Shown: one piece after another, positions 1 to 64,000 of the stretch
How the letters are laid out: every line of letters starts with the position of its first letter
Position numbering within the stretch: the stretch's first letter is position 1
Virus record (IMG/VR): IMGVR_UViG_3300025137_005412
Span: 1 to 64,000 of that record
DNA: 64,000 bases
Reading direction: 5' to 3' (one strand)
Source: a virus
The notes under the pieces: generated by a model
Seen by the model: the letters and a program-made list of their open reading frames with translations, nothing else
What the model was told of the DNA's origin: nothing
The model's database searches: none
Position numbers and translations under genes: made by a program

Positions 1-86
1 AAGTCAAAGAAGCTGCTGAAAAAGTCGAAGAAGTCGACAGATCCAAACTAAAAATTTACGAAGATTTTCTATCAAAAACGTTCTAA
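1..86 (+). CDS. 3' end of a gene, possibly the prohead protease gp21 C-terminus (partial)
   Basis: Frame 3 reads VKEAAEKVEEVDRSKLKIYEDFLSKTF*; resembles the KLxxFxxFL tail of T4-like gp21. Confidence 0.35.
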   Translation, partial: VKEAAEKVEEVDRSKLKIYEDFLSKTF

Positions 87-104
87 TGTGGTATAATCTA
101 CCTA

Positions 105-971
105 ATGAAGGTAAGTTTATTTACAGCGTACGGTGCTCTTAATTCTCCGCCAATATTCGATGCTCTTGCTAAAGGGATTACTGAGTCTGGCGACACTGTT
201 GTTTACAATGACAGGGATGCTGATGTTGCTGTTATTTGGAGTATTCTTTTCGCTGGCAGAATGGAGCCTAACAAAGACGTCTATGCTGATTTCAAAGCTA
301 GAGGAAAACCAGTCGTTGTCATCGAGGTCGGACAACTAAGAAGAGGCATTACCTGGAGATTAGGTATCAATGCAGTCAATAATTCAGGAATATTTCCAAA
401 ACCACCACACGAAAATACTAAAAGATGGGATAAGTTCAATATACCATTAAAGCCTTGGCGTGAATCTGGTATGTTTGATTATGTAGTTATAGCTACACAA
501 AGACAAGATAGTATGCAATGGCATGGATTACCACCAACTGAAAAATGGGTAGTGCAATGGATTGATGCTATAAAAAGATATTCAAAAAGACCTATTGTTG
601 TAAGACCACATCCAAGAGATTACCTTACTGATTTAACTTATGTAAGTTATAAACATCCAGACACATTAATATCTACACCTAAATCTATAAACGATAAAGA
701 CAGAATGGATTTTCCAGCACTGTTAGAAAGAACACATTTAGTTATTAATTGGTCTTCAGGACCAGCAGTAGAATCTATTATAAATGGTGTACCGGTTCTT
801 GTGAGTGAAGATTCATTTGCACACAGTGTCAGTACAGATTCAATAACACAAATCGATAATCCAAGTAAACCAGACAGAAAATATTGGTGTGAAAAAATGG
901 CATACACTGAATGGTACGAGGAAGAACTAGCGGAAGGAGAACCATGGAGATTACTGAAAGAACATCTTTAA
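105..971 (+). CDS. KpsS/capsule-synthesis-like glycosyltransferase (paralog 1)
   Basis: VVRPHP and NWSSGPAVESIINGVP motifs; GTGGTATAAT -10 box just upstream. Confidence 0.6.
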   Translation: MKVSLFTAYGALNSPPIFDALAKGITESGDTVVYNDRDADVAVIWSILFAGRMEPNKDVYADFKARGKPVVVIEVGQLRRGITWRLGINAVNNSGIFPKPPHENTKRWDKFNIPLKPWRESGMFDYVVIATQRQDSMQWHGLPPTEKWVVQWIDAIKRYSKRPIVVRPHPRDYLTDLTYVSYKHPDTLISTPKSINDKDRMDFPALLERTHLVINWSSGPAVESIINGVPVLVSEDSFAHSVSTDSITQIDNPSKPDRKYWCEKMAYTEWYEEELAEGEPWRLLKEHL

Positions 972-1750
972 TACAACCACGTCCATCACCAAAGATGGAT
1001 AGAATATTTGCTGCACTACAGGAAGGTTGGCCTAAAGCTAACATAAATGATGGTATGGCAAAACAATATGTTCTATGGGGATTGATAGGTGAAAATCCTA
1101 GAATAATGCAATCAGATCCATACATATTTTGTGATATGCCTTATAACGGTAGATACAATCCAAAAAATGAAGATTGGGATAATACATTTTGGAGATGGTG
1201 TTTTAATAGTTTACATGATCATAGAAGATTAAATGTACCTGCAGATAGATTTTTAGCATGGGAAAATTATGAAGTAAAACCATGGGATACAAGTGGTGAA
1301 CATATATTAATATGTCCATCTTCACAGACAATGACACACTACATGACTGGTAAGACAGTTGAACAATGGGTACAAGAAGTAGTTGACTATGTATCAGAAC
1401 AAACAAACAGACCTATAAAATTAAGATTAAAACCAAGACGTAATGGTACATCTGGACCAGCAGCTCGGCCAAAAAGAAGTATTGAAGAAGATTTAGAGAA
1501 CGCTTATTGTGTTATTACTGAAGGTTCATTAACATCAATTGATGCATTGAAAGCCGGTGTACCTGTAATATCTACTAACAAAAAGTTTGCACCATCTGCT
1601 TGGTGTAGCAACTCTTTACATCAAATAAATAATATAAAACTATATGATAGAGAACAGCTATTTTATAATCTAGCTTATAAACAATACTCTATTAAAGAAA
1701 TGCGCGAAGGAATTTGTTATGAAAATAGTAAGCTATACCTCGTCAATTAA
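944..1750 (+). CDS. KpsS-like glycosyltransferase (paralog 2)
   Basis: KPW...ILICP, RLKP, SLTSIDALKAGVP, LAYKQYS pattern shared with neighbours; AAGGAG RBS favours ATG at 944 over 911. Confidence 0.55.
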   Translation: MEITERTSLIQPRPSPKMDRIFAALQEGWPKANINDGMAKQYVLWGLIGENPRIMQSDPYIFCDMPYNGRYNPKNEDWDNTFWRWCFNSLHDHRRLNVPADRFLAWENYEVKPWDTSGEHILICPSSQTMTHYMTGKTVEQWVQEVVDYVSEQTNRPIKLRLKPRRNGTSGPAARPKRSIEEDLENAYCVITEGSLTSIDALKAGVPVISTNKKFAPSAWCSNSLHQINNIKLYDREQLFYNLAYKQYSIKEMREGICYENSKLYLVN

Positions 1751-2693
1751 AGCGAGTAAGAGGCTAAACGCCCACAATCCAATCACATCCGCCTTAGATG
1801 CAATAGTGTCTGCTGCAAATAATTCTAAAGGTGAATTTGTAGCATATAAACATGAAGGTACTAATACAGTAGGAGGTGATGTAGGATTTTGTTTTGGTTC
1901 ATATACACAGAGAAAACTTGAAGTTGAAAGAGCGGTATTAATTAGAAATATTGAAGCTGCAAAACAACCATGCTTTTTTCTAGATTCAGCAGCATTCTCA
2001 ACACACATTAGAAACTCACTTAATAGTAGTGAAACATTTATGTTTAGGCTTGGTCTTAATTCATGTACTGGTGAAGGTGTATTTTGGAATAGACCATTAC
2101 CATCTGAAAGATATGATGCTATGAAAAAGCAATTTAACTTTACAGAAAAGGATCCACAAAATAATGTCACAGGACCAATTGTATTTCTTGCACAAACAGA
2201 AACAGGTTGGCAGTTTGATGATTTAGAACCATACTATAAGTTTGCTAATAAGACACTTAAAGAGATAAGAGAACATACAGATAGAAAAATTATCTATAGA
2301 ACACATCCAAAATTAGATCCAAGATCACCATTAGAAAAATGTATTGAAGGTATTGAAAATCTTGAAGTACATAATTGTCCAGTATCAAGACGAACACTAT
2401 TTGAATCATTAGACGGTGCTTATGCCGTCGTAACTCACAGCTCATCAGGTGCACTAGAAGCGGTGCTTGAAGGATTACCTACATTTGCAATGAGTCCAAG
2501 AACATTTGGTTCTCCAATGTATCTTACAGACATAAGTAAAATAGGAAATGCATTCCATGAATTCGCTTGGAATGAAAGACAACAATGGCTATATAACCTT
2601 GCGTATACATCTTGGAGTGTAGAAGAACTGAAAACTATTGAGGTTCTAAGGTATTATACTAATATGCTCAAAGGAATAGAAAATGAAAAATAA
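1719..2693 (+). CDS. KpsS-like glycosyltransferase (paralog 3)
   Basis: [32 protein letters not shown] motifs. Confidence 0.6.
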
Positions 2694-3708
2694 GAAGGCA
2701 ATTATTACGGGTATTACTGGACAGGATGGTCCATATCTTGCTGATCTTTTATTAGAAAATGGTTATGAAGTTCATGCTATTAGAAGAAGAGGTGCAACAG
2801 ATAATACTACAAGAATTAAACACATATTAGACCATGAAAATTTTTGGCTACACTATGGTGATCTTACTGATTCATCAAGTTTAGTTAAGATTGTGAATAT
2901 GGTTCAACCAGATGAAATTTATAACTTAGGTGCAATGTCACATGTAAGAATATCTTTTGATATTCCTGAATACACTGGAGATACTGGTGGTTTAGGCGTG
3001 ACTAGAATGCTTGAAGCTATACGATCAGCTGGTTTAGAAAAGACATGTAAATTTTATCAAGCATCAACATCTGAGCTATACGGAAAAGTAGTTGAAACAC
3101 CACAAACTGAAACAACACCATTTTGGCCAAGATCGCCTTATGGTGTTGCTAAGTTATATGCTTATTGGATTGTAAGAAACTATAGAGAATCGTATGGTAT
3201 GTTTGCAGCTAATGGTATCTTATTCAATCATGAATCACCTAAACGAGGTGATGATTTTGTGACACAAAAGATTGTTAAAGGTGCAGTAGATATATCTTAT
3301 GGTGATCAAAAGAAACTTACGCTTGGTAATTTAGATGCACAAAGAGATTGGGGACATGCAAAAGATTATGTAAAAGGTATGTGGTTAATGATGCAACAAG
3401 ATAAACCTGAAGATTATGTATTAGCTACTGGCGAAATACATTCAGTTAGAGAATGTTGTGAGTATGTATTTAAAAAATTAGGAATGCCATTAAGATGGGT
3501 AGGCAAAGGTATCGAAGAAAAAGGATACTCAGGCGATAAACTTATGATTGATTGTAGTGAAGAATTCTATAGACCAGCTGAAGTACAATTACTACATGGT
3601 GATTCTACAAAGGCTCAAGAAGAATTAGGTTGGGAATTTGAACACGATTTTTATTCACTTATGAATGATATGATTGATTCAGCATTAATGAAACATTTAG
3701 TAAAATGA
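2683..3708 (+). CDS. gmd: GDP-mannose 4,6-dehydratase
   Basis: [44 protein letters not shown]. Confidence 0.97.
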
Positions 3709-4892
3709 CAATAAAATATCCTTTAAGCTGCGATACTTGGAATAACCAAGAAATCGGAGCAATCAATAGAGTTATGAGAAATGGCCGTTATACTATGGGT
3801 CCAGAAGTTGTTAAGTTTGAAGAAGAGTTTGCTGGATATATGGGTGTAAACCATGCAAGAATGGTAAACAGTGGTTCATCAGCAAATTTACTTATGATTG
3901 CTTCAGCAATATTCTCACCTGAATATGATTTAAAAGCTGGTGATAAAGTTATTGTACCATCAGTATCTTGGTCAACTACATATTATCCATTACAACAGTA
4001 TGGTTTAGAACTTGTATTTGTAGATGTAGATCTATACACTCTTAATTTATGTCCTACAAAGACTGCTCAGGCACTCGAGGAAATTGAAGGTATCAAGGCA
4101 ATATTAACTGTAAACTTACTTGGTAATCCATCACAGATTGATGAATTAAAAGACCTAGCAGACAACTATAGTATACTTTTATTTGAAGATAATTGCGAAT
4201 CATTTGGTTCAAGTTTTGAAGGTAAAATGATGGGTACTTATGGTTCTATGGGTACACATTCATTCTTCTTTAGTCATCATCTTCAAACTATGGAAGGTGG
4301 TATGATACTTACTAATTCTGAAGAGACTGCTCAATACATTGACTCTCTTAGAGCTCATGGATGGTTAAGAACTTTACCTGATAAGAATTTTATTCATGAT
4401 AAAACAGGTGATCCATTTGAAGATAGCTTTAGATTTGTATTACCAGGTTATAGTGTAAGACCACTTGAAATGAGTGGTGCTATTGGTCAAGTACAACTTG
4501 CTAAATGGCCTGAAATGATGAAGCAAAGAGTAAAGAATGCTGAGTATTTTAAATGGAAGTTTGAAACTTTACCTATCATCATACAAAAAGAAATTGGTAT
4601 ATCATCGTGGTTTGGATTCTCATGTATAGTACCACATATAATTGGTAGAAAAAAATTCACAGATGCATTACAAGAAGGTGGTGTAGAGATCAGACCGATT
4701 GTAGCAGGTAATTTTTTAAGAAATCCAGTTATGAAACATATTGACCATCAGATAAGTGGTACTATGGAAAATGCAGATACTATTCATGATCAAGGATTCT
4801 TTTTAGGAAATGATTCAGAAGATATTAGAGAAAAAATAGATCATGCTTATAATATTATCAATGCAGTAATTCTTGACGGAGGTATGGAATGA
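3705..4892 (+). CDS. colD: PLP-dependent DegT-family enzyme, ColD-type GDP-4-keto-6-deoxymannose 3-dehydratase
   Basis: [28 protein letters not shown] (His instead of Schiff-base Lys); follows gmd. Confidence 0.8.
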
Positions 4893-5647
4893 GTAAATAT
4901 TCAGTAGTAATGACATTAGGTCCACACAATTGGAAACAATATGGTTCTAAATCTGTAGAAGCTTTTGACAAATATTGGCCTAAAGATATTAATCTATATG
5001 TTTATTTTGAAGGTACACCACCAGACTTTTCTTCTGAAAGAGTACATTTCTTAGATTACAATGCAGAAATACCAGAACATAAAAAATTCATGGAAAGAAA
5101 TAAAGACAGGCATCCACACGTTAATGATGTGCATGTAAATAACATCACACACCAGGCAAGTAAATTTGCTTTTAAAGTATATGCACAATTACAAGAATTA
5201 GATTCACCAAAAACTAGATATGTAATTTATCTTGATGGTGATAACGTGACTATGAAAGATATAAAAGAGGATCTATTAGCAAAATTAGTAAATGATGAAG
5301 TATACTTATCTTTTGTAAACAGAATGCCTGCAAAATATACTGAAACAAGTATTATGATATGGGATACAGAGAACGAATACCACGCAGAATGGTGTAAGAC
5401 ATATCGATCTATGTATGATGATGATAATATATTTCAATATCCAGCTTGGCACGATTGTATTGCATTTGACGAGACAACATTTCCCATGATTAAAGCAAAG
5501 AAAATTAAAGCAATTGACTTAGGCTTTGGTGCACCATCTAAACATCCACTCGTTGTTGGACCATTAGGTGAATACTTTGACCATTTAAAAGGTCCATCAA
5601 GAAAACAATTAGGTTATTCTAAGGAAAGAAAGCATGCAGGATTTTAA
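4889..5647 (+). CDS. GT-A-fold glycosyltransferase
   Basis: KFAFKVYA, YLDGD (DxD), WHDC, DHLKG. Confidence 0.65.
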   Translation: MSKYSVVMTLGPHNWKQYGSKSVEAFDKYWPKDINLYVYFEGTPPDFSSERVHFLDYNAEIPEHKKFMERNKDRHPHVNDVHVNNITHQASKFAFKVYAQLQELDSPKTRYVIYLDGDNVTMKDIKEDLLAKLVNDEVYLSFVNRMPAKYTETSIMIWDTENEYHAEWCKTYRSMYDDDNIFQYPAWHDCIAFDETTFPMIKAKKIKAIDLGFGAPSKHPLVVGPLGEYFDHLKGPSRKQLGYSKERKHAGF

Positions 5648-6302
5648 AGTCTTTATTGGTTATGATTCAAGAGAAGATATAGCTTATCAGGTTTGTAGGC
5701 ATTCTATACTTAAACATAATCCCGATGTAGAAGTAGTACCACTTAAATTACATGAATTAAGAGAACAAGGTTTTTATACTAGAGCTGATGATAAGAAAGG
5801 TTCTACAGAATTTACTATTTCAAGATTCTTATGTCCAGCACTCATGAATTATCATGGATATGCTTTATTTATGGATTGTGATATGATAGTTCAAGCAGAT
5901 GTAAAACATATATTTAAAGAAGCATGTGGTGAGTTTGATTTATCTTGTGTACAGCATGATTATAATCCAAAAAGCATGACAAAGATGGATGGTAAGATGC
6001 AACATGCATATCCAAGAAAAAACTGGTCAAGTGTTATGTTGTTTAATAATGAAAAATGTACAGATCTTACACCAGAATTAGTAAATACAGAAACACCACT
6101 TTATCTACATAGAATGTTATGGGCAGAAAAAGTTGGTAAATTAAATCATAAATGGAATCATCTAATTGGTTATTATGAAAAACCAGAAGATGCTTTGATT
6201 GTACATTATACAGATGGTGGTCCATGGTTTGAGAACTATAGAAACTGTGAATATGCCGATGTATGGAAACAACATGTAAAAGAATGGTTAGAACTTGATT
6301 AA
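5634..6302 (+). CDS. GT8-like glycosyltransferase
   Basis: FIGYDSRE, STEFTISRF, FMDCD, YPRKNWSS, HYTDGGPWF. Confidence 0.8.
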   Translation: MQDFKVFIGYDSREDIAYQVCRHSILKHNPDVEVVPLKLHELREQGFYTRADDKKGSTEFTISRFLCPALMNYHGYALFMDCDMIVQADVKHIFKEACGEFDLSCVQHDYNPKSMTKMDGKMQHAYPRKNWSSVMLFNNEKCTDLTPELVNTETPLYLHRMLWAEKVGKLNHKWNHLIGYYEKPEDALIVHYTDGGPWFENYRNCEYADVWKQHVKEWLELD

Positions 6303-6996
6303 TGTAGTTTGCGTAAATTGGGGTACTAAGTATCCTAAATCATATACAGAACGATTGTACAATATGGTCAAGCGTAATACAACACGTGACTTTAATTTCT
6401 ATGTGTTAACAGATCAACACATTTATAAAGAACCAATAAAGACAATTGAACTAAAATCTGGTATGACCGGTTGGTGGAATAAACTTCAGATGTTTGATAG
6501 AGAAGTAATGCCAGAAGGTGAGTATCTATACTTTGATTTAGATGTAGTAATAGTAGATAATATTGATTGCTTCTTTGATTCACCAAAGTTTGGTATACTA
6601 AGAGATTTTATTAGACCTGATGATGGTTTACTTCCTGGTAAAGAGTATAATTCATCAATATTAAGGTTCAATAATTTTGAATATTCCTCAATCTATGAGT
6701 ATTATCTATCTAATAAGCAGGTATTTCATGGTATGCAAAAACAAATTAACTTCTTTGGTGATCAAAATGTTATCAGTAGTTATTTTAATGCTTATCCCGA
6801 TTACGTTAAGCCATTCCCAGATGAATGGTCATGGTCTTATAAAAAAGGAGTTGTACGAGGTGCCACTGCAGGAGATCGAAGTGAAATGTTTGGAAGAAAA
6901 ATTCCTGATGGCGGGAAGATCTGTGTATTCCACGGAGAACCTAATCCTGAACAGGTGCTGGACAAACATGATTGGATAAAGGAGAACTATAAATGA
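6295..6996 (+). CDS. GT8-like glycosyltransferase
   Basis: WGTKY, GWWNKL, YFDLD, NSS, GDQ, FHGEPNP. Confidence 0.75.
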   Translation: MINVVCVNWGTKYPKSYTERLYNMVKRNTTRDFNFYVLTDQHIYKEPIKTIELKSGMTGWWNKLQMFDREVMPEGEYLYFDLDVVIVDNIDCFFDSPKFGILRDFIRPDDGLLPGKEYNSSILRFNNFEYSSIYEYYLSNKQVFHGMQKQINFFGDQNVISSYFNAYPDYVKPFPDEWSWSYKKGVVRGATAGDRSEMFGRKIPDGGKICVFHGEPNPEQVLDKHDWIKENYK

Positions 6997-7199
6997 ACCA
7001 ATTAAATGAAGAGATGGTGCAAGCCTTAGCACTTAAATTTGAAGGTCTTAAACAAGCACACATTGTAAATGTTAAAACGCTTTTACATAATGGTGTAGGT
7101 GTAGCTGAGCATCCTGATAGTGTATTAACTGTTGAAGGTGAAATTGCAAAGGTTGCAGAATATGATGATAAGCTTGAAGCACTTAAAAAATATTTCTAA
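6993..7199 (+). CDS. small conserved T4-like phage hypothetical protein
   Basis: GVAEHPD...YDDKL pattern; coupled to neighbours. Confidence 0.6.
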   Translation: MNQLNEEMVQALALKFEGLKQAHIVNVKTLLHNGVGVAEHPDSVLTVEGEIAKVAEYDDKLEALKKYF

Positions 7200-8053
7200 T
7201 GGCATTTGAAAATAAAAAGATTTGTATAACGGGTCACACTAAAGGTGTTGGCAAGGCTATTAAAGATAGGCTTGAAGCTAATCACTATACAGTTGTTGGT
7301 GGTTCAAGATCTAATGGTGTAAATGTAGGTAAAGCTAAATCAGTAATTAATTGGGTACTTTCTGAAAACCCTGATATCTTTATTAATAATGTATATTGGC
7401 CTGATTCACAAGCAAAGATTTGTTATCAACTTTATAATAAATGGCAAAGTGAAAAGAAACATATTATCAATATGAGTTCTACTAGCGGTATGGCTCATAC
7501 TAATTTTAGTGAAATGGCAAATAGTGATATCACTAGATCATTTTATAACGAGTTCTGGGGACCATACGTATCAGAAAAAAATAGATTAGAATTTATTAGT
7601 AAACAATTAGCTCATAAATTTAGTAGAAGATTTCCATGTAAGGTCACAGCTTTAATGCCTGGATTTGTAGATACTAATGCAGTTGCTTTATTCAAACCAG
7701 TATTTACACCTGAAAGTTTCTTAACTGCTGAAGAAGTTGCTCAACAAGTTCATTGGCTTATTGAACAACCTGATCATATTCAAGTTCAATCATTAGCTTT
7801 TGGTACATACTTTGAAATATCACAAGCAGCAGCAAGACAAAGATTAAAAGACTTTGATAATATGGTAGAGAATCAACAAAACAATGCTTATGGCCTTGAT
7901 GAAGAAGCAGTTGAAGCGGGTAAAGAAGGTAGAGGAGCATTAAAGAAACTTATTAATGAAAGAATCTATAAGACTACAGCAGAAGCAAGTAGAAAAGTGA
8001 AAGATTCAGTTGAACAATTAAGTCAGGAGTCATTCGATGGCAAAGACGAATAG
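7199..8053 (+). CDS. short-chain dehydrogenase/reductase
   Basis: ITGHTKGVG, DIFINN, IINMSS, YVSEK (YxxxK), PGFVDT. Confidence 0.85.
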   Translation: MAFENKKICITGHTKGVGKAIKDRLEANHYTVVGGSRSNGVNVGKAKSVINWVLSENPDIFINNVYWPDSQAKICYQLYNKWQSEKKHIINMSSTSGMAHTNFSEMANSDITRSFYNEFWGPYVSEKNRLEFISKQLAHKFSRRFPCKVTALMPGFVDTNAVALFKPVFTPESFLTAEEVAQQVHWLIEQPDHIQVQSLAFGTYFEISQAAARQRLKDFDNMVENQQNNAYGLDEEAVEAGKEGRGALKKLINERIYKTTAEASRKVKDSVEQLSQESFDGKDE

Positions 8054-9281
8054 ATTAGCCGTAACTGGTGTTGCTATTGCAGATTGTATGGGCGATGATG
8101 GTATTGAAAATAATTTCAATAGATATATGGCAAATGATACATCTCATCCGATGGATATTGAGAATATCAAACAATCAATTACTGAAAAAGGTTTACTAAG
8201 AAAAGCACTTACTAAATATTATGATAGATCATCAATGGCTATTATTGATCTTGTTGATAAAGCTATTAATATGGCAGACTTAGATGTCAAGTCAGATACT
8301 GAAGCACCTATCATGACTGGTACAACAAGAGGTCCTATTACTTCTACACTTGAATACTTTAAACAATATTGGTTTGAGAAATGGAAAGAAGAATTTGAAA
8401 CAGATCCAACAAAGAAACAAGAAATCTATGCAGGTCTAATTAAAAAGTTTCAAAGAATGAATCCATATTTTCTTTTAAATGTAAATGTAGATTTTATTCA
8501 AACACAATTAAGTGCTCATTACGGTATCAATGGTCCAGTATTTCAATCAGCAGCAACATGTAGTAGTGGTATTTACCTATTAGATATTGCTAAGGCTTAT
8601 TTAGATAGAGGTAATAAGTATGCTATTCTTACCGGTTATGAACAACTTGATGCTCATGAATTAACAAGATGGTTCTTTATGTCATTAGGTGCAGCAGCTC
8701 CTAGCGGTGTTTGTAGACCATTTGATAATAATAGAGACGGTACAGTATTAAAGAATTCGTATGCAGCTATGATTGTAGAACGAGAAGATGAAGCTAAGAA
8801 AAGAGGTGCAACAATCTTAGCTTATGTTGAAGATGTAAGAAATAGAAATGATGCCGGTCATGCATTAGCACCAGCTGAAGATGGTAAAGCATATCGCATT
8901 GCATTGGAATCCTTAATGAAAGACAAAGACATTACGTATGATGATATTGATTACGTAAATGCGCACGCCACAGGTACTCCAAAAGGTGATGAGATAGAAC
9001 TTAATACACTTAAAGATTATCTTAAAAAAGATACAGTAGTTTCTGCATTGAAAGGTCATATTGGCCACGCTATGGGTGCGTGTTCTTTAGCAGAAATGAC
9101 ATATACTATTATGATGATGAATAAAGGTATTGCTTTACATACGGCACATTTAACCGATCCATGTGATGATTACTTTAATCTTATTACAGAACCAAAAGAA
9201 ATGGAAATTAAGTATGCACTTAAGAATAGTTTTGGTTTTGGTGGTAGATCTTCCGTGGCATTACTATCGAAAGCAGATTAA
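8037..9281 (+). CDS. fabF: beta-ketoacyl-ACP synthase (FabF/KAS II-like)
   Basis: ATCSSG (catalytic Cys), CRPFD, NAHATGTPKGD, KGHIGHAMGA, KNSFGFGG. Confidence 0.85.
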   Translation: MAKTNRLAVTGVAIADCMGDDGIENNFNRYMANDTSHPMDIENIKQSITEKGLLRKALTKYYDRSSMAIIDLVDKAINMADLDVKSDTEAPIMTGTTRGPITSTLEYFKQYWFEKWKEEFETDPTKKQEIYAGLIKKFQRMNPYFLLNVNVDFIQTQLSAHYGINGPVFQSAATCSSGIYLLDIAKAYLDRGNKYAILTGYEQLDAHELTRWFFMSLGAAAPSGVCRPFDNNRDGTVLKNSYAAMIVEREDEAKKRGATILAYVEDVRNRNDAGHALAPAEDGKAYRIALESLMKDKDITYDDIDYVNAHATGTPKGDEIELNTLKDYLKKDTVVSALKGHIGHAMGACSLAEMTYTIMMMNKGIALHTAHLTDPCDDYFNLITEPKEMEIKYALKNSFGFGGRSSVALLSKAD

Positions 9282-10324
9282 TGGAACTTATAAAACACGA
9301 TCATTATGCAGAATTAAAGGTTGATTCACCTGATAATGATAAAGATATAATTGAATTAGGTCTAGCATGTAGAGAATACTTGTTAGACCACCAAGTTTTA
9401 GTACTTAAAAAACAGAATGTTGATTCAGTATACTATTCTAAGTTGTGTCATTCAATAGCAAAGAGTGGTATATACAATTGGAGACAATGTTCATGGACTC
9501 CTGATGGTGAGTTATTTAGTATGGGTGAACAACTCATGGCAAATGTGGGTTATACATCAAAAGAAGCTTCTAATATAGAGATGCCTAAATCAGGTCCATT
9601 AAATCAAATAAAACCTACATCATCATTACAAGATAAGAATCATGAATATTTAGATCCATTTGAATTTAAAGAATTTAACTCATATCCAGTACAACGAGTG
9701 ACTGGTGAACAGAAAGGAAAATACGGTGGTGGTATATTTGGTACTGGCGACTTGGATTGGCATTGCAATCTTGGAGGTTATCACGAGGCTGATGGCGTAG
9801 CGCTACAAGGAATTAAAGATGTGGAAGGTGCTTCAACCTTCTTTGCAAATAGTGTACCTGCTTTAAGAGATATGCCTGATAATTTATTAGGTCAAATACA
9901 AGATAGAAAAGCACACTTCAAATTTGATCATAAGAAATGGTCAGACGTAAAGAAGATGCATCCCATGCAGAGAATTACTATGCAACTCTTATATCTTAAT
10001 AATAAGAGAGCAGAAATGGATTTGTATATCATACAAGAAAATCTAAAGAAGATTAAAGGTATATACTTTCATAGACTTAACAATATGGATATTGATGGAG
10101 ATGATGGTACATTAGTAAAGGCTTTATATGACCACATGTTTCAAGAACAATATGTATATGAACACGAGTGGGAAGTTGGAGATATAGTTCTAATGGACCA
10201 ATTAATTACACAACATAAAAGAGAATTTGTAGAACCAACTCTCTTAGAGAAAAGAGTACTACACAGACTTACATTTATGTTGAACAACGATGATGACTAT
10301 GTCTACAATTATAACAACACTTGA
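9281..10324 (+). CDS. TauD/TfdA-like Fe(II)/2OG dioxygenase (H-x-N variant)
   Basis: LDWHCN, TFFAN, HEWEVGDIVLMDQLITQHKR, RVLHR. Confidence 0.8.
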   Translation: MELIKHDHYAELKVDSPDNDKDIIELGLACREYLLDHQVLVLKKQNVDSVYYSKLCHSIAKSGIYNWRQCSWTPDGELFSMGEQLMANVGYTSKEASNIEMPKSGPLNQIKPTSSLQDKNHEYLDPFEFKEFNSYPVQRVTGEQKGKYGGGIFGTGDLDWHCNLGGYHEADGVALQGIKDVEGASTFFANSVPALRDMPDNLLGQIQDRKAHFKFDHKKWSDVKKMHPMQRITMQLLYLNNKRAEMDLYIIQENLKKIKGIYFHRLNNMDIDGDDGTLVKALYDHMFQEQYVYEHEWEVGDIVLMDQLITQHKREFVEPTLLEKRVLHRLTFMLNNDDDYVYNYNNT

Positions 10325-11270
10325 TACTGACATTACTAACATGGTCGATCCAGACTATGATAGAATTAAAAGATCAGTTGAAACTGATGGTATAGTATTA
10401 ATAAAAAAACAAAATACTAATCCAATACACTTCAGTAAAATCATAAGCAAAATATGGGGTATTGATAACTACAGATTCCTAGCATGGAATACTGATGGTT
10501 CATCTGCTAAGAATGCAATAGCAGCATTCACACAAAAACAAATGCCAAATCCAAATGCTGGTGATTATTGGGGACACGATGATTTTAGAGACAATGATGA
10601 TTATCCAGATCCATTTAATTTTCCAGCACATAAAACATATCCAGTACAACGTGTGACAGGAGAAAAGAGAGAAGGTAAGTGGACAGGAATATTCCAACTA
10701 GGTAAATTAGATTGGCATTGTAATTTAAACCAATTACATGGTGCAGATGGTGTAGCATTACAATCAATTCGAGGTTGTGAGAATACACCGACATTATTTA
10801 TGAATACAATTCCAGCATTAAAAGAAATGCCAGAAGATTTAAGAAAGAAAATAGAAGGTAGATATGCAACCTACATTTATGACTATGAAAAATGGGGTAA
10901 GGTTATGTCAAAAGAACAAGCAATGGTGTTTAAACTTGCTGGAAAGAAACCATTTAAGTTGTGGTTGATTCAGGAAAATGCTGGTGGTACTAAAGGTATC
11001 TATTGGCATAAGTTTAATCACATGCAAATCAATGATGATGAAGGACATAAGCTACGAGATGAATTAGAAGAATACTTATTTCAAGATAAGTATATCTACA
11101 CACATAATTGGGAGGTAGGTGATGTCATAATAATGGATCAATTACTAACTCAACACAAGAGAGTACCCGAAAAAGATGAGGTACTAGAAAATAGAGTTCT
11201 ACATAGGTTATCATTTAGGTTAACAAACCGAGGTGTACCGAGAGCTCTTGAATTGGCTAACCGGATATAA
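10290..11270 (+). CDS. TauD/TfdA-like Fe(II)/2OG dioxygenase, tandem paralog
   Basis: YPVQRVTGE, LDWHCN, HNWEVGDVIIMDQLLTQHKR, RVLHR shared with upstream gene. Confidence 0.8.
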   Translation: MMTMSTIITTLDTDITNMVDPDYDRIKRSVETDGIVLIKKQNTNPIHFSKIISKIWGIDNYRFLAWNTDGSSAKNAIAAFTQKQMPNPNAGDYWGHDDFRDNDDYPDPFNFPAHKTYPVQRVTGEKREGKWTGIFQLGKLDWHCNLNQLHGADGVALQSIRGCENTPTLFMNTIPALKEMPEDLRKKIEGRYATYIYDYEKWGKVMSKEQAMVFKLAGKKPFKLWLIQENAGGTKGIYWHKFNHMQINDDEGHKLRDELEEYLFQDKYIYTHNWEVGDVIIMDQLLTQHKRVPEKDEVLENRVLHRLSFRLTNRGVPRALELANRI

Positions 11271-11273
11271 ATA
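11266..11273 (+). promoter_or_regulatory. T4-type late promoter TATAAATA
   Basis: Exact gp55 consensus upstream of 11305 ORF. Confidence 0.7.
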
Positions 11274-11304
11274 CAGTATCCAAATAAACAAAGGAGAAAA
11301 ATAT

Positions 11305-11505
11305 ATGGAATCGATTAAAGAAATTGTAATGATGGGAGTAGACTGGGTAAAAGACAGACTATCTGAGAGAACATCTTGGGATGGTATTGTACTTATTGCT
11401 ATTGGAAGTTTAATTCTTATCGCATCTCCATTGACTAAAATTGCAGCACTTATCGCAATTGGTTATGGAGCATTTACTATCTTAAAAGATGAAGGTGTAT
11501 TTTAA
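11305..11505 (+). CDS. small membrane protein
   Basis: AAGGAG RBS before ATG 11305; ERTSWDG then two hydrophobic segments. Confidence 0.7.
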   Translation: MESIKEIVMMGVDWVKDRLSERTSWDGIVLIAIGSLILIASPLTKIAALIAIGYGAFTILKDEGVF

Positions 11506-11511
11506 TTATTT

Positions 11512-11531
11512 GGGGTAGCTTCGGCTACCCC
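11512..11531 (+). terminator. GC-rich cUUCGg hairpin (terminator or RNA stabiliser)
   Basis: GGGGTAGC-TTCG-GCTACCCC, 8-bp stem; weak U-tract. Confidence 0.7.
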
Positions 11532-11547
11532 TACTTGCGAGATTAAT

Positions 11548-11859
11548 ATGATAAGAGATTGGGGATACTGGGAAGTACTCAACGAAGGTAAAAACTACAA
11601 AGTCAAAAAACTGGTAATTCTACCAGATAAATCACTATCAATGCAGAAACACTATAAGAGAGCCGAGTATTGGACTCTGGTCAAGGGTGAGTGTTATGTA
11701 GAGAATGAATATGGTGTATCTACCAAACTTATACCATTTAAAGTATATCACATACCCGTGCAGGCATGGCACAAGGCATATAATAATGGATATGAAGAAG
11801 CCGAGGTCATAGAGATATGGGAAGGTGAATCTGACGAAAACGATATAGAAAGGTCCTAG
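11548..11859 (+). CDS. cupin, mannose-6-phosphate isomerase type II C-terminal-like
   Basis: RDWGYWEVL, SLSMQKHYKRAEYW, EENDIER-like end. Confidence 0.8.
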   Translation: MIRDWGYWEVLNEGKNYKVKKLVILPDKSLSMQKHYKRAEYWTLVKGECYVENEYGVSTKLIPFKVYHIPVQAWHKAYNNGYEEAEVIEIWEGESDENDIERS

Positions 11860-12030
11860 AAGCTGTGTTTTGCTCGAGACAGCCTTCCAAAGCATGATCC
11901 GAGCACCATCTCGAGGCTGTTAAAATAAGGATTCTCACATATATATCATAATGTATAGTTATTAGTAAATAGAGCAAAAAGCACCAAATATCACACCATG
12001 CTGCTTTTTTTTGATTATTTTAAAAAAAAC

Positions 12031-12051
12031 TCGCTTATAGAGTATAATATT
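12031..12051 (+). promoter_or_regulatory. putative promoter TCGCTT-N3-GAGTATAATATT (copy 1)
   Basis: 19/21 identical to 51306-51326; contains TATAAT. Confidence 0.55.
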
Positions 12052-12093
12052 TATGTATCATTAAAAATCATAGCAAAAACAGGAGGATAATAT

Positions 12094-13032
12094 ATGGCAC
12101 ATCAAGTAGAAACAATGGCGTATGCAGGTGAATTACCATGGCATGGTCTTGGAGTTAAGGTCAACGATGACCTTTCACCAGCTGAAATACAAAGAGAAGC
12201 TGGATTAGAATGGGAAGTTGAAAAAATTCCTATGTTTGCAAGGTCTGGTGAATCTGAAATAAAGATTCCTAATCAGACTGCGCTGGTCCGTGAATCGGAT
12301 AATAAAGTCTTATCAATTGTAGGTGATAACTGGGAGCCAGTACAAAACAGTACAGCTTTTGAGTTCTTCACAGACTTTGTAAAACAAGGTAAAATGAAAA
12401 TGCACACAGCAGGTTCATTACTTGACGGTAAGATGGTATGGGCATTAGCTAAAGTAGAAGATGACTTTGAACTATTCAATGGTGACAAAGTAGAATCTTA
12501 TTTACTTTTCTCTAACCCACACCAATATGGTAAATCTATTGATGTTAGATTTTCACCAATCAGAGTTGTATGCAATAATACATTGACAATGGCTCTTGGT
12601 GGTAAATCTGGTGTCACACTAGATCACCGTAAAGCTTTTGATTCTCAAACAGTTCAACAAACTATGGGACTGGCACATGAGTCAATGGACGAATACAAAG
12701 AAGTTGCAGAATTTCTTGGTTCTAAACGTTATACTAAAGATACATTGAATCAGTACTTCTCTGATGTCTTTGGTAAATCATCCAAATCAGATGACAATGA
12801 GCTTATACTTACTCGTAATGGTAATAAAGCTCTTGATATTATCGACACCCAACCAGGTGCTGATTTTCAACGAGGTTCATTCTGGCAAGCACTGAATGCA
12901 GTGACTTACTTAGCTGATCATGAATTAGCTAATACCAGAGACATGAGAATGTATGCCTCTTGGTTTGGAGCAAATCGTGTTAAAAAGATTAATGCGGTTA
13001 AAAAAGCTGTAGAATATGCAAAAGCTGCATAA
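12094..13032 (+). CDS. DUF932/DUF945-family phage protein
   Basis: PWHGLG, TAGSL..GK.VW, PIRVVCNNT, NAVTY..DH; GGAGG RBS. Confidence 0.85.
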   Translation: MAHQVETMAYAGELPWHGLGVKVNDDLSPAEIQREAGLEWEVEKIPMFARSGESEIKIPNQTALVRESDNKVLSIVGDNWEPVQNSTAFEFFTDFVKQGKMKMHTAGSLLDGKMVWALAKVEDDFELFNGDKVESYLLFSNPHQYGKSIDVRFSPIRVVCNNTLTMALGGKSGVTLDHRKAFDSQTVQQTMGLAHESMDEYKEVAEFLGSKRYTKDTLNQYFSDVFGKSSKSDDNELILTRNGNKALDIIDTQPGADFQRGSFWQALNAVTYLADHELANTRDMRMYASWFGANRVKKINAVKKAVEYAKAA

Positions 13033-13909
13033 CACTAAAGCTTTAACCCTAGATAGCGTGGCCATAGAGCCACGCTACTCTACAATATTAAAGTCAGACA
13101 AAATAGATTTGGAGATCAATGAAAGACCTCCAATATGGGCATCTTCTGATCCTGCTACAGGAACAATGGAGATAGCAAAAATTTTATCAGCATCAAAATT
13201 AGGTACATTATTACATACAAATTATGACATAGATTCTTTATACGATTTCTTCTTTGAAGAAAAACCTTATGTTGCATTATCCATTGGTGACACTGAAGGT
13301 CAATTACAAAAATGGAATAAACTAAAAAGTAAGTTGCCTGCAGGTAATATAAAGTATGTGAACTTAGAGACAAACAATGCACATAGTATAGAGTATCTTT
13401 ATAAGGTAGCTAAATTTAAAGAGGAGAATGAAAATGTCAGAATCATCGCAGGACCCGTTTCAGATGAAACAGCCACAAGGAAACTTTTCGAAGTGGGTGC
13501 AGAAATTACAAGGATTGGATTTGATGCTCGTTTCGATAACGAAAATTTTATGGAGACTGGTGTTGGTAGTCCTCACGCTAGTGTTCTTCTTAGTAATGGT
13601 GAAATTGCTAGGGAGCATAATGGGTATATCATGGCTTCTGGATTCTATCCTGATGCAGCTGACATTGCCAAGTGTATAGCTTGCGGAGCTTCATCAGTAG
13701 AGATATCTAATATGTTCTTTGGTCATGATGAATGTGCTGGTGCTACACATGCGGACAAAGGTACAATGACTAAGAATGGTGTAGTGTTCAGAGGTAAAAT
13801 TATAAATACAGTATATTCGATTCTACATATTTTAGAGAAATCATGTAGACAAGCAGGCTTTAAATCATTAACTAAATTTAGAGATGAAGCCAAGCTAGTT
13901 ATCATTTAA
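13016..13909 (+). CDS. GMP reductase/IMPDH-like TIM barrel, catalytic Cys absent
   Basis: DSVAIEPRYS, NAHS, IIAGPV, TGVGSP, DIAKCIACGA, MFFGHDEC; GPGSVCTTR loop replaced. Confidence 0.7.
   Translation: MQKLHNTKALTLDSVAIEPRYSTILKSDKIDLEINERPPIWASSDPATGTMEIAKILSASKLGTLLHTNYDIDSLYDFFFEEKPYVALSIGDTEGQLQKWNKLKSKLPAGNIKYVNLETNNAHSIEYLYKVAKFKEENENVRIIAGPVSDETATRKLFEVGAEITRIGFDARFDNENFMETGVGSPHASVLLSNGEIAREHNGYIMASGFYPDAADIAKCIACGASSVEISNMFFGHDECAGATHADKGTMTKNGVVFRGKIINTVYSILHILEKSCRQAGFKSLTKFRDEAKLVII
13054..13077 (+). terminator. 9-bp hairpin just past the DUF932 stop, inside next gene
   Basis: TAGCGTGGC-CATAGA-GCCACGCTA. Confidence 0.5.
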
Positions 13910-13917
13910 TATAAATA
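13910..13917 (+). promoter_or_regulatory. T4-type late promoter TATAAATA
   Basis: Exact consensus in intergenic region. Confidence 0.65.
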
Positions 13918-14018
13918 TAGTATACAAAACAGTTGGTACACTGCTTATAAAACAACCGCAAAGCTACTAAATTAAATTTAACTTCATTATTTTAAATCAT
14001 TTTATAAGAGATATTAAC

Positions 14019-14207
14019 ATGGGATTATACGAAAGCCTTTTCATAACAACAATGATTACCTTTATTGGTTTTCTGGCATGGCGTGTTTATCTCATCGAAA
14101 CAAATCACCTTACACATATTGAAAAAGCCATCACCGAAATACAAACCGATATGAAATGGCTTATCAAATTTCATCAAGAAGAAAAATCCCCCAAGAAAAA
14201 AAAATAA
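14019..14207 (+). CDS. small membrane-anchored protein
   Basis: N-terminal hydrophobic helix, NHLTHI, basic C-terminus. Confidence 0.6.
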   Translation: MGLYESLFITTMITFIGFLAWRVYLIETNHLTHIEKAITEIQTDMKWLIKFHQEEKSPKKKK

Positions 14208-14240
14208 GATCGTAGTATAATCTCTATACAAGGAGATTTT

Positions 14241-15464
14241 ATGGCACTATCTAAAAAACGGTCTAAGAATGCGGCTCTGTTAAAGGAGCTACGCAACCCT
14301 ACAGAACCAATTGCACCTACTCAATTAGAACTTGACAAATGGTCAGGCTACGAATATCAACGGCATAAAAGAAATGCTGAGGATTGGTATCGCATGGAAA
14401 AAGGCAAGAAAGATATGAAAGCCTATGTCATGGAATATGTAAAGAATACCAGACCTGATCAATATAAGATTATAAAGAACAATGTTGAATGGAGATTTGG
14501 TGCAGTCACAGGTTATTCATGTCGTATGCAAACAAAAGGCTGGCCAGATTATCATAAGAAAGAAGCAGATTATTGGAAAACTCTTGGTGGTACAATTGGA
14601 GAAATGAAACCAATTAGTGTTTACATCAATAGAAGACTAGATGAATTATATGACAATGGTCTTAAAGAACAGGTAGATGAAGATGAAGATGATAAACCAA
14701 CTGTTATACGTAAATCACCTATAGAACTATATAAAGAAAAAGTTTGGAACACTGTCATGACAGATCTTATTAAGATGGAAGATGATTGGATTGATGGTAA
14801 ACAAACAACATTGAATATTTATGATCTGTATCAGAAATATGGTCTTACTTCTAAAGCCAATGTAATTGTAGAAGAACAAATTAATAAGTGGCATGAAGAG
14901 TATACTGAATTATTAAAAGTAAGAAAGATTAAAGATCGTACTGATTGGGACGAGCAACTCGTTGAAGGTTATTCTCATCTTACAGATAAAGAAGCTAAGT
15001 TTAGAGTAAAGTCTTTAGATAATATTAAAGCTGATCTTGAAAGTATTAAAAAGTCTACACAAACACAGCGTAAGTCAAGAGTTAAGAAAGCACCATCAGC
15101 TGAAAGGCAAGTTAAGAATCTTAATTATGAACCAGAGAATCGTGACTTTAAAGTAGTATCATTAAATCCTGAACAGATTATTGGTACTCATAGATTATTA
15201 GTCTTCAGTACAAAATATCAAAGACTTGAAGAATATCTTTCAGATCGAGTAGATGGTTTTGAAATCAAAGGTCAAGCATTACAACATATTGATAAGATGA
15301 GAGGTAAGAAGCTTCGAAAGCCTTTAGAATTCTTGCCAATCGCGCTATCAAAGACTGAGCGACAGTTTGATAAAGAATATGAAAAACTGACTACTAAGGA
15401 GTATAAACCTAATGGAAGGTTCAATAAAGCTCTCATTATTTTAAGAGCTGAGAAAAGGAGATAA
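14241..15464 (+). CDS. conserved T4-like hypothetical protein
   Basis: 407 aa; AAGGAG RBS; LVEGYSHL, KKLRKP, NGRFN motifs. Confidence 0.7.
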   Translation: MALSKKRSKNAALLKELRNPTEPIAPTQLELDKWSGYEYQRHKRNAEDWYRMEKGKKDMKAYVMEYVKNTRPDQYKIIKNNVEWRFGAVTGYSCRMQTKGWPDYHKKEADYWKTLGGTIGEMKPISVYINRRLDELYDNGLKEQVDEDEDDKPTVIRKSPIELYKEKVWNTVMTDLIKMEDDWIDGKQTTLNIYDLYQKYGLTSKANVIVEEQINKWHEEYTELLKVRKIKDRTDWDEQLVEGYSHLTDKEAKFRVKSLDNIKADLESIKKSTQTQRKSRVKKAPSAERQVKNLNYEPENRDFKVVSLNPEQIIGTHRLLVFSTKYQRLEEYLSDRVDGFEIKGQALQHIDKMRGKKLRKPLEFLPIALSKTERQFDKEYEKLTTKEYKPNGRFNKALIILRAEKRR

Positions 15465-15465
15465 T

Positions 15466-16122
15466 ATGAAAATAAGTAAACGTACATTATCAATACTAAA
15501 AAACTTTGCGACTATAAATCAGTCCATTGTTATTAATGAAGGTAATGTCATTGAAACAATATCAAATGTAAAAGATATATTTGCTAAAGCCGAAGTTGAT
15601 GAAACATTCGATAAGGAATTTGCAATTTATGATTTAAACGAGTTCTTAGGTACTATATCTCTATTTGATTTAGATGCTGACTTTAAGTTTGGTGATGATT
15701 CAGTTATTATCTCTGATGGTACTGCACAACAAAAATACTTCTATGCAGATAAAAGTATAGTTGCAACACCACCTGAAAAAGGTATCACCTTACCATCTGT
15801 TGAAGTTGAAAAGAATATTACTAAAGAAGATCTAACTAGATTAGCTAAAGCAGCTTCAATTAATAATGCTTCAGATATTACGTTTACAGAAGCAGGTATA
15901 CTTGTCCATGATAAAACAATACCTACATCAAATAAATTTACTATCAGTCAGAAAGAAAAAGGTTCTGCCAAATATAATCTATCAATCTCAGTAGATAAAC
16001 TTAAGTTTATTCTTGATGATTACAAAATATCTATTTGTGCTAAAGGATTATCTTTATTTTCTGGTGCCAGTGGTATTGATTACTTTGTAGCACTACAACC
16101 TGATGGTGAATATGGCAATTGA
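15466..16122 (+). CDS. gp45: sliding clamp
   Basis: MKISKRTLSILKNFATINQSI, FAIYDLNEFL, YFVALQPD. Confidence 0.95.
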   Translation: MKISKRTLSILKNFATINQSIVINEGNVIETISNVKDIFAKAEVDETFDKEFAIYDLNEFLGTISLFDLDADFKFGDDSVIISDGTAQQKYFYADKSIVATPPEKGITLPSVEVEKNITKEDLTRLAKAASINNASDITFTEAGILVHDKTIPTSNKFTISQKEKGSAKYNLSISVDKLKFILDDYKISICAKGLSLFSGASGIDYFVALQPDGEYGN

Positions 16123-16381
16123 GTTAGAAGATGAAGATCGTCAGGGTCTTGAAGATGCTATTGAAGATGCTACACATGCCGCTGAAAGGTATCTTACATC
16201 TGAAAAGCAGATACATAAAAAATTATTAGAAGTCACAGTAGATGATGCATTACACGCATTATCTTTATATAAAGATTTATTGGTAGATGATCCTAAGAAA
16301 GAAACTTATAAGATTCATTTATTAGTACCCGTACAAATTATAGAAATGTTAAAGGAAAAAGATGAAAATACAAAAGGCTGA
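16112..16381 (+). CDS. hypothetical acidic protein
   Basis: ORF coupled between gp45 and dCMP deaminase. Confidence 0.55.
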   Translation: MAIELEDEDRQGLEDAIEDATHAAERYLTSEKQIHKKLLEVTVDDALHALSLYKDLLVDDPKKETYKIHLLVPVQIIEMLKEKDENTKG

Positions 16382-16796
16382 TAAGTTATACGGTGAATTA
16401 GCAGATTTCATTGGCCAACAATCTACAAGCAGACGCTTTAAGTGTGGAGCTGTATTAGTAGAAGATGGTCTAGAAAATATTATTGCTTTTGGTTATAATG
16501 GTACTCCACGTGGTTGGGATAATAACTGCGAACATTATAATGACAGTTCTGAAGAACTGGAAACTAAAAGAGAGGTTTTGCATGCGGAAACAAACGCAAT
16601 TGCGAAAGTCGCACGAACTACATCTAGCTCTGAGGGATCGACGCTTTATGTCTCACTATCTCCTTGCTATGATTGTGCAAAGCTCGTCTATCAAGCTGGT
16701 GTGGTCCGTGTTGTCTATAATAAAGAATACCGAGATAGATCAGGAATTGATTTTCTATTAGAAGCGGGAGTTGAATGTGAAGAAAGAGAACTTTGA
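16362..16796 (+). CDS. cd: dCMP deaminase
   Basis: GYNGTP, HAETNAI, SPCYDC. Confidence 0.93.
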   Translation: MKIQKADKLYGELADFIGQQSTSRRFKCGAVLVEDGLENIIAFGYNGTPRGWDNNCEHYNDSSEELETKREVLHAETNAIAKVARTTSSSEGSTLYVSLSPCYDCAKLVYQAGVVRVVYNKEYRDRSGIDFLLEAGVECEEREL

Positions 16797-17007
16797 TCTG
16801 AAGAAAAAGAAATCTGCATGGTCAAGGAAGACAGAAAAATTAGACAAACAATGGAAAGATGGCTTTAAACCATTAGGTAAACCAGGAACAATAAAAAATT
16901 CTATAGCCATTGAGTATAATGGTAAGATATATGACAGTTTATCTTCAGCGTCTAGAAAGACTGGAAGATCTATTGGTTATATTAAGAAGCATAGCAAGGA
17001 GTTATAA
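16771..17007 (+). CDS. small protein with NUMOD1-like HTH
   Basis: IEYNGKIYDSLSSASRKTG. Confidence 0.5.
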   Translation: MNVKKENFDLKKKKSAWSRKTEKLDKQWKDGFKPLGKPGTIKNSIAIEYNGKIYDSLSSASRKTGRSIGYIKKHSKEL

Positions 17008-17942
17008 TGAAAGAACATTTTTTATGGGTAGAAAAATATCGTCCTAAAACTATAGACGATTGTATTCTACCAGACAAGTTAAAGCAAACGTTTATTAACC
17101 TTAGAGATAAAGGTAATATGATGAACTTGCTTTTATCAGGTTCGGCAGGCACAGGCAAAACTACAGTTGCTCGTGCTCTATGCGAAGAGCAAGGCTGTGA
17201 TTACATTATAATCAACGGTTCAGATGAGGGTAGATCTATAGATATACTCAGAGATAAGATAAAGAAATTCGTCTCTACTGTTTCAACTACTGCTAAGCCG
17301 AAAGTGGTGATTATTGATGAGGCTGATTACTTAGGTATCGCTGTCCAACCTGCTCTTCGCAATTTTATTGAAGAGTTTAGTTCAAATGCTAGATTTATAT
17401 TAACATGTAATTTCAAGCATAAGATTATTCCACCTTTACATTCAAGGTGTAGTGTTATAGACTTTAGTATATCTAAAGCTGATATGGCTGCAAATGCTGG
17501 TGGTATTGCTAAAAGATGCATGCATATTCTTGACAATGAAAAAGTCAAGTATGAAAAACAAGCAGTGCTTGAAGTTGTAAAATCTTATTTCCCTGATAAT
17601 CGTAGAATCATAAATGAATTACAAAGATATTCTCATATTGATAATAACATTGATAGTGGTATCATTGCAGTTGTAAATACAACAAAAGTAAAAACACTTG
17701 TAAAATATATTAAGCAAAAAGATTTTAAATCATGTCGAGCATGGATCGCTGATAATCCTGATGCTGATTCTTTATTCAATGAGTTCTATCAATCTATAAA
17801 TGAATATGTAGAACCATCTTCAATACCAAATCTTATATTGATTATCGGTGAGTACTTACATAGAGCTGCATTCGTCACGAATCAAGAAATTAATTTAGCT
17901 GCATTTGTGGTAGAGGTAATGAAGAATGTCAAGTTCCGTTAA
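17007..17942 (+). CDS. gp44: clamp loader large subunit (AAA+)
   Basis: LWVEKYRP, GSAGTGKT, IIDEAD, LHSRC. Confidence 0.96.
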   Translation: MKEHFLWVEKYRPKTIDDCILPDKLKQTFINLRDKGNMMNLLLSGSAGTGKTTVARALCEEQGCDYIIINGSDEGRSIDILRDKIKKFVSTVSTTAKPKVVIIDEADYLGIAVQPALRNFIEEFSSNARFILTCNFKHKIIPPLHSRCSVIDFSISKADMAANAGGIAKRCMHILDNEKVKYEKQAVLEVVKSYFPDNRRIINELQRYSHIDNNIDSGIIAVVNTTKVKTLVKYIKQKDFKSCRAWIADNPDADSLFNEFYQSINEYVEPSSIPNLILIIGEYLHRAAFVTNQEINLAAFVVEVMKNVKFR

Positions 17943-18573
17943 AATAATCAGTTATACCAATGCACCAGGCACTCCTGAGGACAAAGTTTTAACTGATCTA
18001 ATAGCATATACAGCTAGAGTTTCTAATCCATCCAATCAAGACAATAAGGCGACTCAGGACAAGCTCCTTAAATACTTAATGAAGAATCAACATTGGTCAC
18101 CATTCGAAATGGTTAATGTTTGTATGGAAATTAAAACAACAAGAGATATTGCAAGACAAATATTAAGACATAGAAGTTTCTCATTCCAAGAGTTTAGTCA
18201 AAGGTATGCTGTTGCCAACTCCTTTACTCTTAGAGAGGCTAGAATACAAGACACTAAGAACAGACAGAATTCACATGACAATTTAGATATAAAACTAGAA
18301 AGAGACTGGTTGAATAAACAACAAGACTTGGTTGATAAAGCTAGAGAGTTATATGAATGGGCATTGGAAAACAAGATTGCTAAAGAGCAAGCCAGAGCAG
18401 TCTTACCAGAGGGATTAACAAATTCAACTTTATATATGAATGGCACATTGCGAAGTTGGATACATTACATTGATTTGAGAATTGCTAATGGAACTCAAAA
18501 AGAACATAGAGAAGTGGCAGAAAAATGCTTGGAACAGATTTCAAAAATCTTTCCTGCAATCCAAGGTAAATAG
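17926..18573 (+). CDS. thyX: FAD-dependent thymidylate synthase
   Basis: HWSPFE, RHRSFSFQEFSQRY, KEQARAVLP. Confidence 0.96.
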   Translation: MSSSVKIISYTNAPGTPEDKVLTDLIAYTARVSNPSNQDNKATQDKLLKYLMKNQHWSPFEMVNVCMEIKTTRDIARQILRHRSFSFQEFSQRYAVANSFTLREARIQDTKNRQNSHDNLDIKLERDWLNKQQDLVDKARELYEWALENKIAKEQARAVLPEGLTNSTLYMNGTLRSWIHYIDLRIANGTQKEHREVAEKCLEQISKIFPAIQGK

Positions 18574-19051
18574 AATATACTTTTTTAAAAGTACTCACTA
18601 CCCTAGGAAAAGAGCCAAAACCATGGGATATAATGAAATACACCCATGCTATATTGTCAGAAATGGCAATGGATTTTATGCATGGGAAAAAGGTACTTAT
18701 TATAATAGTCATAGAAGAATATCAAAGTTTAGTGGATTAAAGATTGGTATATTAGATTACGGAGTATCATTTGGATTAATCTCTGGTTATAAACCTAGAA
18801 ACTTTATGAAGATACTCTTAAAGTCTGGCAAAATGCCATATATCTTATTTCACTCTTCATCTGCATTTCATATACCAGCATTTATGGTATTTCCTAATCA
18901 ATTTTGGATTGTTTGTAAATATGAAGAAAAAACTATGCTGGGTCAGTATAAAGATCTAGTAAGCCATTGGAGAATAAAGAAAAGTTATGCAAATAGATTT
19001 ATTTGGAAACGTAATAATAAAGCAGGAAGAAGAAGAGTTAAGGGTAAATAA
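18482..19051 (+). CDS. hypothetical basic protein (start uncertain)
   Basis: Only long ORF filling 18574-18986 gap; overlaps both neighbours. Confidence 0.4.
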   Translation: MLMELKKNIEKWQKNAWNRFQKSFLQSKVNRIYFFKSTHYPRKRAKTMGYNEIHPCYIVRNGNGFYAWEKGTYYNSHRRISKFSGLKIGILDYGVSFGLISGYKPRNFMKILLKSGKMPYILFHSSSAFHIPAFMVFPNQFWIVCKYEEKTMLGQYKDLVSHWRIKKSYANRFIWKRNNKAGRRRVKGK

Positions 19052-19415
19052 GCCTTCACCTTTCGACTTTATTAAATCAATATCTAATAAGACATTCAAA
19101 GAAGATCTCTTTGGTTATGTTAAGTACGTAATCAATCTAGGATTTTCTATGAGATCTGATACTGTTCATTATGCAAATGAAATGAACAAATATGATAATG
19201 TATCTGATGCAGAACAATATGCATTTTACTTTCATGCTATGCCAAAGAAAAATTACTTTGCTAAATGGCAGAAGATGAATAAGACTGATGGTATTGATGA
19301 AGTAGCAGAATACTTTTCTATCTCTAAGAGAGCAGCAATTGACTACTGTAAGACACTTAAACCTGATCAAGTAAAATATATCAAATCCTTAAACCTTAAG
19401 GGTGGCATAAAATAA
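18987..19415 (+). CDS. gp62: clamp loader small subunit
   Basis: SPFDFIKSI, YANEMN, FAKW; synteny upstream of regA. Confidence 0.85.
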   Translation: MQIDLFGNVIIKQEEEELRVNKPSPFDFIKSISNKTFKEDLFGYVKYVINLGFSMRSDTVHYANEMNKYDNVSDAEQYAFYFHAMPKKNYFAKWQKMNKTDGIDEVAEYFSISKRAAIDYCKTLKPDQVKYIKSLNLKGGIK

Positions 19416-19454
19416 ATACAGTAGGCGTATCTAACATGATTTTTAAAGGTTATA

Positions 19455-19835
19455 ATGTTAGAACAATTACTAGAAGTAAAACTAAAAGAGCGAGATGATT
19501 TCCTTAAAATAGTAGAAACTTTGACAAGAATTGGATTAGAATCAAGAGATAAGAAACTAGTTCAGACTTGCCACATTCTACATAAGAAGGGAAAGTATTA
19601 TATCTGTCACTACAGAGAGCTCTTCAAATTAGATGGATTCGACAGGGAGATCACCGTCGAGGATACAGCACGTCGAAATGGTATAGCTCGTCTTCTAGAA
19701 GAATGGAAATTATGTGAAATCGTAGGTTCAGCCGAACCAGCATCCCTCCAAAAAGTAAAAGTAATCCCTTTCAAAGAGAAATCAGAATGGTTGTTAAAAG
19801 CTAACTATACCATTGGCAAAAAGTCCACAAATTAG
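19455..19835 (+). CDS. regA: translational repressor RegA
   Basis: DDFLKIVETLTRIG, CHILHKKGKYYICH, YTIGKK. Confidence 0.95.
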   Translation: MLEQLLEVKLKERDDFLKIVETLTRIGLESRDKKLVQTCHILHKKGKYYICHYRELFKLDGFDREITVEDTARRNGIARLLEEWKLCEIVGSAEPASLQKVKVIPFKEKSEWLLKANYTIGKKSTN

Positions 19836-19848
19836 TATAATCTAATTA

Positions 19849-22350
19849 ATGTCAGAATACTACACTAATGTTGCCATATATGGCCAAAATCTACTTGTTC
19901 GCGGTATCAGAGATGGTGAAGAGTTTCGTACTAAAGTAAAGTATGATCCTACTCTTTATATTCAATCTTCCAAAGAAACAGGATATACAGATATCTATGG
20001 TAATCATCTCAAGCCATTAGCATTTGATAACATGGTCGATGCTAGAAATTTTGGTAAGCAGAATGAAGAAACTAATTTAAAAGTATACGGCTTCCCATTC
20101 TATAACTCACAATATTGTATTGAATACTATCCAAATGCTGAGAATGATTGGAATCGTGAAGAGATAAGAACATTTACAATTGATATTGAAGTATCTTCAG
20201 AAGCAGGTTTCCCTGAACCAGGTGAAGCTGCTCATCCAATCACAGCAATATGTCTACATGATTCTATAACAGATAAGTTTATTACATTTGGTAATGGTGA
20301 TTGGTCAAGAAATGATTCAGTACTCACTGATCAAGATTTACTTGATAAAATCGTGTATGTACCATGTAATTCTGAAAGACAAATACTTGACTTCTTTGTA
20401 AAGTATTGGCAAGATCATTATCCTCAAATTATTACTGGTTGGAATACTCAATCATTTGATATGCCTTATATTCATAATCGTATGGTAAAACTAGGAATGG
20501 ATATTAAAAGACTCTCGCCATGGGGTGTCACACGTATTAAAGAATTTCCTACAAAACAAGGTAATCAACTTAGAGTTGAGATTATGGGTATTGATGATAT
20601 TGATTATCTTGACAGATATAGAAAGAATGCAGTACAAGAATCATATCGTTTAGATCACATTGCATTTATCGAGCTTGGTGAAAAGAAATTAGATTATAAA
20701 GAAGTTGGATCTCTACATAAGTTATTCTTTGAAGACTTTAATAAGTTTATTGATTATAATATTCAAGATACAAATCTAGTTAAAAGACTTGACGATAAGA
20801 TGGGTTTGATTGATGTTCAGATTGCAGTAGCTTATAAAGCAGGTATCAATTATGAAGATGTATCGGGTGTTGTTAAAACATGGGATGCTATGATTAACAA
20901 AGAAATGTTCTTTGAAAAGAAAATACCACCATTTAGTTTTCCAAGACAAGGTACAACTGAAATGATTCCTGGTGGTTATGTAAAAACTCCACAAGTTGGT
21001 AAACATGGATGGGTAGCTTCATTTGATTTGAATTCTCTATATCCTCACCTTATCATGCAATATAATATATCACCTGAAACTATCATGGATAAGCTTCAGA
21101 TATGGCCTGAAATATCAGAAGAAAAACGTATGCGTGATTTCTTACATGGTAAACCGTTTAAGTCACAAGGTGATTTTGCAATTGCAGCTTCAGGCTGGAC
21201 ATTTAAAAAAGACTTTGAAGGTGTAATTCCAAGAGTTATGAGAAAACTCTATGAAGAACGTAAACAAATTCAAGGTGTAATGAAGAAAAAGCAAAAAGAA
21301 GGTGGTGATATTACTAAGCTCCATCTTGCTCAATACGTTCGTAAGATTCTTCTTAACTCAGGTTATGGTGCAATCACCAACAAATATTATAGATGGTTTG
21401 ATCCAAGACTTGGTTCAAGTATAACATTATCAGGTCAGTTTGTAATTCAACGAGCTGAAATGTCAATTAACAGATATCTTAATAAACTCTTAAAGACAGA
21501 TAAAGTTGATTATGTTATTGCAATTGATACAGATTCAAACTATGTAAATCTTCAACCATTGGTTGATAAGTTCTTCGCAGATAAATCTAAAACTGAAGTT
21601 GTAGATATTCTTGACAGAGTCTGCGAAGAACAACTAACCAAAGCTCTTAATAAAGAGTTTGATTCAATAGCTGAATATCAAAATGTATATGCTCAGAAAA
21701 TGGTTATGGGTAGAGAAGCTATTGCAGATGCTGCATTCTGGACAGCAAAGAAAAGATATGCAATGAACGTATGGGATATTGAAGGTTATAGACCTGAAAA
21801 GCCCAAAGTAAAAATACAAGGTCTTGAAGCAATAAGATCATCTACACCTCAAGGATGTAGAGAACCATTACTTAATCTTATTAAGTTGATTCTTACCACT
21901 GATGAAGAAACAGTTCAGAAAGCCATGGCCAATTATAAGAAACATTTTCTTTCATTGCCTGCAGAAGAAATTGCATTTCCTAGAACTATGAATAATGTAC
22001 ATCAATATACGCCAAGAGATAATATTGGTTTCAAGAAAGGTACTCCACCACATATACGTGGTGCTATATTATTCAATAGACTTCTTAATCAACATAAACT
22101 TACTTATGATTGGGAATATATCAAGAATGGTGAAAAAGGTAAATTCCTATGGCTCAGAGAACCTAATAATGTAGGTGGTGATGTAGTATCTTATTTGACA
22201 TCTCTCCCTGAAGAATTTAAAGTTAGGCAATATATCAATTACGAAAAAATGTTTGAAAAGATTATGGCTGATCCTATTGAAAGTATCTTAAATCCTATTG
22301 GTTGGACTATCGAGAAGCGATTGACTCTAACAAATTTCTTTGGAGAATAG
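19849..22350 (+). CDS. gp43: family B DNA polymerase
   Basis: DIE exonuclease, SFDLNSLYP, KILLNSGYG, IDTDS, KKRY. Confidence 0.97.
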   Translation: MSEYYTNVAIYGQNLLVRGIRDGEEFRTKVKYDPTLYIQSSKETGYTDIYGNHLKPLAFDNMVDARNFGKQNEETNLKVYGFPFYNSQYCIEYYPNAENDWNREEIRTFTIDIEVSSEAGFPEPGEAAHPITAICLHDSITDKFITFGNGDWSRNDSVLTDQDLLDKIVYVPCNSERQILDFFVKYWQDHYPQIITGWNTQSFDMPYIHNRMVKLGMDIKRLSPWGVTRIKEFPTKQGNQLRVEIMGIDDIDYLDRYRKNAVQESYRLDHIAFIELGEKKLDYKEVGSLHKLFFEDFNKFIDYNIQDTNLVKRLDDKMGLIDVQIAVAYKAGINYEDVSGVVKTWDAMINKEMFFEKKIPPFSFPRQGTTEMIPGGYVKTPQVGKHGWVASFDLNSLYPHLIMQYNISPETIMDKLQIWPEISEEKRMRDFLHGKPFKSQGDFAIAASGWTFKKDFEGVIPRVMRKLYEERKQIQGVMKKKQKEGGDITKLHLAQYVRKILLNSGYGAITNKYYRWFDPRLGSSITLSGQFVIQRAEMSINRYLNKLLKTDKVDYVIAIDTDSNYVNLQPLVDKFFADKSKTEVVDILDRVCEEQLTKALNKEFDSIAEYQNVYAQKMVMGREAIADAAFWTAKKRYAMNVWDIEGYRPEKPKVKIQGLEAIRSSTPQGCREPLLNLIKLILTTDEETVQKAMANYKKHFLSLPAEEIAFPRTMNNVHQYTPRDNIGFKKGTPPHIRGAILFNRLLNQHKLTYDWEYIKNGEKGKFLWLREPNNVGGDVVSYLTSLPEEFKVRQYINYEKMFEKIMADPIESILNPIGWTIEKRLTLTNFFGE

Positions 22351-22380
22351 GACTCCCCTTTCTTTTATAATAAATAATAC

Positions 22381-22776
22381 ATGGTAAGCAAAGTCAAAAT
22401 AGAAGATCTTTTAAAGACTTATGAAGGTGATATAGATTCATTCATCGAGACTATTCAAAAAATAGCTGAAGATGATGGTGAACAAATATCTAATGGTAAG
22501 AATCCTTTAGAAAAATCTGACGACGAAGAAGAGCAGGAAGTAAGTGATGGAGAAGCGGTACCAGCAGGTGCTGCTGAGCCTCAAGCTGCTTTATCGGTCC
22601 CAGGCGAAGTTCCTGGTGCAAATGTTGCTATTGGTAATAAACAATTTGATAATGACAAAGCGGATGCTGATGAAACTCAAGAGATAAAGTTAAGCGGCAA
22701 AAAAGATAAGATCGATACTAAACCACAGACGAAAGTAAATCCGTCTGAATATGGTCATATCGATGCAGCTGGATAA
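22381..22776 (+). CDS. acidic late protein, possibly virion/prohead associated
   Basis: AATAAATA late-like box at 22369-22376; low-complexity acidic sequence. Confidence 0.55.
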   Translation: MVSKVKIEDLLKTYEGDIDSFIETIQKIAEDDGEQISNGKNPLEKSDDEEEQEVSDGEAVPAGAAEPQAALSVPGEVPGANVAIGNKQFDNDKADADETQEIKLSGKKDKIDTKPQTKVNPSEYGHIDAAG

Positions 22777-23122
22777 GAAAAATTTTGAGAAGTATGCTTT
22801 CGAAGCCTATCGAAATGCTATAGCTGATAAAACAGAATTCAAAGAAGATTTGCGTAAAGCTCAACACGCAAGAAAATTAGCCACTAAAATTGTAAACGGT
22901 AAAGATGTCAATATAAGACTTCTTGTTAACCACGTTATATTATTCTTTAATGTATTCCAACCTAAAGCCGCAAAGGAGCTTCTTTTATTTCATTCTAATG
23001 ATGCTGAGAAAAGAGTATTCAAGACTATATATGAATACTTATCCTACCTTGAATCACATGAATATCCAGAAATTAAATTTTGTTTAGAGACCGCGGTATT
23101 ATTAAAAAGATTAAGGAATTAA
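22751..23122 (+). CDS. conserved T4-like hypothetical protein
   Basis: EFKEDL, RLLVNHVILFFNVF. Confidence 0.7.
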   Translation: MVISMQLDKKNFEKYAFEAYRNAIADKTEFKEDLRKAQHARKLATKIVNGKDVNIRLLVNHVILFFNVFQPKAAKELLLFHSNDAEKRVFKTIYEYLSYLESHEYPEIKFCLETAVLLKRLRN

Positions 23123-23129
23123 ATAACTC

Positions 23130-23705
23130 ATGGCTGGTAAATCAATTGTAGACACGTTATTCGTTTTTAGACTACTTCGTAAATTAACTATGAGGTATAC
23201 TAAATGGGATGCCTACAAAACTGGTGTAATCGATGATAAAGGTAATATATTAGTCAAGAAAAAAGAAAGAGATAAGAAACAAAAAGACTCTTTCAATATG
23301 CTTGACAGATTATCTTGGAATCTTAAAAGACTTTTAGGTAAAGTACCTGGCGGTAAATCACAATTAGCTTCATATATAGCGGCACTAGCTCTTATCAAAG
23401 AGTATGTAATTGTCAATAAAGGTGAAGCAACTTCGGAATATCTAGCAGAGAGATTAGAAGAGCATGGTCTAGTAAATAAGAAAGACTATGATCTATCAAA
23501 TGCTGAAGGATATTGGAATGCTATGCTTGATGCAATGGAAGAAAGCATGACAAGTGGAGCATCTTTTGGTGGTCCATTATCTGGAGCCAATACAAATGCA
23601 GCAGTCAATGCTGGTGGTTTAGCTGGTATGGATTCACTCTTAGATGGTGGAACAAAGAAAAAGAAAAAGAAAGATTCTCTCGAGAAAATTCTAGACCAGT
23701 TATAG
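23130..23705 (+). CDS. conserved T4-like hypothetical (virion-associated) protein
   Basis: WDAYKTGVIDDKG, NLKRLL, YIAALALIKE. Confidence 0.7.
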   Translation: MAGKSIVDTLFVFRLLRKLTMRYTKWDAYKTGVIDDKGNILVKKKERDKKQKDSFNMLDRLSWNLKRLLGKVPGGKSQLASYIAALALIKEYVIVNKGEATSEYLAERLEEHGLVNKKDYDLSNAEGYWNAMLDAMEESMTSGASFGGPLSGANTNAAVNAGGLAGMDSLLDGGTKKKKKKDSLEKILDQL

Positions 23706-23717
23706 TATTATTATACT

Positions 23718-24563
23718 ATGGTAATGGAAGTCTCGTGCCCGTCTTGCGGTACACACCCTAGTTTTGTCTATAGTGATAGTGATACAGAAATGTTTCTGTG
23801 TCATGGGTGCCAGCGCAATGCTAAATGGGAGTTTATACAGAATGCTTTTGATAATAACAACATCACTGATCCTACTAGGGATCGCATTCACATCAAAGTC
23901 ACAACAAACCATAATAACCTGTTATCTGATATGCAGAGGGTTATTGATATGGACGACTCTCATATATGCTTTCAGTTTATACGGGATAGGAGGATTCCTC
24001 TTCACTATCGCGGCCTCTTTTACTATACTAAAAATCTTGGAAAACTCGTTAATCGGTACGGGTACAATTTCAAAGATGACCAAGAAAAAGTAATTATTCC
24101 ATTCTTTGATGAAGATGGAAAGTTATTTGCTCTTCAAGCAAGAGCATTAGATAATACATTACCAAAATATATTACTGTATTATTGGATAAAGATAGAGGT
24201 AAGATCTTTGGTCTTGAAAGATGGAACAAAGATGATATAACTTACCTTGTTGAAGGTCCTATTGACAGTTTATTTTTACCTAATGCTCTTGCAATGGCTG
24301 GTTCAGACATCAGCAAAAATAAATATAGTAATTCAGACATGATAATATGTCTAGATAATGAACAGCGTAATGCAGAAGTAATTTCCAAATATAGCAAGTT
24401 CATCGATAGGGGTTTCAAAATCGTAATTTGGCCTGATAATATAAAAGAAAAAGATATAAATGATATGATACTACAAGACCTCAACCCCCTAAAAATAATT
24501 CAAGAAAATACATACGAAGGCTTAACAGCCAAAATTAAACTAGACAACTGGAAGCGAGTATAA
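23718..24563 (+). CDS. gp61: DNA primase with shortened N-terminal zinc finger
   Basis: IIPFFD, QARAL, VEGPIDSLF, DNEQRN, KDINDM TOPRIM motifs; CPSC..CHGC. Confidence 0.9.
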   Translation: MVMEVSCPSCGTHPSFVYSDSDTEMFLCHGCQRNAKWEFIQNAFDNNNITDPTRDRIHIKVTTNHNNLLSDMQRVIDMDDSHICFQFIRDRRIPLHYRGLFYYTKNLGKLVNRYGYNFKDDQEKVIIPFFDEDGKLFALQARALDNTLPKYITVLLDKDRGKIFGLERWNKDDITYLVEGPIDSLFLPNALAMAGSDISKNKYSNSDMIICLDNEQRNAEVISKYSKFIDRGFKIVIWPDNIKEKDINDMILQDLNPLKIIQENTYEGLTAKIKLDNWKRV

Positions 24564-24564
24564 G

Positions 24565-26553
24565 ATGGTATCTATCAATAAAAAACAGGATCAGTTGTTA
24601 GCTGATTATGCCGTTGGCATGCTCAAAGATTTCTATATGAGACCGAGTGAAAAGTCTCCACAAGAAGCTTATGCTAGAGCAGCAGAAGCATGGTCAAAAT
24701 TCAATGGTAAATTAGATAAAGATCTTGCACAAAGAATTTATGATTATGCAAGTAAGAAATGGTTTATGTTTGCTTCACCTGTATTATCAAATGCACCTAA
24801 TGGTAAACCTAATGAAGATAAAGGTATGCCTATTAGTTGCTTTCTTACATATGTTCCTGATACGCTTGAAGGTTTAATTAGTCATTCATCTGAATTGAGG
24901 TGGTTATCTGTTTATGGTGGTGGTGTAGGTGGACACTGGTCAGATGTAAGAACAATATCTGATGTAGCTCCTGGTCCTATTCCATTTTTACATACCGTAG
25001 ATGCTGATATGATTGCATACAGACAAGGTAAAACACGTAAAGGTTCTTATGCTGCTTATATGGATATAAGACATCCAGACATTTTAGAATTTATGCAACT
25101 TAGAATTCCTACTGGTGATGTTCAAAGAAAAGCATTAAATATACATAATGCAGTTAATATTTCAGATGACTTTATGCAGGCAGTCATGGAAAATAAAGAT
25201 TGGGAATTTAAAGATCCTCATGATAAAAGAATTACAGATACTATGCCTGCAAGAAAAGTTTGGCAACAACTTTTAGAAACAAGATTTAGAACAGGTGAAC
25301 CATATCTAAACTTTATTGATACTGCTAATAAAGATTTACCTGAACCATTAAAGAAAAAAGGTTTAAAGATTAATGGTTCTAATCTATGTAATGAAATACA
25401 TCTGCCAACAAGCGATGATAGAACAGCCGTATGTTGTTTATCATCTTTGAATTTAGAATATTATGATGATTGGAAAGATACTACTATTGTACAAGATCTA
25501 ATCACCATGCTAGATAATGTATTAGAGTACTTTATACAAAATGCACCTGATACAATTACAAGAGCTAAATATTCTGCATCACGAGAGAGATCATTAGGTC
25601 TTGGTGCTATGGGTTTCCATTCTTACTTACAAAGAAAGGGATGTTCTTGGCAAACGGAGGTAGCTCGTGAGTATAATACTAATATATTTAAGGTAATAAA
25701 GGAGAGAGCAAATGAACAAACAGAAAAACTTGCAAAAGCAAGAGGCGAATACTTAGACGGTCATGGAAGTGGTAAACGTAATTCTCACTTATTGGCAATC
25801 GCTCCCAACGCTTCTTCTGGTATCATTCTTTCTACTTCTCCTAGTATTGAACCGTTAAAAGCAAATGCTTATACACATAGAACAAGAGCTGGTAGCTTCC
25901 TAGTAAAAAACAAATACTTAGATAAACTCTTAGAAAGTAAGAATGAGAATAAAAAAGGCGTATGGAAGAGTATTATTACTAATAAGGGTTCTGTACAACA
26001 CCTAACATTTTTATCAGATGAAGAAAAAACATTATTCAAAACAGCCGATGAACTCGATCAAAGATGGGTTGTTCAACACGCAGCTGATAGACAAAAGTTT
26101 ATTTGTCAAGGCCAAAGCGTGAATTTATTCTTTCCATCTGGTTGTGATAGATCCTATGTAAATGATGTACATTTAAAAGCATGGGAAGGTGGATTAAAAG
26201 GTTTATATTACTTAAGAACAGAATCTAAAGTAAGAGCTGAAACAATAGCTAATTCAGTTGCAAGAGTAGCTCTTGTTGATGACTCAAGGAACATTATCTA
26301 TGGTAAAGATGATTGTCCATTTTGTCATATGGCTAAAGAAGAATTCAGAATTCTAGGAATTCCTTATGACTTTATCGATATTGAAAAACTCGGTAAGTCA
26401 GCAGCGGAAGTGACTGGAAGGAAGGATGTCAAAACTGTCCCACAAATTTACTTAAAAGGTGAATATGTAGGTGGTTATGATGAGTTTATGTCTCATATAA
26501 ATAAAGGACATGAAGATAATAACGATGATGAATGTCGAGCCTGTGAGGGTTAG
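24565..26553 (+). CDS. nrdA: class Ia ribonucleotide reductase alpha subunit with embedded glutaredoxin domain
   Basis: ISCF, SNLCNEI, APNASS, LYYLR; CPFC...TVPQI...GGYD; terminal CRACEG. Confidence 0.95.
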   Translation: MVSINKKQDQLLADYAVGMLKDFYMRPSEKSPQEAYARAAEAWSKFNGKLDKDLAQRIYDYASKKWFMFASPVLSNAPNGKPNEDKGMPISCFLTYVPDTLEGLISHSSELRWLSVYGGGVGGHWSDVRTISDVAPGPIPFLHTVDADMIAYRQGKTRKGSYAAYMDIRHPDILEFMQLRIPTGDVQRKALNIHNAVNISDDFMQAVMENKDWEFKDPHDKRITDTMPARKVWQQLLETRFRTGEPYLNFIDTANKDLPEPLKKKGLKINGSNLCNEIHLPTSDDRTAVCCLSSLNLEYYDDWKDTTIVQDLITMLDNVLEYFIQNAPDTITRAKYSASRERSLGLGAMGFHSYLQRKGCSWQTEVAREYNTNIFKVIKERANEQTEKLAKARGEYLDGHGSGKRNSHLLAIAPNASSGIILSTSPSIEPLKANAYTHRTRAGSFLVKNKYLDKLLESKNENKKGVWKSIITNKGSVQHLTFLSDEEKTLFKTADELDQRWVVQHAADRQKFICQGQSVNLFFPSGCDRSYVNDVHLKAWEGGLKGLYYLRTESKVRAETIANSVARVALVDDSRNIIYGKDDCPFCHMAKEEFRILGIPYDFIDIEKLGKSAAEVTGRKDVKTVPQIYLKGEYVGGYDEFMSHINKGHEDNNDDECRACEG

Positions 26554-26573
26554 ACCAAGCGAAGGAGGATATT

Positions 26574-26750
26574 ATGGCTAAAAGCAAAGCAATTAGTTAT
26601 ACTGACGAGCTTCAAAAGATGCTTGATCGTACAATCGCTAGAGGTAATCCGAATGCACAAGATATTAAATCTTTGTGTTCTGTTATTTTTAGAATGAATG
26701 AACGTATCAAGAATCTTGAAGAGCAAATCGTCTTAGACGAAAAAAAATAA
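26574..26750 (+). CDS. 58-aa hypothetical protein (not in ORF track)
   Basis: AAGGAGG RBS; MAKSKAISYTDELQKMLDRT...LDEKK*. Confidence 0.65.
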   Translation: MAKSKAISYTDELQKMLDRTIARGNPNAQDIKSLCSVIFRMNERIKNLEEQIVLDEKK

Positions 26751-26763
26751 ACAGGAGGATAAA

Positions 26764-27726
26764 ATGACTGTATTAGAAGACAGTAAAGCATACAAACCTT
26801 TCCATTATCCGTGGGCTGTAGAGCTTACGAAGAAACATGAAGAGGTACATTGGGTTGAGGATGAAGCTGAGCTATCTGAGGATGTTCAAGATTGGCGTAC
26901 TAAATTATCAAAACAAGAAAAAGACTTTATTGTGAATGTATTGCGGTTATTTACTCAGTCAGATGTCCAGGTAGGTGCTAACTATCATGACTTTCTTATT
27001 CCAAAGATGAGAAACAATGAAGTTAGAACTATGCTTGCATCATTTGCTGGTAGAGAAGGTGTTCATCAAAGAGCTTATGCTCTTTTAAATGATACACTAG
27101 GTTTACCTGAATCAGAATTTCATAAATTCTTAGAGTTCAGTGAGATGTCAGATAAGTTAGACTTTATGGCTAACAACAATATCACATCTCATACTGGTCT
27201 AGCATTAGCGCTAGCACAGTCTGTATTCAATGAAGGTATGAGTCTGTTTGCATCTTTCGTAATGCTACTTAATTTCCAACGTTTCGGTAAAATGAAAGGT
27301 ATGGGTACAATTGTTGAGTGGTCTATTAGAGATGAAACACTTCACGTTCAAGGTAATGCTAAATTATTTAGAACATTCTGTGAAGAGCATCCACGTATTG
27401 TGAATGATGAACTAAAATCTAAAATTTATCAAATGGCAAGAAATGCTGTTAAGTTAGAAGATAGATTTATTGATCTTGCTTATGATAATAACAAAGTCGA
27501 AGGACTTGCTATTGATGAAGTAAAACAATACATCAGGCACATCGCTGATAGAAGACTATTACAATTAGGATTAAAGGCTAAATTCAAAGCTAAAGAAAAT
27601 CCACTTCCATGGTTAGATTGGGTACTCAATGGAGTATCTCATGATAATTTCTTTGAGAAAAGAGTGACTGAATATTCAGTTAACGGTATGGACGGTGATT
27701 GGGGTTGGAAAGAAAGAGCTGCTTAA
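26764..27726 (+). CDS. nrdB: ribonucleotide reductase beta subunit
   Basis: REGVHQRAY, EGMSLFASF, RDETLH, NFFEKRVTEY. Confidence 0.96.
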   Translation: MTVLEDSKAYKPFHYPWAVELTKKHEEVHWVEDEAELSEDVQDWRTKLSKQEKDFIVNVLRLFTQSDVQVGANYHDFLIPKMRNNEVRTMLASFAGREGVHQRAYALLNDTLGLPESEFHKFLEFSEMSDKLDFMANNNITSHTGLALALAQSVFNEGMSLFASFVMLLNFQRFGKMKGMGTIVEWSIRDETLHVQGNAKLFRTFCEEHPRIVNDELKSKIYQMARNAVKLEDRFIDLAYDNNKVEGLAIDEVKQYIRHIADRRLLQLGLKAKFKAKENPLPWLDWVLNGVSHDNFFEKRVTEYSVNGMDGDWGWKERAA

Positions 27727-28409
27727 ATATAATCTGTCAGATCTTGATCTGTAGTTATAGTAGCCGCCAATCTTGGCATTCTCCAACCATCATTCAATAC
27801 TTGATGTGGAATATCTACTCTTAGCAAGGTGGCCTTATCCAAGGTCATCTCTGCTATTTTATCACACTCATTCGGTGTATAAGTTCTAAACATTTTCTGT
27901 TGAGGTTCTTTTTCTTTATGTGGTTTCCACCATATAGTTCTTGATTTTTCACAATTAAAGATAGGTATATTAATACGAGTCTTGATAGGCCAAGGTGGAA
28001 AGTCTTCATAATAAAATTCATGTTTAGGATCCATTCTAAATCTTTGTGATTTTAAATCCATTACAATATCATCAGAATGTATAGGTGAATCTTTTTGCCA
28101 TAAACAAAAGAATGCTACATTAACAACTTTACCATATTCTTGTAATGATTTTTGTAGTGTAGGACATTCATCTAACATATCTTGATAAACATCTGGATAT
28201 GAGTTTCTCCAGAATCCAGCATTCTCCTGTAATTCCTTAACAAACTTATCAACCATTATTGCCTTAGCAATTGATTGTGCAGTATTCACTGCTCGGTACA
28301 AACCTGGATGTAAATTCTGTGTATAGTTCTGTAGCTCAGATATGACTTTATCTAAATCTGGTATATCTATTTTTTTATATGGTAAGTCTGTCTTCATCTT
28401 TGAATCCAA
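27723..28409 (-). CDS. cupin/2OG-Fe(II) oxygenase-like protein
   Basis: IHSD, RINIPIFNC, PHQV, PRLA. Confidence 0.55.
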   Translation of the reverse strand: MDSKMKTDLPYKKIDIPDLDKVISELQNYTQNLHPGLYRAVNTAQSIAKAIMVDKFVKELQENAGFWRNSYPDVYQDMLDECPTLQKSLQEYGKVVNVAFFCLWQKDSPIHSDDIVMDLKSQRFRMDPKHEFYYEDFPPWPIKTRINIPIFNCEKSRTIWWKPHKEKEPQQKMFRTYTPNECDKIAEMTLDKATLLRVDIPHQVLNDGWRMPRLAATITTDQDLTDYI

Positions 28410-29199
28410 TTGTTGCTGCTACTCTTGGAAATCTCCATTTATCTTCATCAATAACCACCTGATGTGGTTCATTTACTCTTATGATTGTAGGTCTTTTTAA
28501 TTCTACTCTTGATACTTCAGTCACATCTTTCTCATCAAAAGTATTATAATGTGTACCATCTGGTACAAATACTTTTTTACCATCAGCAGTTTTTAAACCT
28601 GCATATTCTGGTATGTGTGATTTGCCGCTTACAGTTTGTTTTTCACCTGTAAGATGTTCACCATACATTGTACCCATTACCATTCTTAATGATTCAGCAT
28701 TTTCCATCTTCTTTAAATCTATTGGCTTAGCGATAGGTAAGATTTTATTTACTCCATCGTATGAAGCAATACTTGGTACGTCATGAGCTACAAACCATCT
28801 GGTGTGTGTTAAATCACAGTTCTGAATAGGAATATTAATTCTTTTAGTAGCTTCTGGTAAACCATCACCTACAGCATCATAATTATCTGTATGTATAGAA
28901 CAATCTCTAGATAACATTACAAAGAAACCTACACTTCTAATCTCACCAAAGAGTGGTTCAAACATATCCCATAAAGTTGGACAAAGATTTCTTAAACCTA
29001 CATACGGTTCAGGCCAACATCTTCTCCATATTGGTTTACCCATACCAAGAGAAATTTCAGGTCTTGTCTTTGTAGTAAATTCAAACATCTCATCTCTGAC
29101 TTTTTCCCATCCAGGTATATCTAGTTCTCTATAATATTTGTAGTTCTTTGTATAGTCTTCAATATCTAGATTAGTCTTAAGATCTTCATATTCTTTCAT
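28375..29199 (-). CDS. cupin/2OG-Fe(II) oxygenase-like protein, paralog of 27723
   Basis: IHTD, RINIPIQNC, PHQV, PRVAAT. Confidence 0.55.
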   Translation of the reverse strand: MKEYEDLKTNLDIEDYTKNYKYYRELDIPGWEKVRDEMFEFTTKTRPEISLGMGKPIWRRCWPEPYVGLRNLCPTLWDMFEPLFGEIRSVGFFVMLSRDCSIHTDNYDAVGDGLPEATKRINIPIQNCDLTHTRWFVAHDVPSIASYDGVNKILPIAKPIDLKKMENAESLRMVMGTMYGEHLTGEKQTVSGKSHIPEYAGLKTADGKKVFVPDGTHYNTFDEKDVTEVSRVELKRPTIIRVNEPHQVVIDEDKWRFPRVAATIGFKDEDRLTI

Positions 29200-29977
29200 A
29201 GTCTATTTCCTCATCTAATGATTTATTTAATTCTGTATTGGCACCTTTACATTCAGGTAAACCGACTCTTTCTCTTTCCATATCCATCATCCATATAACT
29301 CTATATTCATCAGTCAAATTACAAGCACTATGAACATATTCATCATTAAATCCAAACGGTCCATCTTTCCAATAAATTGGCTTGCCATTAATTTCTAAAA
29401 AGCATCTACCTTCAGGAATAAAAATAGGTAGATGTATTCTTACTCTATTAGAACCTATATTTGTAGCACCAGTATGTCTTGATAGTATTGCACCTGGTTT
29501 TAACATAACATAATCCATAATTGGGCAATCATCACCAAACTTTTTAAGTAGGCTAGCTGCGGTAGGAAATCTTTTGTTTACCCATATCATTGGTGCAGGA
29601 TCACTTATCTTATCTGGTCCATCAGAAAAATATTTTATCTGTGTACTAGTCCAACCACTATAATCTGTTTCACCATTTACTTTAACAGCATCTTTTAAAG
29701 CATACCTAGCTTCTTTTGGCGGTGCCCATCTTTCATTTTGAAAATTATATTGTTGTATAGTTCTAGGTTTAGCATTTTCAAATCCTTCTTGTTTAACTAC
29801 ATCGGCTATAGTTTGATTTTCATTTCTCAAGAAATCCTCTCTTAAAGCTTCTTGAAATGTTAGTAGATAATCTAAAAAATTATCAAACTCAGTCTTAGTA
29901 TCATACTGATTGTGTAAGAAGTATTGATCCTCAGGCTGGTACATCTCTTGGTTTCCAATCAATTGGTTTAAATTCAC
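29186..29977 (-). CDS. aspartyl/asparaginyl beta-hydroxylase-like oxygenase
   Basis: LKPGAILSRHTG, RIHLPIFIP, WKDG..FGFNDEYVHSACN, RVIWMMD. Confidence 0.8.
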   Translation of the reverse strand: MNLNQLIGNQEMYQPEDQYFLHNQYDTKTEFDNFLDYLLTFQEALREDFLRNENQTIADVVKQEGFENAKPRTIQQYNFQNERWAPPKEARYALKDAVKVNGETDYSGWTSTQIKYFSDGPDKISDPAPMIWVNKRFPTAASLLKKFGDDCPIMDYVMLKPGAILSRHTGATNIGSNRVRIHLPIFIPEGRCFLEINGKPIYWKDGPFGFNDEYVHSACNLTDEYRVIWMMDMERERVGLPECKGANTELNKSLDEEIDYERI

Positions 29978-30260
29978 TAAGATGCTTTAATCTTAATCTC
30001 AAATGTATCATATCATTTATACAATCAGGGCAATTTCTCTGTTGCCATTGTAATAGGAATTCCTGCATCTTAGCTTCATTCTTCTTTACACTTTCAAAGA
30101 TAACATCTTTGTGTAAGTCATTCTCTTTATATTCTTTTATAAGAGTGGATGAGCCGTAATACTTTTTGAATTGCTTATCTGGTTTACCTGAATAGCCGAT
30201 ATAATACCTGCCATCTGGAAAATAGGTGCAATAAACTCTGTGAATTTTTTTAGTCGCCAT
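29931..30260 (-). CDS. GIY-YIG-like small protein
   Basis: VYCTY...YYIGYS, YYGSS. Confidence 0.6.
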   Translation of the reverse strand: MATKKIHRVYCTYFPDGRYYIGYSGKPDKQFKKYYGSSTLIKEYKENDLHKDVIFESVKKNEAKMQEFLLQWQQRNCPDCINDMIHLRLRLKHLSEFKPIDWKPRDVPA

Positions 30261-30288
30261 TTGAAATAATCTCCATAATATAGTATTA

Positions 30289-30296
30289 TATTTATA
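30289..30296 (-). promoter_or_regulatory. T4-type late promoter driving the minus-strand cassette
   Basis: TATTTATA on + = TATAAATA on -. Confidence 0.6.
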
Positions 30297-30649
30297 TGAG
30301 TATCAAAGCTGGAAAAATTTGGGGTCAAACAGAGCTAATTCATGCGAATGGCGTGCTTGAATTCCACCGCATAGAATACAAAGCGGGATATAAATGTAGT
30401 GAACATGAACATCAATTCAAATGGAATGGCTTCTTTGTTGAGTCAGGAAAAATGTTGATAAGAGTTTGGCAAGAAGATCAAGAAGGTCTTGTTGATGAAA
30501 CTATCTTAGGTCCAGGAGAATTTACGCAAGTAAAACCTGGTAAGATACACCAATTTGAAGGTATTGAAGATGGTGTAGCTTTTGAGTTATATTGGGCAGA
30601 GTTCAATCATAATGATATTATAAGAAGAACTGTAGGAACTAAAACATAA
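30296..30649 (+). CDS. cupin protein
   Basis: CSEHEH..KWNGFFVESG, PGKIHQF. Confidence 0.8.
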   Translation: MSIKAGKIWGQTELIHANGVLEFHRIEYKAGYKCSEHEHQFKWNGFFVESGKMLIRVWQEDQEGLVDETILGPGEFTQVKPGKIHQFEGIEDGVAFELYWAEFNHNDIIRRTVGTKT

Positions 30650-30891
30650 TGGGTAAATTTTTAAAAACATCTATGGATGAAAAAGTAATTCACTATCTAG
30701 CAATTGAACTACACAAGCTAGATCCTGATAACGATACATTAAATAGATTAAAGTCAATGCAAAATGACAATGGCTTTGAATTAGATAAAGTACTAAAAGA
30801 ATATGACAAAACGAAAACCTATCCAACGCATTACAATACCGATGGTACATGGAAAAACCCGCCAGGCAAAAGTACTATTTGGCCAGGATAG
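30649..30891 (+). CDS. hypothetical protein
   Basis: TAATG-coupled ORF. Confidence 0.6.
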   Translation: MGKFLKTSMDEKVIHYLAIELHKLDPDNDTLNRLKSMQNDNGFELDKVLKEYDKTKTYPTHYNTDGTWKNPPGKSTIWPG

Positions 30892-31048
30892 TCCATACGG
30901 TCATAAAGTAGAAAAAGACAAAACAAAAGTAATACCACGAAAATCTAAATATAACAAAAAGTTATAAAAGGAATAATCTTTAGATCAATGCCAGTTTGTC
31001 ACACTATATAAGTGATAAATTATTTTAACCCGATTATATATCTAGTAA

Positions 31049-31192
31049 ATGACAATGACCTTTAAAAAATACAAAGCTGAACATCCGAAAATTTGCCGAT
31101 TCTGTGAAGTAGCTCGCGATATTAGTATCCTAGTTGGTACTATATTCATGCCACTTCTACTCGCAATGATCGGACACTACAGCTACTACTGA
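31049..31192 (+). CDS. 47-aa membrane peptide with CxxC (not in ORF track)
   Basis: MTMTFKKYKAEHPKICRFCEVARDISILVGTIFMPLLLAMIGHYSYY*. Confidence 0.5.
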   Translation: MTMTFKKYKAEHPKICRFCEVARDISILVGTIFMPLLLAMIGHYSYY

Positions 31193-31236
31193 CCAAGCTA
31201 TACTGAATAGCTAACAAAAAAATAGGGGCACATAGG

Positions 31237-31244
31237 TATAAATA
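31237..31244 (+). promoter_or_regulatory. T4-type late promoter for hsp20
   Basis: TATAAATA. Confidence 0.7.
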
Positions 31245-31248
31245 TAAT

Positions 31249-31306
31249 AGACTTGCTGATAATCAGGAGTCTTTTGTAAACTTGCTTTAATAAGGAGGAA
31301 ACTATG
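31249..31306 (+). ncRNA. ROSE-like RNA thermometer in hsp20 5' UTR
   Basis: CUUGCUU-UAAU-AAGGAG hairpin pairs the SD with a bulged G; a second UUGCU/AGGA hairpin precedes it. Confidence 0.65.
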
Positions 31307-31732
31307 AACGCAATTACATTCCCACGATCGGCCTTTATCGGATTCGATCAACTCTTCAACGAACTAGAATCATCTGTATGGAAAGACACACAGTCTTATC
31401 CACCACACAACATCATTAAGATTAGTGAAGAAAAATTTGCTATCGAATTGGCTGTTGCTGGATTTAGTATGGATGCAATCGATATTACTGTCAAAGACGG
31501 TGAGTTGTTTGTTGCAGGCAAAGCTGAAAAGAAAGATAAGAACTATGTACACAAAGGTATTAGTTCAAGACACTTTCAAAAAGCTTTTAAACTTCAAGAA
31601 CATGTTGAAGTCACTGATGCCAATTTATCTGATGGTATTTTAAGCATCTCTTTGGAACTAAAAGTTCCTGAAGAGAAGAAGCCAAAGTCTATTAAGATTA
31701 ATAAAGGCGAGCCTGAATATCTGAAAGGATAA
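31304..31732 (+). CDS. hsp20: small heat shock protein
   Basis: FIGFDQLF, YPPHNI, ELAVAGF, HKGISSRHF, DGILSI, PEEKKPKSIKI. Confidence 0.96.
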   Translation: MNAITFPRSAFIGFDQLFNELESSVWKDTQSYPPHNIIKISEEKFAIELAVAGFSMDAIDITVKDGELFVAGKAEKKDKNYVHKGISSRHFQKAFKLQEHVEVTDANLSDGILSISLELKVPEEKKPKSIKINKGEPEYLKG

Positions 31733-31756
31733 TCAAAAAAAAATCTCTAGTAGTGG

Positions 31757-31764
31757 TATAAATA
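31757..31764 (+). promoter_or_regulatory. T4-type late promoter upstream of uvsX
   Basis: TATAAATA. Confidence 0.55.
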
Positions 31765-31813
31765 TATCATGGAGTTGGTATACTCTTCATAAAACAACCA
31801 ACAAAGGAATATT

Positions 31814-32884
31814 ATGTCACTACTAGAAAAACTCAAAAAAACGTCAACGGTAAAATCAACAGCCGTTCTTGCTGAATCAGCATTATTCAACAAAAAAGAT
31901 ATGGTCCCAACAGATATACCTGTTGTTAACATTGCACTATCTGGAAAAGTTGAAGGTGGTCTTACTTCAGGCCTTACAATACTTGCTGGTCCATCAAAAC
32001 ATTTCAAATCAAACTTAGCTTTACTTATGGCTTCTGCATATCTTAGAAAATATGAAGATGCTGTATGTCTATTATATGATACAGAATTCGGTATCACACC
32101 TGAATATCTTCAAAGTATGAATGTAGATCCTAAAAGATGTATGCATACACCAATAGAACATGTAGAACAACTTAAGTTTGATATTACAAAACAATTAGAA
32201 CAAATTGACAAAGGCGATAAGGTCATTATACTTATTGATTCAGTTGGTAATTTAGCTTCAAAGAAAGAACTTGAAGATGCACTTGATGGTAAGTCAGTTG
32301 CTGATATGTCAAGAGCTAAAGCAATTAAATCTTTATTTAGAATAATTACACCTTACCTAACAACAAGAGATATACCATTAGTTGCGGTAAATCATACATA
32401 TAAAGAGATTGGCATGTTCCCTAAAGACATTATGTCTGGTGGTTCAGGTATTTACTACTCAGCCAATCAAATATTATTTATGGGTAGGCAACAAGAAAAA
32501 GATGGTACAGAAATCTCAGGTTATAACTTTATGATGGGTGTTGAAAAATCTAGATTTGTAAGAGAAAAAACAAGACTTCCATTATCAATATCATGGGAAG
32601 GTGGCATTAACAAATGGTCAGGCCTTCTTGATATCGGACTAGAACTTGGATGGATTACTAAACCATCTGTTGGTTGGTTCGAAGGTACTAATCCTAATAC
32701 AGGTGAAGTATTTTTAAAGAAAAGACGAGCAGAAACTAATTCATCAGAGTATTGGCTACCATTACTTAAGTCTGGTTTTAGTGATGCTATTGAAAAAAGA
32801 TATGCAATTGGTTCTATTCAATCAGTAGTGGAGGAAAATGTCGAAGTTGTCGAAGAAGATTCAACCGTTGATAACGATCAATGA
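31814..32884 (+). CDS. uvsX: RecA-like recombinase
   Basis: AGPSKHFKS, YDTEFG, DSVGNLASKKE, ADMSRAK. Confidence 0.96.
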   Translation: MSLLEKLKKTSTVKSTAVLAESALFNKKDMVPTDIPVVNIALSGKVEGGLTSGLTILAGPSKHFKSNLALLMASAYLRKYEDAVCLLYDTEFGITPEYLQSMNVDPKRCMHTPIEHVEQLKFDITKQLEQIDKGDKVIILIDSVGNLASKKELEDALDGKSVADMSRAKAIKSLFRIITPYLTTRDIPLVAVNHTYKEIGMFPKDIMSGGSGIYYSANQILFMGRQQEKDGTEISGYNFMMGVEKSRFVREKTRLPLSISWEGGINKWSGLLDIGLELGWITKPSVGWFEGTNPNTGEVFLKKRRAETNSSEYWLPLLKSGFSDAIEKRYAIGSIQSVVEENVEVVEEDSTVDNDQ

Positions 32885-33641
32885 TCAGCCGTATCTTCAT
32901 ATAGATCTATTAGATAATAATACTGCAAGTGAAATTCATCAAGAAGTAGTATGGGGTATGTCAATGACTGACAATACTATATTTAGTGTTGGTGATGACT
33001 ATAGTCGTGGTGATGCATATACCAAATATTTTGATTCAGATTTTTTAGATGTAAAATATGCTAGGCAGGCATTATCAGAAGATGAAGAACAAAGAATCAA
33101 GTCATTACCAGTTGATGATTTTAAAAAGCAAAAGATTATGGAAAGGTATCTTAAGTTCTCTAAAGGTGCTTATTACCCATGGAGAGATGTATATCCAATC
33201 ATGTGGTCTCAATGGAATGAACAAGAACATATTCATGGTAAGTATATTCCAGATGAAGCAAAGAAATTATTTCCTGGTACAATTAAATGGATATGGTCAA
33301 AGCTACCATTTAAGCAAATTGGTAGAGTGAATATATTTGGTGTAGATAGTTCTCAACATATTACGGTACATAGAGATAATAATCCATTTGTAATGGGTAG
33401 TGATCATCATTCAATTATGTTAAGTCCAGCAAAAAACAAAAGGAGTTTTATATACGACCAAGAAAATGATAAGAAACATTATGTAGATAGCAACTGTTAT
33501 GTATTTCATGATCTTAATTATCATGGTGTTGATCCTAATCCACAATGGACATACACTATTAGAGTAGATGGAATATTTACAGACACATTTTTAAACAACT
33601 TAGAATATAGGAGGCCATGGAATGTCAAAAAACAATCCTAA
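32838..33641 (+). CDS. cupin/2OG-Fe(II) oxygenase-like protein
   Basis: LPFKQIGRV, TVHRD, NYHGV, YTIRVDG. Confidence 0.55.
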   Translation: MSKLSKKIQPLITINDQPYLHIDLLDNNTASEIHQEVVWGMSMTDNTIFSVGDDYSRGDAYTKYFDSDFLDVKYARQALSEDEEQRIKSLPVDDFKKQKIMERYLKFSKGAYYPWRDVYPIMWSQWNEQEHIHGKYIPDEAKKLFPGTIKWIWSKLPFKQIGRVNIFGVDSSQHITVHRDNNPFVMGSDHHSIMLSPAKNKRSFIYDQENDKKHYVDSNCYVFHDLNYHGVDPNPQWTYTIRVDGIFTDTFLNNLEYRRPWNVKKQS

Positions 33642-33903
33642 GAATTTTAAATCATATATAGACCCTGAAGGTGGTGAATGGATAGAAGTCACCGGTAAAG
33701 GTCATAAATATAATGGTGTTATATGGAGACCAGTAGATATGGATCTTAAAGAAGATAAGATTAAATTTCAAGTAGAGTTTCTCACTATCGAAGATGCTGA
33801 GAAATATGCTAAAGAATCAAAGTTTGAACAAATGGCATCTGATATTATAGCAGACATATTAAACGTGAAAAAGAATGATGCACCGAGTATAATTATTCCA
33901 TGA
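33622..33903 (+). CDS. hypothetical, gp40-like by position
   Basis: Immediately upstream of gp41 as T4 gp40. Confidence 0.4.
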   Translation: MSKNNPKNFKSYIDPEGGEWIEVTGKGHKYNGVIWRPVDMDLKEDKIKFQVEFLTIEDAEKYAKESKFEQMASDIIADILNVKKNDAPSIIIP

Positions 33904-35270
33904 GTGTTGATTCAACAGAACTTAGAAAAGGTATCTTATACAATATGATGGTCAACGAAGACTATTGTAGAAAAGTTGCACCATTTCTTAAAGATGATTA
34001 TTTTACAGAAAAGCATGAGAAAGTTATTCTCGAAGAAGTTGTAAGATACTTTAATAAGAACAATGCATTACCTAGTTCTGCTGCACTTAAAATTGAAGTT
34101 GAATCAAGAACTGATTTGACTGAGCCAATTTATAACTCTATTCAAGATTTTCTAAATAAAGATATACAGCCAATTAATAAAACTGATTGGTTAGTTGATA
34201 AAACAGAAATGTGGTGTCAAGAGCGTGCAATAGTAAATGCAGTATATAAAGCTGTTAATGTTATTGGTGGTGATGATAAGAAAACTCCAATGACAGCATT
34301 ACCTGAATTATTACATGATGCTATTGGTACTTCATTTGATAAATCTGTAGGTCATGATTATACAGAACAAGTTGAAGAAAGATGGGATTACTATAATAAG
34401 AAAGAAAACAAATTAGAAACTGGTCTTGAACATTTAGATTATATCTTACGTGGTGGTATTCCTGAAAAAACACTTGGTGTTATTATGGCTGGTACTGGTG
34501 TAGGTAAATCTTTATTTATGTGTTCAGTATCATCAAGTTTACTTGAACGTGGTAAAAATATTCTTTATATTACTATGGAAATGGCAGAAGAAAAGATTGC
34601 ACAAAGAATTGATCAGAATTTACTTGACATGACTCAAGAAGAATTAGATTCTGTTGGTAAAGATAACTTCTTAAAAAGATTCCAAACATTAAGAACAAAA
34701 ACACAAGGTAGATTAGTTGTAAAAGAATATCCTACTGGTATGGCTACTGCAGCACACTTCAGATCTTTACTTAAAGAACTTGATATGAAGAAAACATTTG
34801 TACCTGATTTAATATGTATTGATTATCTTAATATTTGTAATTCTCTTAGTATAGGTAAAAATGCAAACAGCTATGAAAAGATAAAAGCTATTGCTGAAGA
34901 ACTTCGTGCATTAGCTATGGAATACAATGTTCCTGTATTAACTGCTACACAAACAAATAGACAAGGCATGAATGATGCTGATGTTGGTATGACTGATGTT
35001 TCAGAATCATTTGGTTTACCTATGACAGCGGATTACTTCTTTGCTATGACTACAAATGATCAACTTAGAAATGATATGATGATTAGATTCAGTCAACTTA
35101 AGAATCGTTATGGTGATCCAGCAGATAGAAAAAACTGGCTACTCGGTGTTGATTATGAACATATGAAAGTCACTGATATAAAAGATCAACCTACACATAT
35201 AGAAGCACAAAATCATGCAGCCAAAAATCCACAAACTGCTCAGCCTACCCTCAATATTGATTGGACCTAA
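33900..35270 (+). CDS. gp41: replicative DNA helicase
   Basis: AGTGVGKS, EMAEEKIAQRID, IDYLNIC, SESFGLP, LKNRY. Confidence 0.96.
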   Translation: MSVDSTELRKGILYNMMVNEDYCRKVAPFLKDDYFTEKHEKVILEEVVRYFNKNNALPSSAALKIEVESRTDLTEPIYNSIQDFLNKDIQPINKTDWLVDKTEMWCQERAIVNAVYKAVNVIGGDDKKTPMTALPELLHDAIGTSFDKSVGHDYTEQVEERWDYYNKKENKLETGLEHLDYILRGGIPEKTLGVIMAGTGVGKSLFMCSVSSSLLERGKNILYITMEMAEEKIAQRIDQNLLDMTQEELDSVGKDNFLKRFQTLRTKTQGRLVVKEYPTGMATAAHFRSLLKELDMKKTFVPDLICIDYLNICNSLSIGKNANSYEKIKAIAEELRALAMEYNVPVLTATQTNRQGMNDADVGMTDVSESFGLPMTADYFFAMTTNDQLRNDMMIRFSQLKNRYGDPADRKNWLLGVDYEHMKVTDIKDQPTHIEAQNHAAKNPQTAQPTLNIDWT

Positions 35271-35337
35271 ACCATTCTCTTAGAGTATAAAAAATATACT
35301 CAGAACTAGTATAATATTAATAGCAAAAGGAGATAAT

Positions 35338-36186
35338 ATGATTTTATTAGATTTTAGTTCAATAGCCATGTCAGCCATGTTCCCACGTATCGAGGAGTTT
35401 GATGAGGAAAAAGAACTTATAAGACACACGATGATTAACATTATTCGTAAGTATAATGTAGAACATAGAGATGAATATGGTGAAACAATAGTATGTATGG
35501 ATGCTGCTAATTCATGGCGTAGACAATACTTTACACCATATAAAGCTAATCGTAGAAAGAATAGAAGTAATAGTATACACGATTGGGATGGTATCTTTAA
35601 GATGATCAATCAGGTACGTGATGATATTATACAGTATAGTCCATTTAAATGTGTATGGGTAGACACATGTGAAGCAGATGATGCTATAGGAACTATTGTA
35701 GAAAAGAATAATACACCTCAGCCAGTACTTATTGTATCTCCTGATGGTGATTTCAAACAATTACAGAAATATCCTAATGTAAAACAATGGTCAAATATAC
35801 AGAAAAAATGGGTAAAATCAGATAATCCTGAAGAAGAACTATTTGAAAAGATATGTAGAGGTGACACTGGTGATGGTGTTCCTAATGTATTATCTGATGA
35901 TGAAGTACTTATTACTGAAGGTGCAAGACAAACACCTGTCACAAAGAAACAAATGACAATGTTAAAAGGTGATCCATTAGAATGGCCACTACAAGTACAA
36001 CGTAGATTTATTAGAAATAAACAACTTATTGATCTAACTCAGACTCCAGAGCTGAAAAAAGATGAAATCATGAAGCAATATAATGGTGATACGCGTGGTT
36101 CTATACAGAAATGGATGAGTTATCTCATGAAACACCAAATGAAGCTTCATTTAGAGTCATTGACTGATTTCGAAGTTCGAAAATAA
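35338..36186 (+). CDS. rnh: T4 RNase H (5'-3' exonuclease)
   Basis: MILLDFS, YKANR, EADD, SPDGDFKQL, GDTGDGVPN. Confidence 0.93.
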   Translation: MILLDFSSIAMSAMFPRIEEFDEEKELIRHTMINIIRKYNVEHRDEYGETIVCMDAANSWRRQYFTPYKANRRKNRSNSIHDWDGIFKMINQVRDDIIQYSPFKCVWVDTCEADDAIGTIVEKNNTPQPVLIVSPDGDFKQLQKYPNVKQWSNIQKKWVKSDNPEEELFEKICRGDTGDGVPNVLSDDEVLITEGARQTPVTKKQMTMLKGDPLEWPLQVQRRFIRNKQLIDLTQTPELKKDEIMKQYNGDTRGSIQKWMSYLMKHQMKLHLESLTDFEVRK

Positions 36187-36230
36187 TAAATACTATGTCG
36201 ACAATTTAACATTATTTAAGGAGACTCCAA

Positions 36231-36881
36231 ATGGCATATAAAGGTTATAGAAAACCAATCGTATTTCGAGGTACAGATTCAGAGACATCTCTGCAATATG
36301 TAGGTTCGGTAGATACGACTACCACTGGAACTACTGATTCTGACGATAATACACTTGCTACGGTCGGCGGATTTGGAGTCACTCATGCAGTCACTTCTAG
36401 AAAAGCATCCGGTAATACTGTAGCAACTGCCGATTCCGATGGAAACAAAGGAACAGTCAAATCATTAGAGATATTGGAAGCGCTGCCAGGTTGGTACATG
36501 AAAGGTGATTCATCAAAAGGAAATACAGCAATACTGGATTCCGATGCTGAAGGCAACTTTGGTACAGACCTAGGTACTTCTACTGATGTTCAGGTTGAAA
36601 ATGGTATATACACATTAAGTTTCGCTACTAGAGATTCAGACTGTGGTGTAGGTGACTACATCGTAGCTGTTCAAGGTGGTGGAGTTTACTATGAAGGCTA
36701 TGTCACTGGCAAAACAACAGGAAACAATGATATCCAGATTCGTCCGGTATCAGGAAACTGGAAAGGTTTTGACGGTACAGCAGCTTGGAAATATACCACT
36801 TCAAACAAACAGCATAAAGGTCAAGATATCGAATTTGCTGGAACAGTAGTAGATGCACCAACAGCTAAATTCAAAATTTAG
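36231..36881 (+). CDS. Gly/Thr/Asp-rich putative virion protein with DSD motifs
   Basis: AATAAATA at 36185-36192, strong AAGGAG RBS, beta-rich composition, six DS / four DSD. Confidence 0.6.
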   Translation: MAYKGYRKPIVFRGTDSETSLQYVGSVDTTTTGTTDSDDNTLATVGGFGVTHAVTSRKASGNTVATADSDGNKGTVKSLEILEALPGWYMKGDSSKGNTAILDSDAEGNFGTDLGTSTDVQVENGIYTLSFATRDSDCGVGDYIVAVQGGGVYYEGYVTGKTTGNNDIQIRPVSGNWKGFDGTAAWKYTTSNKQHKGQDIEFAGTVVDAPTAKFKI

Positions 36882-36893
36882 AGGTAGTTAATT

Positions 36894-37430
36894 ATGGCAA
36901 CAGCGGTTATTACATGGGGCAGAATGAACCCACCAACCGCTGGTCATGAAAAACTGGTAAACAAATTAAGAAAGGCTTCTCGCTTTCACGGTGGGAAGCC
37001 TTTCGTGTTTCTAACGAAGACATTCAAAAAACCAAAAGACCCACTTCCATATAGAGATAAAGTCAAGCTTGCAAAGAAAGCATTTGGTAATATTGTAAAA
37101 GATCATAAAGGTAAAACACTTATTGATCTTATGAAAGAACTAGAAAAGAAGTATGATGACCTATATGTAGTTGTAGGCTCTGATAGAGTAAGTGAATTCG
37201 AAACACTCTTAAACAAATATAATGGAAAAGATTATACATTTTCTAGTATAACTATATTATCTGCAGGAGAAAGAGACCCTGATGCAGAAGGTGTTTCTGG
37301 TATATCTGCAAGTAAGATGAGAAAATTTGCAGCTGATGATGATTATGATTCATTTGCTAAAGGTTTACCATCATTAATAAGAGGATCAACTGCTAAAAAA
37401 GCATTTGATTTAGTAAGAAAAAATTTATAA
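36894..37430 (+). CDS. cytidylyltransferase-like (HIGH-superfamily) protein
   Basis: WGRMNPPTAGH, VVGSDRV, SAGERDPD, SASKMR. Confidence 0.85.
   Translation: MATAVITWGRMNPPTAGHEKLVNKLRKASRFHGGKPFVFLTKTFKKPKDPLPYRDKVKLAKKAFGNIVKDHKGKTLIDLMKELEKKYDDLYVVVGSDRVSEFETLLNKYNGKDYTFSSITILSAGERDPDAEGVSGISASKMRKFAADDDYDSFAKGLPSLIRGSTAKKAFDLVRKNL
36970..37004 (+). terminator. strong hairpin inside 5' part of cytidylyltransferase gene
   Basis: GAAAGGCTTC...GAAGCCTTTC 10-bp perfect arms plus wobble pairs. Confidence 0.5.
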
Positions 37431-37445
37431 AAAAAAGGTTATATT

Positions 37446-38030
37446 ATGACTATAAAAACTCAAGACATGCAAGTCTTTGAAATCTTAAATGAACTAGATG
37501 CTTGCACAACAAAACAACGTAAAGTTGATCTCATAAACACTAAGTATAATTCACATACTCCATTACAATATATTCTGAGATGGAACTATGATGATAGCAT
37601 TAAATCAATGATGCCTGAAGGTGAACCACCATTTGATAAAGAAAGAAAAGATGGATCATCTCCACAATCATTATGGACATACTTAAAGATGTTTCCTAAT
37701 TTTGTTGAGTCAGCTCAATCTAAACAACTACCTGAATTGAAAAGAGAAAATCTATTCATTGAAATGCTTGATGCCTTGGATGTAGAAGAATCCGTAACGG
37801 TATGTCTTGCTAAAGACGGTAAGCTTGAGGATAAGTATAATATATCTTTAGATGTAGTAAATGCTGCATACCCTGATATTGGTTTAGTATCAGAACCCCT
37901 ACCTGAACCAACTCCAAAAGAACAAAAAGATGACCTTTTATCGCAAGCAAAGGCAGTAAAGGAACAAGTAAAAGAATTAAATAGTTTAGCAAAAGAGCTA
38001 ACTGATAAAGCAAAAGCGATAACGGAGTAA
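37446..38030 (+). CDS. conserved T4-like hypothetical protein
   Basis: MPEGEPPF, KRENLFIEML, AYP. Confidence 0.7.
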   Translation: MTIKTQDMQVFEILNELDACTTKQRKVDLINTKYNSHTPLQYILRWNYDDSIKSMMPEGEPPFDKERKDGSSPQSLWTYLKMFPNFVESAQSKQLPELKRENLFIEMLDALDVEESVTVCLAKDGKLEDKYNISLDVVNAAYPDIGLVSEPLPEPTPKEQKDDLLSQAKAVKEQVKELNSLAKELTDKAKAITE

Positions 38031-38033
38031 AAT

Positions 38034-38546
38034 ATGGCATTATTAGAATGCGTGAAATTTGGTCACGATATAGGCCAATTAAAGCCTGCAATAAATGAAG
38101 TAGGTTTTGATATACATTATAACAAAATCTACATGAAGTTAGTGGAAGATTTTAATAAAGGTATTGGCGATTTTGCTTTTAACAAAGCCGGAGCACACCT
38201 TCACGGGTTGTACTTCGAAAATTTAAGGGAACGAAGAGAAAACAATATCCCTATTGGAAAAGCGGAACATATCATTACACAAAGGTATGGGAATTTTGAT
38301 AATTTTAAGAAGCAAGTTCAAGAACAAGCTTCGAGATTACAAGGTTCTGGTTGGGTATTTATGAACATGCAAGGTTATGTGAATATTATACCTAATTATA
38401 GAATTGTAGATAATGTTGGAATGATTATAAACTGTTGGGAACATGCTTACGCATATACTTTCGGTCATGATCGAGCAGCATTTGTTGATTCTATATTTGA
38501 TATTATTGATTGGGATAAAGTTAACTCACGTTTGAATGGTGAGTAA
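38034..38546 (+). CDS. Fe/Mn superoxide dismutase-like protein (divergent)
   Basis: HLHGLYF, QGSGWV, NCWEHAY. Confidence 0.75.
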   Translation: MALLECVKFGHDIGQLKPAINEVGFDIHYNKIYMKLVEDFNKGIGDFAFNKAGAHLHGLYFENLRERRENNIPIGKAEHIITQRYGNFDNFKKQVQEQASRLQGSGWVFMNMQGYVNIIPNYRIVDNVGMIINCWEHAYAYTFGHDRAAFVDSIFDIIDWDKVNSRLNGE

Positions 38547-39605
38547 ATGTGTGTTGTTGCTGCAAAGCACTTCAAAGGACATGGTTGGATTTTAGTAAAA
38601 AATCGTGACCGTAATTATCCTACTGAGGTAAAATTAGTTCAATCAAAACGTTCAGGCATTGAACGCTTATTCCTACGTGATACAACTACGGGTTATAGTG
38701 AAGGTCTAAATGAAACAGGCTTATCAATAGTATCTGCTTCAGTGATGGTTAAAAAAGATGAGAAAGAAGGTGGTGGTAGAGCATCTGATTCTCAAAACTG
38801 GACATCACCTGATGGACAAAGAATAAGAAGAGCACTATATCAAAAGACTGTAAAAGGTGCAGTCAAATCATTATTAGATTCACAGATTCCTGGAAACACT
38901 ATTATTTCTGATGGTAAAGAATGCTATCTTATTGAAGCTGCATTTACTAATTACGAAAAACCTGATCAAAAATATCACAGCATAGTTAAAAAGATTCAAC
39001 CAAAAGATATTTGTGTAAGAACAAATCATGGTATAGCATTACCATGGACAGGTTATGATATAAAAGACCCTGAACAAAAACCTGATAGGTTATCTTCAGA
39101 AAGCAGATTGAAAATAGCAACTGCAGAAATTAAAAAAGCTAAGGATCCACAAGCATTATTGAACGCCTTAGGTGTAGCACCTGAAAAAGACCCACAAATG
39201 AATCCTATAAGAATCAATAAAGGTAAAGGTGTTATGAGAACTACAGGTCAAATCATGTTAAATCCATTAGAAAGAGTATTTACATATAGACCTACAATGT
39301 CAGAAGTAGAATTAAGCAACTACAATAAGATCAATGCAGAAACATCTAAGACTTTCTTTGAGATCATATCAAACAGAGAACTAATTAGCTTTGGTTCTTT
39401 TAGTGAAGGTACAGAATCATGGGAAGCAGGATATAAAAGACGTGTAGTAAAGACTACTAAAGCAGAGCATAAAGACAAAGGTCTTATGTGGAGAATTAAA
39501 GGTAAAGACAGACCAGAAATTAGTATCAAACTATATAAAGACAAACCATCTTTTGCAGAATTCAAAAAACAAATGAAAAGAGTGGCTGGACATGAATTTG
39601 GCTAG
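38547..39605 (+). CDS. Ntn-hydrolase-like protein (Cys2 nucleophile) with C-terminal extension
   Basis: MCVV, KNRDRNY, EGLNE, RTNHG, S..RL. Confidence 0.7.
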   Translation: MCVVAAKHFKGHGWILVKNRDRNYPTEVKLVQSKRSGIERLFLRDTTTGYSEGLNETGLSIVSASVMVKKDEKEGGGRASDSQNWTSPDGQRIRRALYQKTVKGAVKSLLDSQIPGNTIISDGKECYLIEAAFTNYEKPDQKYHSIVKKIQPKDICVRTNHGIALPWTGYDIKDPEQKPDRLSSESRLKIATAEIKKAKDPQALLNALGVAPEKDPQMNPIRINKGKGVMRTTGQIMLNPLERVFTYRPTMSEVELSNYNKINAETSKTFFEIISNRELISFGSFSEGTESWEAGYKRRVVKTTKAEHKDKGLMWRIKGKDRPEISIKLYKDKPSFAEFKKQMKRVAGHEFG

Positions 39606-40812
39606 TTTCTTATCTGAAGCTGCTGACAGCTCACAGAATCTACATCTTACACATGTAGATGAAGACCTATTTGAAAGAGGAGATGAAGGTGCTAAGGCAT
39701 CTATTGAATCTTGTAGAAATGTATTGGATGGCATTGGTACGGGTGAGACAGCACTTACAATCAAATGGGATGGTGCACCTGCTATATTTGCTGGTGTAGA
39801 TCCTGCTGATGGTAAATTCTTTGTATCAACAAAATCAGCATTCAACAAAACACCAATACTATATAAGAGTGCATCTGATAAGAAAAAATTTAAAACAGGT
39901 GATAAGCTTGCAATTGCTCATAAAGAGTTTCAAAAGATTGGTATACCATCAGGAGTTGTATTACAAGGTGACCTTATGTTTACTAAAGGTGATCAGAAAT
40001 ATGAGACTATTGATGATAAAAGATACATAACAGCTCATCCGAATACTATTGTTTATGCTTGGGATGCTGAAAGTGATGTAGGTAAACAAATAAGAAATGC
40101 AAACATAGGTGTTGTTTGGCATACTACATATTCAGGTAAAGACTTACAAAGTATGAAAGCAAGATTCGGAGTAAACGTAAATAAATTAAAAAGCTCACGT
40201 TCTATATGGATGGATGATGCATATTTTAAAGGTGCTAATGTTGCCTTTACTGATGCTGAGAAAATTAAAGTAGAAAAAATCTTATCATCAGCAGAAAGTA
40301 AAATTGGCAAGTTTGATAAGCTTAAAGAAATAATGGCAATGATACCATCAGCTGCTGTTGGTGCTGGAATAAAAACATTTATAAACTCTAATATTAGAAA
40401 AGGTCAATTGCCTACAGCAAGAAAAAATCCAGTAAAAGATTATATTGAATATGTAGATACATATTACGAAGATAAGATTATCAGTAAGTTAAAGACAGAT
40501 AAAGCTATAGACTCTAAGAGAGCTGCAAAGAGACAATTAAGATCTGATCTTGGTAAGAATGCTGCTATTTTAAAAGCTGCATTTGAATATGTAGATCTCA
40601 TTACTCAAGCTAAAGTACAAATAATTAAAAAACTAGTATCGTTGGATAAACAAAAGCAATTTGTTAAAACAAGTAGTGGTTTTAAAGTGACTAATCCAGA
40701 AGGTTATGTAGCTATAAATTCTAAAAAAGGTGAAGCTGTTAAATTTGTAGACAGATTAGAATTTAGCTATAATAATTTTTCTGACAGTGTAATCAAAGGA
40801 TGGCAAAAATGA
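39592..40812 (+). CDS. conserved T4-like protein (DUF6267-like)
   Basis: HLTHVDE, KWDGAPAIF, QGDLMF, PEGYVA, KFVDRLEFS. Confidence 0.75.
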   Translation: MNLASFLSEAADSSQNLHLTHVDEDLFERGDEGAKASIESCRNVLDGIGTGETALTIKWDGAPAIFAGVDPADGKFFVSTKSAFNKTPILYKSASDKKKFKTGDKLAIAHKEFQKIGIPSGVVLQGDLMFTKGDQKYETIDDKRYITAHPNTIVYAWDAESDVGKQIRNANIGVVWHTTYSGKDLQSMKARFGVNVNKLKSSRSIWMDDAYFKGANVAFTDAEKIKVEKILSSAESKIGKFDKLKEIMAMIPSAAVGAGIKTFINSNIRKGQLPTARKNPVKDYIEYVDTYYEDKIISKLKTDKAIDSKRAAKRQLRSDLGKNAAILKAAFEYVDLITQAKVQIIKKLVSLDKQKQFVKTSSGFKVTNPEGYVAINSKKGEAVKFVDRLEFSYNNFSDSVIKGWQK

Positions 40813-41045
40813 AAACTATTGTAGTAATAACTGCTTTGTTATGGTATGCAAATAATCCTGTCCAAATGCAAACAGACTGGCCAGGTGGTGAATTTGAAAC
40901 GTTATATGAATGTAGAGAGTTTCTGCACTCTAATAAAGTAATGCTTACATTAGGCTTATTTGAAAAGCACATAGAAGATGAAGAAGGTAATCATCTGTTA
41001 AGTTGGGAGTACTTCTGCGAATCTAGATCTTTTACTGATACATAG
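40809..41045 (+). CDS. small exported hypothetical protein
   Basis: Hydrophobic N-terminus, F.TL.EC...C. Confidence 0.55.
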   Translation: MKTIVVITALLWYANNPVQMQTDWPGGEFETLYECREFLHSNKVMLTLGLFEKHIEDEEGNHLLSWEYFCESRSFTDT

Positions 41046-41059
41046 GAATTAAATATAGT

Positions 41060-41968
41060 ATGAGTATATTAGATGGCCTTACAAAAGAATACATCATGGA
41101 AAATAGCTCCTTATTAGGAGATTATAAACATGTGATACACAACCTTGATATTCCATTATTTTTCAATCCAGCCAATACAGATCCTATTAACTTTGGTTTG
41201 GCTTTTGATCTAGTGGTAGCTGGTTGGATTAATTCATTTCCAGCAGTAAGAGGTGTAAATGTCTTTCACCCTGTTCAAGAAGGAAAAACATTAATGAGAT
41301 TTGATGAAACCCAAGAAAACTTTGAGAATCAAAAATATATTAGATTTCCACCACATTCACCTATTAATTATGAACCCTATATACATGTCTCTGAAAATGG
41401 TATTGATTTTAAGTCAAAAGCTAAAGCCGCTAGAGGTGAAACAACTAAAGACACAGTAGATTTTGAATTAGAGAATGTTATGGTTGGATTTAATAATGAA
41501 ATAGTCAGAAGTCATGAACATTCAGGTGATGATAATAATGCACGTATATTTTTAGGTCCACAAAGATGTCTAGATACTAACTGGAGATTACCTGAAGCAT
41601 CATATAAACGCAGATTAGTAAAAGATAAAGATATATTTGATATAGGTTATCATTTTAGTTCTACTGATGGTGATAAACAAATGTCAGGTAGATATGAAGA
41701 AAAATGTTTTGCAGGTAAAAACACATTTAACTTTATGAATTGGCATAACAAATATCTTGGTTCGCCTAAACTTGATAAGGTTATAAGAAGAATGGCACAA
41801 TGTAAAGAATTCCATGGTACACTCGGAGGTTTATCCTTCTTAGCATTATCAATGAAGATACCTACAACAATACACACAAATCCAAGAATGACTTGGACAC
41901 CACAAAAGAAAGTTATGAAAACATTAGCACGTAGAAGTGGTGCAACATTTATGGAGGCAACAGCATAA
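41060..41968 (+). CDS. hypothetical, GT-B/GT9-like C-terminal motif
   Basis: FHGTLGGLSFLALSMKIP resembles FIGNDSGLMHLAxALGxP. Confidence 0.45.
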   Translation: MSILDGLTKEYIMENSSLLGDYKHVIHNLDIPLFFNPANTDPINFGLAFDLVVAGWINSFPAVRGVNVFHPVQEGKTLMRFDETQENFENQKYIRFPPHSPINYEPYIHVSENGIDFKSKAKAARGETTKDTVDFELENVMVGFNNEIVRSHEHSGDDNNARIFLGPQRCLDTNWRLPEASYKRRLVKDKDIFDIGYHFSSTDGDKQMSGRYEEKCFAGKNTFNFMNWHNKYLGSPKLDKVIRRMAQCKEFHGTLGGLSFLALSMKIPTTIHTNPRMTWTPQKKVMKTLARRSGATFMEATA

Positions 41969-42933
41969 TGTCATCAGGTAAACTAGACAATCTAATAATT
42001 CAAATGGGTTGGAGATCAGCTCAAAAAGGTTTTGCACGTAGACGTAATGGAACACAAAGAGAAATTGCAGATACATACAATTTTGGTTTAGGTCATACAT
42101 TATTAGCCATGACATTTATTGGTGAAACATATCCGACTAAAGCACAAAGAGATGCAGGTGTATATAACCCACATATTGAAGTACTATATCCTGATTCAGA
42201 CACATCAGGTAATATCATGTTTAGATACCACGATGTTAAGTCTATATTAGATTCAGATCTAATGAATGCACCTAACTTAGTATTCGAAGCATATACACCA
42301 CTTACTGGTGATCCTGACTCAAGATTTTTAGGATTAAATGATGGTACTGCTGTTTACAATGTAGACTCAGATAAGGAATTGGTAGCTAACCTAGTAGAGT
42401 ATAACTGGGAACAAATATCAAGCTTTGGTGGTACAGATAAAAATATTGACATGTACTCATATGATATATTTCAATCACAATTTTCTAGAGCTGGTACACC
42501 AGCATTAAACTTCCCTAAATTAAGATCAGATCTTATTCCACGCTATCGAAGTGGAGAAGATCATTATACACATTGCTTTAAATTCAGTAATGATAGCGAT
42601 GGTATGGGTGTATCAGATGAGATGATTGCTAAATGGAAAACTGAGAATGAGTCGACTGCATGGAATTTTGACTCAGATACATCCTCGACACTCGAGAATG
42701 TAGTCAAAAAAATGAAGAATAGTAGATATTATCATGGTACCTTGAATGGTTTAGCCATCCTAGCATTAGTCTGTGGTGTTCCTGCAACTGTTTATATGCC
42801 AACTGCAGTATCTCTCAGCCAAGAACAGAAAGCTCTTAAAAAGATATTCCTTAATAATGGTGGCACCATAATGACTCAAGAGAATTTCATGCTGGCAAAT
42901 CAGTCTATTGGATTTACTGAAGGTAATTTATAG
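41968..42933 (+). CDS. paralog of 41060 with five DSD motifs
   Basis: NFGL, YHGTLNGLAILALVCGVP, QKALK shared with upstream gene. Confidence 0.45.
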   Translation: MSSGKLDNLIIQMGWRSAQKGFARRRNGTQREIADTYNFGLGHTLLAMTFIGETYPTKAQRDAGVYNPHIEVLYPDSDTSGNIMFRYHDVKSILDSDLMNAPNLVFEAYTPLTGDPDSRFLGLNDGTAVYNVDSDKELVANLVEYNWEQISSFGGTDKNIDMYSYDIFQSQFSRAGTPALNFPKLRSDLIPRYRSGEDHYTHCFKFSNDSDGMGVSDEMIAKWKTENESTAWNFDSDTSSTLENVVKKMKNSRYYHGTLNGLAILALVCGVPATVYMPTAVSLSQEQKALKKIFLNNGGTIMTQENFMLANQSIGFTEGNL

Positions 42934-42955
42934 AAAAAACTAGTATAATACTAGT

Positions 42956-43375
42956 ATGACAATGCATTTATTAAGAGGTACACCTGGCCTCAACACCAAA
43001 AAAGCTAATGTAAAATACACAAAGGCTAAACTGGCCTCTCTAAGAGTATCACATAGAAATCATAACAAATGGGCTAAAGCTAATCGCATGCCTGATCTTA
43101 TATTAGACTTCGAAGATTATAAGTTATACACTCGTGGTCTATGGAAACCTAAAACTAACACTGATATTGTCATTAACAAACTTCCCACGTTATCAAGAGA
43201 TAAGGGTCCAGAATATCCATCACTTAACAGCGGTAAATACAATGCTTTTAAGAAAGAACCAATGAAATATACTGGTACCCTTATCAAGGGAATTGCACAA
43301 ATGCATAAGTCTAATGCTGTGCCTATAATTAATAAACAACAAGCAATTGATGTTGCTAAGATGAGAAGAGGATAA
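42956..43375 (+). CDS. conserved phage hypothetical protein
   Basis: YTGTLIKGIAQMHKSNAVP, AKMRRG. Confidence 0.75.
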   Translation: MTMHLLRGTPGLNTKKANVKYTKAKLASLRVSHRNHNKWAKANRMPDLILDFEDYKLYTRGLWKPKTNTDIVINKLPTLSRDKGPEYPSLNSGKYNAFKKEPMKYTGTLIKGIAQMHKSNAVPIINKQQAIDVAKMRRG

Positions 43376-43376
43376 G

Positions 43377-43634
43377 ATGATGATGAAAGAAGATTTATAC
43401 AGAGTATATGCAGATGTAGTCAGGTCAGATCAAATGCAAGCTTCTGAAGTAATAGCATTATTTAAAGATGAACCAGGATTTGCTGATTGGTATCGCAAAA
43501 AATATTTAGATGAAAAGTCATCAGTTCAGAAGATTGAAAGATGGGCTGAAAGAAATCCAAAAAACTCTTGGGTACAAGACACTGCTTTATTACTAATTAG
43601 AAAATTGACCAGTGTCACTAATTGCAGAAAGTAA
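43377..43634 (+). CDS. hypothetical protein
   Basis: ORF with RBS. Confidence 0.55.
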   Translation: MMMKEDLYRVYADVVRSDQMQASEVIALFKDEPGFADWYRKKYLDEKSSVQKIERWAERNPKNSWVQDTALLLIRKLTSVTNCRK

Positions 43635-44193
43635 TTCCACACAAAGAAACTGGAATTTAGATAAAGATTTAGATGCAGACATTGATCTACTTCTAATAGA
43701 TGCATTACAAAATGCACCATCCAAACAAAATCTACCATTCTATATTGCTCACTTATGTAGTGACAGAGATCTTATTGAAAAGATACATGCTAATACCATG
43801 GGTTATAGTGATGCAAGTAATATAATAAGACCTAATGATCAAGTTCTTGCTCATAGATTGATCGCTTTCGAAGCATACGAAGAGCCAAATAAGTATTATG
43901 AAAATATGGATGTTGAGCAGTATAATACTTTAGTAAGGAGAGATCAATTGATGGCAGTAGGCATTGCTTCTGGTTATGTAAATTTAGTAGCACACCAACA
44001 TGGTTTGAAAACAGGATATTGTGCATGCCATAATGACACTGCTGTACGTGATTTGTTAGAAGCTGATGGTGAAATAATTACAATGATTGGTGTAGGTTAT
44101 CCTGACACAAGTAAAGATAAGAATGATTCTATGTATGGTGACTATAAGTATAAATCAAGACCAAAGAAAAAAATAGAGGTATTAATTAAATGA
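43612..44193 (+). CDS. nitroreductase-like protein
   Basis: QRNW, APSKQN, VGIASG, GLKTGYC, IGVGYP. Confidence 0.8.
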   Translation: MSLIAESNSTQRNWNLDKDLDADIDLLLIDALQNAPSKQNLPFYIAHLCSDRDLIEKIHANTMGYSDASNIIRPNDQVLAHRLIAFEAYEEPNKYYENMDVEQYNTLVRRDQLMAVGIASGYVNLVAHQHGLKTGYCACHNDTAVRDLLEADGEIITMIGVGYPDTSKDKNDSMYGDYKYKSRPKKKIEVLIK

Positions 44194-44561
44194 CACAAAT
44201 TGTAATTGTTGGTCATTCACCTGGTAAGGTAGATGCAGAGAAATCTATGACACTTAAACGTGTAAAAGATTGGATGGAATCATGCGATATATTAATGTAT
44301 GATTGGTATAATCTTGTAGATCATCATGCACCTGATTTAAAGTTAAAAGAAGCTACACTGAAACCAGAAACACTAAAAAAATATAGTGTAATTATATCAA
44401 TTGGCAATTTAGCTGATGATTGGTGTAAGAAGAATGACATAAATAACTATAAGATGCCACATCCATCAGGACTGAATAGAATATGGAATGATAAGAGAAG
44501 AGCTAATAAGATTATAAGAGAATTAAAGAGACATATATATGCAAACTACGCAGCTATCTAG
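44190..44561 (+). CDS. minimal uracil-DNA glycosylase-like protein
   Basis: VGHSPG, IISIGNLA, PHPSGLNR. Confidence 0.65.
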   Translation: MTQIVIVGHSPGKVDAEKSMTLKRVKDWMESCDILMYDWYNLVDHHAPDLKLKEATLKPETLKKYSVIISIGNLADDWCKKNDINNYKMPHPSGLNRIWNDKRRANKIIRELKRHIYANYAAI

Positions 44562-45207
44562 TATATTTTCAGATGAAGAAAGACAAGCTCTATTAGAGAT
44601 ATACTACTCACATAAAGAGTATGATACTGAAGCTATGAAGAAAGCACCAGTATGTGATCATACATTAGATATAGTACAGGACAGAATCAGGCAGCTCATA
44701 GGCACTGATTATGAATACGTTTCTGGTAATTACTATGAACATACTAAACCGTTTTATCCTCACACTGACTTCAGAAAAGAATGGGTAGAAAGTATTAATA
44801 TGGTAATACCATTAAAGAATAGAACAGAAAACTATAATGGTAAGCTTGTTATATTTGATCAGATGTGGGAAGATGATAGTCAGACATGGATGATGACACA
44901 TCCAACAACTCAGTTTACAGTAAATACAGCACTAAGCGGATGTCCATTTGATTATCCTATTACAAACAAAACAGGCGAGAAGATGGATCAAATGTTTTGG
45001 GAAACTCATCTTAAACAATTCCCTTCATGGTGTTGGAATGAATTATCAGGTCATACTTATAGATACGAAGAGAACAGCATAATAATATTCAATAATAAGA
45101 AAATACACTGCACTAATAATTTTAAAGGCAGTAAGACTGGTCTTACATTAAGATATAAGAAGAGACATACAAATCCATTATTTAAGGAGTATGCAAATGT
45201 TAGTTGA
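44539..45207 (+). CDS. 2OG-Fe(II) oxygenase-like protein
   Basis: YPHTD, VIPL, KIHCT, GLTLR. Confidence 0.5.
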   Translation: MQTTQLSSIFSDEERQALLEIYYSHKEYDTEAMKKAPVCDHTLDIVQDRIRQLIGTDYEYVSGNYYEHTKPFYPHTDFRKEWVESINMVIPLKNRTENYNGKLVIFDQMWEDDSQTWMMTHPTTQFTVNTALSGCPFDYPITNKTGEKMDQMFWETHLKQFPSWCWNELSGHTYRYEENSIIIFNNKKIHCTNNFKGSKTGLTLRYKKRHTNPLFKEYANVS

Positions 45208-45892
45208 TATACAAGGTGTTGGTACGGTAGGTATGGCAATGAGACATATCTTTAGGCATTGCTTTCATGAAAGTTTAACTGATGTAGATGCAGTGATCAT
45301 TACAAATCATGAAGATTACTTGTATGATGTACTTACTGATGTATTGAAATGGCATACAGGTTTAGTCATAATCAAATGTACTGTAAGACCTGATATATTA
45401 AAAAAGATTATGGGTCTACATGACAAGATATGTTATGTACCTGAATTTCTTAGAGAAAAGCATTCACTTACAGATGCTACATTACCAGAGTTCAGAATAT
45501 TTGGTGGTACCAAAGAAAATATTGCATTAGCAGAAAAAGTGTTTGCTGATTCACACTCACATGCACATAGAATATTCCACATGTCCGCAGAAGAAGCTGC
45601 GTTTGTCAAGTATAGCATTAACTCTTATCTTGCTCTTAAAGTAGGTTTCTTTAATGATCTATATGATAAGGCTAAAAAAGAAAATTTGAATTGGTATAAT
45701 ATTAGTCAAGCAATTATAGCAGATGAAAGAATTGGTTCATCACATTCAGAAGTACCTGGTCATGATGGTGAGTTTGGTTTTGGTGGTAAATGTTTACCTA
45801 AAGACTTAGAAGCTTTTATAGATTATACAAAGTCTGATTTGCTTAAAGAAGTAAGAAATAGTAATGAAGGCAGGAGAGCATTAAACAAATGA
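45191..45892 (+). CDS. truncated UDP-glucose/GDP-mannose dehydrogenase
   Basis: GVGTVG, KCTV, PEFLRE, KY..NSYLA.KV, GFGGKCLPKD; no C-terminal domain. Confidence 0.8.
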   Translation: MQMLVDIQGVGTVGMAMRHIFRHCFHESLTDVDAVIITNHEDYLYDVLTDVLKWHTGLVIIKCTVRPDILKKIMGLHDKICYVPEFLREKHSLTDATLPEFRIFGGTKENIALAEKVFADSHSHAHRIFHMSAEEAAFVKYSINSYLALKVGFFNDLYDKAKKENLNWYNISQAIIADERIGSSHSEVPGHDGEFGFGGKCLPKDLEAFIDYTKSDLLKEVRNSNEGRRALNK

Positions 45893-46122
45893 AGAGAGAT
45901 ATATTAGAGAGTATGATGGATATTGGTAGTGGTTTCATTATAGCCATTATAATTCAATTAACAATATTTCCTTTCTATGGTATTACAGTTTCAATATTTG
46001 AGAATTTTCAAATTGCACTAATATTCTTAATAGTGTCAATGACAAGATCAGCTTTATGGAGAAGATTTTTTAGAAGGAGAAAAGACTATGATGATAGACT
46101 TAAATATAGTAGGTATCAATGA
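45889..46122 (+). CDS. small two-helix membrane protein
   Basis: Hydrophobic segments ending RSALWRRFF. Confidence 0.65.
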   Translation: MKRDILESMMDIGSGFIIAIIIQLTIFPFYGITVSIFENFQIALIFLIVSMTRSALWRRFFRRRKDYDDRLKYSRYQ

Positions 46123-46570
46123 TCCAAGACAAGGTGTAGCAATCAAAGACGCAGTTGAAAATGCTATGCTTACATTAATGCCTAAACGTGAGAAGCCAAT
46201 ATACATCAATGTAGAAATTGGTTTAGATGAAGATATGGGTGCAGCTGTAGGTTTTATGATTGAAGGTGGTGAACCTGATGAATTTGACATGTTCTTACGT
46301 AAAGATATATTAAATGATATGGAAGAGTTGATAGTCACAGTGACACATGAATGTGTACATATAAAACAATATTTACGTAAAGAGTTAAGAGATATTAGTG
46401 CTGATAAAAAGATTTGGCATGGTGTTGAATACAATACGTCAGAAGAAGATTATAATAAATGTCCATGGGAAGTAGAAGCATATTTTCTACAATTACCAGT
46501 GGCTAATAGTATACTAAAGGAGTATGAAAAGATATGGCATTCAGGACAAACAGCAGTAGCACAGCAGTAA
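46088..46570 (+). CDS. HExxH metallopeptidase-like protein
   Basis: THECVHIKQY, PWEVEAY. Confidence 0.75.
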   Translation: MMIDLNIVGINDPRQGVAIKDAVENAMLTLMPKREKPIYINVEIGLDEDMGAAVGFMIEGGEPDEFDMFLRKDILNDMEELIVTVTHECVHIKQYLRKELRDISADKKIWHGVEYNTSEEDYNKCPWEVEAYFLQLPVANSILKEYEKIWHSGQTAVAQQ

Positions 46571-46920
46571 GCTGGGAAGAAATGATGGATTGGTCAAGAC
46601 AATTGGCCGATAAAATTAAACAATCAGATGACAAAGATGTCAAGTCAATATTTCCTGTTGATCATGAGGATATCATACCTGCTTGGATGGTTGCAAAAAA
46701 CCTAGGTATTGGTATCCTTCCAGGTCATGCAGATTTGAATGCAAAGTATTTAGCATTTCATGTAGATAACAGTGTGTTCTCTGATATTGCATTTGTCAAT
46801 TACCATTTAGAAGGTGCAGATACACAGATCTTATCTGTTCCAAAGCATTTCGTTCTCAATGAAAGTTATATTGATGAAGAACCTAAGAAAACTTATCAGT
46901 ATCCATGGTATAATATCTAG
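46534..46920 (+). CDS. degenerate phosphoribosyltransferase-like protein
   Basis: SWEE..LA.KIK, IIPA..VA..L, YPW; RGG and DD motifs missing. Confidence 0.4.
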   Translation: MAFRTNSSSTAVSWEEMMDWSRQLADKIKQSDDKDVKSIFPVDHEDIIPAWMVAKNLGIGILPGHADLNAKYLAFHVDNSVFSDIAFVNYHLEGADTQILSVPKHFVLNESYIDEEPKKTYQYPWYNI

Positions 46921-46923
46921 TAT

Positions 46924-47490
46924 ATGAATATTTTTATTCTTGATGAAAGTCCAGTAATTGCAGCACAAATGCATTGTGACAAGCATGTACCTAAAATGAT
47001 AGTTGAATCTGCACAAATGATATGCACAGCTCATCGTATGCTTGATGGTTCTACAATAAGAAAGCCATCTAAATCAGGTAAGCGTATTATAAACTATTGG
47101 CAACACCCTGATCCAAATGATGAAGAGTTGCTATATAAAGCTGTTCATCATAATCATCCATGTACCGTATGGGCTAGACAAACTACAGGTAATTATGATT
47201 GGCACTATGAATTGTTTGCTGAATTATGCAATGAATTTACCAAACGATTTGGTAAAACCCATCTAACAGAATCCCTTCTCTTAGAGCGACTAAAGAAATA
47301 TCCAGTCAATTTACCTAAAGGTGATATTACACCATTTGCACTAGCAATGAGTAATAAACCAGAATGCGTAGTTGAAGGTGATGCTATACAATCATACAAA
47401 AACTACTACAAGTCTAAGCTTGAGTATATGCCAATGGATTGGACACGTGCTCAAATGAAACCTGAGTGGTTTGATGCAATCGCAATATAA
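46924..47490 (+). CDS. pyrimidine-dimer glycosylase (DenV)-like family protein
   Basis: MNIFILD, HCDKHVPKMIVESAQM, HPCTVW, F..RFGK.H. Confidence 0.7.
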   Translation: MNIFILDESPVIAAQMHCDKHVPKMIVESAQMICTAHRMLDGSTIRKPSKSGKRIINYWQHPDPNDEELLYKAVHHNHPCTVWARQTTGNYDWHYELFAELCNEFTKRFGKTHLTESLLLERLKKYPVNLPKGDITPFALAMSNKPECVVEGDAIQSYKNYYKSKLEYMPMDWTRAQMKPEWFDAIAI

Positions 47491-47665
47491 GATAGTACCT
47501 GCATTCACAGGTGGATACAACATAATAGCAATAAATAATAGTAGCTGGCAAGAAGTGGCAGGTCCATACTTGACAGAGAAAGAAGCTCTAACTGATTTAA
47601 CATTGTATGAGCAAGGCGAAGTAGTAGATAATGACAAACAAAACAAGAACTATAATAGATCTTAG
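47471..47665 (+). CDS. hypothetical protein
   Basis: Coupled ORF. Confidence 0.45.
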   Translation: MMQSQYKIVPAFTGGYNIIAINNSSWQEVAGPYLTEKEALTDLTLYEQGEVVDNDKQNKNYNRS

Positions 47666-49148
47666 AAAACTTCCAGTTAAAGACTTGACTGATATAAGTT
47701 ATGGTGGTAAGTCATCATCTCTTGAAGAGATTGATACTGAAACATTTGCTACAGCAATAAACAAAATATCCAATACATTCTGTATAGCTAAATGGAAGCA
47801 AACAACATTACACCTACAAAATGGTCATACACATTCGTGTCACCATCCACAAACACATAAGATACCATGGCAAGAGTTGCAAACAAGACCATCAGCATTA
47901 CATAATACTACTAAGAAGATGATGATGCGTGATCAGATGAAGAACAATGTAAGACCACGTGAATGTGAGTATTGTTGGAGAGTAGAAGATGCTCGTAAAA
48001 AGAAAGGTGATCCTTGGTCAGATAGAATACATAAGAGTAGAGATCATTGGGCATTAAAACATTTACCTGAGATATTAAAGAATGATTCTACTTATGATGT
48101 ACCACCTTCATATCTTGAAGTATCATTCAGTAATGTATGTAATTTTAAATGTGCGTATTGTGCACCACATATATCATCTCAATGGATGCAGGAAATTAAA
48201 GCGAAAGGTGCATATCCAACATCAGCAAAATTCAACAACTTAGATTGGATTCAAAAAGAAGGTCTAATGCCAATACCAAACAATAAGCCAAATGTATATG
48301 TTGAAGCATTTTGGAAATGGTTCCCTGAAATATACAAACACCTTGAAGTATTTCGTATTACAGGTGGTGAACCGTTTATGTCTAAAGATACTATCAAGGT
48401 ACTAGACTTTTTAACAGATAATCCTGCACCTAACATGTCATTTGCTATCAATACTAATCTATGCATACCTGATAAGTTATTTGAACAAGTCATGGGTAAA
48501 TTAAAAAGACTTGTGGTTGAGAAGAAGATCAAGAATTTACACCTATTCACAAGTGCAGAAGCATACGGTAAGGCATCAGACTATATACGATTTGGTATGG
48601 ACTATGAGCTATGGTACAGAAATTGTCAATGGGTTATAAACAACATACCTGATGTAGATGAAAACAATCCTACAGTATTGACTATAATGTCTACAGTAAA
48701 CCTATTGAGTCTACCATCATATGTAAAGTTTATTCAAGATGTAAGTATGCTAAAGAAAGAAGCTAGTGTAAACATGAAGAATCCTAAGCTCTATGAAAGA
48801 GACTTAAAAAACATGTGTCCAGTAAGAGTTGACTTTCCATATCTTAGAAATCCTGAATTCTTGACTATGTTCCTATATCAAAATCCTAAGTTTAAGCTAG
48901 AAGGTAAGAAATGGATAGACAATGCCATATTTGCAGCTAAAATGGGTGGCTTTAATGAATATGAAATAGACAGAATGACTAGGCTCCTAAACACCTATAT
49001 GGGTGACCAAAGATGGACTGAGGTACAACGTACCAAGCATGAAAGAGACTTTAAAAAGTACATTATTGAATACGATAAGAGAAGAAGTGTTGATTTTGAT
49101 ACTGTTTTTCCTGAGTTAAAAACCTTTAAAGATAGTATAATACTATAG
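47631..49148 (+). CDS. radical SAM protein with N-terminal auxiliary (twitch/SPASM-like) Cys cluster
   Basis: CNFKCAYC, TGGEP, FCIAKW...SCHHP...CEYCW. Confidence 0.88.
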   Translation: MTNKTRTIIDLRKLPVKDLTDISYGGKSSSLEEIDTETFATAINKISNTFCIAKWKQTTLHLQNGHTHSCHHPQTHKIPWQELQTRPSALHNTTKKMMMRDQMKNNVRPRECEYCWRVEDARKKKGDPWSDRIHKSRDHWALKHLPEILKNDSTYDVPPSYLEVSFSNVCNFKCAYCAPHISSQWMQEIKAKGAYPTSAKFNNLDWIQKEGLMPIPNNKPNVYVEAFWKWFPEIYKHLEVFRITGGEPFMSKDTIKVLDFLTDNPAPNMSFAINTNLCIPDKLFEQVMGKLKRLVVEKKIKNLHLFTSAEAYGKASDYIRFGMDYELWYRNCQWVINNIPDVDENNPTVLTIMSTVNLLSLPSYVKFIQDVSMLKKEASVNMKNPKLYERDLKNMCPVRVDFPYLRNPEFLTMFLYQNPKFKLEGKKWIDNAIFAAKMGGFNEYEIDRMTRLLNTYMGDQRWTEVQRTKHERDFKKYIIEYDKRRSVDFDTVFPELKTFKDSIIL

Positions 49149-49174
49149 TAAAACAATTTAAAGTGAGGTAAATT

Positions 49175-49327
49175 ATGGAAGCACATCCAGAAGTAGAATC
49201 GCTGAAGCATAGAATACAAGAACTTGAGCGTGATATTGGCAATTACAGAGTTCAGATTGCCGAATACAGGCAAATCGTACATGAACTATCTAACAAAAAT
49301 AAAAAAGAATATTGGAGAACACCATGA
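49175..49327 (+). CDS. 50-aa coiled-coil peptide (not in ORF track)
   Basis: GAGG RBS; MEAHPEVESLKHRIQELERD...WRTP*. Confidence 0.55.
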   Translation: MEAHPEVESLKHRIQELERDIGNYRVQIAEYRQIVHELSNKNKKEYWRTP

Positions 49328-49602
49328 GAGAACATTATGATTCTATAATGAATGATAAGGTAAATGCACTTAAAGATTTACCTTTTCAAGTCAAGTTCAT
49401 GTCTATGCAGATATTAGCATGGATGTGGTCTGCTGTTTTTGGTATCTACATCATAGAGAGTATATATGCATTTGGCATATCAGCTCTTGCACATGCACTG
49501 TTTATTGCAATGACTGGCCTAACGGCTATATACTTTAAGCAAGTACAAAGAGAAAGAGTAGATGGTATACTAACAAGAGGTAAAGGCGGAGAACATGAGT
49601 AG
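49324..49602 (+). CDS. membrane protein
   Basis: MQILAWMWSAVFG, ends RGKGGEHE; ATGA overlap. Confidence 0.7.
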   Translation: MREHYDSIMNDKVNALKDLPFQVKFMSMQILAWMWSAVFGIYIIESIYAFGISALAHALFIAMTGLTAIYFKQVQRERVDGILTRGKGGEHE

Positions 49603-49674
49603 TAAAGAAAGATTACTTTGGTTTATATTTGGTTTTATGCCTTTCATATTTTTAATAATAGCATTAGCTGAAGG

Positions 49675-49989
49675 ATGGATAGTTATATGAGTGATGAAAA
49701 AATCTATATATCACCTGATGGTGGTAAAACAATATATGAACAAATAGATGGTAAGCGTGGTCCATTAGTAGATAAAAAGAGTGATGACTTTGATGTACCA
49801 AGCTGGAAGTACATTCGAGTAGAGTACGAGGAAAGTATCATACAAATAAATAAATTAATAGAACTTCACGAAATGAAATACAACAAGACTCGTGAAGAGT
49901 TTCATAAAAAGGCTTATGAATCTTTAATCTCGTACATGCATGAATTAAAAGCTTACATTGTAAAGAAAGAGGAGGATTACTTTAAATGA
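49675..49989 (+). CDS. hypothetical protein
   Basis: SPDGGKTIY motif. Confidence 0.6.
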   Translation: MDSYMSDEKIYISPDGGKTIYEQIDGKRGPLVDKKSDDFDVPSWKYIRVEYEESIIQINKLIELHEMKYNKTREEFHKKAYESLISYMHELKAYIVKKEEDYFK

Positions 49990-50573
49990 AAATGTTCAAA
50001 GACGGCACATGGTTGATGTGGTTGGCACTTACCATGATGTTTATGTTTTTTGTTATGTTGCCTACAGGTGCAGCAACCGAGCCAAAACAACCCATCATAG
50101 AATATACTAATCAAGATGAATTCATAACATCAGTCCAGTCATGTGCTACATTTGAGAATTCACTCTTAAATGAAAATGATCATGTACCAGTAGAGATCAT
50201 TACTGCAATGGCAGTATTAGAAACCGGTTATGGTAAGAGTAGATTCGCTAATGTTGCAAACAACTTGTTTGGTATCAGAACATGGGATCTATCAACACCA
50301 CATGTCAAGCCACTTGGTTATGAAGGTAATGAAATAAAGTGGGCTGTAAAGAAGTACGATACTAAATGTGATAGTGTCAAGCACATGATCAGTATACTAA
50401 ATAACCTACATTTCTATGAGAAGTTTAGAGAAGCAAGAGAACAGTTCTTTAATTTCAGAGGTGTAAGTCTATATGACATGGTCCATACATTACATCCATG
50501 GAGCACCAATCCAGAATATACCAACCTTATAAACAATAGAGTCAAGCACATCGAAGTCGCATTTTCTGACTAA
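49986..50573 (+). CDS. glucosaminidase (GH73/Bax-like) peptidoglycan hydrolase with N-terminal anchor
   Basis: AVLETGYGKSRFA..ANNLFGI, WSTNPEY. Confidence 0.85.
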   Translation: MKMFKDGTWLMWLALTMMFMFFVMLPTGAATEPKQPIIEYTNQDEFITSVQSCATFENSLLNENDHVPVEIITAMAVLETGYGKSRFANVANNLFGIRTWDLSTPHVKPLGYEGNEIKWAVKKYDTKCDSVKHMISILNNLHFYEKFREAREQFFNFRGVSLYDMVHTLHPWSTNPEYTNLINNRVKHIEVAFSD

Positions 50574-50585
50574 AACTCACATTTT

Positions 50586-50756
50586 ACTGTGATATATTTG
50601 TCACAGTTGTCAATAAAAACACTCTTAAAGTACTAAGTAGTTGTTTTCTAATAACAAAATAATCTAAAAAAACTGCAGTTTAATGTAAAAAACGTTGTAC
50701 ATTACCGTATAACCTGTATAGAATAGTACATATAACTGATTAACAAAGGAGAATAT
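50586..50756 (+). promoter_or_regulatory. early promoter cassette copy A
   Basis: ACTGTGA-N8-TCACAGT palindrome, IHF-like box, TGTACA-17-TAGAAT, GATTAACAAAGGAGAATATATG. Confidence 0.75.
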
Positions 50757-51038
50757 ATGACAATTAATATAACTACAGGATATGAATACACTGGTTCAAA
50801 TGCAGATGCATGCGGTGATATTGAAGAAGTTTGTACATTTAAACAAGGTATCAAACACTTTGGCATTAGCGGTGGACAAGTTAAAGGCATGAAAGCAGTT
50901 GCTAGATTGGTAAGATACAGAATAGAAGAAGATGATGACGGTAAAGAAATCAAACGTCCAGTATACTTCTCAGTATTTGATGCTAATGAGTTTGCTGCTA
51001 GAAAAGCTTTACTTAAACCAACTAAGAGGGTAGCATAA
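50757..51038 (+). CDS. ArdC N-terminal-like (ssDNA-binding) protein
   Basis: N.TTG..Y.GSN, TFKQ, GQVKGMK, YFSVF. Confidence 0.55.
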   Translation: MTINITTGYEYTGSNADACGDIEEVCTFKQGIKHFGISGGQVKGMKAVARLVRYRIEEDDDGKEIKRPVYFSVFDANEFAARKALLKPTKRVA

Positions 51039-51304
51039 TGCATGAAACATTTGAAACAACTGTTGATACTTATCATCATATGACTAAGATGGTAATAGAC
51101 AAATTTAAAGTGAAATATAGAAGCCCATACTGCGAGAGCTCATTATGGAAAGGTATACCTATTGAGTTCTTACCCACATTCAAACAATTGTTTGGTACTG
51201 GGTACTTAATCAAGTATAGAGGCACCTCTAAAGACTATTACAGCAGACCACAAGCACATTGTCATAAACAATATGCAGATACATTTGCAGTATACAGAAA
51301 ATAA
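51038..51304 (+). CDS. hypothetical early protein
   Basis: TAATG-coupled. Confidence 0.6.
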   Translation: MHETFETTVDTYHHMTKMVIDKFKVKYRSPYCESSLWKGIPIEFLPTFKQLFGTGYLIKYRGTSKDYYSRPQAHCHKQYADTFAVYRK

Positions 51305-51305
51305 T

Positions 51306-51326
51306 TCGCTTTAAGAGTATAATATT
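51306..51326 (+). promoter_or_regulatory. putative promoter TCGCTT-N3-GAGTATAATATT (copy 2)
   Basis: Near-identical to 12031-12051. Confidence 0.55.
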
Positions 51327-51352
51327 AATAACAATCAAGCAAGGGAGACATC

Positions 51353-51796
51353 ATGCAACTTATAATAGAAACACAATATATGGAAAACTACAATGTAGAA
51401 AATCCTGGCCAAGGTCAAGATAGATGGAAATATAAAGGTGGTTCCACTTATAAGGTGCAGGATGTTGACATTAACATGGACTTTAAGAAATACATTAAGA
51501 CACATCTAGCTCCGAAGATAGAGTATGAGTCAGATATGTCTCAAGAATATATTCTTGACTGGTCCATCGTGTCAGATGACTATCTGTCAGACTTTGAAAA
51601 GTCTCAACTTGAATATGAAGGTTTTAAGGGCTATCAAGAACCTAAGATCTATATTGAAGATGATAAGATGACTAAGATCAAAGAGTTTGAGGGTCATCGT
51701 GGTAGAAATAGACACGTGTGGGAATGGTTTGCTGATGGTTCTGAATGGGTATACAATAAAGCATTATCATTTGAACTAACAAGAAGGGTAGCATAA
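51353..51796 (+). CDS. conserved phage hypothetical protein
   Basis: TQYMENY, WKYKGGSTY. Confidence 0.7.
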   Translation: MQLIIETQYMENYNVENPGQGQDRWKYKGGSTYKVQDVDINMDFKKYIKTHLAPKIEYESDMSQEYILDWSIVSDDYLSDFEKSQLEYEGFKGYQEPKIYIEDDKMTKIKEFEGHRGRNRHVWEWFADGSEWVYNKALSFELTRRVA

Positions 51797-52245
51797 TGGG
51801 CGATTACGTAATATTCGATGTAGATGGTACATTGATGGACATTACTCACAGACGTAAGTTTGTACAGAGTAGTCCAAAAGACTGGGATTCATTCAATGAT
51901 CCTAAGAATGTAGAGAAAGATACACCTATTGAAGAGGTGTTTGAGCTTGCTAGACTATTATCTAAGCGAAACTATATAGTCATATCAAGTGGTAGAAAGA
52001 AGAAGCTAAGGGATCTGACTATGAAGCAGATAAGAGCCAATGGACTTGACCCTGAACTAGCACTCTTTCGAAGTGATACAGACTTTAGGCCAGATCATGA
52101 GCTTAAACGTGATCATCTGCAGAAGATGATACTTCACTTTAATGACGAGTTCCCACGTATGGCCTTTGATGATAGAGATTCAGTGGTAGATATGTGGCGA
52201 GAGAATGGTATCAAGACCTTTCAGCCTGAAAGAGGTAATTTTTAA
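51796..52245 (+). CDS. HAD-family polynucleotide 3'-phosphatase (PseT C-terminal-like)
   Basis: FDVDGTL, SGR, RPDHELK, FDDRDSVVDMWR. Confidence 0.85.
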   Translation: MGDYVIFDVDGTLMDITHRRKFVQSSPKDWDSFNDPKNVEKDTPIEEVFELARLLSKRNYIVISSGRKKKLRDLTMKQIRANGLDPELALFRSDTDFRPDHELKRDHLQKMILHFNDEFPRMAFDDRDSVVDMWRENGIKTFQPERGNF

Positions 52246-52283
52246 CACAATAAGGTATAATAATAATACAGGAGAAAACACAC

Positions 52284-52451
52284 ATGATTGACGTACTTAA
52301 TGAGATAGAATATCTAGAAAAGATCAAAGACGCTGCAGAAGATAAAGACTTCGCAAAGGTTATAGAGCTATGTAGAGACAAGATACATGATAATGTCAAG
52401 GTAGTAAAAGACTTTGAATTTGCAAATCACCTAGATGAAAACAGCAACTAA
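52284..52451 (+). CDS. 55-aa hypothetical (not in ORF track)
   Basis: AGGAG RBS; MIDVLNEIEYLEKIK...DENSN*. Confidence 0.55.
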   Translation: MIDVLNEIEYLEKIKDAAEDKDFAKVIELCRDKIHDNVKVVKDFEFANHLDENSN

Positions 52452-52878
52452 TAGAGAGATAATGGGTAGGCTAGGTGAAGAAGCCCTAGCCGCCAAGTAC
52501 AATTTTACCCTGTCGGATGACAAGTACGATATGGAAAAAGATGCGATAGATGAGAGTGGTAATCGAGTAGAGATTAAGACTCAGAATCGTCATCCTGCCG
52601 GGTATTTTACGGTCAACCTTGCCAATGTTAATCAGTTGAAGAAGTGTGTAGAGGTTGACCGTCTTTTGTTTCTCGAGTATGACAACAGTGATACTCTTAA
52701 AGTATGGGAATGTCCAAAGAATGATAAGGCCAGAAGAGCTAAGACAATCAGAACACGTGATGGTAGAGCCATGGCTGGATTCCCAATAGATGAGATGGAG
52801 ATGATCGAGGAGATGCAAGATAAGGAACTATCACGCATGTTTAAGCAACTATCACAGTCAAAGGTCATTGATGTATAA
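52435..52878 (+). CDS. PD-(D/E)xK nuclease-like protein
   Basis: GRLGE, D..KD....VEIKT. Confidence 0.55.
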   Translation: MKTATNREIMGRLGEEALAAKYNFTLSDDKYDMEKDAIDESGNRVEIKTQNRHPAGYFTVNLANVNQLKKCVEVDRLLFLEYDNSDTLKVWECPKNDKARRAKTIRTRDGRAMAGFPIDEMEMIEEMQDKELSRMFKQLSQSKVIDV

Positions 52879-53188
52879 TCCACTTCCACAGTTTCTTACT
52901 CTTAAAGAGTCAGTAATACATGGTCTTGGATGCTTTGCACGAGAGAGTATACCATCACAGTTCATTATCGGTGTGACACATGTATACCTTGATCATAAGA
53001 TCATAAGAACACCACTTGGTGGTTTTATCAACCATGCCGTACTCTCAAACTGTGTACTCGAAGATGGATATCTCAACCAGGATGATGAGATTATCAACAT
53101 GTACAAGTGTAAACGAATCATGACAACAAGATTAATTAACCCCGGTGAGGAGCTAACACTCACCTACAAGATGTACGACCCGACATGA
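52868..53188 (+). CDS. SET-domain protein (lysine methyltransferase-like)
   Basis: HGLGCFA, GGFINH..NC, I.PGEELTLTY. Confidence 0.85.
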   Translation: MMYNPLPQFLTLKESVIHGLGCFARESIPSQFIIGVTHVYLDHKIIRTPLGGFINHAVLSNCVLEDGYLNQDDEIINMYKCKRIMTTRLINPGEELTLTYKMYDPT

Positions 53189-53239
53189 CACCATTAGAAA
53201 CACTCTTAATTCTATATCTCGGCACACTCATACTTTTCA

Positions 53240-53614
53240 GTGGTACGCCGAAGATCTAACAAGCTCGGTAAGGCCTATGTAAGACTCTTTTGTTTTGCAG
53301 GGATAGGCGTTAAACAGAGTAAAGATCAGAAGAATTCACATGAACACGAGGTTCGCGCCAGAAACATATACCCAGGAGAGTACGTAGGTGGTCCCATTGA
53401 CCCCATTCATAACGATTCTGACCTGTATCCACAGATACTATACAACTATAACAACAAGAAAGATAGTAAACCAATCGTGTATATACCATTAGATGATACA
53501 CCGATACACTTAGAACCATTCAAATCATTATGTCTATATCTACTACTCAGCACTATATCAATACTGTTTATAGGTGGTCTGATGTACCTCCTAAGTGTTC
53601 TGATCACTCCCTGA
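53240..53614 (+). CDS. possible membrane protein (start uncertain)
   Basis: C-terminal hydrophobic segment; GTG start lacks a clear RBS and 5' part is structured. Confidence 0.35.
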   Translation: MVRRRSNKLGKAYVRLFCFAGIGVKQSKDQKNSHEHEVRARNIYPGEYVGGPIDPIHNDSDLYPQILYNYNNKKDSKPIVYIPLDDTPIHLEPFKSLCLYLLLSTISILFIGGLMYLLSVLITP

Positions 53615-53742
53615 GCTCCCGTGCATTGGTGCTCGGTGTTCAATGTGTATTTAAAAATACAGCTGAAAATAGCCGGTACGAGGGCTCTATAGACCCTTCT
53701 AAACACCACCGAGAGATGCCGACTAAATCCACAGGGAGCCTC
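53613..53742. other. GC-rich multi-branched secondary structure (candidate ncRNA or cis element)
   Basis: GCTCCC/GGGAGC and CTCGGTG/CACCGAG enclose three small hairpins. Confidence 0.45.
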
Positions 53743-53797
53743 GGAATATCACGGCCGACACCCCTCTATAGCACACGAGTACAAAAAACTCATAAAA

Positions 53798-53956
53798 ACA
53801 GTGATAAAAATGTCACAGTAGGGAATAAAAATGACGGCTGTGGTCTAAGTGGTTGATTTCTAATAACAAAATAATCTAAAAAAATGCATAAAGTTGTTTA
53901 CATGCTCGCCGAACTGTATAGAATAGGCTATATCAATGATTAACAAAGGTAAATAT
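53798..53956 (+). promoter_or_regulatory. early promoter cassette copy B
   Basis: GTGA-N8-TCAC, exact IHF box 53846-53858, GTTTAC-17-TAGAAT, GATTAACAAAGG. Confidence 0.75.
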
Positions 53957-54136
53957 ATGACAGAAAAAATGAAAGCGGCATTTCAAAAAGCCGTAACCAA
54001 CCCAGAAAACTTGAATCTTGATGGTTCAATTAACTGGAACTTTGTAGATGCAGATGTGTATCATGAAGTAGACCCTGATGAAACTACTGTACATTACAAT
54101 AAGTTTCATATGCTTTGTAATTCTTTTAAACTTTAA
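53957..54136 (+). CDS. small early protein
   Basis: N...DGSINWNFVDADVY; start matches cassette copies A and C. Confidence 0.7.
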   Translation: MTEKMKAAFQKAVTNPENLNLDGSINWNFVDADVYHEVDPDETTVHYNKFHMLCNSFKL

Positions 54137-54153
54137 CAGCGAGGACAATAACC

Positions 54154-54342
54154 ATGAGTAAAATGAATCAACTATACCTAGAACTAAGCGAACGTGCACA
54201 GGACTATATCAGCGACTTTGCTGATAAGAAGTACTTCACATTATTAGATGCCAAGGATGCCTACCTTGATATATACGGCGAGTCAGCTGCTCCCATCTTT
54301 GAACAAGAATGCGAAACAGCTAGCGAGATAGGTATCATATAA
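54154..54342 (+). CDS. small early protein
   Basis: GAGG RBS. Confidence 0.6.
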   Translation: MSKMNQLYLELSERAQDYISDFADKKYFTLLDAKDAYLDIYGESAAPIFEQECETASEIGII

Positions 54343-54455
54343 TGCTTGAAACAATCTTATACTGGGTAATATTCCCAACTATGGGCTTCACATTCTATTG
54401 TGCATGTGTAGCCCTATACCTACATACAAAAGAAATCTTTAAGGAGGATATATAA
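54342..54455 (+). CDS. 37-aa membrane peptide (not in ORF track)
   Basis: TAATG-coupled at both ends; MLETILYWVIFPTMGFTFYCACVALYLHTKEIFKEDI*. Confidence 0.55.
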   Translation: MLETILYWVIFPTMGFTFYCACVALYLHTKEIFKEDI

Positions 54456-54964
54456 TGGCTAAATCAGGCTACAAACAACCAAATACAATCGAAGAAGCTG
54501 TCAAGGGTCTTACCCCTGTGGTAAAGAAATTTGCAAGACAGTATACCCGTAATCACTATCACCTGTACGAAGACCTCATGCAGGATGGTTTTATGGGTAT
54601 CTGTGAGGCATGGGAAAAGTTTGACCATACCAAGGGTGCCAGCTTTACCACCTACGCATGGTTCTATATCCGTAAGAAGATGCAGACCACGGTAGATCCC
54701 TTTTGGAAATGGGATAATAAGACGGTGCCAGAAGACTGGGCTCCCGATAGTGGCTATGAGCATAGCTTCGATGGCTTCGCCGCAGTACAGGCATTCCATC
54801 AGTTAAATGAGTATGAGCAGAAGCTTATCATGCTCAGAACCGAGGGCTATACCTTTAGTGAGATAGCTAAGACCCTTAATAAAGAATCACCTAAGAAGCG
54901 ATCTCTGAATAAGATCAGGTCTGAAATACTTGAGATACAAGATCGCCTGGTAGCAGAAGAATAG
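54455..54964 (+). CDS. sigma-70 family RNA polymerase sigma factor (regions 2 and 4)
   Basis: EDLMQDGFMGI.EA.EKFD..KGASFTTYA..YIR; EGYTFSEIAK HTH. Confidence 0.88.
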   Translation: MAKSGYKQPNTIEEAVKGLTPVVKKFARQYTRNHYHLYEDLMQDGFMGICEAWEKFDHTKGASFTTYAWFYIRKKMQTTVDPFWKWDNKTVPEDWAPDSGYEHSFDGFAAVQAFHQLNEYEQKLIMLRTEGYTFSEIAKTLNKESPKKRSLNKIRSEILEIQDRLVAEE

Positions 54965-54979
54965 TACTAGGTAGGTAAT

Positions 54980-55016
54980 CCCATCAAATACCCGAGACCG
55001 TTAGGTATTTGGTGGG
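54980..55016. terminator. 13-bp hairpin at the convergent strand junction
   Basis: CCCATCAAATACC-N11-GGTATTTGGTGGG. Confidence 0.6.
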
Positions 55017-55080
55017 GCAAAAGTCCCGGGAAGGTCGTCCGTGCTTAGCTCCGAAGAGATTTTTTTTCACCAGGATTTTT

Positions 55081-56328
55081 TTACCCGAGTATTGGTGGTA
55101 ATGGTAGAGAGGATTCGTTATCACTTGCCCTCTGGGGATGTTCGGCTAGTATTGGTTTAGCTCCCTCTATATAGGGTGGAGGTGGTGGATTCAATATGAT
55201 CTTCTTCGGTGGTTCTATACCCATAGATTGAAAGTTATTCGGTATCTGTTGTAGTGTATCATTTGAACCGGTAATAGCATGTCTCATTGCATTTCTTTCA
55301 TTCATTTCCTTCTCGAATTGTTGTCTCTGCTGCTCATCTGTTGGATATACTGTATTACCTCCCTGGTCGAATAGACCCATCCAAGGTATATGTATCCTTA
55401 CCGGACCGATAGGAGTATCAATATCGCATTCTAATACCGTGTCTTTACCCTTCGGACCGGCCTTGATCTGTTCGTGCTTCGCCTGTATTCGAAGCTGCAG
55501 TACATCTTTCGGATGCATAAGATCGGGGTAGATGATATTCTCCTGACCCGCCAGCTGTCTCTCGATACTCGCCCGGATATCATCCGGATTATCCTCATAG
55601 GCGATACCTCGGACCTCGGGAGTTATCTTCTTAATATCTACGAGCTCCTCATCATTCTCTATATGTGCCATCAGGTTCTCCCATGTTATCTGATGAAAGT
55701 TATCAAATCCAATGAGTCTCGGAGGTGACTTACCATCGAGTGGATTGACGTGATAGAACTCGGTATCGGGGAACTGTTTAATAATCCACTGATATCTTCT
55801 CTGCCAGTTACGAAATGTAGGTGCTCCGTTGATTACACCTTCCTTCTTCTTGGCATAGTGCTTCATACCCTCATAGAGGTTATTCATCAGGCCATTACTA
55901 TCGGGATTATTGATATCGGCATCGGACTTGATACCAAAGAAGTCATTACCGATGAGAAAGATCTTCTTATGTTCATGTACCTTACAGGCCACATAGGTGG
56001 CGGATGGTCCGGCTGCAAACTTCTCGGGTGTTGGTATCTTCTTGGCTCCGCTTCCAGGTTTAGGAAACCACGTATAGAACCAGTTCGATCTCGGCCAGTT
56101 AGGTGTAGTCTTCAATATAGTACGAGTCATAGGCTCATCAGATGCTACTAATACATGTGGTGCAAACTCTTCTCGATAGAACCAGTTGCAGGCATAGAGT
56201 ATTCCATACTCTTTAAGTGTCTTAATATCCTTATCTTTTCTTGTGATACCGTTACCAATTACCCATGCGTACTGACCGGTCGGTAGTGTCTTCTTACCGG
56301 TACCCTTAATCTTTGGAAGCTTCTTCAT
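55081..56328 (-). CDS. Maf/DUF115/sialyltransferase-like nucleotide-sugar transferase with Pro-rich tail
   Basis: VIGNGITR, YACN..YR, LVASD, AGP.A, IFLIGND. Confidence 0.55.
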   Translation of the reverse strand: MKKLPKIKGTGKKTLPTGQYAWVIGNGITRKDKDIKTLKEYGILYACNWFYREEFAPHVLVASDEPMTRTILKTTPNWPRSNWFYTWFPKPGSGAKKIPTPEKFAAGPSATYVACKVHEHKKIFLIGNDFFGIKSDADINNPDSNGLMNNLYEGMKHYAKKKEGVINGAPTFRNWQRRYQWIIKQFPDTEFYHVNPLDGKSPPRLIGFDNFHQITWENLMAHIENDEELVDIKKITPEVRGIAYEDNPDDIRASIERQLAGQENIIYPDLMHPKDVLQLRIQAKHEQIKAGPKGKDTVLECDIDTPIGPVRIHIPWMGLFDQGGNTVYPTDEQQRQQFEKEMNERNAMRHAITGSNDTLQQIPNNFQSMGIEPPKKIILNPPPPPYIEGAKPILAEHPQRASDNESSLPLPPILG

Positions 56329-57410
56329 ATATACCTCTTCATAAATTTGTTAAGACCCGCATCAACATGTAGAGACCTGTTCATGTTATGTTCTCGATCC
56401 TTATTAGTATTATACCATATATCCTGCCATTCTTTATCACTCAGGTGATATAAACGACTGATCTCCTCGTTCAACCTGTTAAGTCTATTAAGTGGATTAC
56501 GTTCGTTGTCGTATGAATGGTCTATATACCGATCAAAGAACTTCCATCCCTTCCTTCGTAGGTTGTTGATATGATGTTGCTGTGCCCAGTACAGAGAAAG
56601 GTTCCCTGATCTGAGAGCACGAAATGTCTTCTCACTTGCAAATGTAGTTAACGGTCCACCATTGACTCGTGTTTCCGATACGATCTCCAGTTGAAAGTTT
56701 GCTCGTGAATCATAGCTATCTACCATGGCACCATTCTCTCCCGCTATCAGGTCCTGTCCCTCATTAGTTATTCTATTCTTAATAGAACCCCAATTATCAA
56801 AGTGTTTCTTTAATGGTTCACTGATATGCGGTCTCTCGAGCTCGGTAAGTACATGTGGACATCTGATCTCCATCTGCATATTACTATTTACAAGTCTCTT
56901 TAAGAGTTCGATACGATATGTATAGTGTCTTCTCATCCAGAAGAACATACGATACTTCCTACTTACCTTCTGATCTCTTCGATTGTTAGATGGTTCAGGC
57001 TGTGACTGTGATAGATTACAATCAACGAACTTCTTCCAGTATGGAATATAGATCCAGTTCTTATCACAATTCTGAGTAAGTGGTCCTGAATTACAATGCC
57101 AGAAGTTTATGTTATCATAGTTCTTAAACTCATTCTTTACATCAAACCATTCAAGAAACCATGGTTCCATACCGACATTGACTATATAGACTACCTGATC
57201 ATTACCATGCTCATCATACATCTTATTCATATAATCACGAGCTACTTTATAGTCATTAAAGCCACCCATATGTTCAAAGTATATTACCTTATGATTCTTT
57301 GAGAGAGTAGCAAGATGTGGTTGAAAGCAGGATAGAGCTTTAGGTTTGAATGGGTACATCGATGTACCCATTTCTCTGATAAATGAGTTTGCTTGTATTA
57401 GTGGAAACAT
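56325..57410 (-). CDS. putative glycosyltransferase (GT10-like C-terminal motif)
   Basis: IVSET...FASEKT, IDHSYD. Confidence 0.4.
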   Translation of the reverse strand: MFPLIQANSFIREMGTSMYPFKPKALSCFQPHLATLSKNHKVIYFEHMGGFNDYKVARDYMNKMYDEHGNDQVVYIVNVGMEPWFLEWFDVKNEFKNYDNINFWHCNSGPLTQNCDKNWIYIPYWKKFVDCNLSQSQPEPSNNRRDQKVSRKYRMFFWMRRHYTYRIELLKRLVNSNMQMEIRCPHVLTELERPHISEPLKKHFDNWGSIKNRITNEGQDLIAGENGAMVDSYDSRANFQLEIVSETRVNGGPLTTFASEKTFRALRSGNLSLYWAQQHHINNLRRKGWKFFDRYIDHSYDNERNPLNRLNRLNEEISRLYHLSDKEWQDIWYNTNKDREHNMNRSLHVDAGLNKFMKRYI

Positions 57411-58573
57411 TGTTCGGTTCCATACTTTATAATCTTCTTAGTTCGAGGAATATCAAGATCGACATCATCTCCCCAAGGATCAACGAGTATTGAACCATCG
57501 GCAATGGAATCTATTATAAACTGTGAAGGACCACGGCTACAGAGATATACAGCCGGTTCACTCAGATACTTCTCATAATGAATCTTTGGTTGATTAAACA
57601 TATCTATCTGTGCCTCCATATCTTCAATCCATGCAGCGACTAGGAGAGAAGGAGAACCATCCGTGAGTTCAGATTCTGACTTAAAACCATTATCTAGAAA
57701 TACAATCGGTAGATCAAATGTCAAAAGATACTCGGACATCTTCTTAGCTTGAAAATCTCTTGCTTCCATGACCGATGAGAAGAGATCGTACTTAAGTTTA
57801 AGTTCCTCTGATAGAGACTTTAATGCTATATTATCTCGTGGATGACATGGACCACCGTCACCAAGACCAGGCTTCATGTATTTCTCACTGATAATTCTTT
57901 TCTTTGATTTGGCCAGAGCATTACATACCATGTTAGCATCTGTATGACCAATCTCCATTGCTACATCTTGAATCATATTGACAAAGGATATTTTCATAGA
58001 GATAAAAGTATTATAGAATACCTTTATACATTCAGCCTCCTCATATGAACCAGTTTCCCATCTCACTTTCGTAGTGATAATAGGTTTATAGAATTCTTTC
58101 AGTTCTTTAATATCTTCTTCATCACCACCAGCAATCATCATCTCAGGATTTAGAAAATCTTCCTTTACGGTACCCATTGCAATCAGATATGGATTGTATG
58201 CGAGTCTATAATTTTCAGGTATGTCGATCAATCTGTTTCTAAATGTGGTAGGTAATACAGTAGAGATTACAGTAACGAGTGCGTTGGGAGCGGCATAGTC
58301 ATTGAGATCTATGAGTACATCTTCAAGAGATGAGTAATCAAAATCCATTGCGGGTAAATTGTAAGTAGGTTTTTCACCACCATAGTTTTCATGATGTGGT
58401 GTAGGTACGGCAATAAAGATCATCTCAGCATCTTTACATACTTCAGCCATGTCAGTATTCATTTTTATATCATGAATATGAACATCATAGTATTCATTCA
58501 TTACATCAGCAACTGGTTGACCAAGTTTGCCTGCTCCGATAAATGCTACTTTCTTATTTTTTGCCACTGTCAA
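57398..58573 (-). CDS. UDP-glucose/GDP-mannose dehydrogenase family
   Basis: IGAGKLG, IAVPTP, STVLP, KVFYNTFIS.K, GDGGPCHPRD. Confidence 0.9.
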   Translation of the reverse strand: MTVAKNKKVAFIGAGKLGQPVADVMNEYYDVHIHDIKMNTDMAEVCKDAEMIFIAVPTPHHENYGGEKPTYNLPAMDFDYSSLEDVLIDLNDYAAPNALVTVISTVLPTTFRNRLIDIPENYRLAYNPYLIAMGTVKEDFLNPEMMIAGGDEEDIKELKEFYKPIITTKVRWETGSYEEAECIKVFYNTFISMKISFVNMIQDVAMEIGHTDANMVCNALAKSKKRIISEKYMKPGLGDGGPCHPRDNIALKSLSEELKLKYDLFSSVMEARDFQAKKMSEYLLTFDLPIVFLDNGFKSESELTDGSPSLLVAAWIEDMEAQIDMFNQPKIHYEKYLSEPAVYLCSRGPSQFIIDSIADGSILVDPWGDDVDLDIPRTKKIIKYGTEQCFH

Positions 58574-58659
58574 AACCTTTTTTAAGAATACTTAAAACTA
58601 GGATTGTGGCTAAGGAAATGATGAAAGCATCCGCAATAGTTAATAGATCCATGATTTAT

Positions 58660-59367
58660 TTATTTTACGAGTTTGAAGTGACGCTCGTATACATGAAGAT
58701 TCTGAACTTGCCATACTATCTGGCCAATCTTAACACTAAGATCTTGGGATAAACGTGAAAGAACTTCTTGCTGCCATGCATAATCATTACGATAGCCATA
58801 TATAACATCATTAGATCTCATTTGAACTACTGAATGAATGGAGTTATTACGAATATAATATGTCACAGCATTAGTACAGATGAAATCATTCTTGCCATTT
58901 TCTCGGTATTCTTTCCATATAGATGGACGATTGTATATCATAGCAGCACGTCTGGAATCTGGATTATCAAGAAGTTCTTCGACTACATGTTCATATTGAT
59001 TATGATATAGATCATCGAAGATTAACTTACCGTAATTTGAATTGATATTACCATAATGATCAGCAGACATTTGCCATGCTTTAGGTGGTAGTTTATCTTC
59101 AGGACCATAGATGTCATATATATTTGTAGAGGTTGAATCATACCATTCAATTTCAGCATCTATATACTTTTGATTAGGGATACCAAAGATCGCAGGTTCA
59201 TCGGCTACAAAAGAAGCACCAATTAATTCTATAGTCTTAGAACCAGATCGATCCTTGGTAAACTTTTTTTGATTCAGTTCACTAATAAAGTGAGATCTGA
59301 TATCAGAAACTTTAGGTGTTAGATCATTTTTCAAAGATCTTCGCGAGAATTCCAGTATTTCCGCCAT
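58660..59367 (-). CDS. gp42: dCMP hydroxymethylase
   Basis: INSNYG, SRRAAMIY.RPS, DFICTN, MRSNDVIYGYRNDYAW, LHVYERHF match T4 gp42 incl. dCMP-specific Asp. Confidence 0.85.
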   Translation of the reverse strand: MAEILEFSRRSLKNDLTPKVSDIRSHFISELNQKKFTKDRSGSKTIELIGASFVADEPAIFGIPNQKYIDAEIEWYDSTSTNIYDIYGPEDKLPPKAWQMSADHYGNINSNYGKLIFDDLYHNQYEHVVEELLDNPDSRRAAMIYNRPSIWKEYRENGKNDFICTNAVTYYIRNNSIHSVVQMRSNDVIYGYRNDYAWQQEVLSRLSQDLSVKIGQIVWQVQNLHVYERHFKLVK

Positions 59368-59746
59368 GGTCAGGTGCCTCCCAATTTGCTGGTTTAGTTA
59401 AGTCCGGTAATCCATAAGGATTAGGACGTGATTCTTTAATTCCAATTTCTTTATTTAAGTTTGCTTTAAGTACTTCTTGCCATGCTTTATTACCATCTAC
59501 TTTGAAAGCATCAAGTGTACCAGCAGCAAATACAATAAGATCAATAAGACCATCTACAATTTCTTTTGTATCACCATCATCAAGTGCTGCTTTAGTTTCA
59601 TCTAATTCTTCTTGACACATTTCTAATCTAAATGCTAGGTACTTACCAAGCATATCTTTATTCATTCTATCTACTACTACAGGTACCATATATTTCATAT
59701 GCATACCTTTCATATCTTCAAATATATCACTCATATCTTGCTCCAT
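59324..59746 (-). CDS. MazG-like dNTP pyrophosphatase (dCTPase/dUTPase candidate)
   Basis: EELDE, EIVDGLID, PDLTKP..W.AP. Confidence 0.75.
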   Translation of the reverse strand: MEQDMSDIFEDMKGMHMKYMVPVVVDRMNKDMLGKYLAFRLEMCQEELDETKAALDDGDTKEIVDGLIDLIVFAAGTLDAFKVDGNKAWQEVLKANLNKEIGIKESRPNPYGLPDLTKPANWEAPDHGGNTGILAKIFEK

Positions 59747-60041
59747 TAAAAATTGCTGAGAATATTAAAGGTTCTATATCTGTATTATACACTTTATGAA
59801 ACTTATTTGCTGGTACTGGAATAGTATCACCAGGTTTAACTGCAAATGTTTCTTCATCTATTTGCATAAGTCCATTACCTTTTGTAAATACATATACTTC
59901 TTCTTGTTGTTTATCACTGTGTGTATGACCATTTGTTTCACATCCAGGTTGTAAGCAAGTAATTGATGGAACTAATATCTTTAGTTCATCATTATCTAGT
60001 ACGTAGTACCTCTCGTCTTTCTTAGCTATTTTCCAGGTCAT
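59727..60041 (-). CDS. cupin protein
   Basis: GHTH..QEEVY, FHKVYN. Confidence 0.8.
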   Translation of the reverse strand: MTWKIAKKDERYYVLDNDELKILVPSITCLQPGCETNGHTHSDKQQEEVYVFTKGNGLMQIDEETFAVKPGDTIPVPANKFHKVYNTDIEPLIFSAIFNGARYE

Positions 60042-60312
60042 GTGTATGTAAGGCTATAAGAGCGTAATGTAATATCTTCATGATATCAGCTCTGTTTTTA
60101 CCATCTTTCTTTCCATATCGTTGTGTATATTTTAAAACATTACCTAAACTAAAGCTTAGGCCATGGCCACAATCAATAATAAATTCTGTTGATTGAAACT
60201 TATTCTTAGAGTAATGACCATCATAAGTCTTATCAATATAAGATTGCAGATCATCAATCAGATTCTTTTCATTGAACTTGTATTCTATTTTACTTTGTGA
60301 ATGGCCAGCCAT
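60022..60312 (-). CDS. DUF3310-like protein (nucleotide-modification associated)
   Basis: YIDKTYDGHY, GNVLKY..RYGKKDG, D..K.LHY. Confidence 0.75.
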   Translation of the reverse strand: MAGHSQSKIEYKFNEKNLIDDLQSYIDKTYDGHYSKNKFQSTEFIIDCGHGLSFSLGNVLKYTQRYGKKDGKNRADIMKILHYALIALHTHDLENS

Positions 60313-60493
60313 TTTTATTTCCTTTTAAGTTTTCAATTCTTTCTTTTAAAAAAGATATAGTAGTATATATGAATCCACAATCATGTGGTTCTAATAATGT
60401 TTCGAAATATTTGATTTCATTTTCTAGTATTTCTATTTTAGCACCATCAGAATATTCCATGGTACCACTATCATTTATTTGTTTATTGTCCAT
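60290..60493 (-). CDS. hypothetical protein
   Basis: PHDCGFIYTTISFL. Confidence 0.6.
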   Translation of the reverse strand: MDNKQINDSGTMEYSDGAKIEILENEIKYFETLLEPHDCGFIYTTISFLKERIENLKGNKNGWPFTK

Positions 60494-60767
60494 CCATTTT
60501 TCCTCTCATATATGATACTGCGAATGAGCAGTAATTAATCATGTCTTTATAGGTATCTTCTAGTGATTCAAACTTTACATCACCATCAGCTTCGAGAAGA
60601 GACTGAGCTCTAAGTAGTTTCTGATGAATCATGTCATGAATAGTATCAACACCACGCCTGTAATGCATGGCTTGTTTAATATCTGATTTGGGATTTTGAT
60701 AATCTTGAGACTTAGCTAATTGTAAGTCAATACATTCTTTAAGTATTTTTACTGATTCTTTTTCCAT
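60483..60767 (-). CDS. DUF1599/Nmad-like nucleotide-modification associated protein
   Basis: KSQDYQ, K..R, ESLEDT..DMINY. Confidence 0.7.
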   Translation of the reverse strand: MEKESVKILKECIDLQLAKSQDYQNPKSDIKQAMHYRRGVDTIHDMIHQKLLRAQSLLEADGDVKFESLEDTYKDMINYCSFAVSYMRGKMDGQ

Positions 60768-61227
60768 GGTGCTCGCTGTGTATGTTTATTAATCTATTAA
60801 TATTATACTTTTTAATTCTAATTTTTTTCTGTACGAGATGATTCATCCATGATTTTTTATTTGTAAACTTATCTCCATAGAATATCTTTAAGAGTGTATC
60901 ATCACTGATACCTTTTCTATCGAATAATCTATCAAGATCAAATGTAGTTGGTAGTACTTCATCAGCAGTATCTCTCTTATAGAGTTCATATGATTGCGGA
61001 TGATAATCTTTAATGTATGATATAAAGTTTGCACTATAACCACAATTAAAGCAATGGCATACAAGACCTTGTTGTTTTGCATCTACCCAGAATCTTGCTT
61101 TACGAGTATTAGTAGCACTATCACCACATACTTGACATGACCAGTTCCATGAGTATTGAGTTTTCTTCTTATAGTTTCTTACTTCGTAAGTAAGACTGTC
61201 AGCAATTGAAATTAAGTTATGAAGCAT
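60739..61227 (-). CDS. stand-alone T4 gp61-type primase zinc-binding domain protein
   Basis: CQVCGDS..NTRKARFW...HCFNCGY...Y.K..P..YELY. Confidence 0.75.
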   Translation of the reverse strand: MLHNLISIADSLTYEVRNYKKKTQYSWNWSCQVCGDSATNTRKARFWVDAKQQGLVCHCFNCGYSANFISYIKDYHPQSYELYKRDTADEVLPTTFDLDRLFDRKGISDDTLLKIFYGDKFTNKKSWMNHLVQKKIRIKKYNINRLINIHSEHHGKRISKNT

Positions 61228-61988
61228 TCTTGAATTTTATCTATTTGTCTAAGAGTTTCTTCGAACATGTTTGGTGTTAACATGTTTGGTCCATCAGAAG
61301 GTGCTACAGTAGGATTATCATGAACTTCCATAAAGAATCCATCTACACCAACGGCAGCTGCAGCTCTACATAATGGTTGAACGAATTGTCTTTTACCACC
61401 ACTGACTCCATCACCAGCACCAGGTTCTTGTACTGAATGTGTAGCATCGAATATAACTTTCATATTTGGATAATCTTTTTGAAGTACCTGTCTCATATAA
61501 CTTAAACCTCTCATGTCTACTACTAGATTATTATACCCGAAAGTTGTACCTCTTTCTGTAATCCATATAGGAGCATCAGGATCAGGTTTAGATAGTATAC
61601 CTTTAACTTCTTTATATGATAGGAATTGACCTTTCTTTATATTAACAGGTTTCCATGTAGAACATGCTTCTACAATAAGATCTGTTTGTCTGCAAAGAAA
61701 AGCTGGGATTTGGAATACATCTATAATGTCTTGAAGATATTCCACTTGATAGCACTCATGAACATCCGTCAAAAGTTTCATGTCTGGATTTTCATTCTTT
61801 AGAAACTCAAAGTCCTCAACGAATTGTTTTAATCCAACACCTCGTTTACCTTTAACTGAACTTCGGTTTGCCTTATCAAAAGAAGCTTTATAATAAAATT
61901 CACCACTTACAATCTCTTTGATAGCGTCAAACATTTTCTGTGAATGTTCAATACTTTCATGTTGACATGGTCCCGCAATTAAAATCAT
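61212..61988 (-). CDS. kdsA: Kdo-8-phosphate synthase
   Basis: IAGPC, KASFDKANRSS, QIPAFLCRQTDL, KKGQF, ERGTTFGY, DATHSVQ, SDGPN. Confidence 0.95.
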   Translation of the reverse strand: MILIAGPCQHESIEHSQKMFDAIKEIVSGEFYYKASFDKANRSSVKGKRGVGLKQFVEDFEFLKNENPDMKLLTDVHECYQVEYLQDIIDVFQIPAFLCRQTDLIVEACSTWKPVNIKKGQFLSYKEVKGILSKPDPDAPIWITERGTTFGYNNLVVDMRGLSYMRQVLQKDYPNMKVIFDATHSVQEPGAGDGVSGGKRQFVQPLCRAAAAVGVDGFFMEVHDNPTVAPSDGPNMLTPNMFEETLRQIDKIQECFIT

Positions 61989-61991
61989 AAT

Positions 61992-62129
61992 TTAGTTTCT
62001 ATCGTAAAAATCGTCTAAAGGGTTATCAGGTAGATTATACTTCTTTTTACGATCTTTTTCCGCTTGTTCTTTTTCTTCTTTAGTTAGGCCGCGATCTTTC
62101 AGAGGTCTAGCCTCCATAAATCGGTCTGT
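61992..62129 (-). CDS. small hypothetical protein
   Basis: MTDRFMEARP...; late-like TAAATA upstream. Confidence 0.45.
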   Translation of the reverse strand, partial: TDRFMEARPLKDRGLTKEEKEQAEKDRKKKYNLPDNPLDDFYDRN

Positions 62130-62142
62130 CATACTATATTTA

Positions 62143-62571
62143 TTACCCGATATTATCAAGTGCATCTCTGACAAATTTGATATTATCAGCATTATTATCT
62201 AACACTTTAATAGCATCATCCATATAAGTTATGTAGTCTGTTTCTTGTTCTATCTCTCTAACAATCACATCAACTTTATCATGTATAGGATCATCGTGAT
62301 CTACTAGGTCCCATATCTTATAGCCAATAGATTCAATCTCACTTACTTTTTCTTTGAAAAATTTTTGAGCCTGTTCTTTATTGTAGCTATCCATAATAGT
62401 ATCATAATCTCTGCTACCTTTTTCAGCAACTGAGAGTACTAGCTCATCATCACTTGACCAAGCTTCGTACAGTACATACTCTTTGCCATCTCTGACACCT
62501 TGAACACGAATGATCTTTTCTTCATCAGTATAGTTATCTTCAATAACATTTTTTAAATTTTCTAGTTTCAT
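62143..62571 (-). CDS. acidic hypothetical early protein
   Basis: Follows 62574 ORF. Confidence 0.6.
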   Translation of the reverse strand: MKLENLKNVIEDNYTDEEKIIRVQGVRDGKEYVLYEAWSSDDELVLSVAEKGSRDYDTIMDSYNKEQAQKFFKEKVSEIESIGYKIWDLVDHDDPIHDKVDVIVREIEQETDYITYMDDAIKVLDNNADNIKFVRDALDNIG

Positions 62572-62573
62572 AT

Positions 62574-62915
62574 TTACCTACTTTCTTGGATTAATCTTGG
62601 AGTGTGAGCATTTCTTTCCATTTTTGAAAAGTATTCTGACCACCATTTATCAGTACTAGTTTCTCTGACTTCAGAGGTCTTGATTACTTGTTTTAAAGTA
62701 ATAAGATCTGCTTCATAAAAATCTAATAACATATCAGTGAATGGATTTCTGTCATTTGATTTCCATTTGATTTCATTGCCATCAGCATAAAAATCATCTT
62801 TATATGTTTCTACTGCATTTTGTGTAGTAGACCATTGATAATTGTAGAACTCATCATTTCTCTTATAGTCTCTACCAGCGATAGTCACTTCATTAAATAA
62901 TTTTTTATCTTTCAT
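62574..62915 (-). CDS. hypothetical early protein
   Basis: Start set by cassette RBS AAAGGAGAATATATG; WKSNDRNPF.DML. Confidence 0.65.
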   Translation of the reverse strand: MKDKKLFNEVTIAGRDYKRNDEFYNYQWSTTQNAVETYKDDFYADGNEIKWKSNDRNPFTDMLLDFYEADLITLKQVIKTSEVRETSTDKWWSEYFSKMERNAHTPRLIQESR

Positions 62916-63104
62916 ATATTCTCCTTTGTTAATCATTTATATGTACCATTCTATACAGGTTATACAGTAATGTACAACGTTTTATGCGTTTCTTTAAGAT
63001 TAAATTGTTATAAGAAAACAACTACTTAGACCTAAACTGTTAATAACTTTTAGATTATACTTTAAAATCAACAACTTAAACTTTCGTTTGTTATCAACCA
63101 CTTA
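62916..63104 (-). promoter_or_regulatory. early promoter cassette copy C with three IHF-like boxes
   Basis: Near-identical to copy A from -35 to ATG; WATCAA-N4-TTA at 63066 and 63092, variant at 63016. Confidence 0.75.
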
Positions 63105-63734
63105 AAGTTTTTTCCTCATAGCAGCCATTTTTTGTCTAGCGGTGTGCCATCTTGAAAAGGAATAAGGTGTAGGATGCTTACCTAGCTTGAGACCTTCTTT
63201 TCTAAATTCTGATTTAAGAACATCATGACATTCTCTACCCATAAATGCTGATACTAGTTTTAAGAGTACATTACGGTATTCACGACCATGATGCATCTGA
63301 CCTGCGGCATGAGATAATTCATGAAGTAGAACATATAGATTATAACCATGTTTCTGATCAAGTGTAATCTCATATATGTATGCCCAGCCATGACAACCAC
63401 GACCATTGTAGTTTGCCTTATCTCTAAGCTTTACTTTATGACCACCCTTAGCGTCAGCTTTTATAAATGCTGAGGACTTACAAATCCTATTGCATCTTTG
63501 CTGAGCCTCTTTAAGAGTCTTATAATATTCTTGTTTGTGTTTAAATGCTGGTGTTCTGTATAGTGCTCTTTCTGCTCTATATACTTTACCAGCTTCGGTA
63601 TCTCGTTTATTTTCCATACGAGACATGCTGTGTTTTTTCTTATGCTGATTGAGATATCTGATATAAGCTCGTTGCTCGCCAACAAGGATATCCTCCCTCT
63701 CATTGACATCGTTTTTAAACGACTGATAGTCCAT
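63102..63734 (-). CDS. HExxH metalloprotease-like protein
   Basis: LLHELSH, HGREY. Confidence 0.65.
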   Translation of the reverse strand: MDYQSFKNDVNEREDILVGEQRAYIRYLNQHKKKHSMSRMENKRDTEAGKVYRAERALYRTPAFKHKQEYYKTLKEAQQRCNRICKSSAFIKADAKGGHKVKLRDKANYNGRGCHGWAYIYEITLDQKHGYNLYVLLHELSHAAGQMHHGREYRNVLLKLVSAFMGRECHDVLKSEFRKEGLKLGKHPTPYSFSRWHTARQKMAAMRKKL

Positions 63735-63760
63735 ACTTAAGTTGTCCTCTCTGTTAGTAT

Positions 63761-64000
63761 TTATTTCATGTCATTCAAAGTCGTATCGTCAGTAGAGTCT
63801 TTATTAGACTGGCGCTTAGATTGCCAGTTATTGATATGATTTTGAATTTGTTTCTGAGTAAGTTTGATTTTGAAATTCTCAGGAAAGTCTTTTCTTTCTT
63901 GAAGTAGGTTTTCAAGAAATTTGATTTTAGCTTTTTTAGTAGGTAAAGCTTGGAATGGTTGATATAAAGTTTCTGTTTTGTTTTGTTGAGTGTATTTTGT
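63761..64000 (-). CDS. partial hypothetical protein
   Basis: Open frame TKYTQQNK...LNDMK* running off window edge. Confidence 0.5.
   Translation of the reverse strand, partial: TKYTQQNKTETLYQPFQALPTKKAKIKFLENLLQERKDFPENFKIKLTQKQIQNHINNWQSKRQSNKDSTDDTTLNDMK

What the first reader, a model, noticed from the sequence alone, without database searches (positions are those of the whole stretch)
7199..11270. Phage-encoded SDR - ketosynthase - twin TauD cassette: candidate acyl/secondary-metabolite tailoring system
Seen: four translationally coupled genes (SDR, FabF-like with intact Cys-His-His, two TauD-like paralogs) continuing directly from six glycosyltransferases and sugar genes. The KS has a shortened N-terminus and a charged insertion (EYFKQYWFEKWKEEFETD...) near the substrate-pocket region. 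No ACP seen, so host ACP is presumably used. Inference: a mini type II FAS/PKS that builds an oxidised acyl group or glycolipid for virion decoration, host-membrane remodelling or signalling. I know of no characterised phage system with this layout.
Basis: partly seen in the sequence, partly recalled or inferred. Interest (0 to 1): 0.85.

Follow-up and report, generated by a model that had tools for sequence, protein, structure and literature searches.

The report
Phage ketosynthase with odd TauD oxygenases

Summary
The four ORFs are real, intact and overlapping. So are all 12 junctions from 105 to 11270, so the coupling does not delimit a cassette. The KS is a FabF-fold enzyme with Cys-His-His-Lys intact (model pLDDT 92, TM 0.84 to FabF). 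It belongs to a virus-specific clade and carries a 23-residue helical insertion. The 152-kb record has no ACP.

Both TauD paralogs have Asn in place of the iron-binding Asp (HxN). This state is conserved across most of a largely viral family that includes cultured phages P-HM1 and Mosig.

Outside the window's narrow clade the four genes do not travel together:
- The SDR family is stand-alone in 68 of 80 viral loci.
- HxN-TauD is not significantly enriched near the KS (p = 0.12).
- The KS's recurrent partner is a delta-9-type desaturase (15 of 39 loci vs 5 of 78; p = 3.5e-5), plus FabI in one lineage.
- The sister clade has three desaturases where the TauDs sit.

The upstream "DegT" gene is ColD.

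Best reading: a host-ACP-dependent lipid-remodelling auxiliary gene with clade-specific oxygenases. fabF plus desaturase in pelagimyophages is published (PMC7029224). This scan noted the same cassette, and KS-desaturase cassettes, on other DNA.

The parts
6993..7199 (+). 68-aa ORF directly upstream of the SDR; a common phage small protein, not an ACP
   Evidence: Full-length match to phrog_1811, function unknown. No PP-binding hit. The only candidate Ser is Thr in the L011 homolog.
7199..8053 (+). Diverged classical-type SDR (284 aa) with a charged C-terminal extension of about 80 aa; member of a large virus-specific family
   Evidence: TGxxxGxG, NNxY, Ser94 and YxxxK are kept. adh_short scores 23.8 bits, below the cut-off. 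Weak match to phrog_3142 'FabG-like'. Atlas clusters are 97-100% viral. At least 275 IMG/VR stretches exist, and 68 of 80 sampled loci hold no KS, FAD, TauD, GMD or ColD.
8037..9281 (+). FabF-like beta-ketoacyl synthase (414 aa) of a virus-specific clade
   Evidence: Pfam ketoacyl-synt N and C domains. Family profile against FabF structures, E about 1e-75 over the full length. AF2 pLDDT 92 and pTM 0.92. Foldseek TM 0.80-0.84 to FabF. Cys175 (8559-8561), His310 (8964-8966), Lys339 and His344 (9066-9068) are invariant. Below the NCBIfam fabF cut-off, 178 vs 494 bits. The viral clade is separated from cellular FabF by a branch with support 100.
8367..8435 (+). Clade-specific 23-residue charged insertion in the KS (about residues 111-133)
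   Evidence: Present only in the window clade and the P0020/L005 clade. It lies between the FabF 'GIGGL' loop and the 'PRKxSPFF' segment. It is modelled as part of two long helices, 101-119 and 124-138.
9281..10324 (+). TauD-family paralog 1 (347 aa), H161-C-N163 variant
   Evidence: Pfam TauD 58.4 bits. 'dWHcN' aligns to CarC 'fHaD'. The motif is at 9761-9769.
10290..11270 (+). TauD-family paralog 2 (326 aa), H143-C-N145 variant, with distal His289, Thr168 and Arg302 kept
   Evidence: Pfam TauD 65.2 bits. The family profile aligns 'DWHcN' to E. coli TauD 'NWHTD' and TfdA 'LWHSD'. AF2 pLDDT 87. Nearest folds are ScoE/Rv0097, TauD, AAD/TfdA and AtsK. The motif is at 10716-10724.
11266..11273 (+). 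T4-type late-promoter consensus TATAAATA at the TauD2 stop codon
   Evidence: It is the only occurrence in 1-13800. It may start a separate transcript for the small membrane-protein gene and the cupin (inference).
11305..11505 (+). 66-aa predicted membrane protein conserved downstream of the TauDs in the clade
   Evidence: Hydrophobic core sequence. It is cluster c20 in the syntenic loci.
11548..11859 (+). Small cupin (mannose-6-phosphate isomerase C-terminal type)
   Evidence: Pfam MannoseP_isomer, 6.7e-19. Present only in the clade that also has ColD, the SDR and the TauDs.
2683..4892 (+). Context: GDP-mannose 4,6-dehydratase plus ColD (3-dehydratase), a GDP-3,6-dideoxyhexose route without a recognisable ColC
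   Evidence: GDP_Man_Dehyd, 1e-136. ColD/WbdK, E = 5e-117, with 'SHH' over ColD's catalytic His.

Best explanation
The stretch is part of the auxiliary-gene island of an uncultured marine T4-like myovirus (no psbA; DNA polymerase only about 41% identical to cultured cyanomyoviruses). It holds members of three virus-specific enzyme families rather than one dedicated four-step pathway.

The central gene is a FabF-type elongating condensing enzyme. Its Cys-His-His-Lys catalytic set is shown here. By inference, it loads an acyl chain on Cys175 and condenses it with malonyl-ACP borrowed from the host, because the phage record encodes no carrier protein. That would shift the chain length or flux of host fatty-acid synthesis during infection.

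Across the viral KS family the recurrent neighbour is a membrane delta-9-type desaturase, and in one lineage also FabI. The family's role is therefore most likely remodelling of host membrane fatty acids (inferred).

In the window's clade the desaturases of the sister clade are replaced by two TauD-family paralogs. These keep the 2-oxoglutarate-binding Thr and Arg and both His ligands but have Asn instead of the iron-binding Asp. They most likely still use O2 and 2-oxoglutarate to oxidise an anionic substrate with an alkyl chain, possibly a fatty acid or lipid. This step is the least certain.

The SDR is a widespread stand-alone phage gene. Its role as the KS's ketoreductase is possible but not supported by co-occurrence.
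For: - KS competence and fold.
- No ACP in the 152-kb record. Two complete KS-bearing viral genomes also lack one, and two other genomes carry one about 50 kb from the KS.
- The viral KS clade is separated from cellular FabF (support 100), and the window clade is sister (support 100) to the FAD-partnered L005-L008 clade at the same locus.
- FAD is present in 15 of 39 KS-centred IMG/VR loci and adjacent in 14, against 5 of 78 background loci (odds ratio 9.1, p = 3.5e-5). After dereplication, 6 of 16 groups hold it.
- The partner genes carry the delta-9-type His boxes HRxxxH, HxxHH and HxxHH.
- FabI (E = 3e-63) lies in the L009 KS cluster.
- KS-FAD modules occur without sugar genes.
- The HxN register is fixed against TauD, TfdA and CarC.
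- Asn is conserved in 164 of about 210 family representatives, while Thr, His and Arg are kept.
- The nearest folds act on anionic alkyl or aryl substrates.
- Human AspH is an active Fe/2OG hydroxylase without a carboxylate ligand (abstracts of PMC13168262 and PMC10915816).
- Published note of fabF plus stearoyl-CoA desaturase in freshwater pelagimyophages (PMC7029224), and of cyanophage vFADs (PMC5776448).
Against: - No biochemical or expression data exist for any of these genes.
- HxN-TauD is not significantly enriched near the KS (7 of 39 vs 6 of 78, p = 0.12) and is adjacent only in the window's group. It also occurs alone in other viral genomes. The KS-TauD link could therefore be accidental placement in a hypervariable slot.
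- Earlier notes report at least seven oxygenase-like genes in this window, which raises the chance of accidental adjacency. Only one more was confirmed by Pfam.
- Loci used in the Fisher tests are phylogenetically non-independent.
- Delta-9 acyl-lipid desaturases do not act on ACP-bound intermediates, so even the KS-FAD link is physiological rather than a shared intermediate.
- The Asn variant may be inactive as an oxygenase.
Confidence: 0.5

Rival explanations
1. SDR, KS and the two TauDs form one dedicated pathway that builds an oxidised acyl group on host ACP. The product is attached to the glycan made by the upstream genes (a glycolipid or acylated glycan for the virion or the host surface).
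For: The four genes are syntenic with the sugar genes in all close relatives. All junctions overlap. No late promoter lies inside 1-11265. One distant locus (L030) has an SDR homolog (32% identity, E = 4e-23) right after KS-FAD-FAD. The scan noted the same cassette in another genome.
Against: Co-occurrence is limited to one narrow clade (KS at least 84% identical). The sister clade keeps the KS and most sugar genes but has no SDR and no TauDs. The SDR is stand-alone in 68 of 80 loci. TauD is not enriched near the KS. KS-oxygenase pairs elsewhere lack sugar genes. No acyltransferase, ACP or thioesterase is recognisable.
Confidence: 0.15
2. The SDR and the small cupin belong to the sugar route. 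After GMD and ColD they replace the missing ColC (4-reduction and epimerisation) to finish a GDP-3,6-dideoxyhexose. The TauDs modify that sugar or its acceptor, and the KS is an unrelated neighbour.
For: ColD is certain and no ColC is recognisable. ColD, the SDR, the cupin and the TauDs are all present in the window clade and all absent in the sister clade. RmlD_sub_bind gives a weak hit on the SDR N-terminus.
Against: Only 2 of 80 SDR-family loci hold ColD or GMD, and both are the window's own clade. The SDR is a classical-type enzyme, not an extended GDP-fucose-synthase-type one like ColC (motifs). The cupin follows a late-promoter motif and may be on another transcript. The TauD fold neighbours are not sugar-nucleotide enzymes.
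Confidence: 0.1
3. The genes are functionally unlinked auxiliary genes that happen to sit in one hypervariable island. The KS boosts host fatty-acid synthesis. The HxN-TauDs do something unrelated to lipids, such as organosulfonate or sulfate-ester scavenging, 2-oxoglutarate drawdown, or a non-oxidative role.
For: Each family has its own independent distribution. These islands mix radical-SAM enzymes, deformylase, oxygenases and bilin genes. Sullivan et al. proposed that cyanophage 2OG oxygenases modulate 2OG levels (PMC3037559). The fold neighbours include TauD and AtsK.
Against: The KS-desaturase pairing is strongly non-random, so at least the KS has a preferred oxygenase-type partner. The TauD pair occupies exactly the slot of the desaturases in the sister clade. 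The score against the taurine dioxygenase equivalog is far below cut-off, 25.8 vs 313 bits.
Confidence: 0.25

Closest known systems
Bacterial FabF (KAS II) of type II fatty-acid synthesis
   Same: Same fold over the full length (TM 0.80-0.84). Same Cys-His-His-Lys catalytic set and GFGG loop. Profile E about 1e-75.
   Different: Only about 22-25% identity to solved FabFs and about 32% over two-thirds of the protein to database FabFs. Below the NCBIfam fabF cut-off. Forms a separate virus-only clade. Carries a 23-residue helical insertion next to pocket-lining segments. No cognate ACP is encoded.
fabF plus stearoyl-CoA desaturase genes of freshwater pelagimyophages (PMP-D; Zaragoza-Solas et al. 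2020, PMC7029224) and cyanophage vFADs (Roitman et al. 2017, PMC5776448)
   Same: Same viral KS family. The freshwater KS-FAD-FAD loci with speD-like neighbours (L009, L029-L040) fall in the same clade. Same presumed purpose, host lipid remodelling.
   Different: The window's clade has no desaturase near the KS. It has two HxN TauD-family genes and an SDR instead, embedded in a GMD/ColD glycan cluster. The published mentions are annotations in one sentence; no function was tested.
TauD/TfdA/AtsK/ScoE group of Fe(II)/2-oxoglutarate dioxygenases
   Same: Pfam TauD above cut-off. Same fold. The proximal and distal His and the 2OG-binding Thr and Arg are conserved.
   Different: The carboxylate of the facial triad is Asn throughout the clade. 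No characterised member with HxN was found. The family is almost wholly viral. Scores against the taurine dioxygenase and ScoE equivalogs are far below cut-off.
Carboxylate-less Fe/2OG enzymes: human AspH (2-His site) and Fe/2OG halogenases (HxA/G)
   Same: They lack the Asp/Glu ligand yet are active (AspH: abstracts of PMC13168262 and PMC10915816; halogenases: own knowledge). Rare HxG and HxA members occur in this very family.
   Different: The residue here is Asn, which could itself ligate iron through its amide oxygen. The fold subgroup is different (TauD-type, not AspH-type). No halide or substrate data exist.
'Taurine catabolism dioxygenase' of Prochlorococcus phages P-HM1/P-HM2 and Pelagibacter phage Mosig
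   Same: Same HxN family. P-HM1 reads 'WHSN' and Mosig 'WHSN', at 25-29% identity. They sit in oxygenase-rich islands. P-HM1/2 also encode an ACP and an ACPS (PMC3037559).
   Different: Single copy, not adjacent to a KS. In P-HM1 the ACP lies about 16 kb away.

Membership tests
FabF / KAS II (elongating beta-ketoacyl-ACP synthase) | Thiolase-fold KS with N- and C-terminal ketoacyl-synt domains | tested here: met
   Pfam PF00109 and PF02801. AF2 pLDDT 92. Foldseek TM 0.80-0.84 to FabF.
FabF / KAS II (elongating beta-ketoacyl-ACP synthase) | Cys-His-His triad plus catalytic Lys and the GFGG gating loop | tested here: met
   C175, H310, K339, H344 and F401-G-G are invariant in 39 sequences.
FabF / KAS II (elongating beta-ketoacyl-ACP synthase) | Scores as a fabF equivalog and groups with cellular FabF | tested here: not met
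   TIGR03150 scores 178 bits against a cut-off of 494. The viral clade is split from cellular FabF with support 100.
FabF / KAS II (elongating beta-ketoacyl-ACP synthase) | Condenses acyl-ACP with malonyl-ACP | not testable with these tools
   Needs an enzyme assay. No ACP is encoded in the phage record.
Type II polyketide synthase (minimal PKS) | KS-alpha paired with a CLF (KS-beta), a dedicated ACP, and cyclases or ketoreductases | tested here: not met
   A single KS, no second KS-like ORF and no PP-binding domain. The top fold matches are FAS FabF, not KS/CLF.
TauD/TfdA family Fe(II)/2OG dioxygenases (PF02668) | Pfam family membership and the jelly-roll (DSBH) fold | tested here: met
   58.4 and 65.2 bits against a cut-off of 27. 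Model pLDDT 87, with TauD, ScoE, AAD and AtsK as the top folds.
TauD/TfdA family Fe(II)/2OG dioxygenases (PF02668) | 2-His-1-carboxylate facial triad (HxD/E...H) | tested here: not met
   H-C-N in both paralogs, aligned to TauD H99/D101, TfdA and CarC. HxN in 164 of about 210 relatives.
TauD/TfdA family Fe(II)/2OG dioxygenases (PF02668) | 2OG C5-carboxylate binding by a conserved Thr and Arg | tested here: met
   T168 and R302 are invariant or near-invariant.
Taurine dioxygenase proper (TauD equivalog) | Equivalog-level similarity | tested here: not met
   NF007104 scores 25.8 bits against a cut-off of 313, for paralog 1 only.
Fe/2OG halogenases | Carboxylate replaced by Ala or Gly (HxA/G) to open a halide site | tested here: not met
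   The residue is Asn. HxG and HxA occur only in 5 rare relatives.
Classical SDR / FabG-like ketoacyl-ACP reductase | TGxxxGxG cofactor motif and a Ser...YxxxK catalytic set | tested here: met
   Motifs are present and aligned to solved SDRs.
Classical SDR / FabG-like ketoacyl-ACP reductase | Family-level score, FabG equivalog status, and genomic association with a KS | tested here: not met
   adh_short 23.8 bits, below 26.6. FabG models score about 19 bits against cut-offs of 273-332. A KS is present in only 2 of 80 SDR-family loci.
GDP-colitose pathway (Gmd, ColD, ColC) | Gmd, plus ColD with the catalytic His in place of the PLP Lys | tested here: met
   GDP_Man_Dehyd, 1e-136. ColD, 5e-117, with aligned 'SHH'.
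GDP-colitose pathway (Gmd, ColD, ColC) | ColC (GDP-L-colitose synthase, an extended SDR) | tested here: not met
   No Epimerase or GDP-fucose-synthase-type ORF besides Gmd in 1-16000. The rest of the 152-kb record was not searched for it.

The most novel reading that the evidence does not exclude
The virus-specific HxN TauD proteins are a new mechanistic class of Fe/2OG enzyme. Either Asn is a neutral iron ligand, or the substrate's own carboxylate completes the iron site. In this phage clade the pair would work on the product of the viral ketosynthase to make hydroxylated or otherwise oxidised fatty acids, replacing the di-iron desaturases used by sister phages. That would be a soluble, 2-oxoglutarate-driven route to remodel host lipids.
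Probability: 0.12. Interest if true: 0.8.

Novelty: new variant of a known kind. Interest (0 to 1): 0.5.

Why it matters
Lipid-directed auxiliary genes of marine phages are poorly understood, and none of these three families has been tested.

If the reading holds, abundant ocean myoviruses (Tara contigs of about 160 kb carry the same cassette) reprogram host fatty-acid chain length and oxidation state with their own diverged enzymes. That would bear on membrane physiology of infected cells and on marine lipid pools.

Separately, the HxN TauD family is a large, conserved, almost purely viral group that breaks the defining metal-binding rule of its superfamily. It has cultured representatives (P-HM1/P-HM2 on Prochlorococcus MED4; Mosig on Pelagibacter HTCC1062), so the question of what a 2-His-1-Asn site does is directly testable.

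The negative result also matters. Tight packing and overlapping stop/start codons in T4-like phage islands are not evidence of a shared pathway.

Tried and rejected
1. ACP candidates. The 68-aa ORF (phrog_1811; its Ser is not conserved), the 75-aa ORF between KS and TauD in relatives, and small ORFs next to the KS in L005, L009 and L026 give no PP-binding signal.
2. Nucleotide similarity to cultured phages: none. KS tblastn hits in 'phages' are weak, and many look like bacterial fabB/fabF genes in poorly annotated records.
3. SDR as the KS's dedicated reductase, or as a ColC substitute. Both were rejected as general rules by the neighbourhood survey. One supporting instance, L030, remains.
4. 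There is no Capsule_synth hit in the genome, no Pfam hit at E <= 0.01 for two of the three, and no PDB hit for the family profile. Unresolved.
5. Cyanophage host: no psbA/psbD in the 85%-complete record. Host unknown.
7. Sigma-70 promoter and terminator scans: counts are at the chance level and uninformative.
9. Literature searches for an HxN Fe/2OG enzyme and for a characterised phage KS found none in the searchable library. This is not proof of absence.

Full report
OBSERVATION. The window comes from a 152-kb IMG/VR virus record. It is a T4-like myovirus: a gp45 clamp lies at 15466-16122 and clamp loader, ThyX and dCMP deaminase are present in syntenic relatives. GC content is 32-35%. The DNA polymerase is at most about 41% identical to any cultured phage, the best hits being cyanomyoviruses, and there is no psbA.

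However, every one of the 12 junctions between 105 and 11270 overlaps. The coupling is a property of the whole 11-kb block and does not mark out a four-gene unit. There is no T4-type late-promoter consensus inside 1-11265. One sits exactly at the TauD2 stop (11266-11273), ahead of a 66-aa membrane protein gene and a small cupin.

THE KETOSYNTHASE. P0003 has both KS Pfam domains. As a single sequence it aligns to FabF only from residue about 136. A profile of viral homologs aligns to FabF structures over the full length at E about 1e-75, so the N-terminal third is diverged, not missing. Relative to FabF there is a deletion of about 9 residues near residue 50 and a 23-residue charged insertion (residues 111-133). 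That insertion is shared only with the sister clade.

An AlphaFold model built on 39 sequences is very confident (pLDDT 92, pTM 0.92). It places the insertion inside two long helices, 101-119 and 124-138. Every top structural match is a FAS-II FabF (TM 0.80-0.84), not a PKS KS/CLF or a FabH-type enzyme. Cys175, His310, Lys339, His344 and the GFGG loop are invariant. From knowledge of FabF structures, the insertion lies between two segments that line the acyl pocket and the dimer interface, so altered primer or chain-length preference is plausible but untested.

The protein scores far below the NCBIfam fabF equivalog cut-off (178 vs 494 bits) and matches no PHROG family.

NO CARRIER PROTEIN. 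The record has no PP-binding domain. The 68-aa ORF just upstream is a common phage protein (phrog_1811), and its only candidate Ser is Thr in a relative. Of five other large KS-bearing viral genomes, two encode an ACP about 50 kb from the KS and three encode none, including both complete genomes. Dependence on the host ACP is therefore the reasonable inference.

THE TAUD PARALOGS. Both pass the Pfam TauD threshold and are 38% identical to each other. In both, the motif that should be HxD reads H-C-N. The register is secure:
- phmmer aligns 'dWHcN' to CarC 'fHaD'.
- A 35-sequence family profile aligns it to E. coli TauD 'NWHTD' and TfdA 'LWHSD'. The distal 'HKR' and 'RVLHR' fall on TauD's His255 and Arg266 region (ligand numbering from my own knowledge).

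An exhaustive profile search found 132 cluster representatives at E <= 1e-30 and 866 at E <= 1e-10. Among the roughly 210 sequences aligned that cover the motif, 164 have HxN, 39 HxD, 3 HxG, 2 HxA, 2 HxH, 1 HxS and 1 HxE. The Thr, distal His and Arg are kept throughout. Asn is therefore a derived state under strong conservation, which is not what decay looks like.

The TauD2 model (pLDDT 87) is closest to ScoE/SfaA/MmaE/Rv0097, TauD, the aryloxyalkanoate dioxygenases and AtsK. All of these act on small anionic substrates with an alkyl or aryl chain. The nearest Atlas clusters are 96-100% viral. Cultured phages carry the same variant: P-HM1 'WHSN' and Pelagibacter phage Mosig 'WHSN'. Human AspH shows that an Fe/2OG hydroxylase can work without a carboxylate ligand (abstracts found). 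I found no characterised HxN enzyme.

THE SDR. P0002 keeps TGxxxGxG, NNxY, a conserved Ser and YxxxK but is below the adh_short gathering score. It belongs to a large, essentially viral family: Atlas clusters of up to 477 members and at least 275 stretches in IMG/VR. The window clade adds a charged C-terminal extension of about 80 residues.

DO THE FOUR GENES TRAVEL TOGETHER? Close relatives (KS 84-96% identical) include Tara Oceans contigs of 137-165 kb. They show the same order, sometimes with an extra 75-aa ORF between the KS and TauD1. Beyond that clade they do not travel together.

I collected 39 KS-bearing IMG/VR loci with a profile, called and clustered their ORFs, and built a KS tree. 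The results:
- All viral KS sequences but one form a group split from cellular FabF by a fully supported long branch.
- The window clade is sister (support 100) to the L005-L008 clade at the same genomic locus (GMD upstream, DUF932 and IMPDH-like downstream). There the KS is followed by three desaturase-like genes, and there is no SDR, TauD, ColD or cupin.
- Desaturase-like genes with delta-9-type His boxes lie next to the KS in five of 16 dereplicated KS groups and within the locus in a sixth.
- At the locus level FAD is present in 15 of 39 loci against 5 of 78 background loci (odds ratio 9.1, p = 3.5e-5; loci are not independent).
- One lineage adds a clear FabI (E = 3e-63).
- Other KS loci sit among heme oxygenase, bilin reductase and SAM decarboxylase genes, which are typical auxiliary-gene islands.
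- HxN-TauD lies within the locus in 7 of 39 KS loci against 6 of 78 background loci (p = 0.12) and is adjacent only in the window's group. It is a lone gene in other large viral genomes.
- The SDR family has none of KS, FAD, TauD, GMD or ColD within 7 kb in 68 of 80 loci, including its nearest non-syntenic relatives at 51-53% identity. Its usual neighbours are radical-SAM enzymes, peptide deformylase, other 2OG oxygenases and a GH6 hydrolase.
- One distant locus (L030) does have an SDR homolog (32% identity, E = 4e-23) right after KS-FAD-FAD.

THE SUGAR CONTEXT. GMD is certain. The 'DegT' gene is ColD (E = 5e-117 to E. coli WbdK, with 'SHH' over the catalytic His). The upstream route therefore leads to a GDP-3,6-dideoxyhexose, not to perosamine, and no ColC is recognisable. 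That makes the SDR and the cupin formal candidates for the missing reduction and epimerisation. The survey does not support a general SDR-ColD link: only 2 of 80 loci hold both, and both belong to the window's own clade.

Only three of the six upstream ORFs show any glycosyltransferase signal, and it is weak. The three tandem paralogs match neither Capsule_synth nor any PDB chain. KS-oxygenase modules in other lineages lack sugar genes altogether, which argues against a necessary KS-glycan link.

INTERPRETATION. The best-supported picture has four parts:
- The KS belongs to a virus-specific FabF-type family that works with host ACP.
- The family-wide association of the KS is with membrane desaturases (and FabI), pointing to remodelling of host fatty acids.
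- In the window's clade that oxygenase slot is filled by two carboxylate-less TauD-family enzymes of unknown substrate.
- The SDR is a stand-alone phage gene.

I give this 0.5.

WHAT IS KNOWN. fabF and fabG appear in viromic AMG lists (PMC10653327). fabF plus stearoyl-CoA desaturase were noted in one sentence for freshwater pelagimyophages (PMC7029224); my freshwater KS-FAD-FAD loci with speD-like neighbours look like the same group. Cyanophage desaturases have been studied (PMC5776448). P-HM1/P-HM2 were reported to carry a taurine dioxygenase, an ACP and an ACPS (PMC3037559).

This scan had already noted the same SDR-KS-TauD-TauD cassette on another genome, and KS-desaturase (with or without ACP/AcpS) cassettes on several others. 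I found no description of three things: the monophyly of the viral KS family, the TauD-for-desaturase swap, or the conserved HxN site. The finding is therefore a new variant of a known kind (lipid-directed phage auxiliary genes). The HxN oxygenase family is its most interesting open question.

Noticed in passing
window 3705-4892: The DegT-family gene is a ColD-type GDP-4-keto-6-deoxymannose 3-dehydratase (E = 5e-117 to E. coli WbdK, with 'SHH' in place of the PLP lysine). With Gmd it gives a phage colitose-type route that lacks a recognisable ColC.
   Followed up: partly
L003, L004, L011-L014 (e.g. L011:11236-11463): A 75-aa ORF with no family match is inserted between the KS and TauD1 in some close relatives. 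It is absent from the window and from L001.
   Followed up: partly
L042, L044, L045: In these large viral contigs the KS is surrounded by five or more desaturase-like paralogs interleaved with unknown genes of 126-260 aa.
   Followed up: no
L034-L038 (e.g. L037:8844-9392, L038:10044-10709): In a cyanophage-like lineage the viral KS sits directly before heme oxygenase and two bilin-reductase-like genes. Two of these genomes (G002, G003) encode an ACP about 50 kb away.
   Followed up: partly
L009:10922-11674: A freshwater phage KS cluster contains a clear enoyl-ACP reductase FabI (E = 3e-63), together with desaturases and a 93-aa unknown ORF.
   Followed up: partly
No Capsule_synth (KpsS/KpsC) domain was found anywhere in the record.
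   Followed up: partly
window 105-2693: Three tandem paralogs (288, 279 and 324 aa) are conserved in the clade and in the sister clade. They have no PDB match as a profile, and only the third gives weak Epimerase_2 and DUF6716 signals. Their function is unresolved.
   Followed up: partly
window 7199-8053 (C-terminal ~80 residues, about 7830-8053): The SDR of the window clade carries a charged, probably helical C-terminal extension of about 80 aa. It is absent from the roughly 185-aa core typical of the viral SDR family.
   Followed up: no
L019 (86-kb contig): An HxN-TauD homolog sits in a contig that also encodes an RNA_pol_Rpb6-like protein and several HNH endonucleases. This may be a different type of large virus.
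   Followed up: no
window 45191-45892 and 29186-29977 (-): A UDP-glucose/GDP-mannose dehydrogenase central domain (1e-14) and an Asp/Asn beta-hydroxylase-like gene (1e-16) lie elsewhere in the window.
   Followed up: partly

What the first reader, a model, noticed from the sequence alone, without database searches (positions are those of the whole stretch)
52000..58500. Symmetric GC and codon gradient centred on the convergent junction near 55 kb
Seen: GC rises and A/T homopolymer runs thin out approaching ~55,000 from both sides (hand counts: 35/60 at 54721-54780, 33/60 at 55441-55500, versus 15/60 at 60361-60420). Lys shifts AAA to AAG and CG dinucleotides become common, across unrelated genes on opposite strands and gradually within one gene (57398-58573). 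A single horizontal transfer would give sharp edges. Inference: position-dependent mutation or selection, e.g. replication origin/terminus, packaging start or genome end, or a zone with different cytosine modification.
Basis: partly seen in the sequence, partly recalled or inferred. Interest (0 to 1): 0.7.

Follow-up and report, generated by a model that had tools for sequence, protein, structure and literature searches.

The report
GC-rich recombination hotspot in marine phage
A 5-6 kb stretch of this uncultured T4-like marine phage is much richer in G and C at silent sites than the rest of its genome, all its relatives share this, and the same stretch is where near-identical phages differ and swap short DNA patches, so it looks like a long-lived recombination hotspot with its own DNA composition rather than a foreign insert.

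Summary
The window is the first 64 kb of a 152-kb T4-like marine myovirus contig with 33.7% GC. The best 5-kb window (52001-57000) has 41.3% GC, against 33.3 +/- 0.8% elsewhere (z about 10), and it is the only such peak in the genome.

- **Where the shift sits:** almost wholly in third codon positions (GC3 0.42 against 0.22) and in non-coding DNA. GC2 and amino-acid composition do not change.
- **Shape:** gene-level GC3 falls on both sides of the sigma-factor gene at the convergent junction. Slopes within genes are about zero, so a smooth ramp and a gene-by-gene staircase cannot be told apart. The claimed gradient inside 57398-58573 is not significant.
- **Conservation:** every relative that keeps the sigma gene at this junction has the hump, including lineages saturated at synonymous sites.
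- **Level of action:** the sequence context of the shift is reverse-complement symmetric (r = 0.83), so it acts on the DNA duplex, not on codons.
- **Diversity:** otherwise identical genomes differ 9-fold to more than 100-fold more here. Segregating sites are 8.4% against about 2%, with block-like mosaics and several contig breaks.
- **No decay signal:** there is no excess of GC-to-AT change.

Best reading: a long-lived short-patch recombination hotspot with GC-biased repair or mutagenesis. That cause is inferred; a direct bias test was not significant. A single gene transfer, codon selection and a genome end are disfavoured. The scan noted similar hotspot-linked GC enrichment in non-phage genomes.

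The parts
52400..57450 (.). Core of the GC hump. GC is about 0.41 and gene GC3 is 0.38-0.49. The dinucleotide signature is distinct, and population diversity and mosaicism are elevated.
   Evidence: Searches give the composition. One search gives delta* 120 against the rest of the genome, with a null maximum of 80. Searches give 8.4% segregating sites and 9-16% four-gamete-incompatible pairs, against 0-0.2% in the flanks.
51353..52245 (+). Left shoulder: a 147-aa ORF and the PNKP-type HAD phosphatase gene (51796-52245). GC3 is 0.32-0.35. A block with 20% allele divergence starts at about 52.0 kb.
   Evidence: (PF25109, E 8e-24).
52435..52878 (+). DUF6998 protein with a small PD-(D/E)XK restriction-endonuclease-like fold. 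GC3 is 0.42. It is a candidate DNA-cutting enzyme inside the hump.
   Evidence: One search shows the invariant D..KD..VEIKTQ motif. One search gives pLDDT 88.4. One search gives top hits Eco15I-N (8q5o, E 1e-5, TM 0.54) and NhoI (8rpx).
52868..53188 (+). SET-domain protein gene, GC3 0.39.
   Evidence: PF00856, E 9e-7; phrog_28741.
53240..53614 (+). Small ORF with a C-terminal hydrophobic helix, GC3 0.38. A homolog sits at the same place in L009. The most diverse stretch of the hump (53.4-53.7 kb) overlaps it.
   Evidence: (tblastn 36% identity, E 1e-9).
53845..53969 (+). One of three copies of a ~130-nt cassette holding a promoter, 5' leader and Shine-Dalgarno site. The other copies are at 50633-50767 (+) and 62903-63029 (-).
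   Evidence: One search finds the promoter-like site TTTACA-16-TAGAAT at 53897-53924.
53936..54136 (+). A 66-aa ORF behind the cassette. It is absent from the deeper relatives L009 and L010. Its GC3 of 0.27 is background-like, which makes a dip inside the hump.
   Evidence: (z = -2.6 against the smooth fit).
54154..54342 (+). A 62-aa conserved ORF, GC3 0.41.
54455..54964 (+). Sigma-70-family factor gene (region 2 plus a weak region 4). It is the GC3 peak in every lineage: 0.49 here, 0.48 in L091, 0.54-0.65 in the 86-92% identity class, and 0.42-0.53 in the 74-76% class.
   Evidence: (PF04542, E 7.5e-15).
54965..55080 (.). Convergent intergenic spacer with GC 0.47 against 0.31 for intergenic DNA elsewhere. 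It lies inside a block with 17% allele divergence (54.8-55.2 kb).
55081..56328 (-). A 415-aa protein of unknown family, GC3 0.44. Two relatives' contigs end inside it.
   Evidence: phrog_30607. The L006 homolog, in another context, has GC3 0.26.
56325..57410 (-). A 361-aa protein of unknown family, GC3 0.38. It is the last gene of the high-diversity block. W-L091 dS drops from 0.205 to 0.059 at its border with the next gene.
57398..58573 (-). UDP-glucose/GDP-mannose dehydrogenase-family gene, forming the right shoulder (GC3 0.29). The claimed within-gene gradient is not significant.

Best explanation
The hump is a locus-bound compositional regime that is actively maintained. It is not a decaying foreign insert. 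It covers about 5 kb plus shoulders, centred on the sigma-factor gene and the convergent junction.

Shown:
- Silent and non-coding sites are GC-enriched, with a reverse-complement-symmetric, DNA-level context signature.
- All syntenic relatives share the regime.
- The same stretch is where otherwise identical genomes differ, in block-like short patches, and where assemblies break.

Inferred: this is a long-lived hotspot of short-patch homologous recombination (gene conversion) between co-infecting relatives. Repair of heteroduplex mismatches there, or the repair synthesis that goes with it, favours G/C. That pushes silent sites to a higher GC equilibrium. The effect fades with distance from where exchanges start, and is modulated gene by gene. 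Recently inserted genes, such as the 66-aa ORF at 53936, still have background composition.
For: Composition
- The peak is unique in the genome (z about 9.8).
- The shift is GC3 0.42 against 0.22, while GC2 (0.337 against 0.343) and GARP/FYMINK amino-acid fractions are unchanged.
- Intergenic GC is 0.35-0.47 against 0.31 elsewhere.

DNA-level action
- Third-position AT-to-GC log-odds across 16 trinucleotide contexts correlate with their reverse complements: r = 0.83, 0 of 20000 permutations. The same-context control gives r = 0.11.
- The dinucleotide signature differs from the rest of the genome (delta* 120; null maximum 80). It is nearly identical in the W and L009 humps (delta* 33), although their dS is about 0.9-2.4.

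Maintenance
- The hump, with sigma as its peak, appears in W, L091, L009/L113, L010 and 12 further metagenome contigs.
- GC-to-AT changes are not in excess: 31 against 40 when polarised, and 27 against 38 among singletons. Pure decay predicts a GC-to-AT share of 0.58-0.72 (p = 0.006-0.01 or lower).
- Alleles 17-20% divergent have equal GC.
- Intergenic GC elsewhere, 0.31, is a proxy for the neutral level, so relaxed codon selection could not lift GC3 to 0.42-0.63.

Recombination and diversity
- Segregating sites are 8.4% against 1.8% and 2.6% in the flanks.
- Four-gamete-incompatible pairs number 1629/17616 (15.6% in the core), against 7/4166 and 0/1151 in the flanks.
- Five within-haplogroup pairs differ at 0.7-1.1% in the hump against 0-0.09% in the flanks (Fisher p <= 2e-14).
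- Shared patches of about 50-300 bp are visible in the variant table.
- An independent sister pair, L009 and L012, differs only at 55.4-57.4 kb.
- W-L091 dS is 0.15-0.33 in the hump against mostly 0.02-0.09 in the flanks, with dN/dS 0.07-0.28.

Background knowledge: T4 recombination hotspots, and co-conversion gradients around Seg endonuclease cuts, are established. This is from my own knowledge and was not tested here.
Against: - No direct GC bias was shown. Recently imported patches give AT-to-GC 28 against GC-to-AT 22 (p = 0.48), and private changes give 18 against 15.
- Polarised counts are small and parsimony is biased towards AT-to-GC in AT-rich DNA. The flanks give a similar ratio.
- Within-gene GC3 slopes are about zero (-0.013 +/- 0.019 per kb) and differ from the between-gene slope at z = 1.96. 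A pure distance-decay process predicts smooth slopes.
- GC and diversity correlate only weakly in 400-bp windows (rho 0.27, p = 0.055).
- A block with 6-7% divergence at 40.8-41.6 kb has no GC rise.
- All sequences are metagenome assemblies, so some of the mosaicism could come from haplotype switching by assemblers.
- GC-biased conversion has not, to my knowledge, been demonstrated for phages. A literature search found nothing on it.
Confidence: 0.4

Rival explanations
1. A mosaic of genes or alleles brought in, repeatedly, from a pool of higher-GC phages or hosts at a plastic site. Each gene keeps its donor's composition, which gives a staircase, and older arrivals have partly ameliorated.
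For: - The profile is staircase-compatible.
- Gene content is flexible. A TonB-dependent receptor gene is inserted in L009. A 66-aa ORF with a mobile promoter cassette is found only in the W clade.
- Allele blocks 17-20% divergent sit in genomes that otherwise differ by 1-2%.
- The dinucleotide signature is distinct.
- A 415-aa homolog exists in a 44% GC phage contig, L007.
Against: - The block is syntenic in all relatives.
- Amino-acid composition and GC2 match the AT-rich rest of the genome.
- The hump and its signature persist beyond synonymous saturation.
- There is no GC-to-AT excess.
- Divergent alleles have identical GC.
- No GC-rich donor was found. The sigma family has only 8 clusters among 5.8 billion proteins, and its distant members have GC3 of 0.32-0.46.
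- The signature does not match L007 or L006 (delta* 214 and 134).
- The newest insertion is AT-rich, the opposite of what this model predicts.
- The 415-aa homolog in L006 has background GC3.
Confidence: 0.17
2. Selection on a physical or functional property of the DNA duplex at this place: GC-rich, poor in A-tracts, and different in flexibility. Candidates are the zone where two convergent transcription units or replication forks meet, an origin, or a packaging landmark.
For: - The signature is strand-symmetric.
- A/T tracts are depleted beyond what composition predicts (6.2 against 10.7 +/- 1.3 per kb).
- AA/TT and GC steps are low, and CG, TA and AT steps are high.
- The feature is conserved in all relatives that have the convergent arrangement.
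- The 415-aa homolog that is not at a convergent junction (L006) lacks the bias.
Against: - Four other convergent junctions in the same genome (about 27.5, 76, 97 and 127 kb) show no hump.
- A 5-7 kb extent across eight or more genes is large for a site-like element.
- No tRNA or known RNA family, and no excess of terminator-like or promoter-like sites, was found.
- Contigs span the region and one assembly closes into a circle here, so it is not a fixed terminus.
- This model does not by itself explain the diversity hotspot.
Confidence: 0.18
3. A local mutational hotspot with a GC-ward spectrum, independent of recombination. An example would be error-prone synthesis or base damage tied to this region being single-stranded or heavily transcribed.
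For: - Synonymous divergence is 4-10 times higher in the hump, under purifying selection.
- Private changes are not AT-biased (18 against 15).
- The shift is mostly in A/G and T/C ratios and depends on context.
Against: - Variants are shared in blocks between haplotypes, not scattered as recurrent hits would be.
- Divergence is very patchy: 1.4% at 55.4-55.9 kb lies between blocks at 6-10%.
- This pattern fits imported tracts better than a uniformly raised mutation rate.
Confidence: 0.12
4. Translational or codon-usage selection on a set of regulatory genes, so that GC-ending codons are preferred for expression.
For: - The shift is concentrated at third codon positions.
- It differs between codon families. 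Lys, Gln, Glu, Ile, Ala, Thr and Pro shift strongly, while Asp, His, Phe, Cys and Gly do not.
Against: - The heterogeneity between families is explained by a reverse-complement-symmetric neighbour context (r = 0.83 against 0.11 for the control), which selection through tRNAs does not predict.
- Non-coding spacers are also GC-enriched.
- The genes are functionally unrelated and lie on both strands.
- No tRNA genes are present in the window.
Confidence: 0.04

Closest known systems
GC-biased gene conversion at recombination hotspots (eukaryotes, and proposed for bacteria by Lassalle et al. 2015; cited from my own knowledge)
   Same: GC enrichment is local, limited to silent and non-coding sites, and independent of strand. 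It peaks at a place of elevated recombination and diversity and fades over a few kb. It leaves amino-acid composition nearly untouched.
   Different: The genome is a phage. No fixation bias towards G/C could be shown here (28 against 22, not significant). The profile may be stepwise by gene. The context signature avoids creating GpC and relieves CpG depletion, and it has no described counterpart. The hotspot has lasted past synonymous saturation, whereas mammalian hotspots turn over quickly.
Hyperplastic regions of T4-type phages with mobile promoter/terminator cassettes (PeSLs; PMC2839356, PMC4122927)
   Same: The phage is T4-like. Gene content varies between close and deep relatives at this site, through the TonB receptor gene and the 66-aa ORF. 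A regulatory cassette of about 130 nt is repeated three times and precedes the inserted ORF. Short-patch exchange occurs between relatives.
   Different: Most genes in the hump are conserved in synteny, not variable. From the abstracts shown by the search (the papers were not read in full) and my own knowledge, PeSL regions are not reported to carry a GC or dinucleotide anomaly. A terminator stem-loop in the cassette was not verified here.
Localized marker exclusion and co-conversion around Seg/Mob homing-endonuclease cuts in T-even phages (from my own knowledge)
   Same: A site-specific cut would create a fixed recombination hotspot in mixed infections, with conversion frequency falling on both sides. 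A small PD-(D/E)XK nuclease-like gene (52435-52878) lies in the hump.
   Different: No GIY-YIG or HNH homing enzyme was found here. The nuclease-like protein resembles methyl-dependent restriction enzymes, and its target is unknown. All relatives carry the gene, so the classic asymmetry between genomes with and without the enzyme is missing.
Horizontally acquired genomic or metaviromic islands with atypical composition
   Same: Atypical GC, codon usage and dinucleotide signature, higher population diversity, and assembly breaks.
   Different: The block is present and syntenic in all relatives. Protein composition is native. No donor was found and there is no decay. No mobility genes are present.

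Membership tests
GC-biased gene conversion hotspot | GC enrichment confined to weakly selected sites (synonymous and non-coding) | tested here: met
   GC3 is 0.42 against 0.22. GC2 is 0.337 against 0.343. Amino-acid classes are unchanged. Intergenic GC is 0.35-0.47 against 0.31.
GC-biased gene conversion hotspot | Co-location with elevated recombination | tested here: met
   Four-gamete incompatibility is 9-16% of site pairs in the hump against 0-0.2% in the flanks. Shared patches are block-like. Within-haplogroup differences are 9-fold to more than 100-fold enriched. Caveat: all sequences are metagenome assemblies.
GC-biased gene conversion hotspot | Excess fixation or transmission of G/C over A/T alleles | tested here: inconclusive
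   Imported patches give AT-to-GC 28 against GC-to-AT 22 (p = 0.48). Polarised substitutions give 40 against 31, but the flanks show a similar ratio.
GC-biased gene conversion hotspot | The process acts on duplex DNA (strand-symmetric) and not on codons | tested here: met
   Reverse-complement symmetry of the context effects gives r = 0.83, with 0 of 20000 permutations as high. The control gives r = 0.11.
Horizontally acquired island | Patchy presence among close relatives | tested here: not met
   The block is fully syntenic in L002/L009, L003/L010, L091 and L094-L098.
Horizontally acquired island | A donor lineage with matching composition | tested here: not met
   The sigma family has 8 clusters in 5.8 billion proteins, all close kin or short marine contigs with GC3 of 0.32-0.46. 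The signature does not match L006, L007 or HTVC008M.
Horizontally acquired island | Ongoing amelioration (excess of GC-to-AT change) | tested here: not met
   The GC-to-AT share is 0.42-0.45 against 0.58-0.72 expected under decay.
Horizontally acquired island | Sharp compositional edges at gene borders | tested here: inconclusive
   The smooth and per-gene models fit equally well. Pooled within-gene slopes are about zero.
T4-type hyperplastic region with PeSL cassettes | Repeated composite regulatory cassettes flanking variable ORFs | tested here: inconclusive
   Three copies of a ~130-nt promoter/leader cassette were found, and one precedes a clade-specific ORF. A terminator stem-loop was not examined, and most hump genes are conserved.
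Replication origin or terminus | A skew switch independent of gene orientation, or origin elements | tested here: inconclusive
   GC and AT skew change sign at 55 kb, but they do so at every change of gene strand in the genome. Origin elements were not searched for.
Genome terminus or packaging start | A fixed physical end at this place | tested here: not met
   W, L094, L095 and L097 span the region. The two ends of the 164-kb contig overlap here by about 270 nt at 84% identity, which gives a circular map broken at the most diverse spot. Read-end data are not available.

The most novel reading that the evidence does not exclude
This is the footprint of GC-biased gene conversion, or of GC-biased recombination-linked repair, at a fixed and evolutionarily long-lived recombination hotspot in a virus. 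Exchanges may be started by a phage-encoded site-specific nuclease (the PD-(D/E)XK protein at 52435-52878) or by collisions at the convergent junction. The repair has a characteristic context rule: AT-to-GC changes are favoured after A or C and before A or G, and creation of GpC is avoided. If so, recombination landscapes in uncultured phages could be read directly from silent-site composition.
Probability: 0.3. Interest if true: 0.8.

Novelty: new variant of a known kind. Interest (0 to 1): 0.6.

Why it matters
Compositional islands in phage genomes are usually read as foreign DNA. Here the evidence points the other way. Native, syntenic genes have been held at a different silent-site equilibrium for longer than synonymous saturation, at the place where relatives exchange short patches and where assemblies fragment.

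If recombination-linked GC bias operates in T4-like phages, three things follow:
- It would add viruses to the debate on how widespread biased gene conversion is.
- It would warn against composition-based calls of horizontal transfer in viromes.
- It would give a sequence-only marker for recombination hotspots, and for assembly weak points, in uncultured phages.

The strand-symmetric context rule is a concrete signature. It could be matched to a repair enzyme.

Tried and rejected
- **Hidden RNA genes:** tRNA and Rfam scans of the window found nothing, so RNA genes do not explain the GC.
- **Cultured relatives:** there are none. blastn found only a 200-nt match of the dehydrogenase gene to Pelagibacter phage HTVC008M. 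The 415-aa protein has no tblastn hit in 50,697 phage records.
- **Convergent junction as the cause:** rejected, because four other junctions show no hump.
- **Codon or tRNA selection:** rejected by the context symmetry.
- **Relaxed codon selection:** rejected, because GC3 in the hump exceeds intergenic GC elsewhere.
- **Single transfer followed by amelioration:** disfavoured.
- **High-GC donor for sigma:** searched for and not found.
- **Genome end:** rejected.
- **Within-gene gradient:** not significant.
- **Direct test for GC bias in recent patches:** not significant.
- **Restriction-type motif counts** (GCNGC, GCGC, CCGG and others): nothing interpretable.
- **PADLOC:** only a sigma region-2 match to MzaA.
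- **The 164-kb record:** The genome search on this ENA record was not possible. Its other end was reached through an identical protein instead.
- **Literature:** the pelagimyophage paper PMC7029224 does not mention this locus or any GC anomaly.

Full report
**What the window is.** The window is bases 1-64000 of a 152,041-bp IMG/VR virus contig, classed as linear and about 85% complete, with 33.7% GC. Earlier notes on the same genome list T4-type structural genes and a curli operon, which are hallmarks of pelagimyophage-like marine myoviruses (PMC7029224). No cultured phage is close. The only DNA match is 200 nt of the dehydrogenase gene to Pelagibacter phage HTVC008M.

**The observation.**
- In 2-kb windows GC climbs from about 0.33 to 0.428 at 55-57 kb and falls back. 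The genome-wide mean is 0.336, SD 0.020.
- The best 5-kb window (52001-57000) has GC 0.413 against 0.333 +/- 0.008 elsewhere, with an outside maximum of 0.352, so z is about 9.8.
- Nothing else in the 152 kb comes near. That includes four other convergent gene junctions at about 27.5, 76, 97 and 127 kb.
- The five highest-GC3 genes of the genome all lie here.
- Gene GC3 runs 0.32, 0.35, 0.42, 0.39, 0.38, 0.27, 0.41, 0.49 on the + strand up to the junction. On the - strand it runs 0.44, 0.38, 0.29, 0.24, 0.18. The genome mean is 0.22.
- Lys AAG is 0.70 against 0.29. CpG observed/expected is 0.74 against 0.42. A/T runs are depleted even beyond what the hump's own composition predicts.

**Gradient or staircase.**
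- The claimed gradient inside 57398-58573 is not significant at third positions (r = -0.04, p = 0.41).
- A 3-parameter smooth hump fits third-position data as well as 16 gene-specific levels. AIC is 3527 against 3534, and residual heterogeneity has p = 0.17.
- The pooled within-gene slope is near zero: +0.006 +/- 0.037 per kb in W, and -0.013 +/- 0.019 over W, L009 and L010. The between-gene slope is about -0.05 (z = 1.96).
- The data lean slightly towards steps at gene borders, so the shape is unresolved.

**What kind of shift it is.**
- It is a silent-site shift. GC3 is 0.42 against 0.22 and GC1 is slightly up (0.49 against 0.45).
- GC2 is unchanged (0.337 against 0.343), and GARP and FYMINK amino-acid fractions are unchanged.
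- Spacers are also raised, to 0.35-0.47 against 0.31.
- Codon families respond unevenly, and consistently so in three lineages. Lys, Gln, Glu, Ile and the T-to-C choice in Ala, Thr, Pro, Val, Ser and Leu shift strongly (lnOR 1.3-2.3). Asp, His, Tyr, Phe, Cys, GGY, CGY and AGY barely move.
- This looked like tRNA-level selection, but it is not. When the third-position shift is tabulated by 5' and 3' neighbours, each A-to-G context matches its reverse-complement T-to-C context: r = 0.83 over 16 pairs, with 0 of 20000 permutations as high. Pairing identical contexts gives r = 0.11.
- The force therefore acts on the DNA duplex.
- In dinucleotide terms the hump has low AA/TT (0.85 against 0.99) and low GC (0.75 against 1.01), and lower CA/TG. 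It has higher CG, TA and AT. Its delta* is 120 against the rest of the genome, when no 5-kb control window exceeds 80.

**Relatives.**
- IMG/VR, ENA, JGI and Logan contigs give a ladder of relatives.
  - Population-level genomes: L091 and L094-L099.
  - A lineage at about 80% amino-acid identity: L002/L009/L113.
  - A lineage at about 70% identity: L003/L010.
  - Further fragments.
- The whole block is syntenic across the junction in all of them.
- All have the hump, and the sigma-factor gene is always its peak. Sigma GC3 is 0.49 in W, 0.48 in L091, 0.54-0.65 in the 86-92% class and 0.42-0.53 in the 74-76% class.
- dS between W and L009 is about 0.9-2.4, and between W and L010 it is saturated. 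Even so, the W and L009 humps share almost the same dinucleotide signature (delta* 33).
- A more distant contig, L006, carries the 415-aa homolog in a co-directional context next to the curli genes. There its GC3 is background-like at 0.26.
- The bias is therefore not intrinsic to the gene family.

**No sign of decay.**
- Changes between W and its 95%-identical relative L091, polarised with L009, L012 and L010, give AT-to-GC 40 against GC-to-AT 31 in the hump.
- Population singletons give 38 against 27.
- A relic decaying towards the genomic equilibrium should show a GC-to-AT share of 0.58 (all sites) to 0.72 (third sites). The observed share is 0.42-0.45 (p = 0.006-0.01 or lower).
- Parsimony with distant outgroups is biased and the counts are small, so this is supporting evidence and not decisive.
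- Alleles that differ by 17-20% (52.0-52.4 kb and 54.8-55.2 kb) have the same GC to within 0.01.
- The one gene that is demonstrably a recent arrival is the 66-aa ORF at 53936-54136. It is absent from L009 and L010 and sits behind a mobile promoter cassette. It is AT-rich (GC3 0.27) in the middle of the hump. That is the opposite of what 'new genes come from GC-rich donors' predicts.

**The new finding: a diversity and recombination hotspot.**
- The population sample falls into two haplogroups. They differ by 1-2% in the flanks and are internally identical there.
- Inside 51.9-57.45 kb, segregating sites rise to 8.4%, against 1.8% and 2.6% in the flanks.
- Site pairs within 1 kb that fail the four-gamete test number 1629 of 17616 (15.6% in the core). 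The flanks give 7 of 4166 and 0 of 1151.
- Five within-haplogroup pairs differ at 0.7-1.1% of hump sites against 0-0.09% of flank sites (Fisher p <= 2e-14).
- The variant table shows shared runs of about 50-300 bp, which is what short imported patches look like and not what scattered recurrent hits look like.
- An independent sister pair, L009 and L012, differs only at 55.4-57.4 kb.
- W-L091 dS is 0.15-0.33 in hump genes against mostly 0.02-0.09 outside, with dN/dS 0.07-0.28. This reflects deeper coalescence or more input, not positive selection.
- Long contigs break here. Two end inside the 415-aa gene and one ends at 51.1 kb. The two ends of a 164-kb assembly overlap by about 270 nt at 84% identity at 53.4-53.6 kb. 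That gives a circular map broken at its most diverse spot, not a physical terminus.

**Mechanism.**
- What is shown: a locus-bound, duplex-level, maintained compositional regime that coincides with a short-patch recombination hotspot.
- What is inferred: the two are causally linked. Repair of heteroduplex mismatches, or the synthesis that accompanies it, would be GC-biased. The effect would fall off with distance from where exchanges begin.
- A direct test on recent patches gave AT-to-GC 28 against GC-to-AT 22, which is not significant.
- GC and diversity correlate only weakly at 400-bp resolution (rho 0.27, p = 0.055).
- One divergent block at 40.8-41.6 kb has no GC rise.
- The near-zero within-gene slopes also sit awkwardly with a pure distance effect.
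- I give this reading about 0.4.
- Rivals are DNA-level selection for a structural property at this junction (0.18), repeated import from an unsampled GC-richer pool (0.17), a recombination-independent mutational hotspot (0.12) and codon selection (0.04).

**A possible initiator.** The DUF6998 protein (52435-52878) has an invariant D..KD..VEIKTQ motif. It folds with pLDDT 88 into a small PD-(D/E)XK nuclease. Its nearest structures are the methyl-dependent restriction enzymes Eco15I-N and NhoI (E 1e-5, TM 0.5). In T-even phages, site-specific endonucleases create fixed recombination hotspots with two-sided co-conversion gradients; this is from my own knowledge. Whether this protein cuts here is untested. 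It may equally be a nuclease that degrades host DNA.

**Comparison with what is known.** The pattern works like GC-biased gene conversion at eukaryotic hotspots, as also proposed for recombining bacterial genes. The defining fixation bias is unproven here. It also shares features with T4-type hyperplastic regions and their mobile regulatory cassettes (PMC2839356, PMC4122927), but those are not known for a compositional anomaly. It fails most tests for a horizontally acquired island. I found no report of such a hump in phages. The scan's earlier notes record analogous GC3-rich recombination hotspots in Giardia and in a CPR bacterium, not in phages.

**Verdict.**
- Observation: confirmed, except for the within-gene gradient.
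- Interpretation: partly supported. It is position- or locus-bound, but it is not an origin or a genome end as far as can be told.
- Novelty: a new variant of a known kind.
- Interest: 0.6.

Noticed in passing
window 50633-50767 (+), 53845-53969 (+), 62903-63029 (-): A cassette of about 130 nt is repeated three times, each copy upstream of a small ORF. It holds a -35-like TTTACA/TGTACA, an extended -10 TGTATAGAAT, a conserved leader, and AAAGGAG followed by ATG. It resembles the mobile promoter cassettes (PeSLs) of T4-type phages. Copies also occur in relative L009.
   Followed up: partly
window 52435-52878 (+): The DUF6998 protein is predicted (pLDDT 88) to be a small PD-(D/E)XK nuclease. Its nearest structures are the 5-methylcytosine-dependent restriction enzymes Eco15I (N-terminal domain) and NhoI. 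It could be a host-DNA or rival-phage nuclease in a phage that appears to modify its own cytosines.
   Followed up: partly
L009:7507-9171 (relative contig IMGVR_UViG_3300020269_000282): A 554-aa TonB-dependent receptor gene (Plug plus beta-barrel) is inserted between the SET-domain gene and the small membrane ORF in a relative. It is absent from this window. This is an unusual auxiliary gene for a phage, and it hints that the host may not be SAR11.
   Followed up: no
L105 end / L091 start (ENA ERZ27315313 k141_1210464), equivalent to window 53,375-53,640: The two ends of a 164,115-bp assembly of a 95%-identical phage overlap by about 270 nt at only 84% identity. This gives a circular map of about 163.8 kb, left unclosed because two strain variants of the most diverse stretch were joined.
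   Followed up: yes
window 54455-54964 (+): The sigma-70-family gene is very rare. It has only 8 clusters among 5.8 billion proteins, all from marine metagenomes. Its region 2 also matches the PADLOC model MzaA (E 1e-8).
   Followed up: partly
L006:4858-11776 (IMGVR_UViG_3300025608_000969): In a more distant relative, the dehydrogenase and the 415-aa homolog run co-directionally straight into the curli operon (CsgF, CsgG, curlin, FecR). The 361-aa and sigma genes are absent. The convergent junction of this window is therefore a derived rearrangement or inversion.
   Followed up: no
window 40800-41600: A block with 6-7.5% divergence separates the two haplogroups in an otherwise 0-2% divergent flank. 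It has no GC change, so allele replacement elsewhere does not by itself raise GC.
   Followed up: no
whole genome outside 50-60 kb: CpG is strongly depleted (observed/expected 0.42) with a CA/TG excess (1.21). GCWGC is 2.4-fold over-represented. Both features are relieved or absent in the hump. Their cause is unknown; modified-cytosine chemistry, restriction avoidance and codon pairs are candidates.
   Followed up: no

Follow-up and report, generated by a model that had tools for sequence, protein, structure and literature searches.

Organization of the gp42 locus

The locus described here raises the question of whether an uncultured, T4-like marine phage attaches an unusual sugar to the cytosines of its DNA. 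The stretch analyzed, termed the window, comprises bases 1-64000 of a 152,041-bp contig that is about 85% complete and carries a T4-like replication module (gp43, UvsX and clamp loader). The first-pass annotation had placed a gp42-type dCMP hydroxymethylase, MazG-like, DUF3310, DUF1599 and cupin genes, kdsA, a dehydrogenase and two putative transferases at 55081-61988, and all were found there, co-oriented on the minus strand. The co-oriented block extends past the window edge, up to 67938 (contig numbering continues that of the window). We slightly favor the view that it encodes a sugar-extended module that hypermodifies DNA cytosine in two stages, as T-even phages do. The upstream part of the block contains the following features.

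61992..64000, minus strand: upstream stretch to the window end, small unnamed ORFs (61992-62192, 62143-62571, 62574-62936, 63102-63734 and 63761-64003)
62930..63110, minus strand: repeated host-type promoter cassette (TTGTACA, 17 nt, TGTATAGAAT)
64159-64617, minus strand, beyond the window: MaoC-like
64614-64850, minus strand, beyond the window: glutaredoxin
64853-65296, minus strand, beyond the window: redoxin

Profile searches matched the small unnamed ORFs of 61992-64003 to no family, yet these ORFs are conserved in relatives. The promoter cassette stands upstream of the string of genes that runs from o120 through KdsA and gp42 to o415, and two further copies that align with it precede plus-strand genes at 50.6 and 53.8 kb. 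A search of the block for the TATAAATA late motif found none. A separate sugar cluster, encoding GDP-mannose 4,6-dehydratase and a DegT aminotransferase, lies at 2683-4892 in the contig.

Predicted synthesis of hydroxymethylcytosine

58660..59367, minus strand: gp42-type dCMP hydroxymethylase, predicted to form 5-hydroxymethyl-dCMP (thymidylate-synthase family; PDB 1b5e, T4 dCMP hydroxymethylase, E 5e-65)
59324..59746, minus strand: MazG-like NTP pyrophosphohydrolase, putative dCTPase (PF01503 E 7e-9; phrog_671 E 9e-22)
59727..60041, minus strand: small cupin (Cupin_2 E 1e-11; cupin-type GPI E 5e-5)
60022..60312, minus strand: DUF3310 protein (PF11753 E 1e-9; phrog_480 E 3e-29)
60483..60767, minus strand: DUF1599, nucleotide modification associated domain 1 (PF07659 E 2e-7)
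16362-16796, plus strand: dCMP deaminase (PF00383 E 5e-21)
17926-18573, plus strand: ThyX (PF02511 E 1e-46)

The gp42 homolog shares 51-53% identity with T4 gp42 (PDB 1b5e match and alignment), and the alignment revealed the common motifs DFIC, which holds the catalytic Cys148, MRSND, and RND, which holds the dCMP-specifying Asp179. An alternative is that this thymidylate-synthase homolog produces 5-hydroxy-dCMP, like its counterparts in RB69 and DLP3, and that sugars are ether-linked to 5-hydroxycytosine (5hoC). The known 5hoC synthases belong, as homologs, to the superfamily of this protein, and are found in T4-like phages where sugar genes lie close by (PMC13326640), which is consistent with this alternative. 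However, the position equivalent to E. coli ThyA-169 is diagnostic for hmC makers versus 5hoC makers, and is occupied by Asn in all tested 5hoC synthases (PMC13326640). The gp42 homolog carries Asp at this position, and the RB69 5hoC synthase has SQN where the homolog and T4 gp42 have MRSND. Identity to RB69 gp48 was only 24% by alignment (53% to T4 gp42), and a PDB search returned the T4 enzyme at E 5e-65 compared to 3e-9 for the next, unrelated-looking synthases. The 5hoC route is thus very unlikely, and the sequence comparisons indicated that the homolog is a true gp42-type hmC maker of a T4-type pathway.

The MazG-like gene (59324-59746; PRA-PH match E 7e-9) shares a locus with gp42 in 69 of 85 related loci, mostly within about 3 kb upstream, and its product, which has only a weak PDB match, to DR2231, may play the dCTPase role of T4 gp56. 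The DUF1599 gene is found in the gp42 locus in 56/85. Among the related gp42 loci compared, the small cupin, possibly a sugar or phosphosugar isomerase, was confined to the closest relatives. The proposal that dTMP is supplied separately from gp42, by ThyX and dCMP deaminase, was borne out by Pfam matches for both. A gp1-type dNMP kinase was sought in the contig (about 85% complete) without success. Overall, the presence of hmC in the phage DNA is very likely.

A probable T4-family DNA glycosyltransferase coupled to sugar-donor genes

The first-pass annotation had recognized no T4 alpha- or beta-glucosyltransferase. This holds within the window, but the same block contains an alpha-glucosyltransferase homolog just beyond its edge.

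65337-66665, minus strand: T4 alpha-glucosyltransferase-family DNA glycosyltransferase (PF11440 E 7e-29)
66662-67543, minus strand: GalE-family 4-epimerase (TIGR01179 206 bits, under the 262 cut-off)
67531-67938, minus strand: PF01467 nucleotidyltransferase, first gene of the block (PF01467 E 7e-15)

The transferase homolog, present in a single copy in the contig, matched PDB 1xv5/1y6f (E 5.5e-34) over residues 1-365, indicating full-length homology, as well as phrog_2888 (E 4e-58), and was 27% identical to T4-type alpha-gt genes across 97% of its length. PF11440 had zero matches in 14 control bacterial genomes. The best PDB matches of the epimerase were all GalE (E 1e-36). The small nucleotidyltransferase matched the rfaE_dom_II (73 bits) and TagD (66 bits) profiles and, in the PDB, ECT (E 6e-23). 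The epimerase and transferase genes overlap by 4 bp and the nucleotidyltransferase and epimerase genes by 13 bp. The three-gene arrangement is retained in nine contigs at 66-94% identity, and translational coupling of the epimerase and transferase homolog genes is seen in all close relatives. Members of the small nucleotidyltransferase family are also frequent in phages that have no gp42 in the vicinity. In two relatives (L113 and L010) the position of these three genes is occupied by another DNA-modification cassette with an HMUDK-like kinase, suggesting that it is a swappable slot for hmC modification. We consider it probable that the transferase homolog glycosylates hmC in DNA.

Genes downstream of gp42

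57398..58573, minus strand: NDP-sugar 6-dehydrogenase-like, nearest UDP-glucose dehydrogenase (PF00984 E 1e-19; PF03721 E 3e-12)
56325..57410, minus strand: o361, putative GT-B-fold glycosyltransferase (structure model; overlaps the dehydrogenase gene by 13 bp)
55081..56328, minus strand: o415, predicted Maf/sialyltransferase/MptE-like fold with proline-rich tail (structure model; overlaps o361 by 4 bp)

The dehydrogenase-like enzyme belongs to the UDP-Glc/GDP-Man dehydrogenase family (PDB 4a7p E 3e-20) and contains the motifs GAGKLG, IKVFYN and GGPCHPRD, although it scores under the NCBIfam cut-off. No Pfam family was matched by o361 or o415; their structure models suggest that both fold like glycosyltransferases. 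For o361, the model is of low confidence (pLDDT 65); Foldseek matches included MshA, UGTs and T4 BGT (1j39), and in VIA searches GT-B enzymes made up most of the top 50 (Z 7-9), including T4 BGT, T4 AGT and a glycosyltransferase of phage HY126.

The o415 model (pLDDT 81) matched Maf 5mu5 (Z 11.9), Cst-I 2p56 (Z 9.2) and MptE 8sd5 (Z 8.3) in VIA searches. Since members of this fold family include thiamine pyrophosphokinases (Z 6-7) as well as MptE, a 6-hydroxymethylpterin pyrophosphokinase, o415 could instead be an MptE-like (pyro)phosphokinase or other enzyme acting on the nucleotide or hmC, such that the downstream genes yield a non-sugar or phospho-linked modification. Relatives of the lineage swap in the cassette with the hmU-DNA-kinase-like protein, and hydroxymethyl-pyrimidine phosphorylation is therefore within the repertoire of the group. 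This reading is nevertheless improbable, as the best and longest structural matches were to the Maf glycosyltransferase (235 residues) and the Cst-I sialyltransferase. In addition, the motifs GNG, N48 and SD are invariant among 36 homologs, and the N-terminal GNG is presumably of the kind seen in Cst-type sialyltransferases and DUF115 proteins. We therefore retain the glycosyltransferase-like assignment.

The dehydrogenase, o361 and o415 genes lie in one transcription unit with gp42, behind the host-type promoter cassette. In relatives, o361 is invariably found directly behind the dehydrogenase gene, and the order gp42, dehydrogenase, o361, o415 is retained even where o361 drops to 35% identity. 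A co-occurrence check had been suggested for gp42 and the sugar genes; in relatives, the dehydrogenase and two transferase-like genes are directly downstream of gp42, contrary to the unlinked arrangement that would have refuted the idea. KdsA is absent in the closest relatives. The order is kept in several diverged relatives, indicating more than chance linkage. Homologs of o415 were also found in contigs without gp42 within 8 kb.

61212..61988, minus strand: KdsA, 3-deoxy-8-phosphooctulonate synthase (NF003543 310 bits versus the cut-off of 242)

KdsA was found in only 2 of 80 related gp42 loci (gp42-query set; L010 and L029), and was absent from L007, L009, L090, L110 and L112. KdsA is a variable insert in the block, weakly linked to gp42, and its connection to DNA is doubtful. 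KdsB and KdsD were sought in the contig and neither was found. For these reasons Kdo is the weakest part of the original idea, and its presence on the DNA is unlikely.

Other marine gp42 loci and the identity of the sugar

The linkage also held in more distant marine phages, in which dehydrogenase/epimerase pairs adjoin DNA glycosyltransferases next to gp42. In other marine gp42 contigs, T4-type or TET-associated DNA glycosyltransferases adjoin UDP-glucuronate-epimerase-like and dehydrogenase-like genes in the interval from gp42 to uvsX. The gene orders of three related loci are given below.

L092: phosphomannomutase-like, nucleotidyltransferase, gp42, dCMP deaminase, GalE, transferase, UvsX, gp41
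L026: gp42, transferase (PF11440, 178 bits), UDP-glucuronate-4-epimerase-like SDR (PDB 6zl6 E 6e-49), dehydrogenase-like
L063-type: gp42, TET-associated glycosyltransferase, C5-methylase-like, SDR, dehydrogenase-like, UvsX

Of the 39 gp42 loci whose sequence continues for 7 kb or more downstream, 20 contained such glycosyltransferase or sugar-donor genes. The gp42-uvsX interval is a DNA-modification slot that houses beta-gt in T4 and the arabinosylation genes in RB69.

An alternative explanation is plain T4-style glucosyl-hmC. Under this reading, UDP-glucose is the donor for the transferase homolog and GalE does no more than keep the UDP-hexose pool in balance, with the dehydrogenase-like enzyme, KdsA, o361 and o415 acting on glycans elsewhere, in remodelling of the host envelope, superinfection exclusion or glycosylation of virion proteins. 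In its favor, the transferase is homologous to a glucosyltransferase, the contig holds other sugar clusters, such as that at 2683-4892, which point to non-DNA glycans, KdsA is not conserved with gp42, o415 has homologs in contigs lacking gp42 nearby, and the small nucleotidyltransferase is widespread in phages that likewise lack it there. On the other hand, T4 does not need the donor genes, and here all close relatives show the translational coupling of epimerase and transferase; dehydrogenase-like genes are immediate neighbors of DNA glycosyltransferases in several gp42-uvsX islands that are independent of one another; and the three downstream genes share the gp42 transcription unit, with its host-type promoter and no late motif. 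We regard this explanation as somewhat unlikely, and prefer the sugar-extended module.

Proposed model

Before replication, the MazG-like pyrophosphatase would convert dCTP to dCMP, and the gp42 homolog, judged by its signature, would form 5-hydroxymethyl-dCMP. With dTMP provided separately by ThyX and dCMP deaminase, hmC would be incorporated into DNA. After replication, the transferase homolog would add a sugar to hmC, using a donor that the GalE-type 4-epimerase and the small nucleotidyltransferase, products of the overlapping genes, would produce or modify. Given this donor route, the base-proximal sugar is likely a 4-epimer (e.g. galactose) or other phage-made NDP-sugar, not host UDP-glucose. 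The most plausible role of the dehydrogenase-like enzyme, o361 and o415 is to lengthen or vary the sugar, perhaps with a uronic acid, although we hold only tentatively that they act on the DNA glycan; KdsA would be an optional add-on.

The first-pass annotation had proposed an unusual sugar on cytosine. Glycosylated hmC is likely, by a T4-family transferase coupled to donor-making enzymes absent in T4, but the Kdo variant is unlikely. The coupling of the transferase to its own donor enzymes argues for a DNA sugar other than plain glucose, to which we give about even chances. Donor specificity is not readable from sequence, and the phage GalE could equally replenish UDP-glucose from UDP-galactose, leading to ordinary glucosyl-hmC.

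Comparison with known systems

The T-even glucosyl-hmC system consists of T4 gp56 dCTPase, gp42, gp1 kinase, alpha-gt and beta-gt. This phage shares with it a gp42 with an identical active-site signature, a full-length alpha-gt homolog, a pyrophosphatase adjoining gp42 and a T4-like replication module. It departs from the T-even system in several ways: its transferase, at only 27% identity, comes with a coupled GalE-type epimerase and nucleotidyltransferase of its own; it has an extra dehydrogenase-like enzyme, two transferase-like proteins and KdsA; its pyrophosphatase is MazG-like and not recognisably gp56; dTMP is made via ThyX rather than Td; and neither beta-gt nor a gp1 homolog was found in its contig.

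The arabinosyl-5-hydroxycytosine systems of RB69, DLP3 and HY126 likewise belong to T4-like phages, with a modification island beside a thymidylate-synthase homolog that encodes donor synthesis and two or three successive DNA glycosyltransferases (PMC13326640). Their base differs, being 5hoC from a flavin-dependent Asn-variant synthase, and their sugar route employs arabinose-5-phosphate isomerase, kinase/uridylyltransferase and phosphatase (PMC13326640); none of these genes is present here. Shewanella phage Thanatos (cytosine-pentose) is also T4-like and aquatic, with a thymidylate-synthase homolog, a dCTPase and a phage-made UDP-sugar for cytosine modification, but uses UDP-xylose pyrophosphorylase and a fused glycosyltransferase-phosphotransferase (PMC12838424); its synthase was grouped with the 5hoC makers (PMC13326640).

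The metavirome clusters of Pyle et al. place diverse sugars on 5hmC, including hexuronic acid, Kdo and heptose, the last from a cytidylyltransferase and a GT-B transferase (bioRxiv 2023.12.21.572611). The tested clusters make 5hmC after replication, by a methyltransferase and TET-like dioxygenase, whereas this phage would do so before replication, by gp42. The Maf/sialyltransferase-fold enzyme, sugar dehydrogenase and KdsA of this phage have no counterpart in the clusters as described in the available text (bioRxiv 2023.12.21.572611). Glycosyltransferase activity there depends on a paired sugar epimerase (bioRxiv 2023.12.21.572611), a pairing also seen here. Those epimerase-dependent transferases are not part of the GT-B set and so are presumably GT-A, in contrast to the T4 alpha-gt-family GT-B partner in this phage. 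The o361 model resembles the metavirome GT-B DNA transferases, which are similar to T4 beta-gt, MshA and BshA (bioRxiv 2023.12.21.572611). The locus had been put forward as a possible new DNA hypermodification; glycosylated hmC is likely, but the acidic-sugar idea is less new than assumed, as 5hmC bearing HexA, Kdo or heptose has already been reported (bioRxiv 2023.12.21.572611).

Organization of the gene block

The window covers bases 1-64000 of an IMG/VR viral contig (152,041 bp, approximately 85% complete, G+C approximately 33%) that belongs to a T4-like phage whose DNA polymerase is only approximately 42% identical to cyanophage gp43. When the region was compared with cultured phages by megablast, no match and no close copy appeared, and the gp42 homolog, the transferase and the DNA polymerase each stayed under 60% identity with every cultured phage. 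Minus-strand genes form a run that starts at 55081, crosses the end of the window and reaches 67938 (contig coordinates above 64000 continue the window numbering). Each of the genes that the first-pass annotation had named at 55081-61988 was recovered by ORF calling and profile searches.

Features of the minus-strand block and associated genes
16.4-18.6 kb, ThyX and dCMP deaminase
31814-32884, UvsX
55081-56328, minus, o415, no Pfam family
56325-57410, minus, o361, no Pfam family
57398-58573, minus, sugar-nucleotide dehydrogenase-like protein
58660-59367, minus, gp42-type synthase
59324-59746, minus, MazG-like pyrophosphatase, overlapping the gp42 gene
59727-60041, minus, cupin
60022-60312, minus, DUF3310
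60483-60767, minus, DUF1599
61212-61988, minus, KdsA, above the curated cut-off
64159-65296 (L002:4159-5296, the contig stretch running past the window end), minus, MaoC-like dehydratase, glutaredoxin and peroxiredoxin-like genes, separating the transferase from the gp42 sub-block
65337-66665, minus, transferase
66662-67543, minus, GalE-type epimerase (SDR)
67531-67938, minus, nucleotidyltransferase

The small ORFs at 61992-62192, 62143-62571, 62574-62936, 63102-63734 and 63761-64003 matched nothing in PHROGs, Pfam or NCBIfam. The position of the MaoC-like, glutaredoxin and peroxiredoxin-like genes was the same in every relative of the lineage. G+C was 0.39-0.43 at 54001-58000, around a convergent junction near 55 kb that includes o415, o361 and sigma-factor genes, compared to approximately 0.33 elsewhere; o415 was nonetheless kept in relatives. 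Further along the contig, at 70415-71770 on the plus strand (L002:10415-11770), the phage encodes homologs of the curli secretion proteins CsgF (PF10614, E 5e-11) and CsgG (PF03783, E 6e-53).

Upstream of 62936, a cassette of approximately 110 bp (62930-63110, minus strand) ends in TTGTACA, 17 nt and TGTATAGAAT. Alignment identified two further copies on the plus strand, at 50574-50760 and 53780-53940, both lying 5' of genes on that strand (50.6 and 53.8 kb). The cassette, in its three copies, probably serves as a recurring early promoter of host type, preceded by conserved boxes. A generic scan for promoters and terminators returned sites no more numerous than in shuffled sequence and was set aside, and the cassette was checked by alignment. 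Only 15 sites of the T4 late motif TATAAATA were counted across the contig, none of them within the block, which is weak negative evidence only.

The gp42 homolog has the residues of a dCMP hydroxymethylase

The gp42 homolog matched the solved T4 dCMP hydroxymethylase (PDB 1b5e) with an E of 5e-65 across residues 19-234, and was 53% identical to T4 gp42 and 24% identical to RB69 gp48 by alignment. The catalytic residue Cys148 lies in DFICTN, aligned with DFMCTN of T4, and an Asp stands three positions ahead of the Cys (NDFIC). The dCMP-specifying residue Asp179, at the position of Asn177 in E. coli ThyA, lies in RNDYAWQ in both proteins. A 2026 paper reported that the thymidylate synthase homologs of RB69 and DLP3 yield 5-hydroxy-dCMP rather than hm-dCMP, and that Asn in place of Asp at the position of residue 169 of E. 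coli ThyA is diagnostic of 5-hydroxy-dCMP synthases (PMC13326640). At this position the window protein, T4 gp42 and all marine relatives aligned share MRSND, whereas RB69 gp48 has MRSQN, and on this residue RB69-type 5-hydroxycytosine chemistry was rejected. Because DFIC, MRSND and RNDYAWQ are as in T4, while RB69 has MRSQN, the gp42 homolog is assigned from its residues as a hydroxymethylase-type enzyme, as are the aligned marine relatives. It is predicted to convert dCMP, with methylene-tetrahydrofolate, to 5-hydroxymethyl-dCMP.

The MazG-like pyrophosphatase is a candidate for the dCTPase role of T4 gp56, and its PDB match, to DR2231, was weak. No T4 gp1-type dNMP kinase or small P-loop kinase was found in the contig, which is approximately 85% complete and in which a divergent kinase might escape a search. 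The missing gp1-type kinase counts as a weak point of the hydroxymethylcytosine (hmC) pathway reading.

A T4-type transferase is coupled to an epimerase and a nucleotidyltransferase

The first-pass annotation had recognised no T4 glucosyltransferase, which holds within the window but not for the contig: 1.3 kb past the window end lies a 442-aa transferase that is a full-length homolog of the T4 alpha-glucosyltransferase (alpha-gt). It matched PF11440 (CAZy GT72) above the cut-off (E 7e-29), PDB entries 1xv5 and 1y6f across residues 1-365 (E 5.5e-34) and phrog_2888 across residues 1-419 (E 4e-58), and was 27% identical to T4-type alpha-gt genes across 97% of its length. PF11440 occurred once in the contig and matched none of 14 control bacterial genomes.

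The start of the transferase gene overlaps the stop of a 293-aa SDR gene by 4 bp. The top 30 PDB matches of the SDR were all UDP-glucose/galactose 4-epimerases, with E values down to 1e-36, compared to 1e-6 to 1e-8 at best for UDP-glucuronate epimerase and decarboxylase. The protein carries an NAD motif (GCNGYIGSH) and the catalytic Tyr-x3-Lys as YAKSK; it scored below the GalE equivalog cut-off (TIGR01179, 206 against 262 bits), and its 293 aa fall short of the 330-340 aa that are usual for GalE. The donor of T4 alpha-gt is UDP-glucose from the host, and that enzyme has no epimerase or nucleotidyltransferase partners, whereas here both are coupled to the transferase. Judged from gene arrangement, coupling to a GalE-type epimerase suggests that the transferase uses a different donor than UDP-glucose, or an additional one, and favors a 4-epimer, for instance galactose, as the sugar. 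Alternatively, GalE could merely supply UDP-glucose to the transferase.

The third gene of the trio encodes a 135-aa PF01467 nucleotidyltransferase and overlaps the epimerase gene. Its scores as a heptose-1-phosphate adenylyltransferase and as a glycerol-3-phosphate cytidylyltransferase were about equal. Vibrio phage Va1 carries a copy that is 76% identical and has no gp42 nearby, so the nucleotidyltransferase is not specific to DNA modification; its wide occurrence in phages is a weak point of the DNA-sugar reading.

The dehydrogenase-like protein, o361 and o415 are candidate second-stage enzymes

The dehydrogenase-like protein, which aligns to 4a7p, carries an NAD motif (GAGKLG), a catalytic Cys in GGPCHPRD (GGxCxxKD type) and a Lys/Asn pair in IKVFYN. 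UDP-glucose dehydrogenase was its best match, and GDP-mannose dehydrogenase was nearly equal in score. Since its scores fell under the curated cut-offs (TIGR03026, 145.8 against 189.8 bits, with every equivalog model far under), it was designated dehydrogenase-like only, with no named substrate. A second, short protein of the UDP-glucose/GDP-mannose dehydrogenase family (233 aa, comprising only the central domain and a brief N-terminal portion) is encoded at 45191-45892 on the plus strand. It resembles forms of 268-300 aa that adjoin DNA glycosyltransferases in relatives, and its gene neighbors include nitroreductase-like and UDG-like fragments.

The dehydrogenase-like gene overlaps that of o361 by 13 bp, and o361 overlaps o415 by 4 bp. 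The structural model of o361 was poor (pLDDT 65); the matches to its C-terminal half were nearly all GT-B glycosyltransferases, with Z of 7-9, and among them were the alpha-gt and beta-gt of T4 and the DNA glycosyltransferase of phage HY126. No sequence-profile link of o361 to the alpha-gt family was found. Profile-profile comparison of o361 and o415 with alpha-gt, the TET-associated transferase and three unknown families of gp42-uvsX islands gave no relationship, with the exception of one divergent alpha-gt subgroup.

The o415 model was good (pLDDT 81). Its best structural matches were the flagellin glycosyltransferase Maf, with Z 11.9 over 235 residues, and the sialyltransferase Cst-I, with Z 9.2; MptE pyrophosphokinase (Z 8.3) and thiamine pyrophosphokinases matched at lower Z. 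The sialyltransferase-like fold predicted for o415 is a suggestive hint of the transfer of a CMP-activated acidic sugar. Homologs of o415 were also found in contigs with no gp42 nearby, which is a weak point of the DNA-glycan reading.

KdsA is a variable member of the block

KdsA scored above its equivalog cut-off (NF003543, 310 against 242 bits). It was present in 2 of 80 related gp42 loci and missing from the closest relatives. A search of the contig for KdsB (PF02348) and for a SIS-domain protein (KdsD) gave no match; CMP-Kdo could come from the host. The first-pass annotation had offered Kdo as one possible sugar on cytosine, and this proved its weakest part: KdsA is an insert that varies among relatives, neither KdsB nor a SIS isomerase was found in the contig, and the o415 fold is only suggestive.

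Sugar genes are linked to gp42 in related marine phages

A scan of viral contigs with gp42 returned 269 relatives, 80 of which were fetched, and a scan with the transferase returned 9. The closest contigs, with gp42 78-80% identical, kept the whole block from the nucleotidyltransferase to o415. One related contig (L010) had KdsA together with the dehydrogenase-o361-o415 string. Three Tara contigs (L110-L112) kept DUF1599, DUF3310, MazG, gp42, dehydrogenase, o361 and o415, convergent with a sigma-factor gene; o361 was down to 35-45% identity in these contigs, and both KdsA and the cupin were missing. Near-identical contigs of the lineage occur in Tara and related samples.

The interval between gp42 and uvsX is the site of beta-gt in T4 and of the arabinosylation genes in RB69. 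Different arrangements were observed around gp42 in more distant marine phages. In L092 the order is phosphomannomutase-like, nucleotidyltransferase, gp42, dCMP deaminase, GalE, transferase, UvsX and gp41. In L026 it is gp42, transferase (PF11440, 178 bits), SDR and dehydrogenase-like protein, and good matches of this SDR include UDP-glucuronate 4-epimerases (6zl6, E 6e-49). Loci of the L063 type carry gp42, a TET-associated glycosyltransferase, a C5-methylase-like protein, an SDR, a dehydrogenase-like protein and UvsX. Thirty-nine gp42 loci extended 7 kb or more downstream. In 20 of these a gene for a DNA glycosyltransferase, an SDR or a dehydrogenase-like protein could be recognised; SDR and dehydrogenase-like genes occurred together in 12, and KdsA in only 2.

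In L113 and L010 the slot of the trio is occupied, within the window's own lineage, by another cassette, which encodes inositol-1-phosphate synthase, an hmU DNA kinase helical-domain protein, an unknown protein, a C5-methylase-like protein and an SDR. The slot looks like a swappable site for post-replicative modification.

The inositol cassette was found tightly coupled between gp42 and uvsX in approximately 19-27 of the 80 marine gp42 loci (L113:1924-6945, L052:2997-7886, L010:128-3321). Its parts are myo-inositol-1-phosphate synthase, a 126-aa protein, a 5-hmdU DNA kinase helical-domain (PF18723) protein, a 333-aa unknown protein and a C5 DNA-methylase-like protein, and it may specify an undescribed hmC modification. 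A C5 cytosine-methylase-like protein of approximately 400 aa adjoins DNA glycosyltransferases at L063:12518-13726, L027:15567-16763 and 20 other loci; phages with this arrangement are expected to have no unmodified cytosine.

The contig also carries other sugar clusters, which would fit non-DNA glycans and are a weak point of the DNA-glycan reading. One of them, at 2683-4892 on the plus strand, encodes a GDP-mannose 4,6-dehydratase (456 bits) and a DegT-type aminotransferase (246 bits, perosamine-like route) and suggests a second glycan system, probably not for DNA. Its neighbors at 105-6996 gave weak glycosyltransferase-like matches. For the block itself, the sugar genes were found linked to gp42 in relatives, and the lack of such linkage is what the first-pass annotation had named as evidence against DNA modification.

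Proposed modification and its significance

The reading that appears most likely from the gene content is that hmC in the DNA is glycosylated by the T4-type transferase, with a donor made or epimerised by the phage itself; the dehydrogenase, o361 and o415 are candidates for a second stage. The earlier proposal of an unusual sugar on hmC stands in part: glycosylated hmC is likely and a uronic acid plausible, while the sugar cannot be named from sequence and Kdo is its weakest option. The case for a uronic acid made via the dehydrogenase is stronger in relatives, L026 for example, than in this phage. A bolder scheme, to which we give little credence, is that hmC carries an acidic glycan of two or three sugars, assembled step by step. 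A galactose-type hexose would be attached by the transferase, next a uronic acid from the phage dehydrogenase by o361, and o415, with the help of KdsA, would cap the chain with an ulosonic acid, for example Kdo, from its CMP-activated form. If true, o415 would be the first enzyme of the sialyltransferase fold to act on DNA, and in an abundant group of marine phages a DNA base would bear an oligosaccharide with negative charge.

DNA sugar marks govern the escape of phages from restriction, CRISPR and modification-dependent defences, and they hamper the sequencing and cloning of environmental viral DNA. The module indicates an uncultured marine T4-like lineage that combines the classical gp42 route with a T4-type transferase, its own donor-making genes and extra transferases. 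Its genes for gp42, transferase, epimerase, nucleotidyltransferase, dehydrogenase, o361 and o415 also make up a small, defined set that can be reconstituted on hmC DNA and could give new DNA-labelling enzymes.

Comparison with reconstituted phage clusters

According to the preprint by Pyle et al. (bioRxiv 2023.12.21.572611), 5hmC received a hexose, HexNAc, a heptose, hexuronic acid or a Kdo-like acid from reconstituted phage clusters, some transferases need a partner epimerase, and heptose came from a cytidylyltransferase together with a GT-B transferase; thymidylate-synthase-linked clusters in metagenomes were also noted there. The product masses given there are 419 amu (hexosyl), 433 (hexuronosyl), 449 (heptosyl) and 477 (Kdo), with larger values for di- and trisaccharides, against a calculated 257 amu for hmdC. 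Since 5hmC bearing acidic or otherwise unusual sugars has already been described in general terms, the gain here lies in breadth and new enzyme types and not in principle. Compared to the clusters described in the preprint, the block reported here differs in its pre-replicative gp42 route, in having an enzyme of the T4 alpha-gt family as the epimerase partner, and in its dehydrogenase-like gene, Maf/sialyltransferase-fold protein and optional KdsA.
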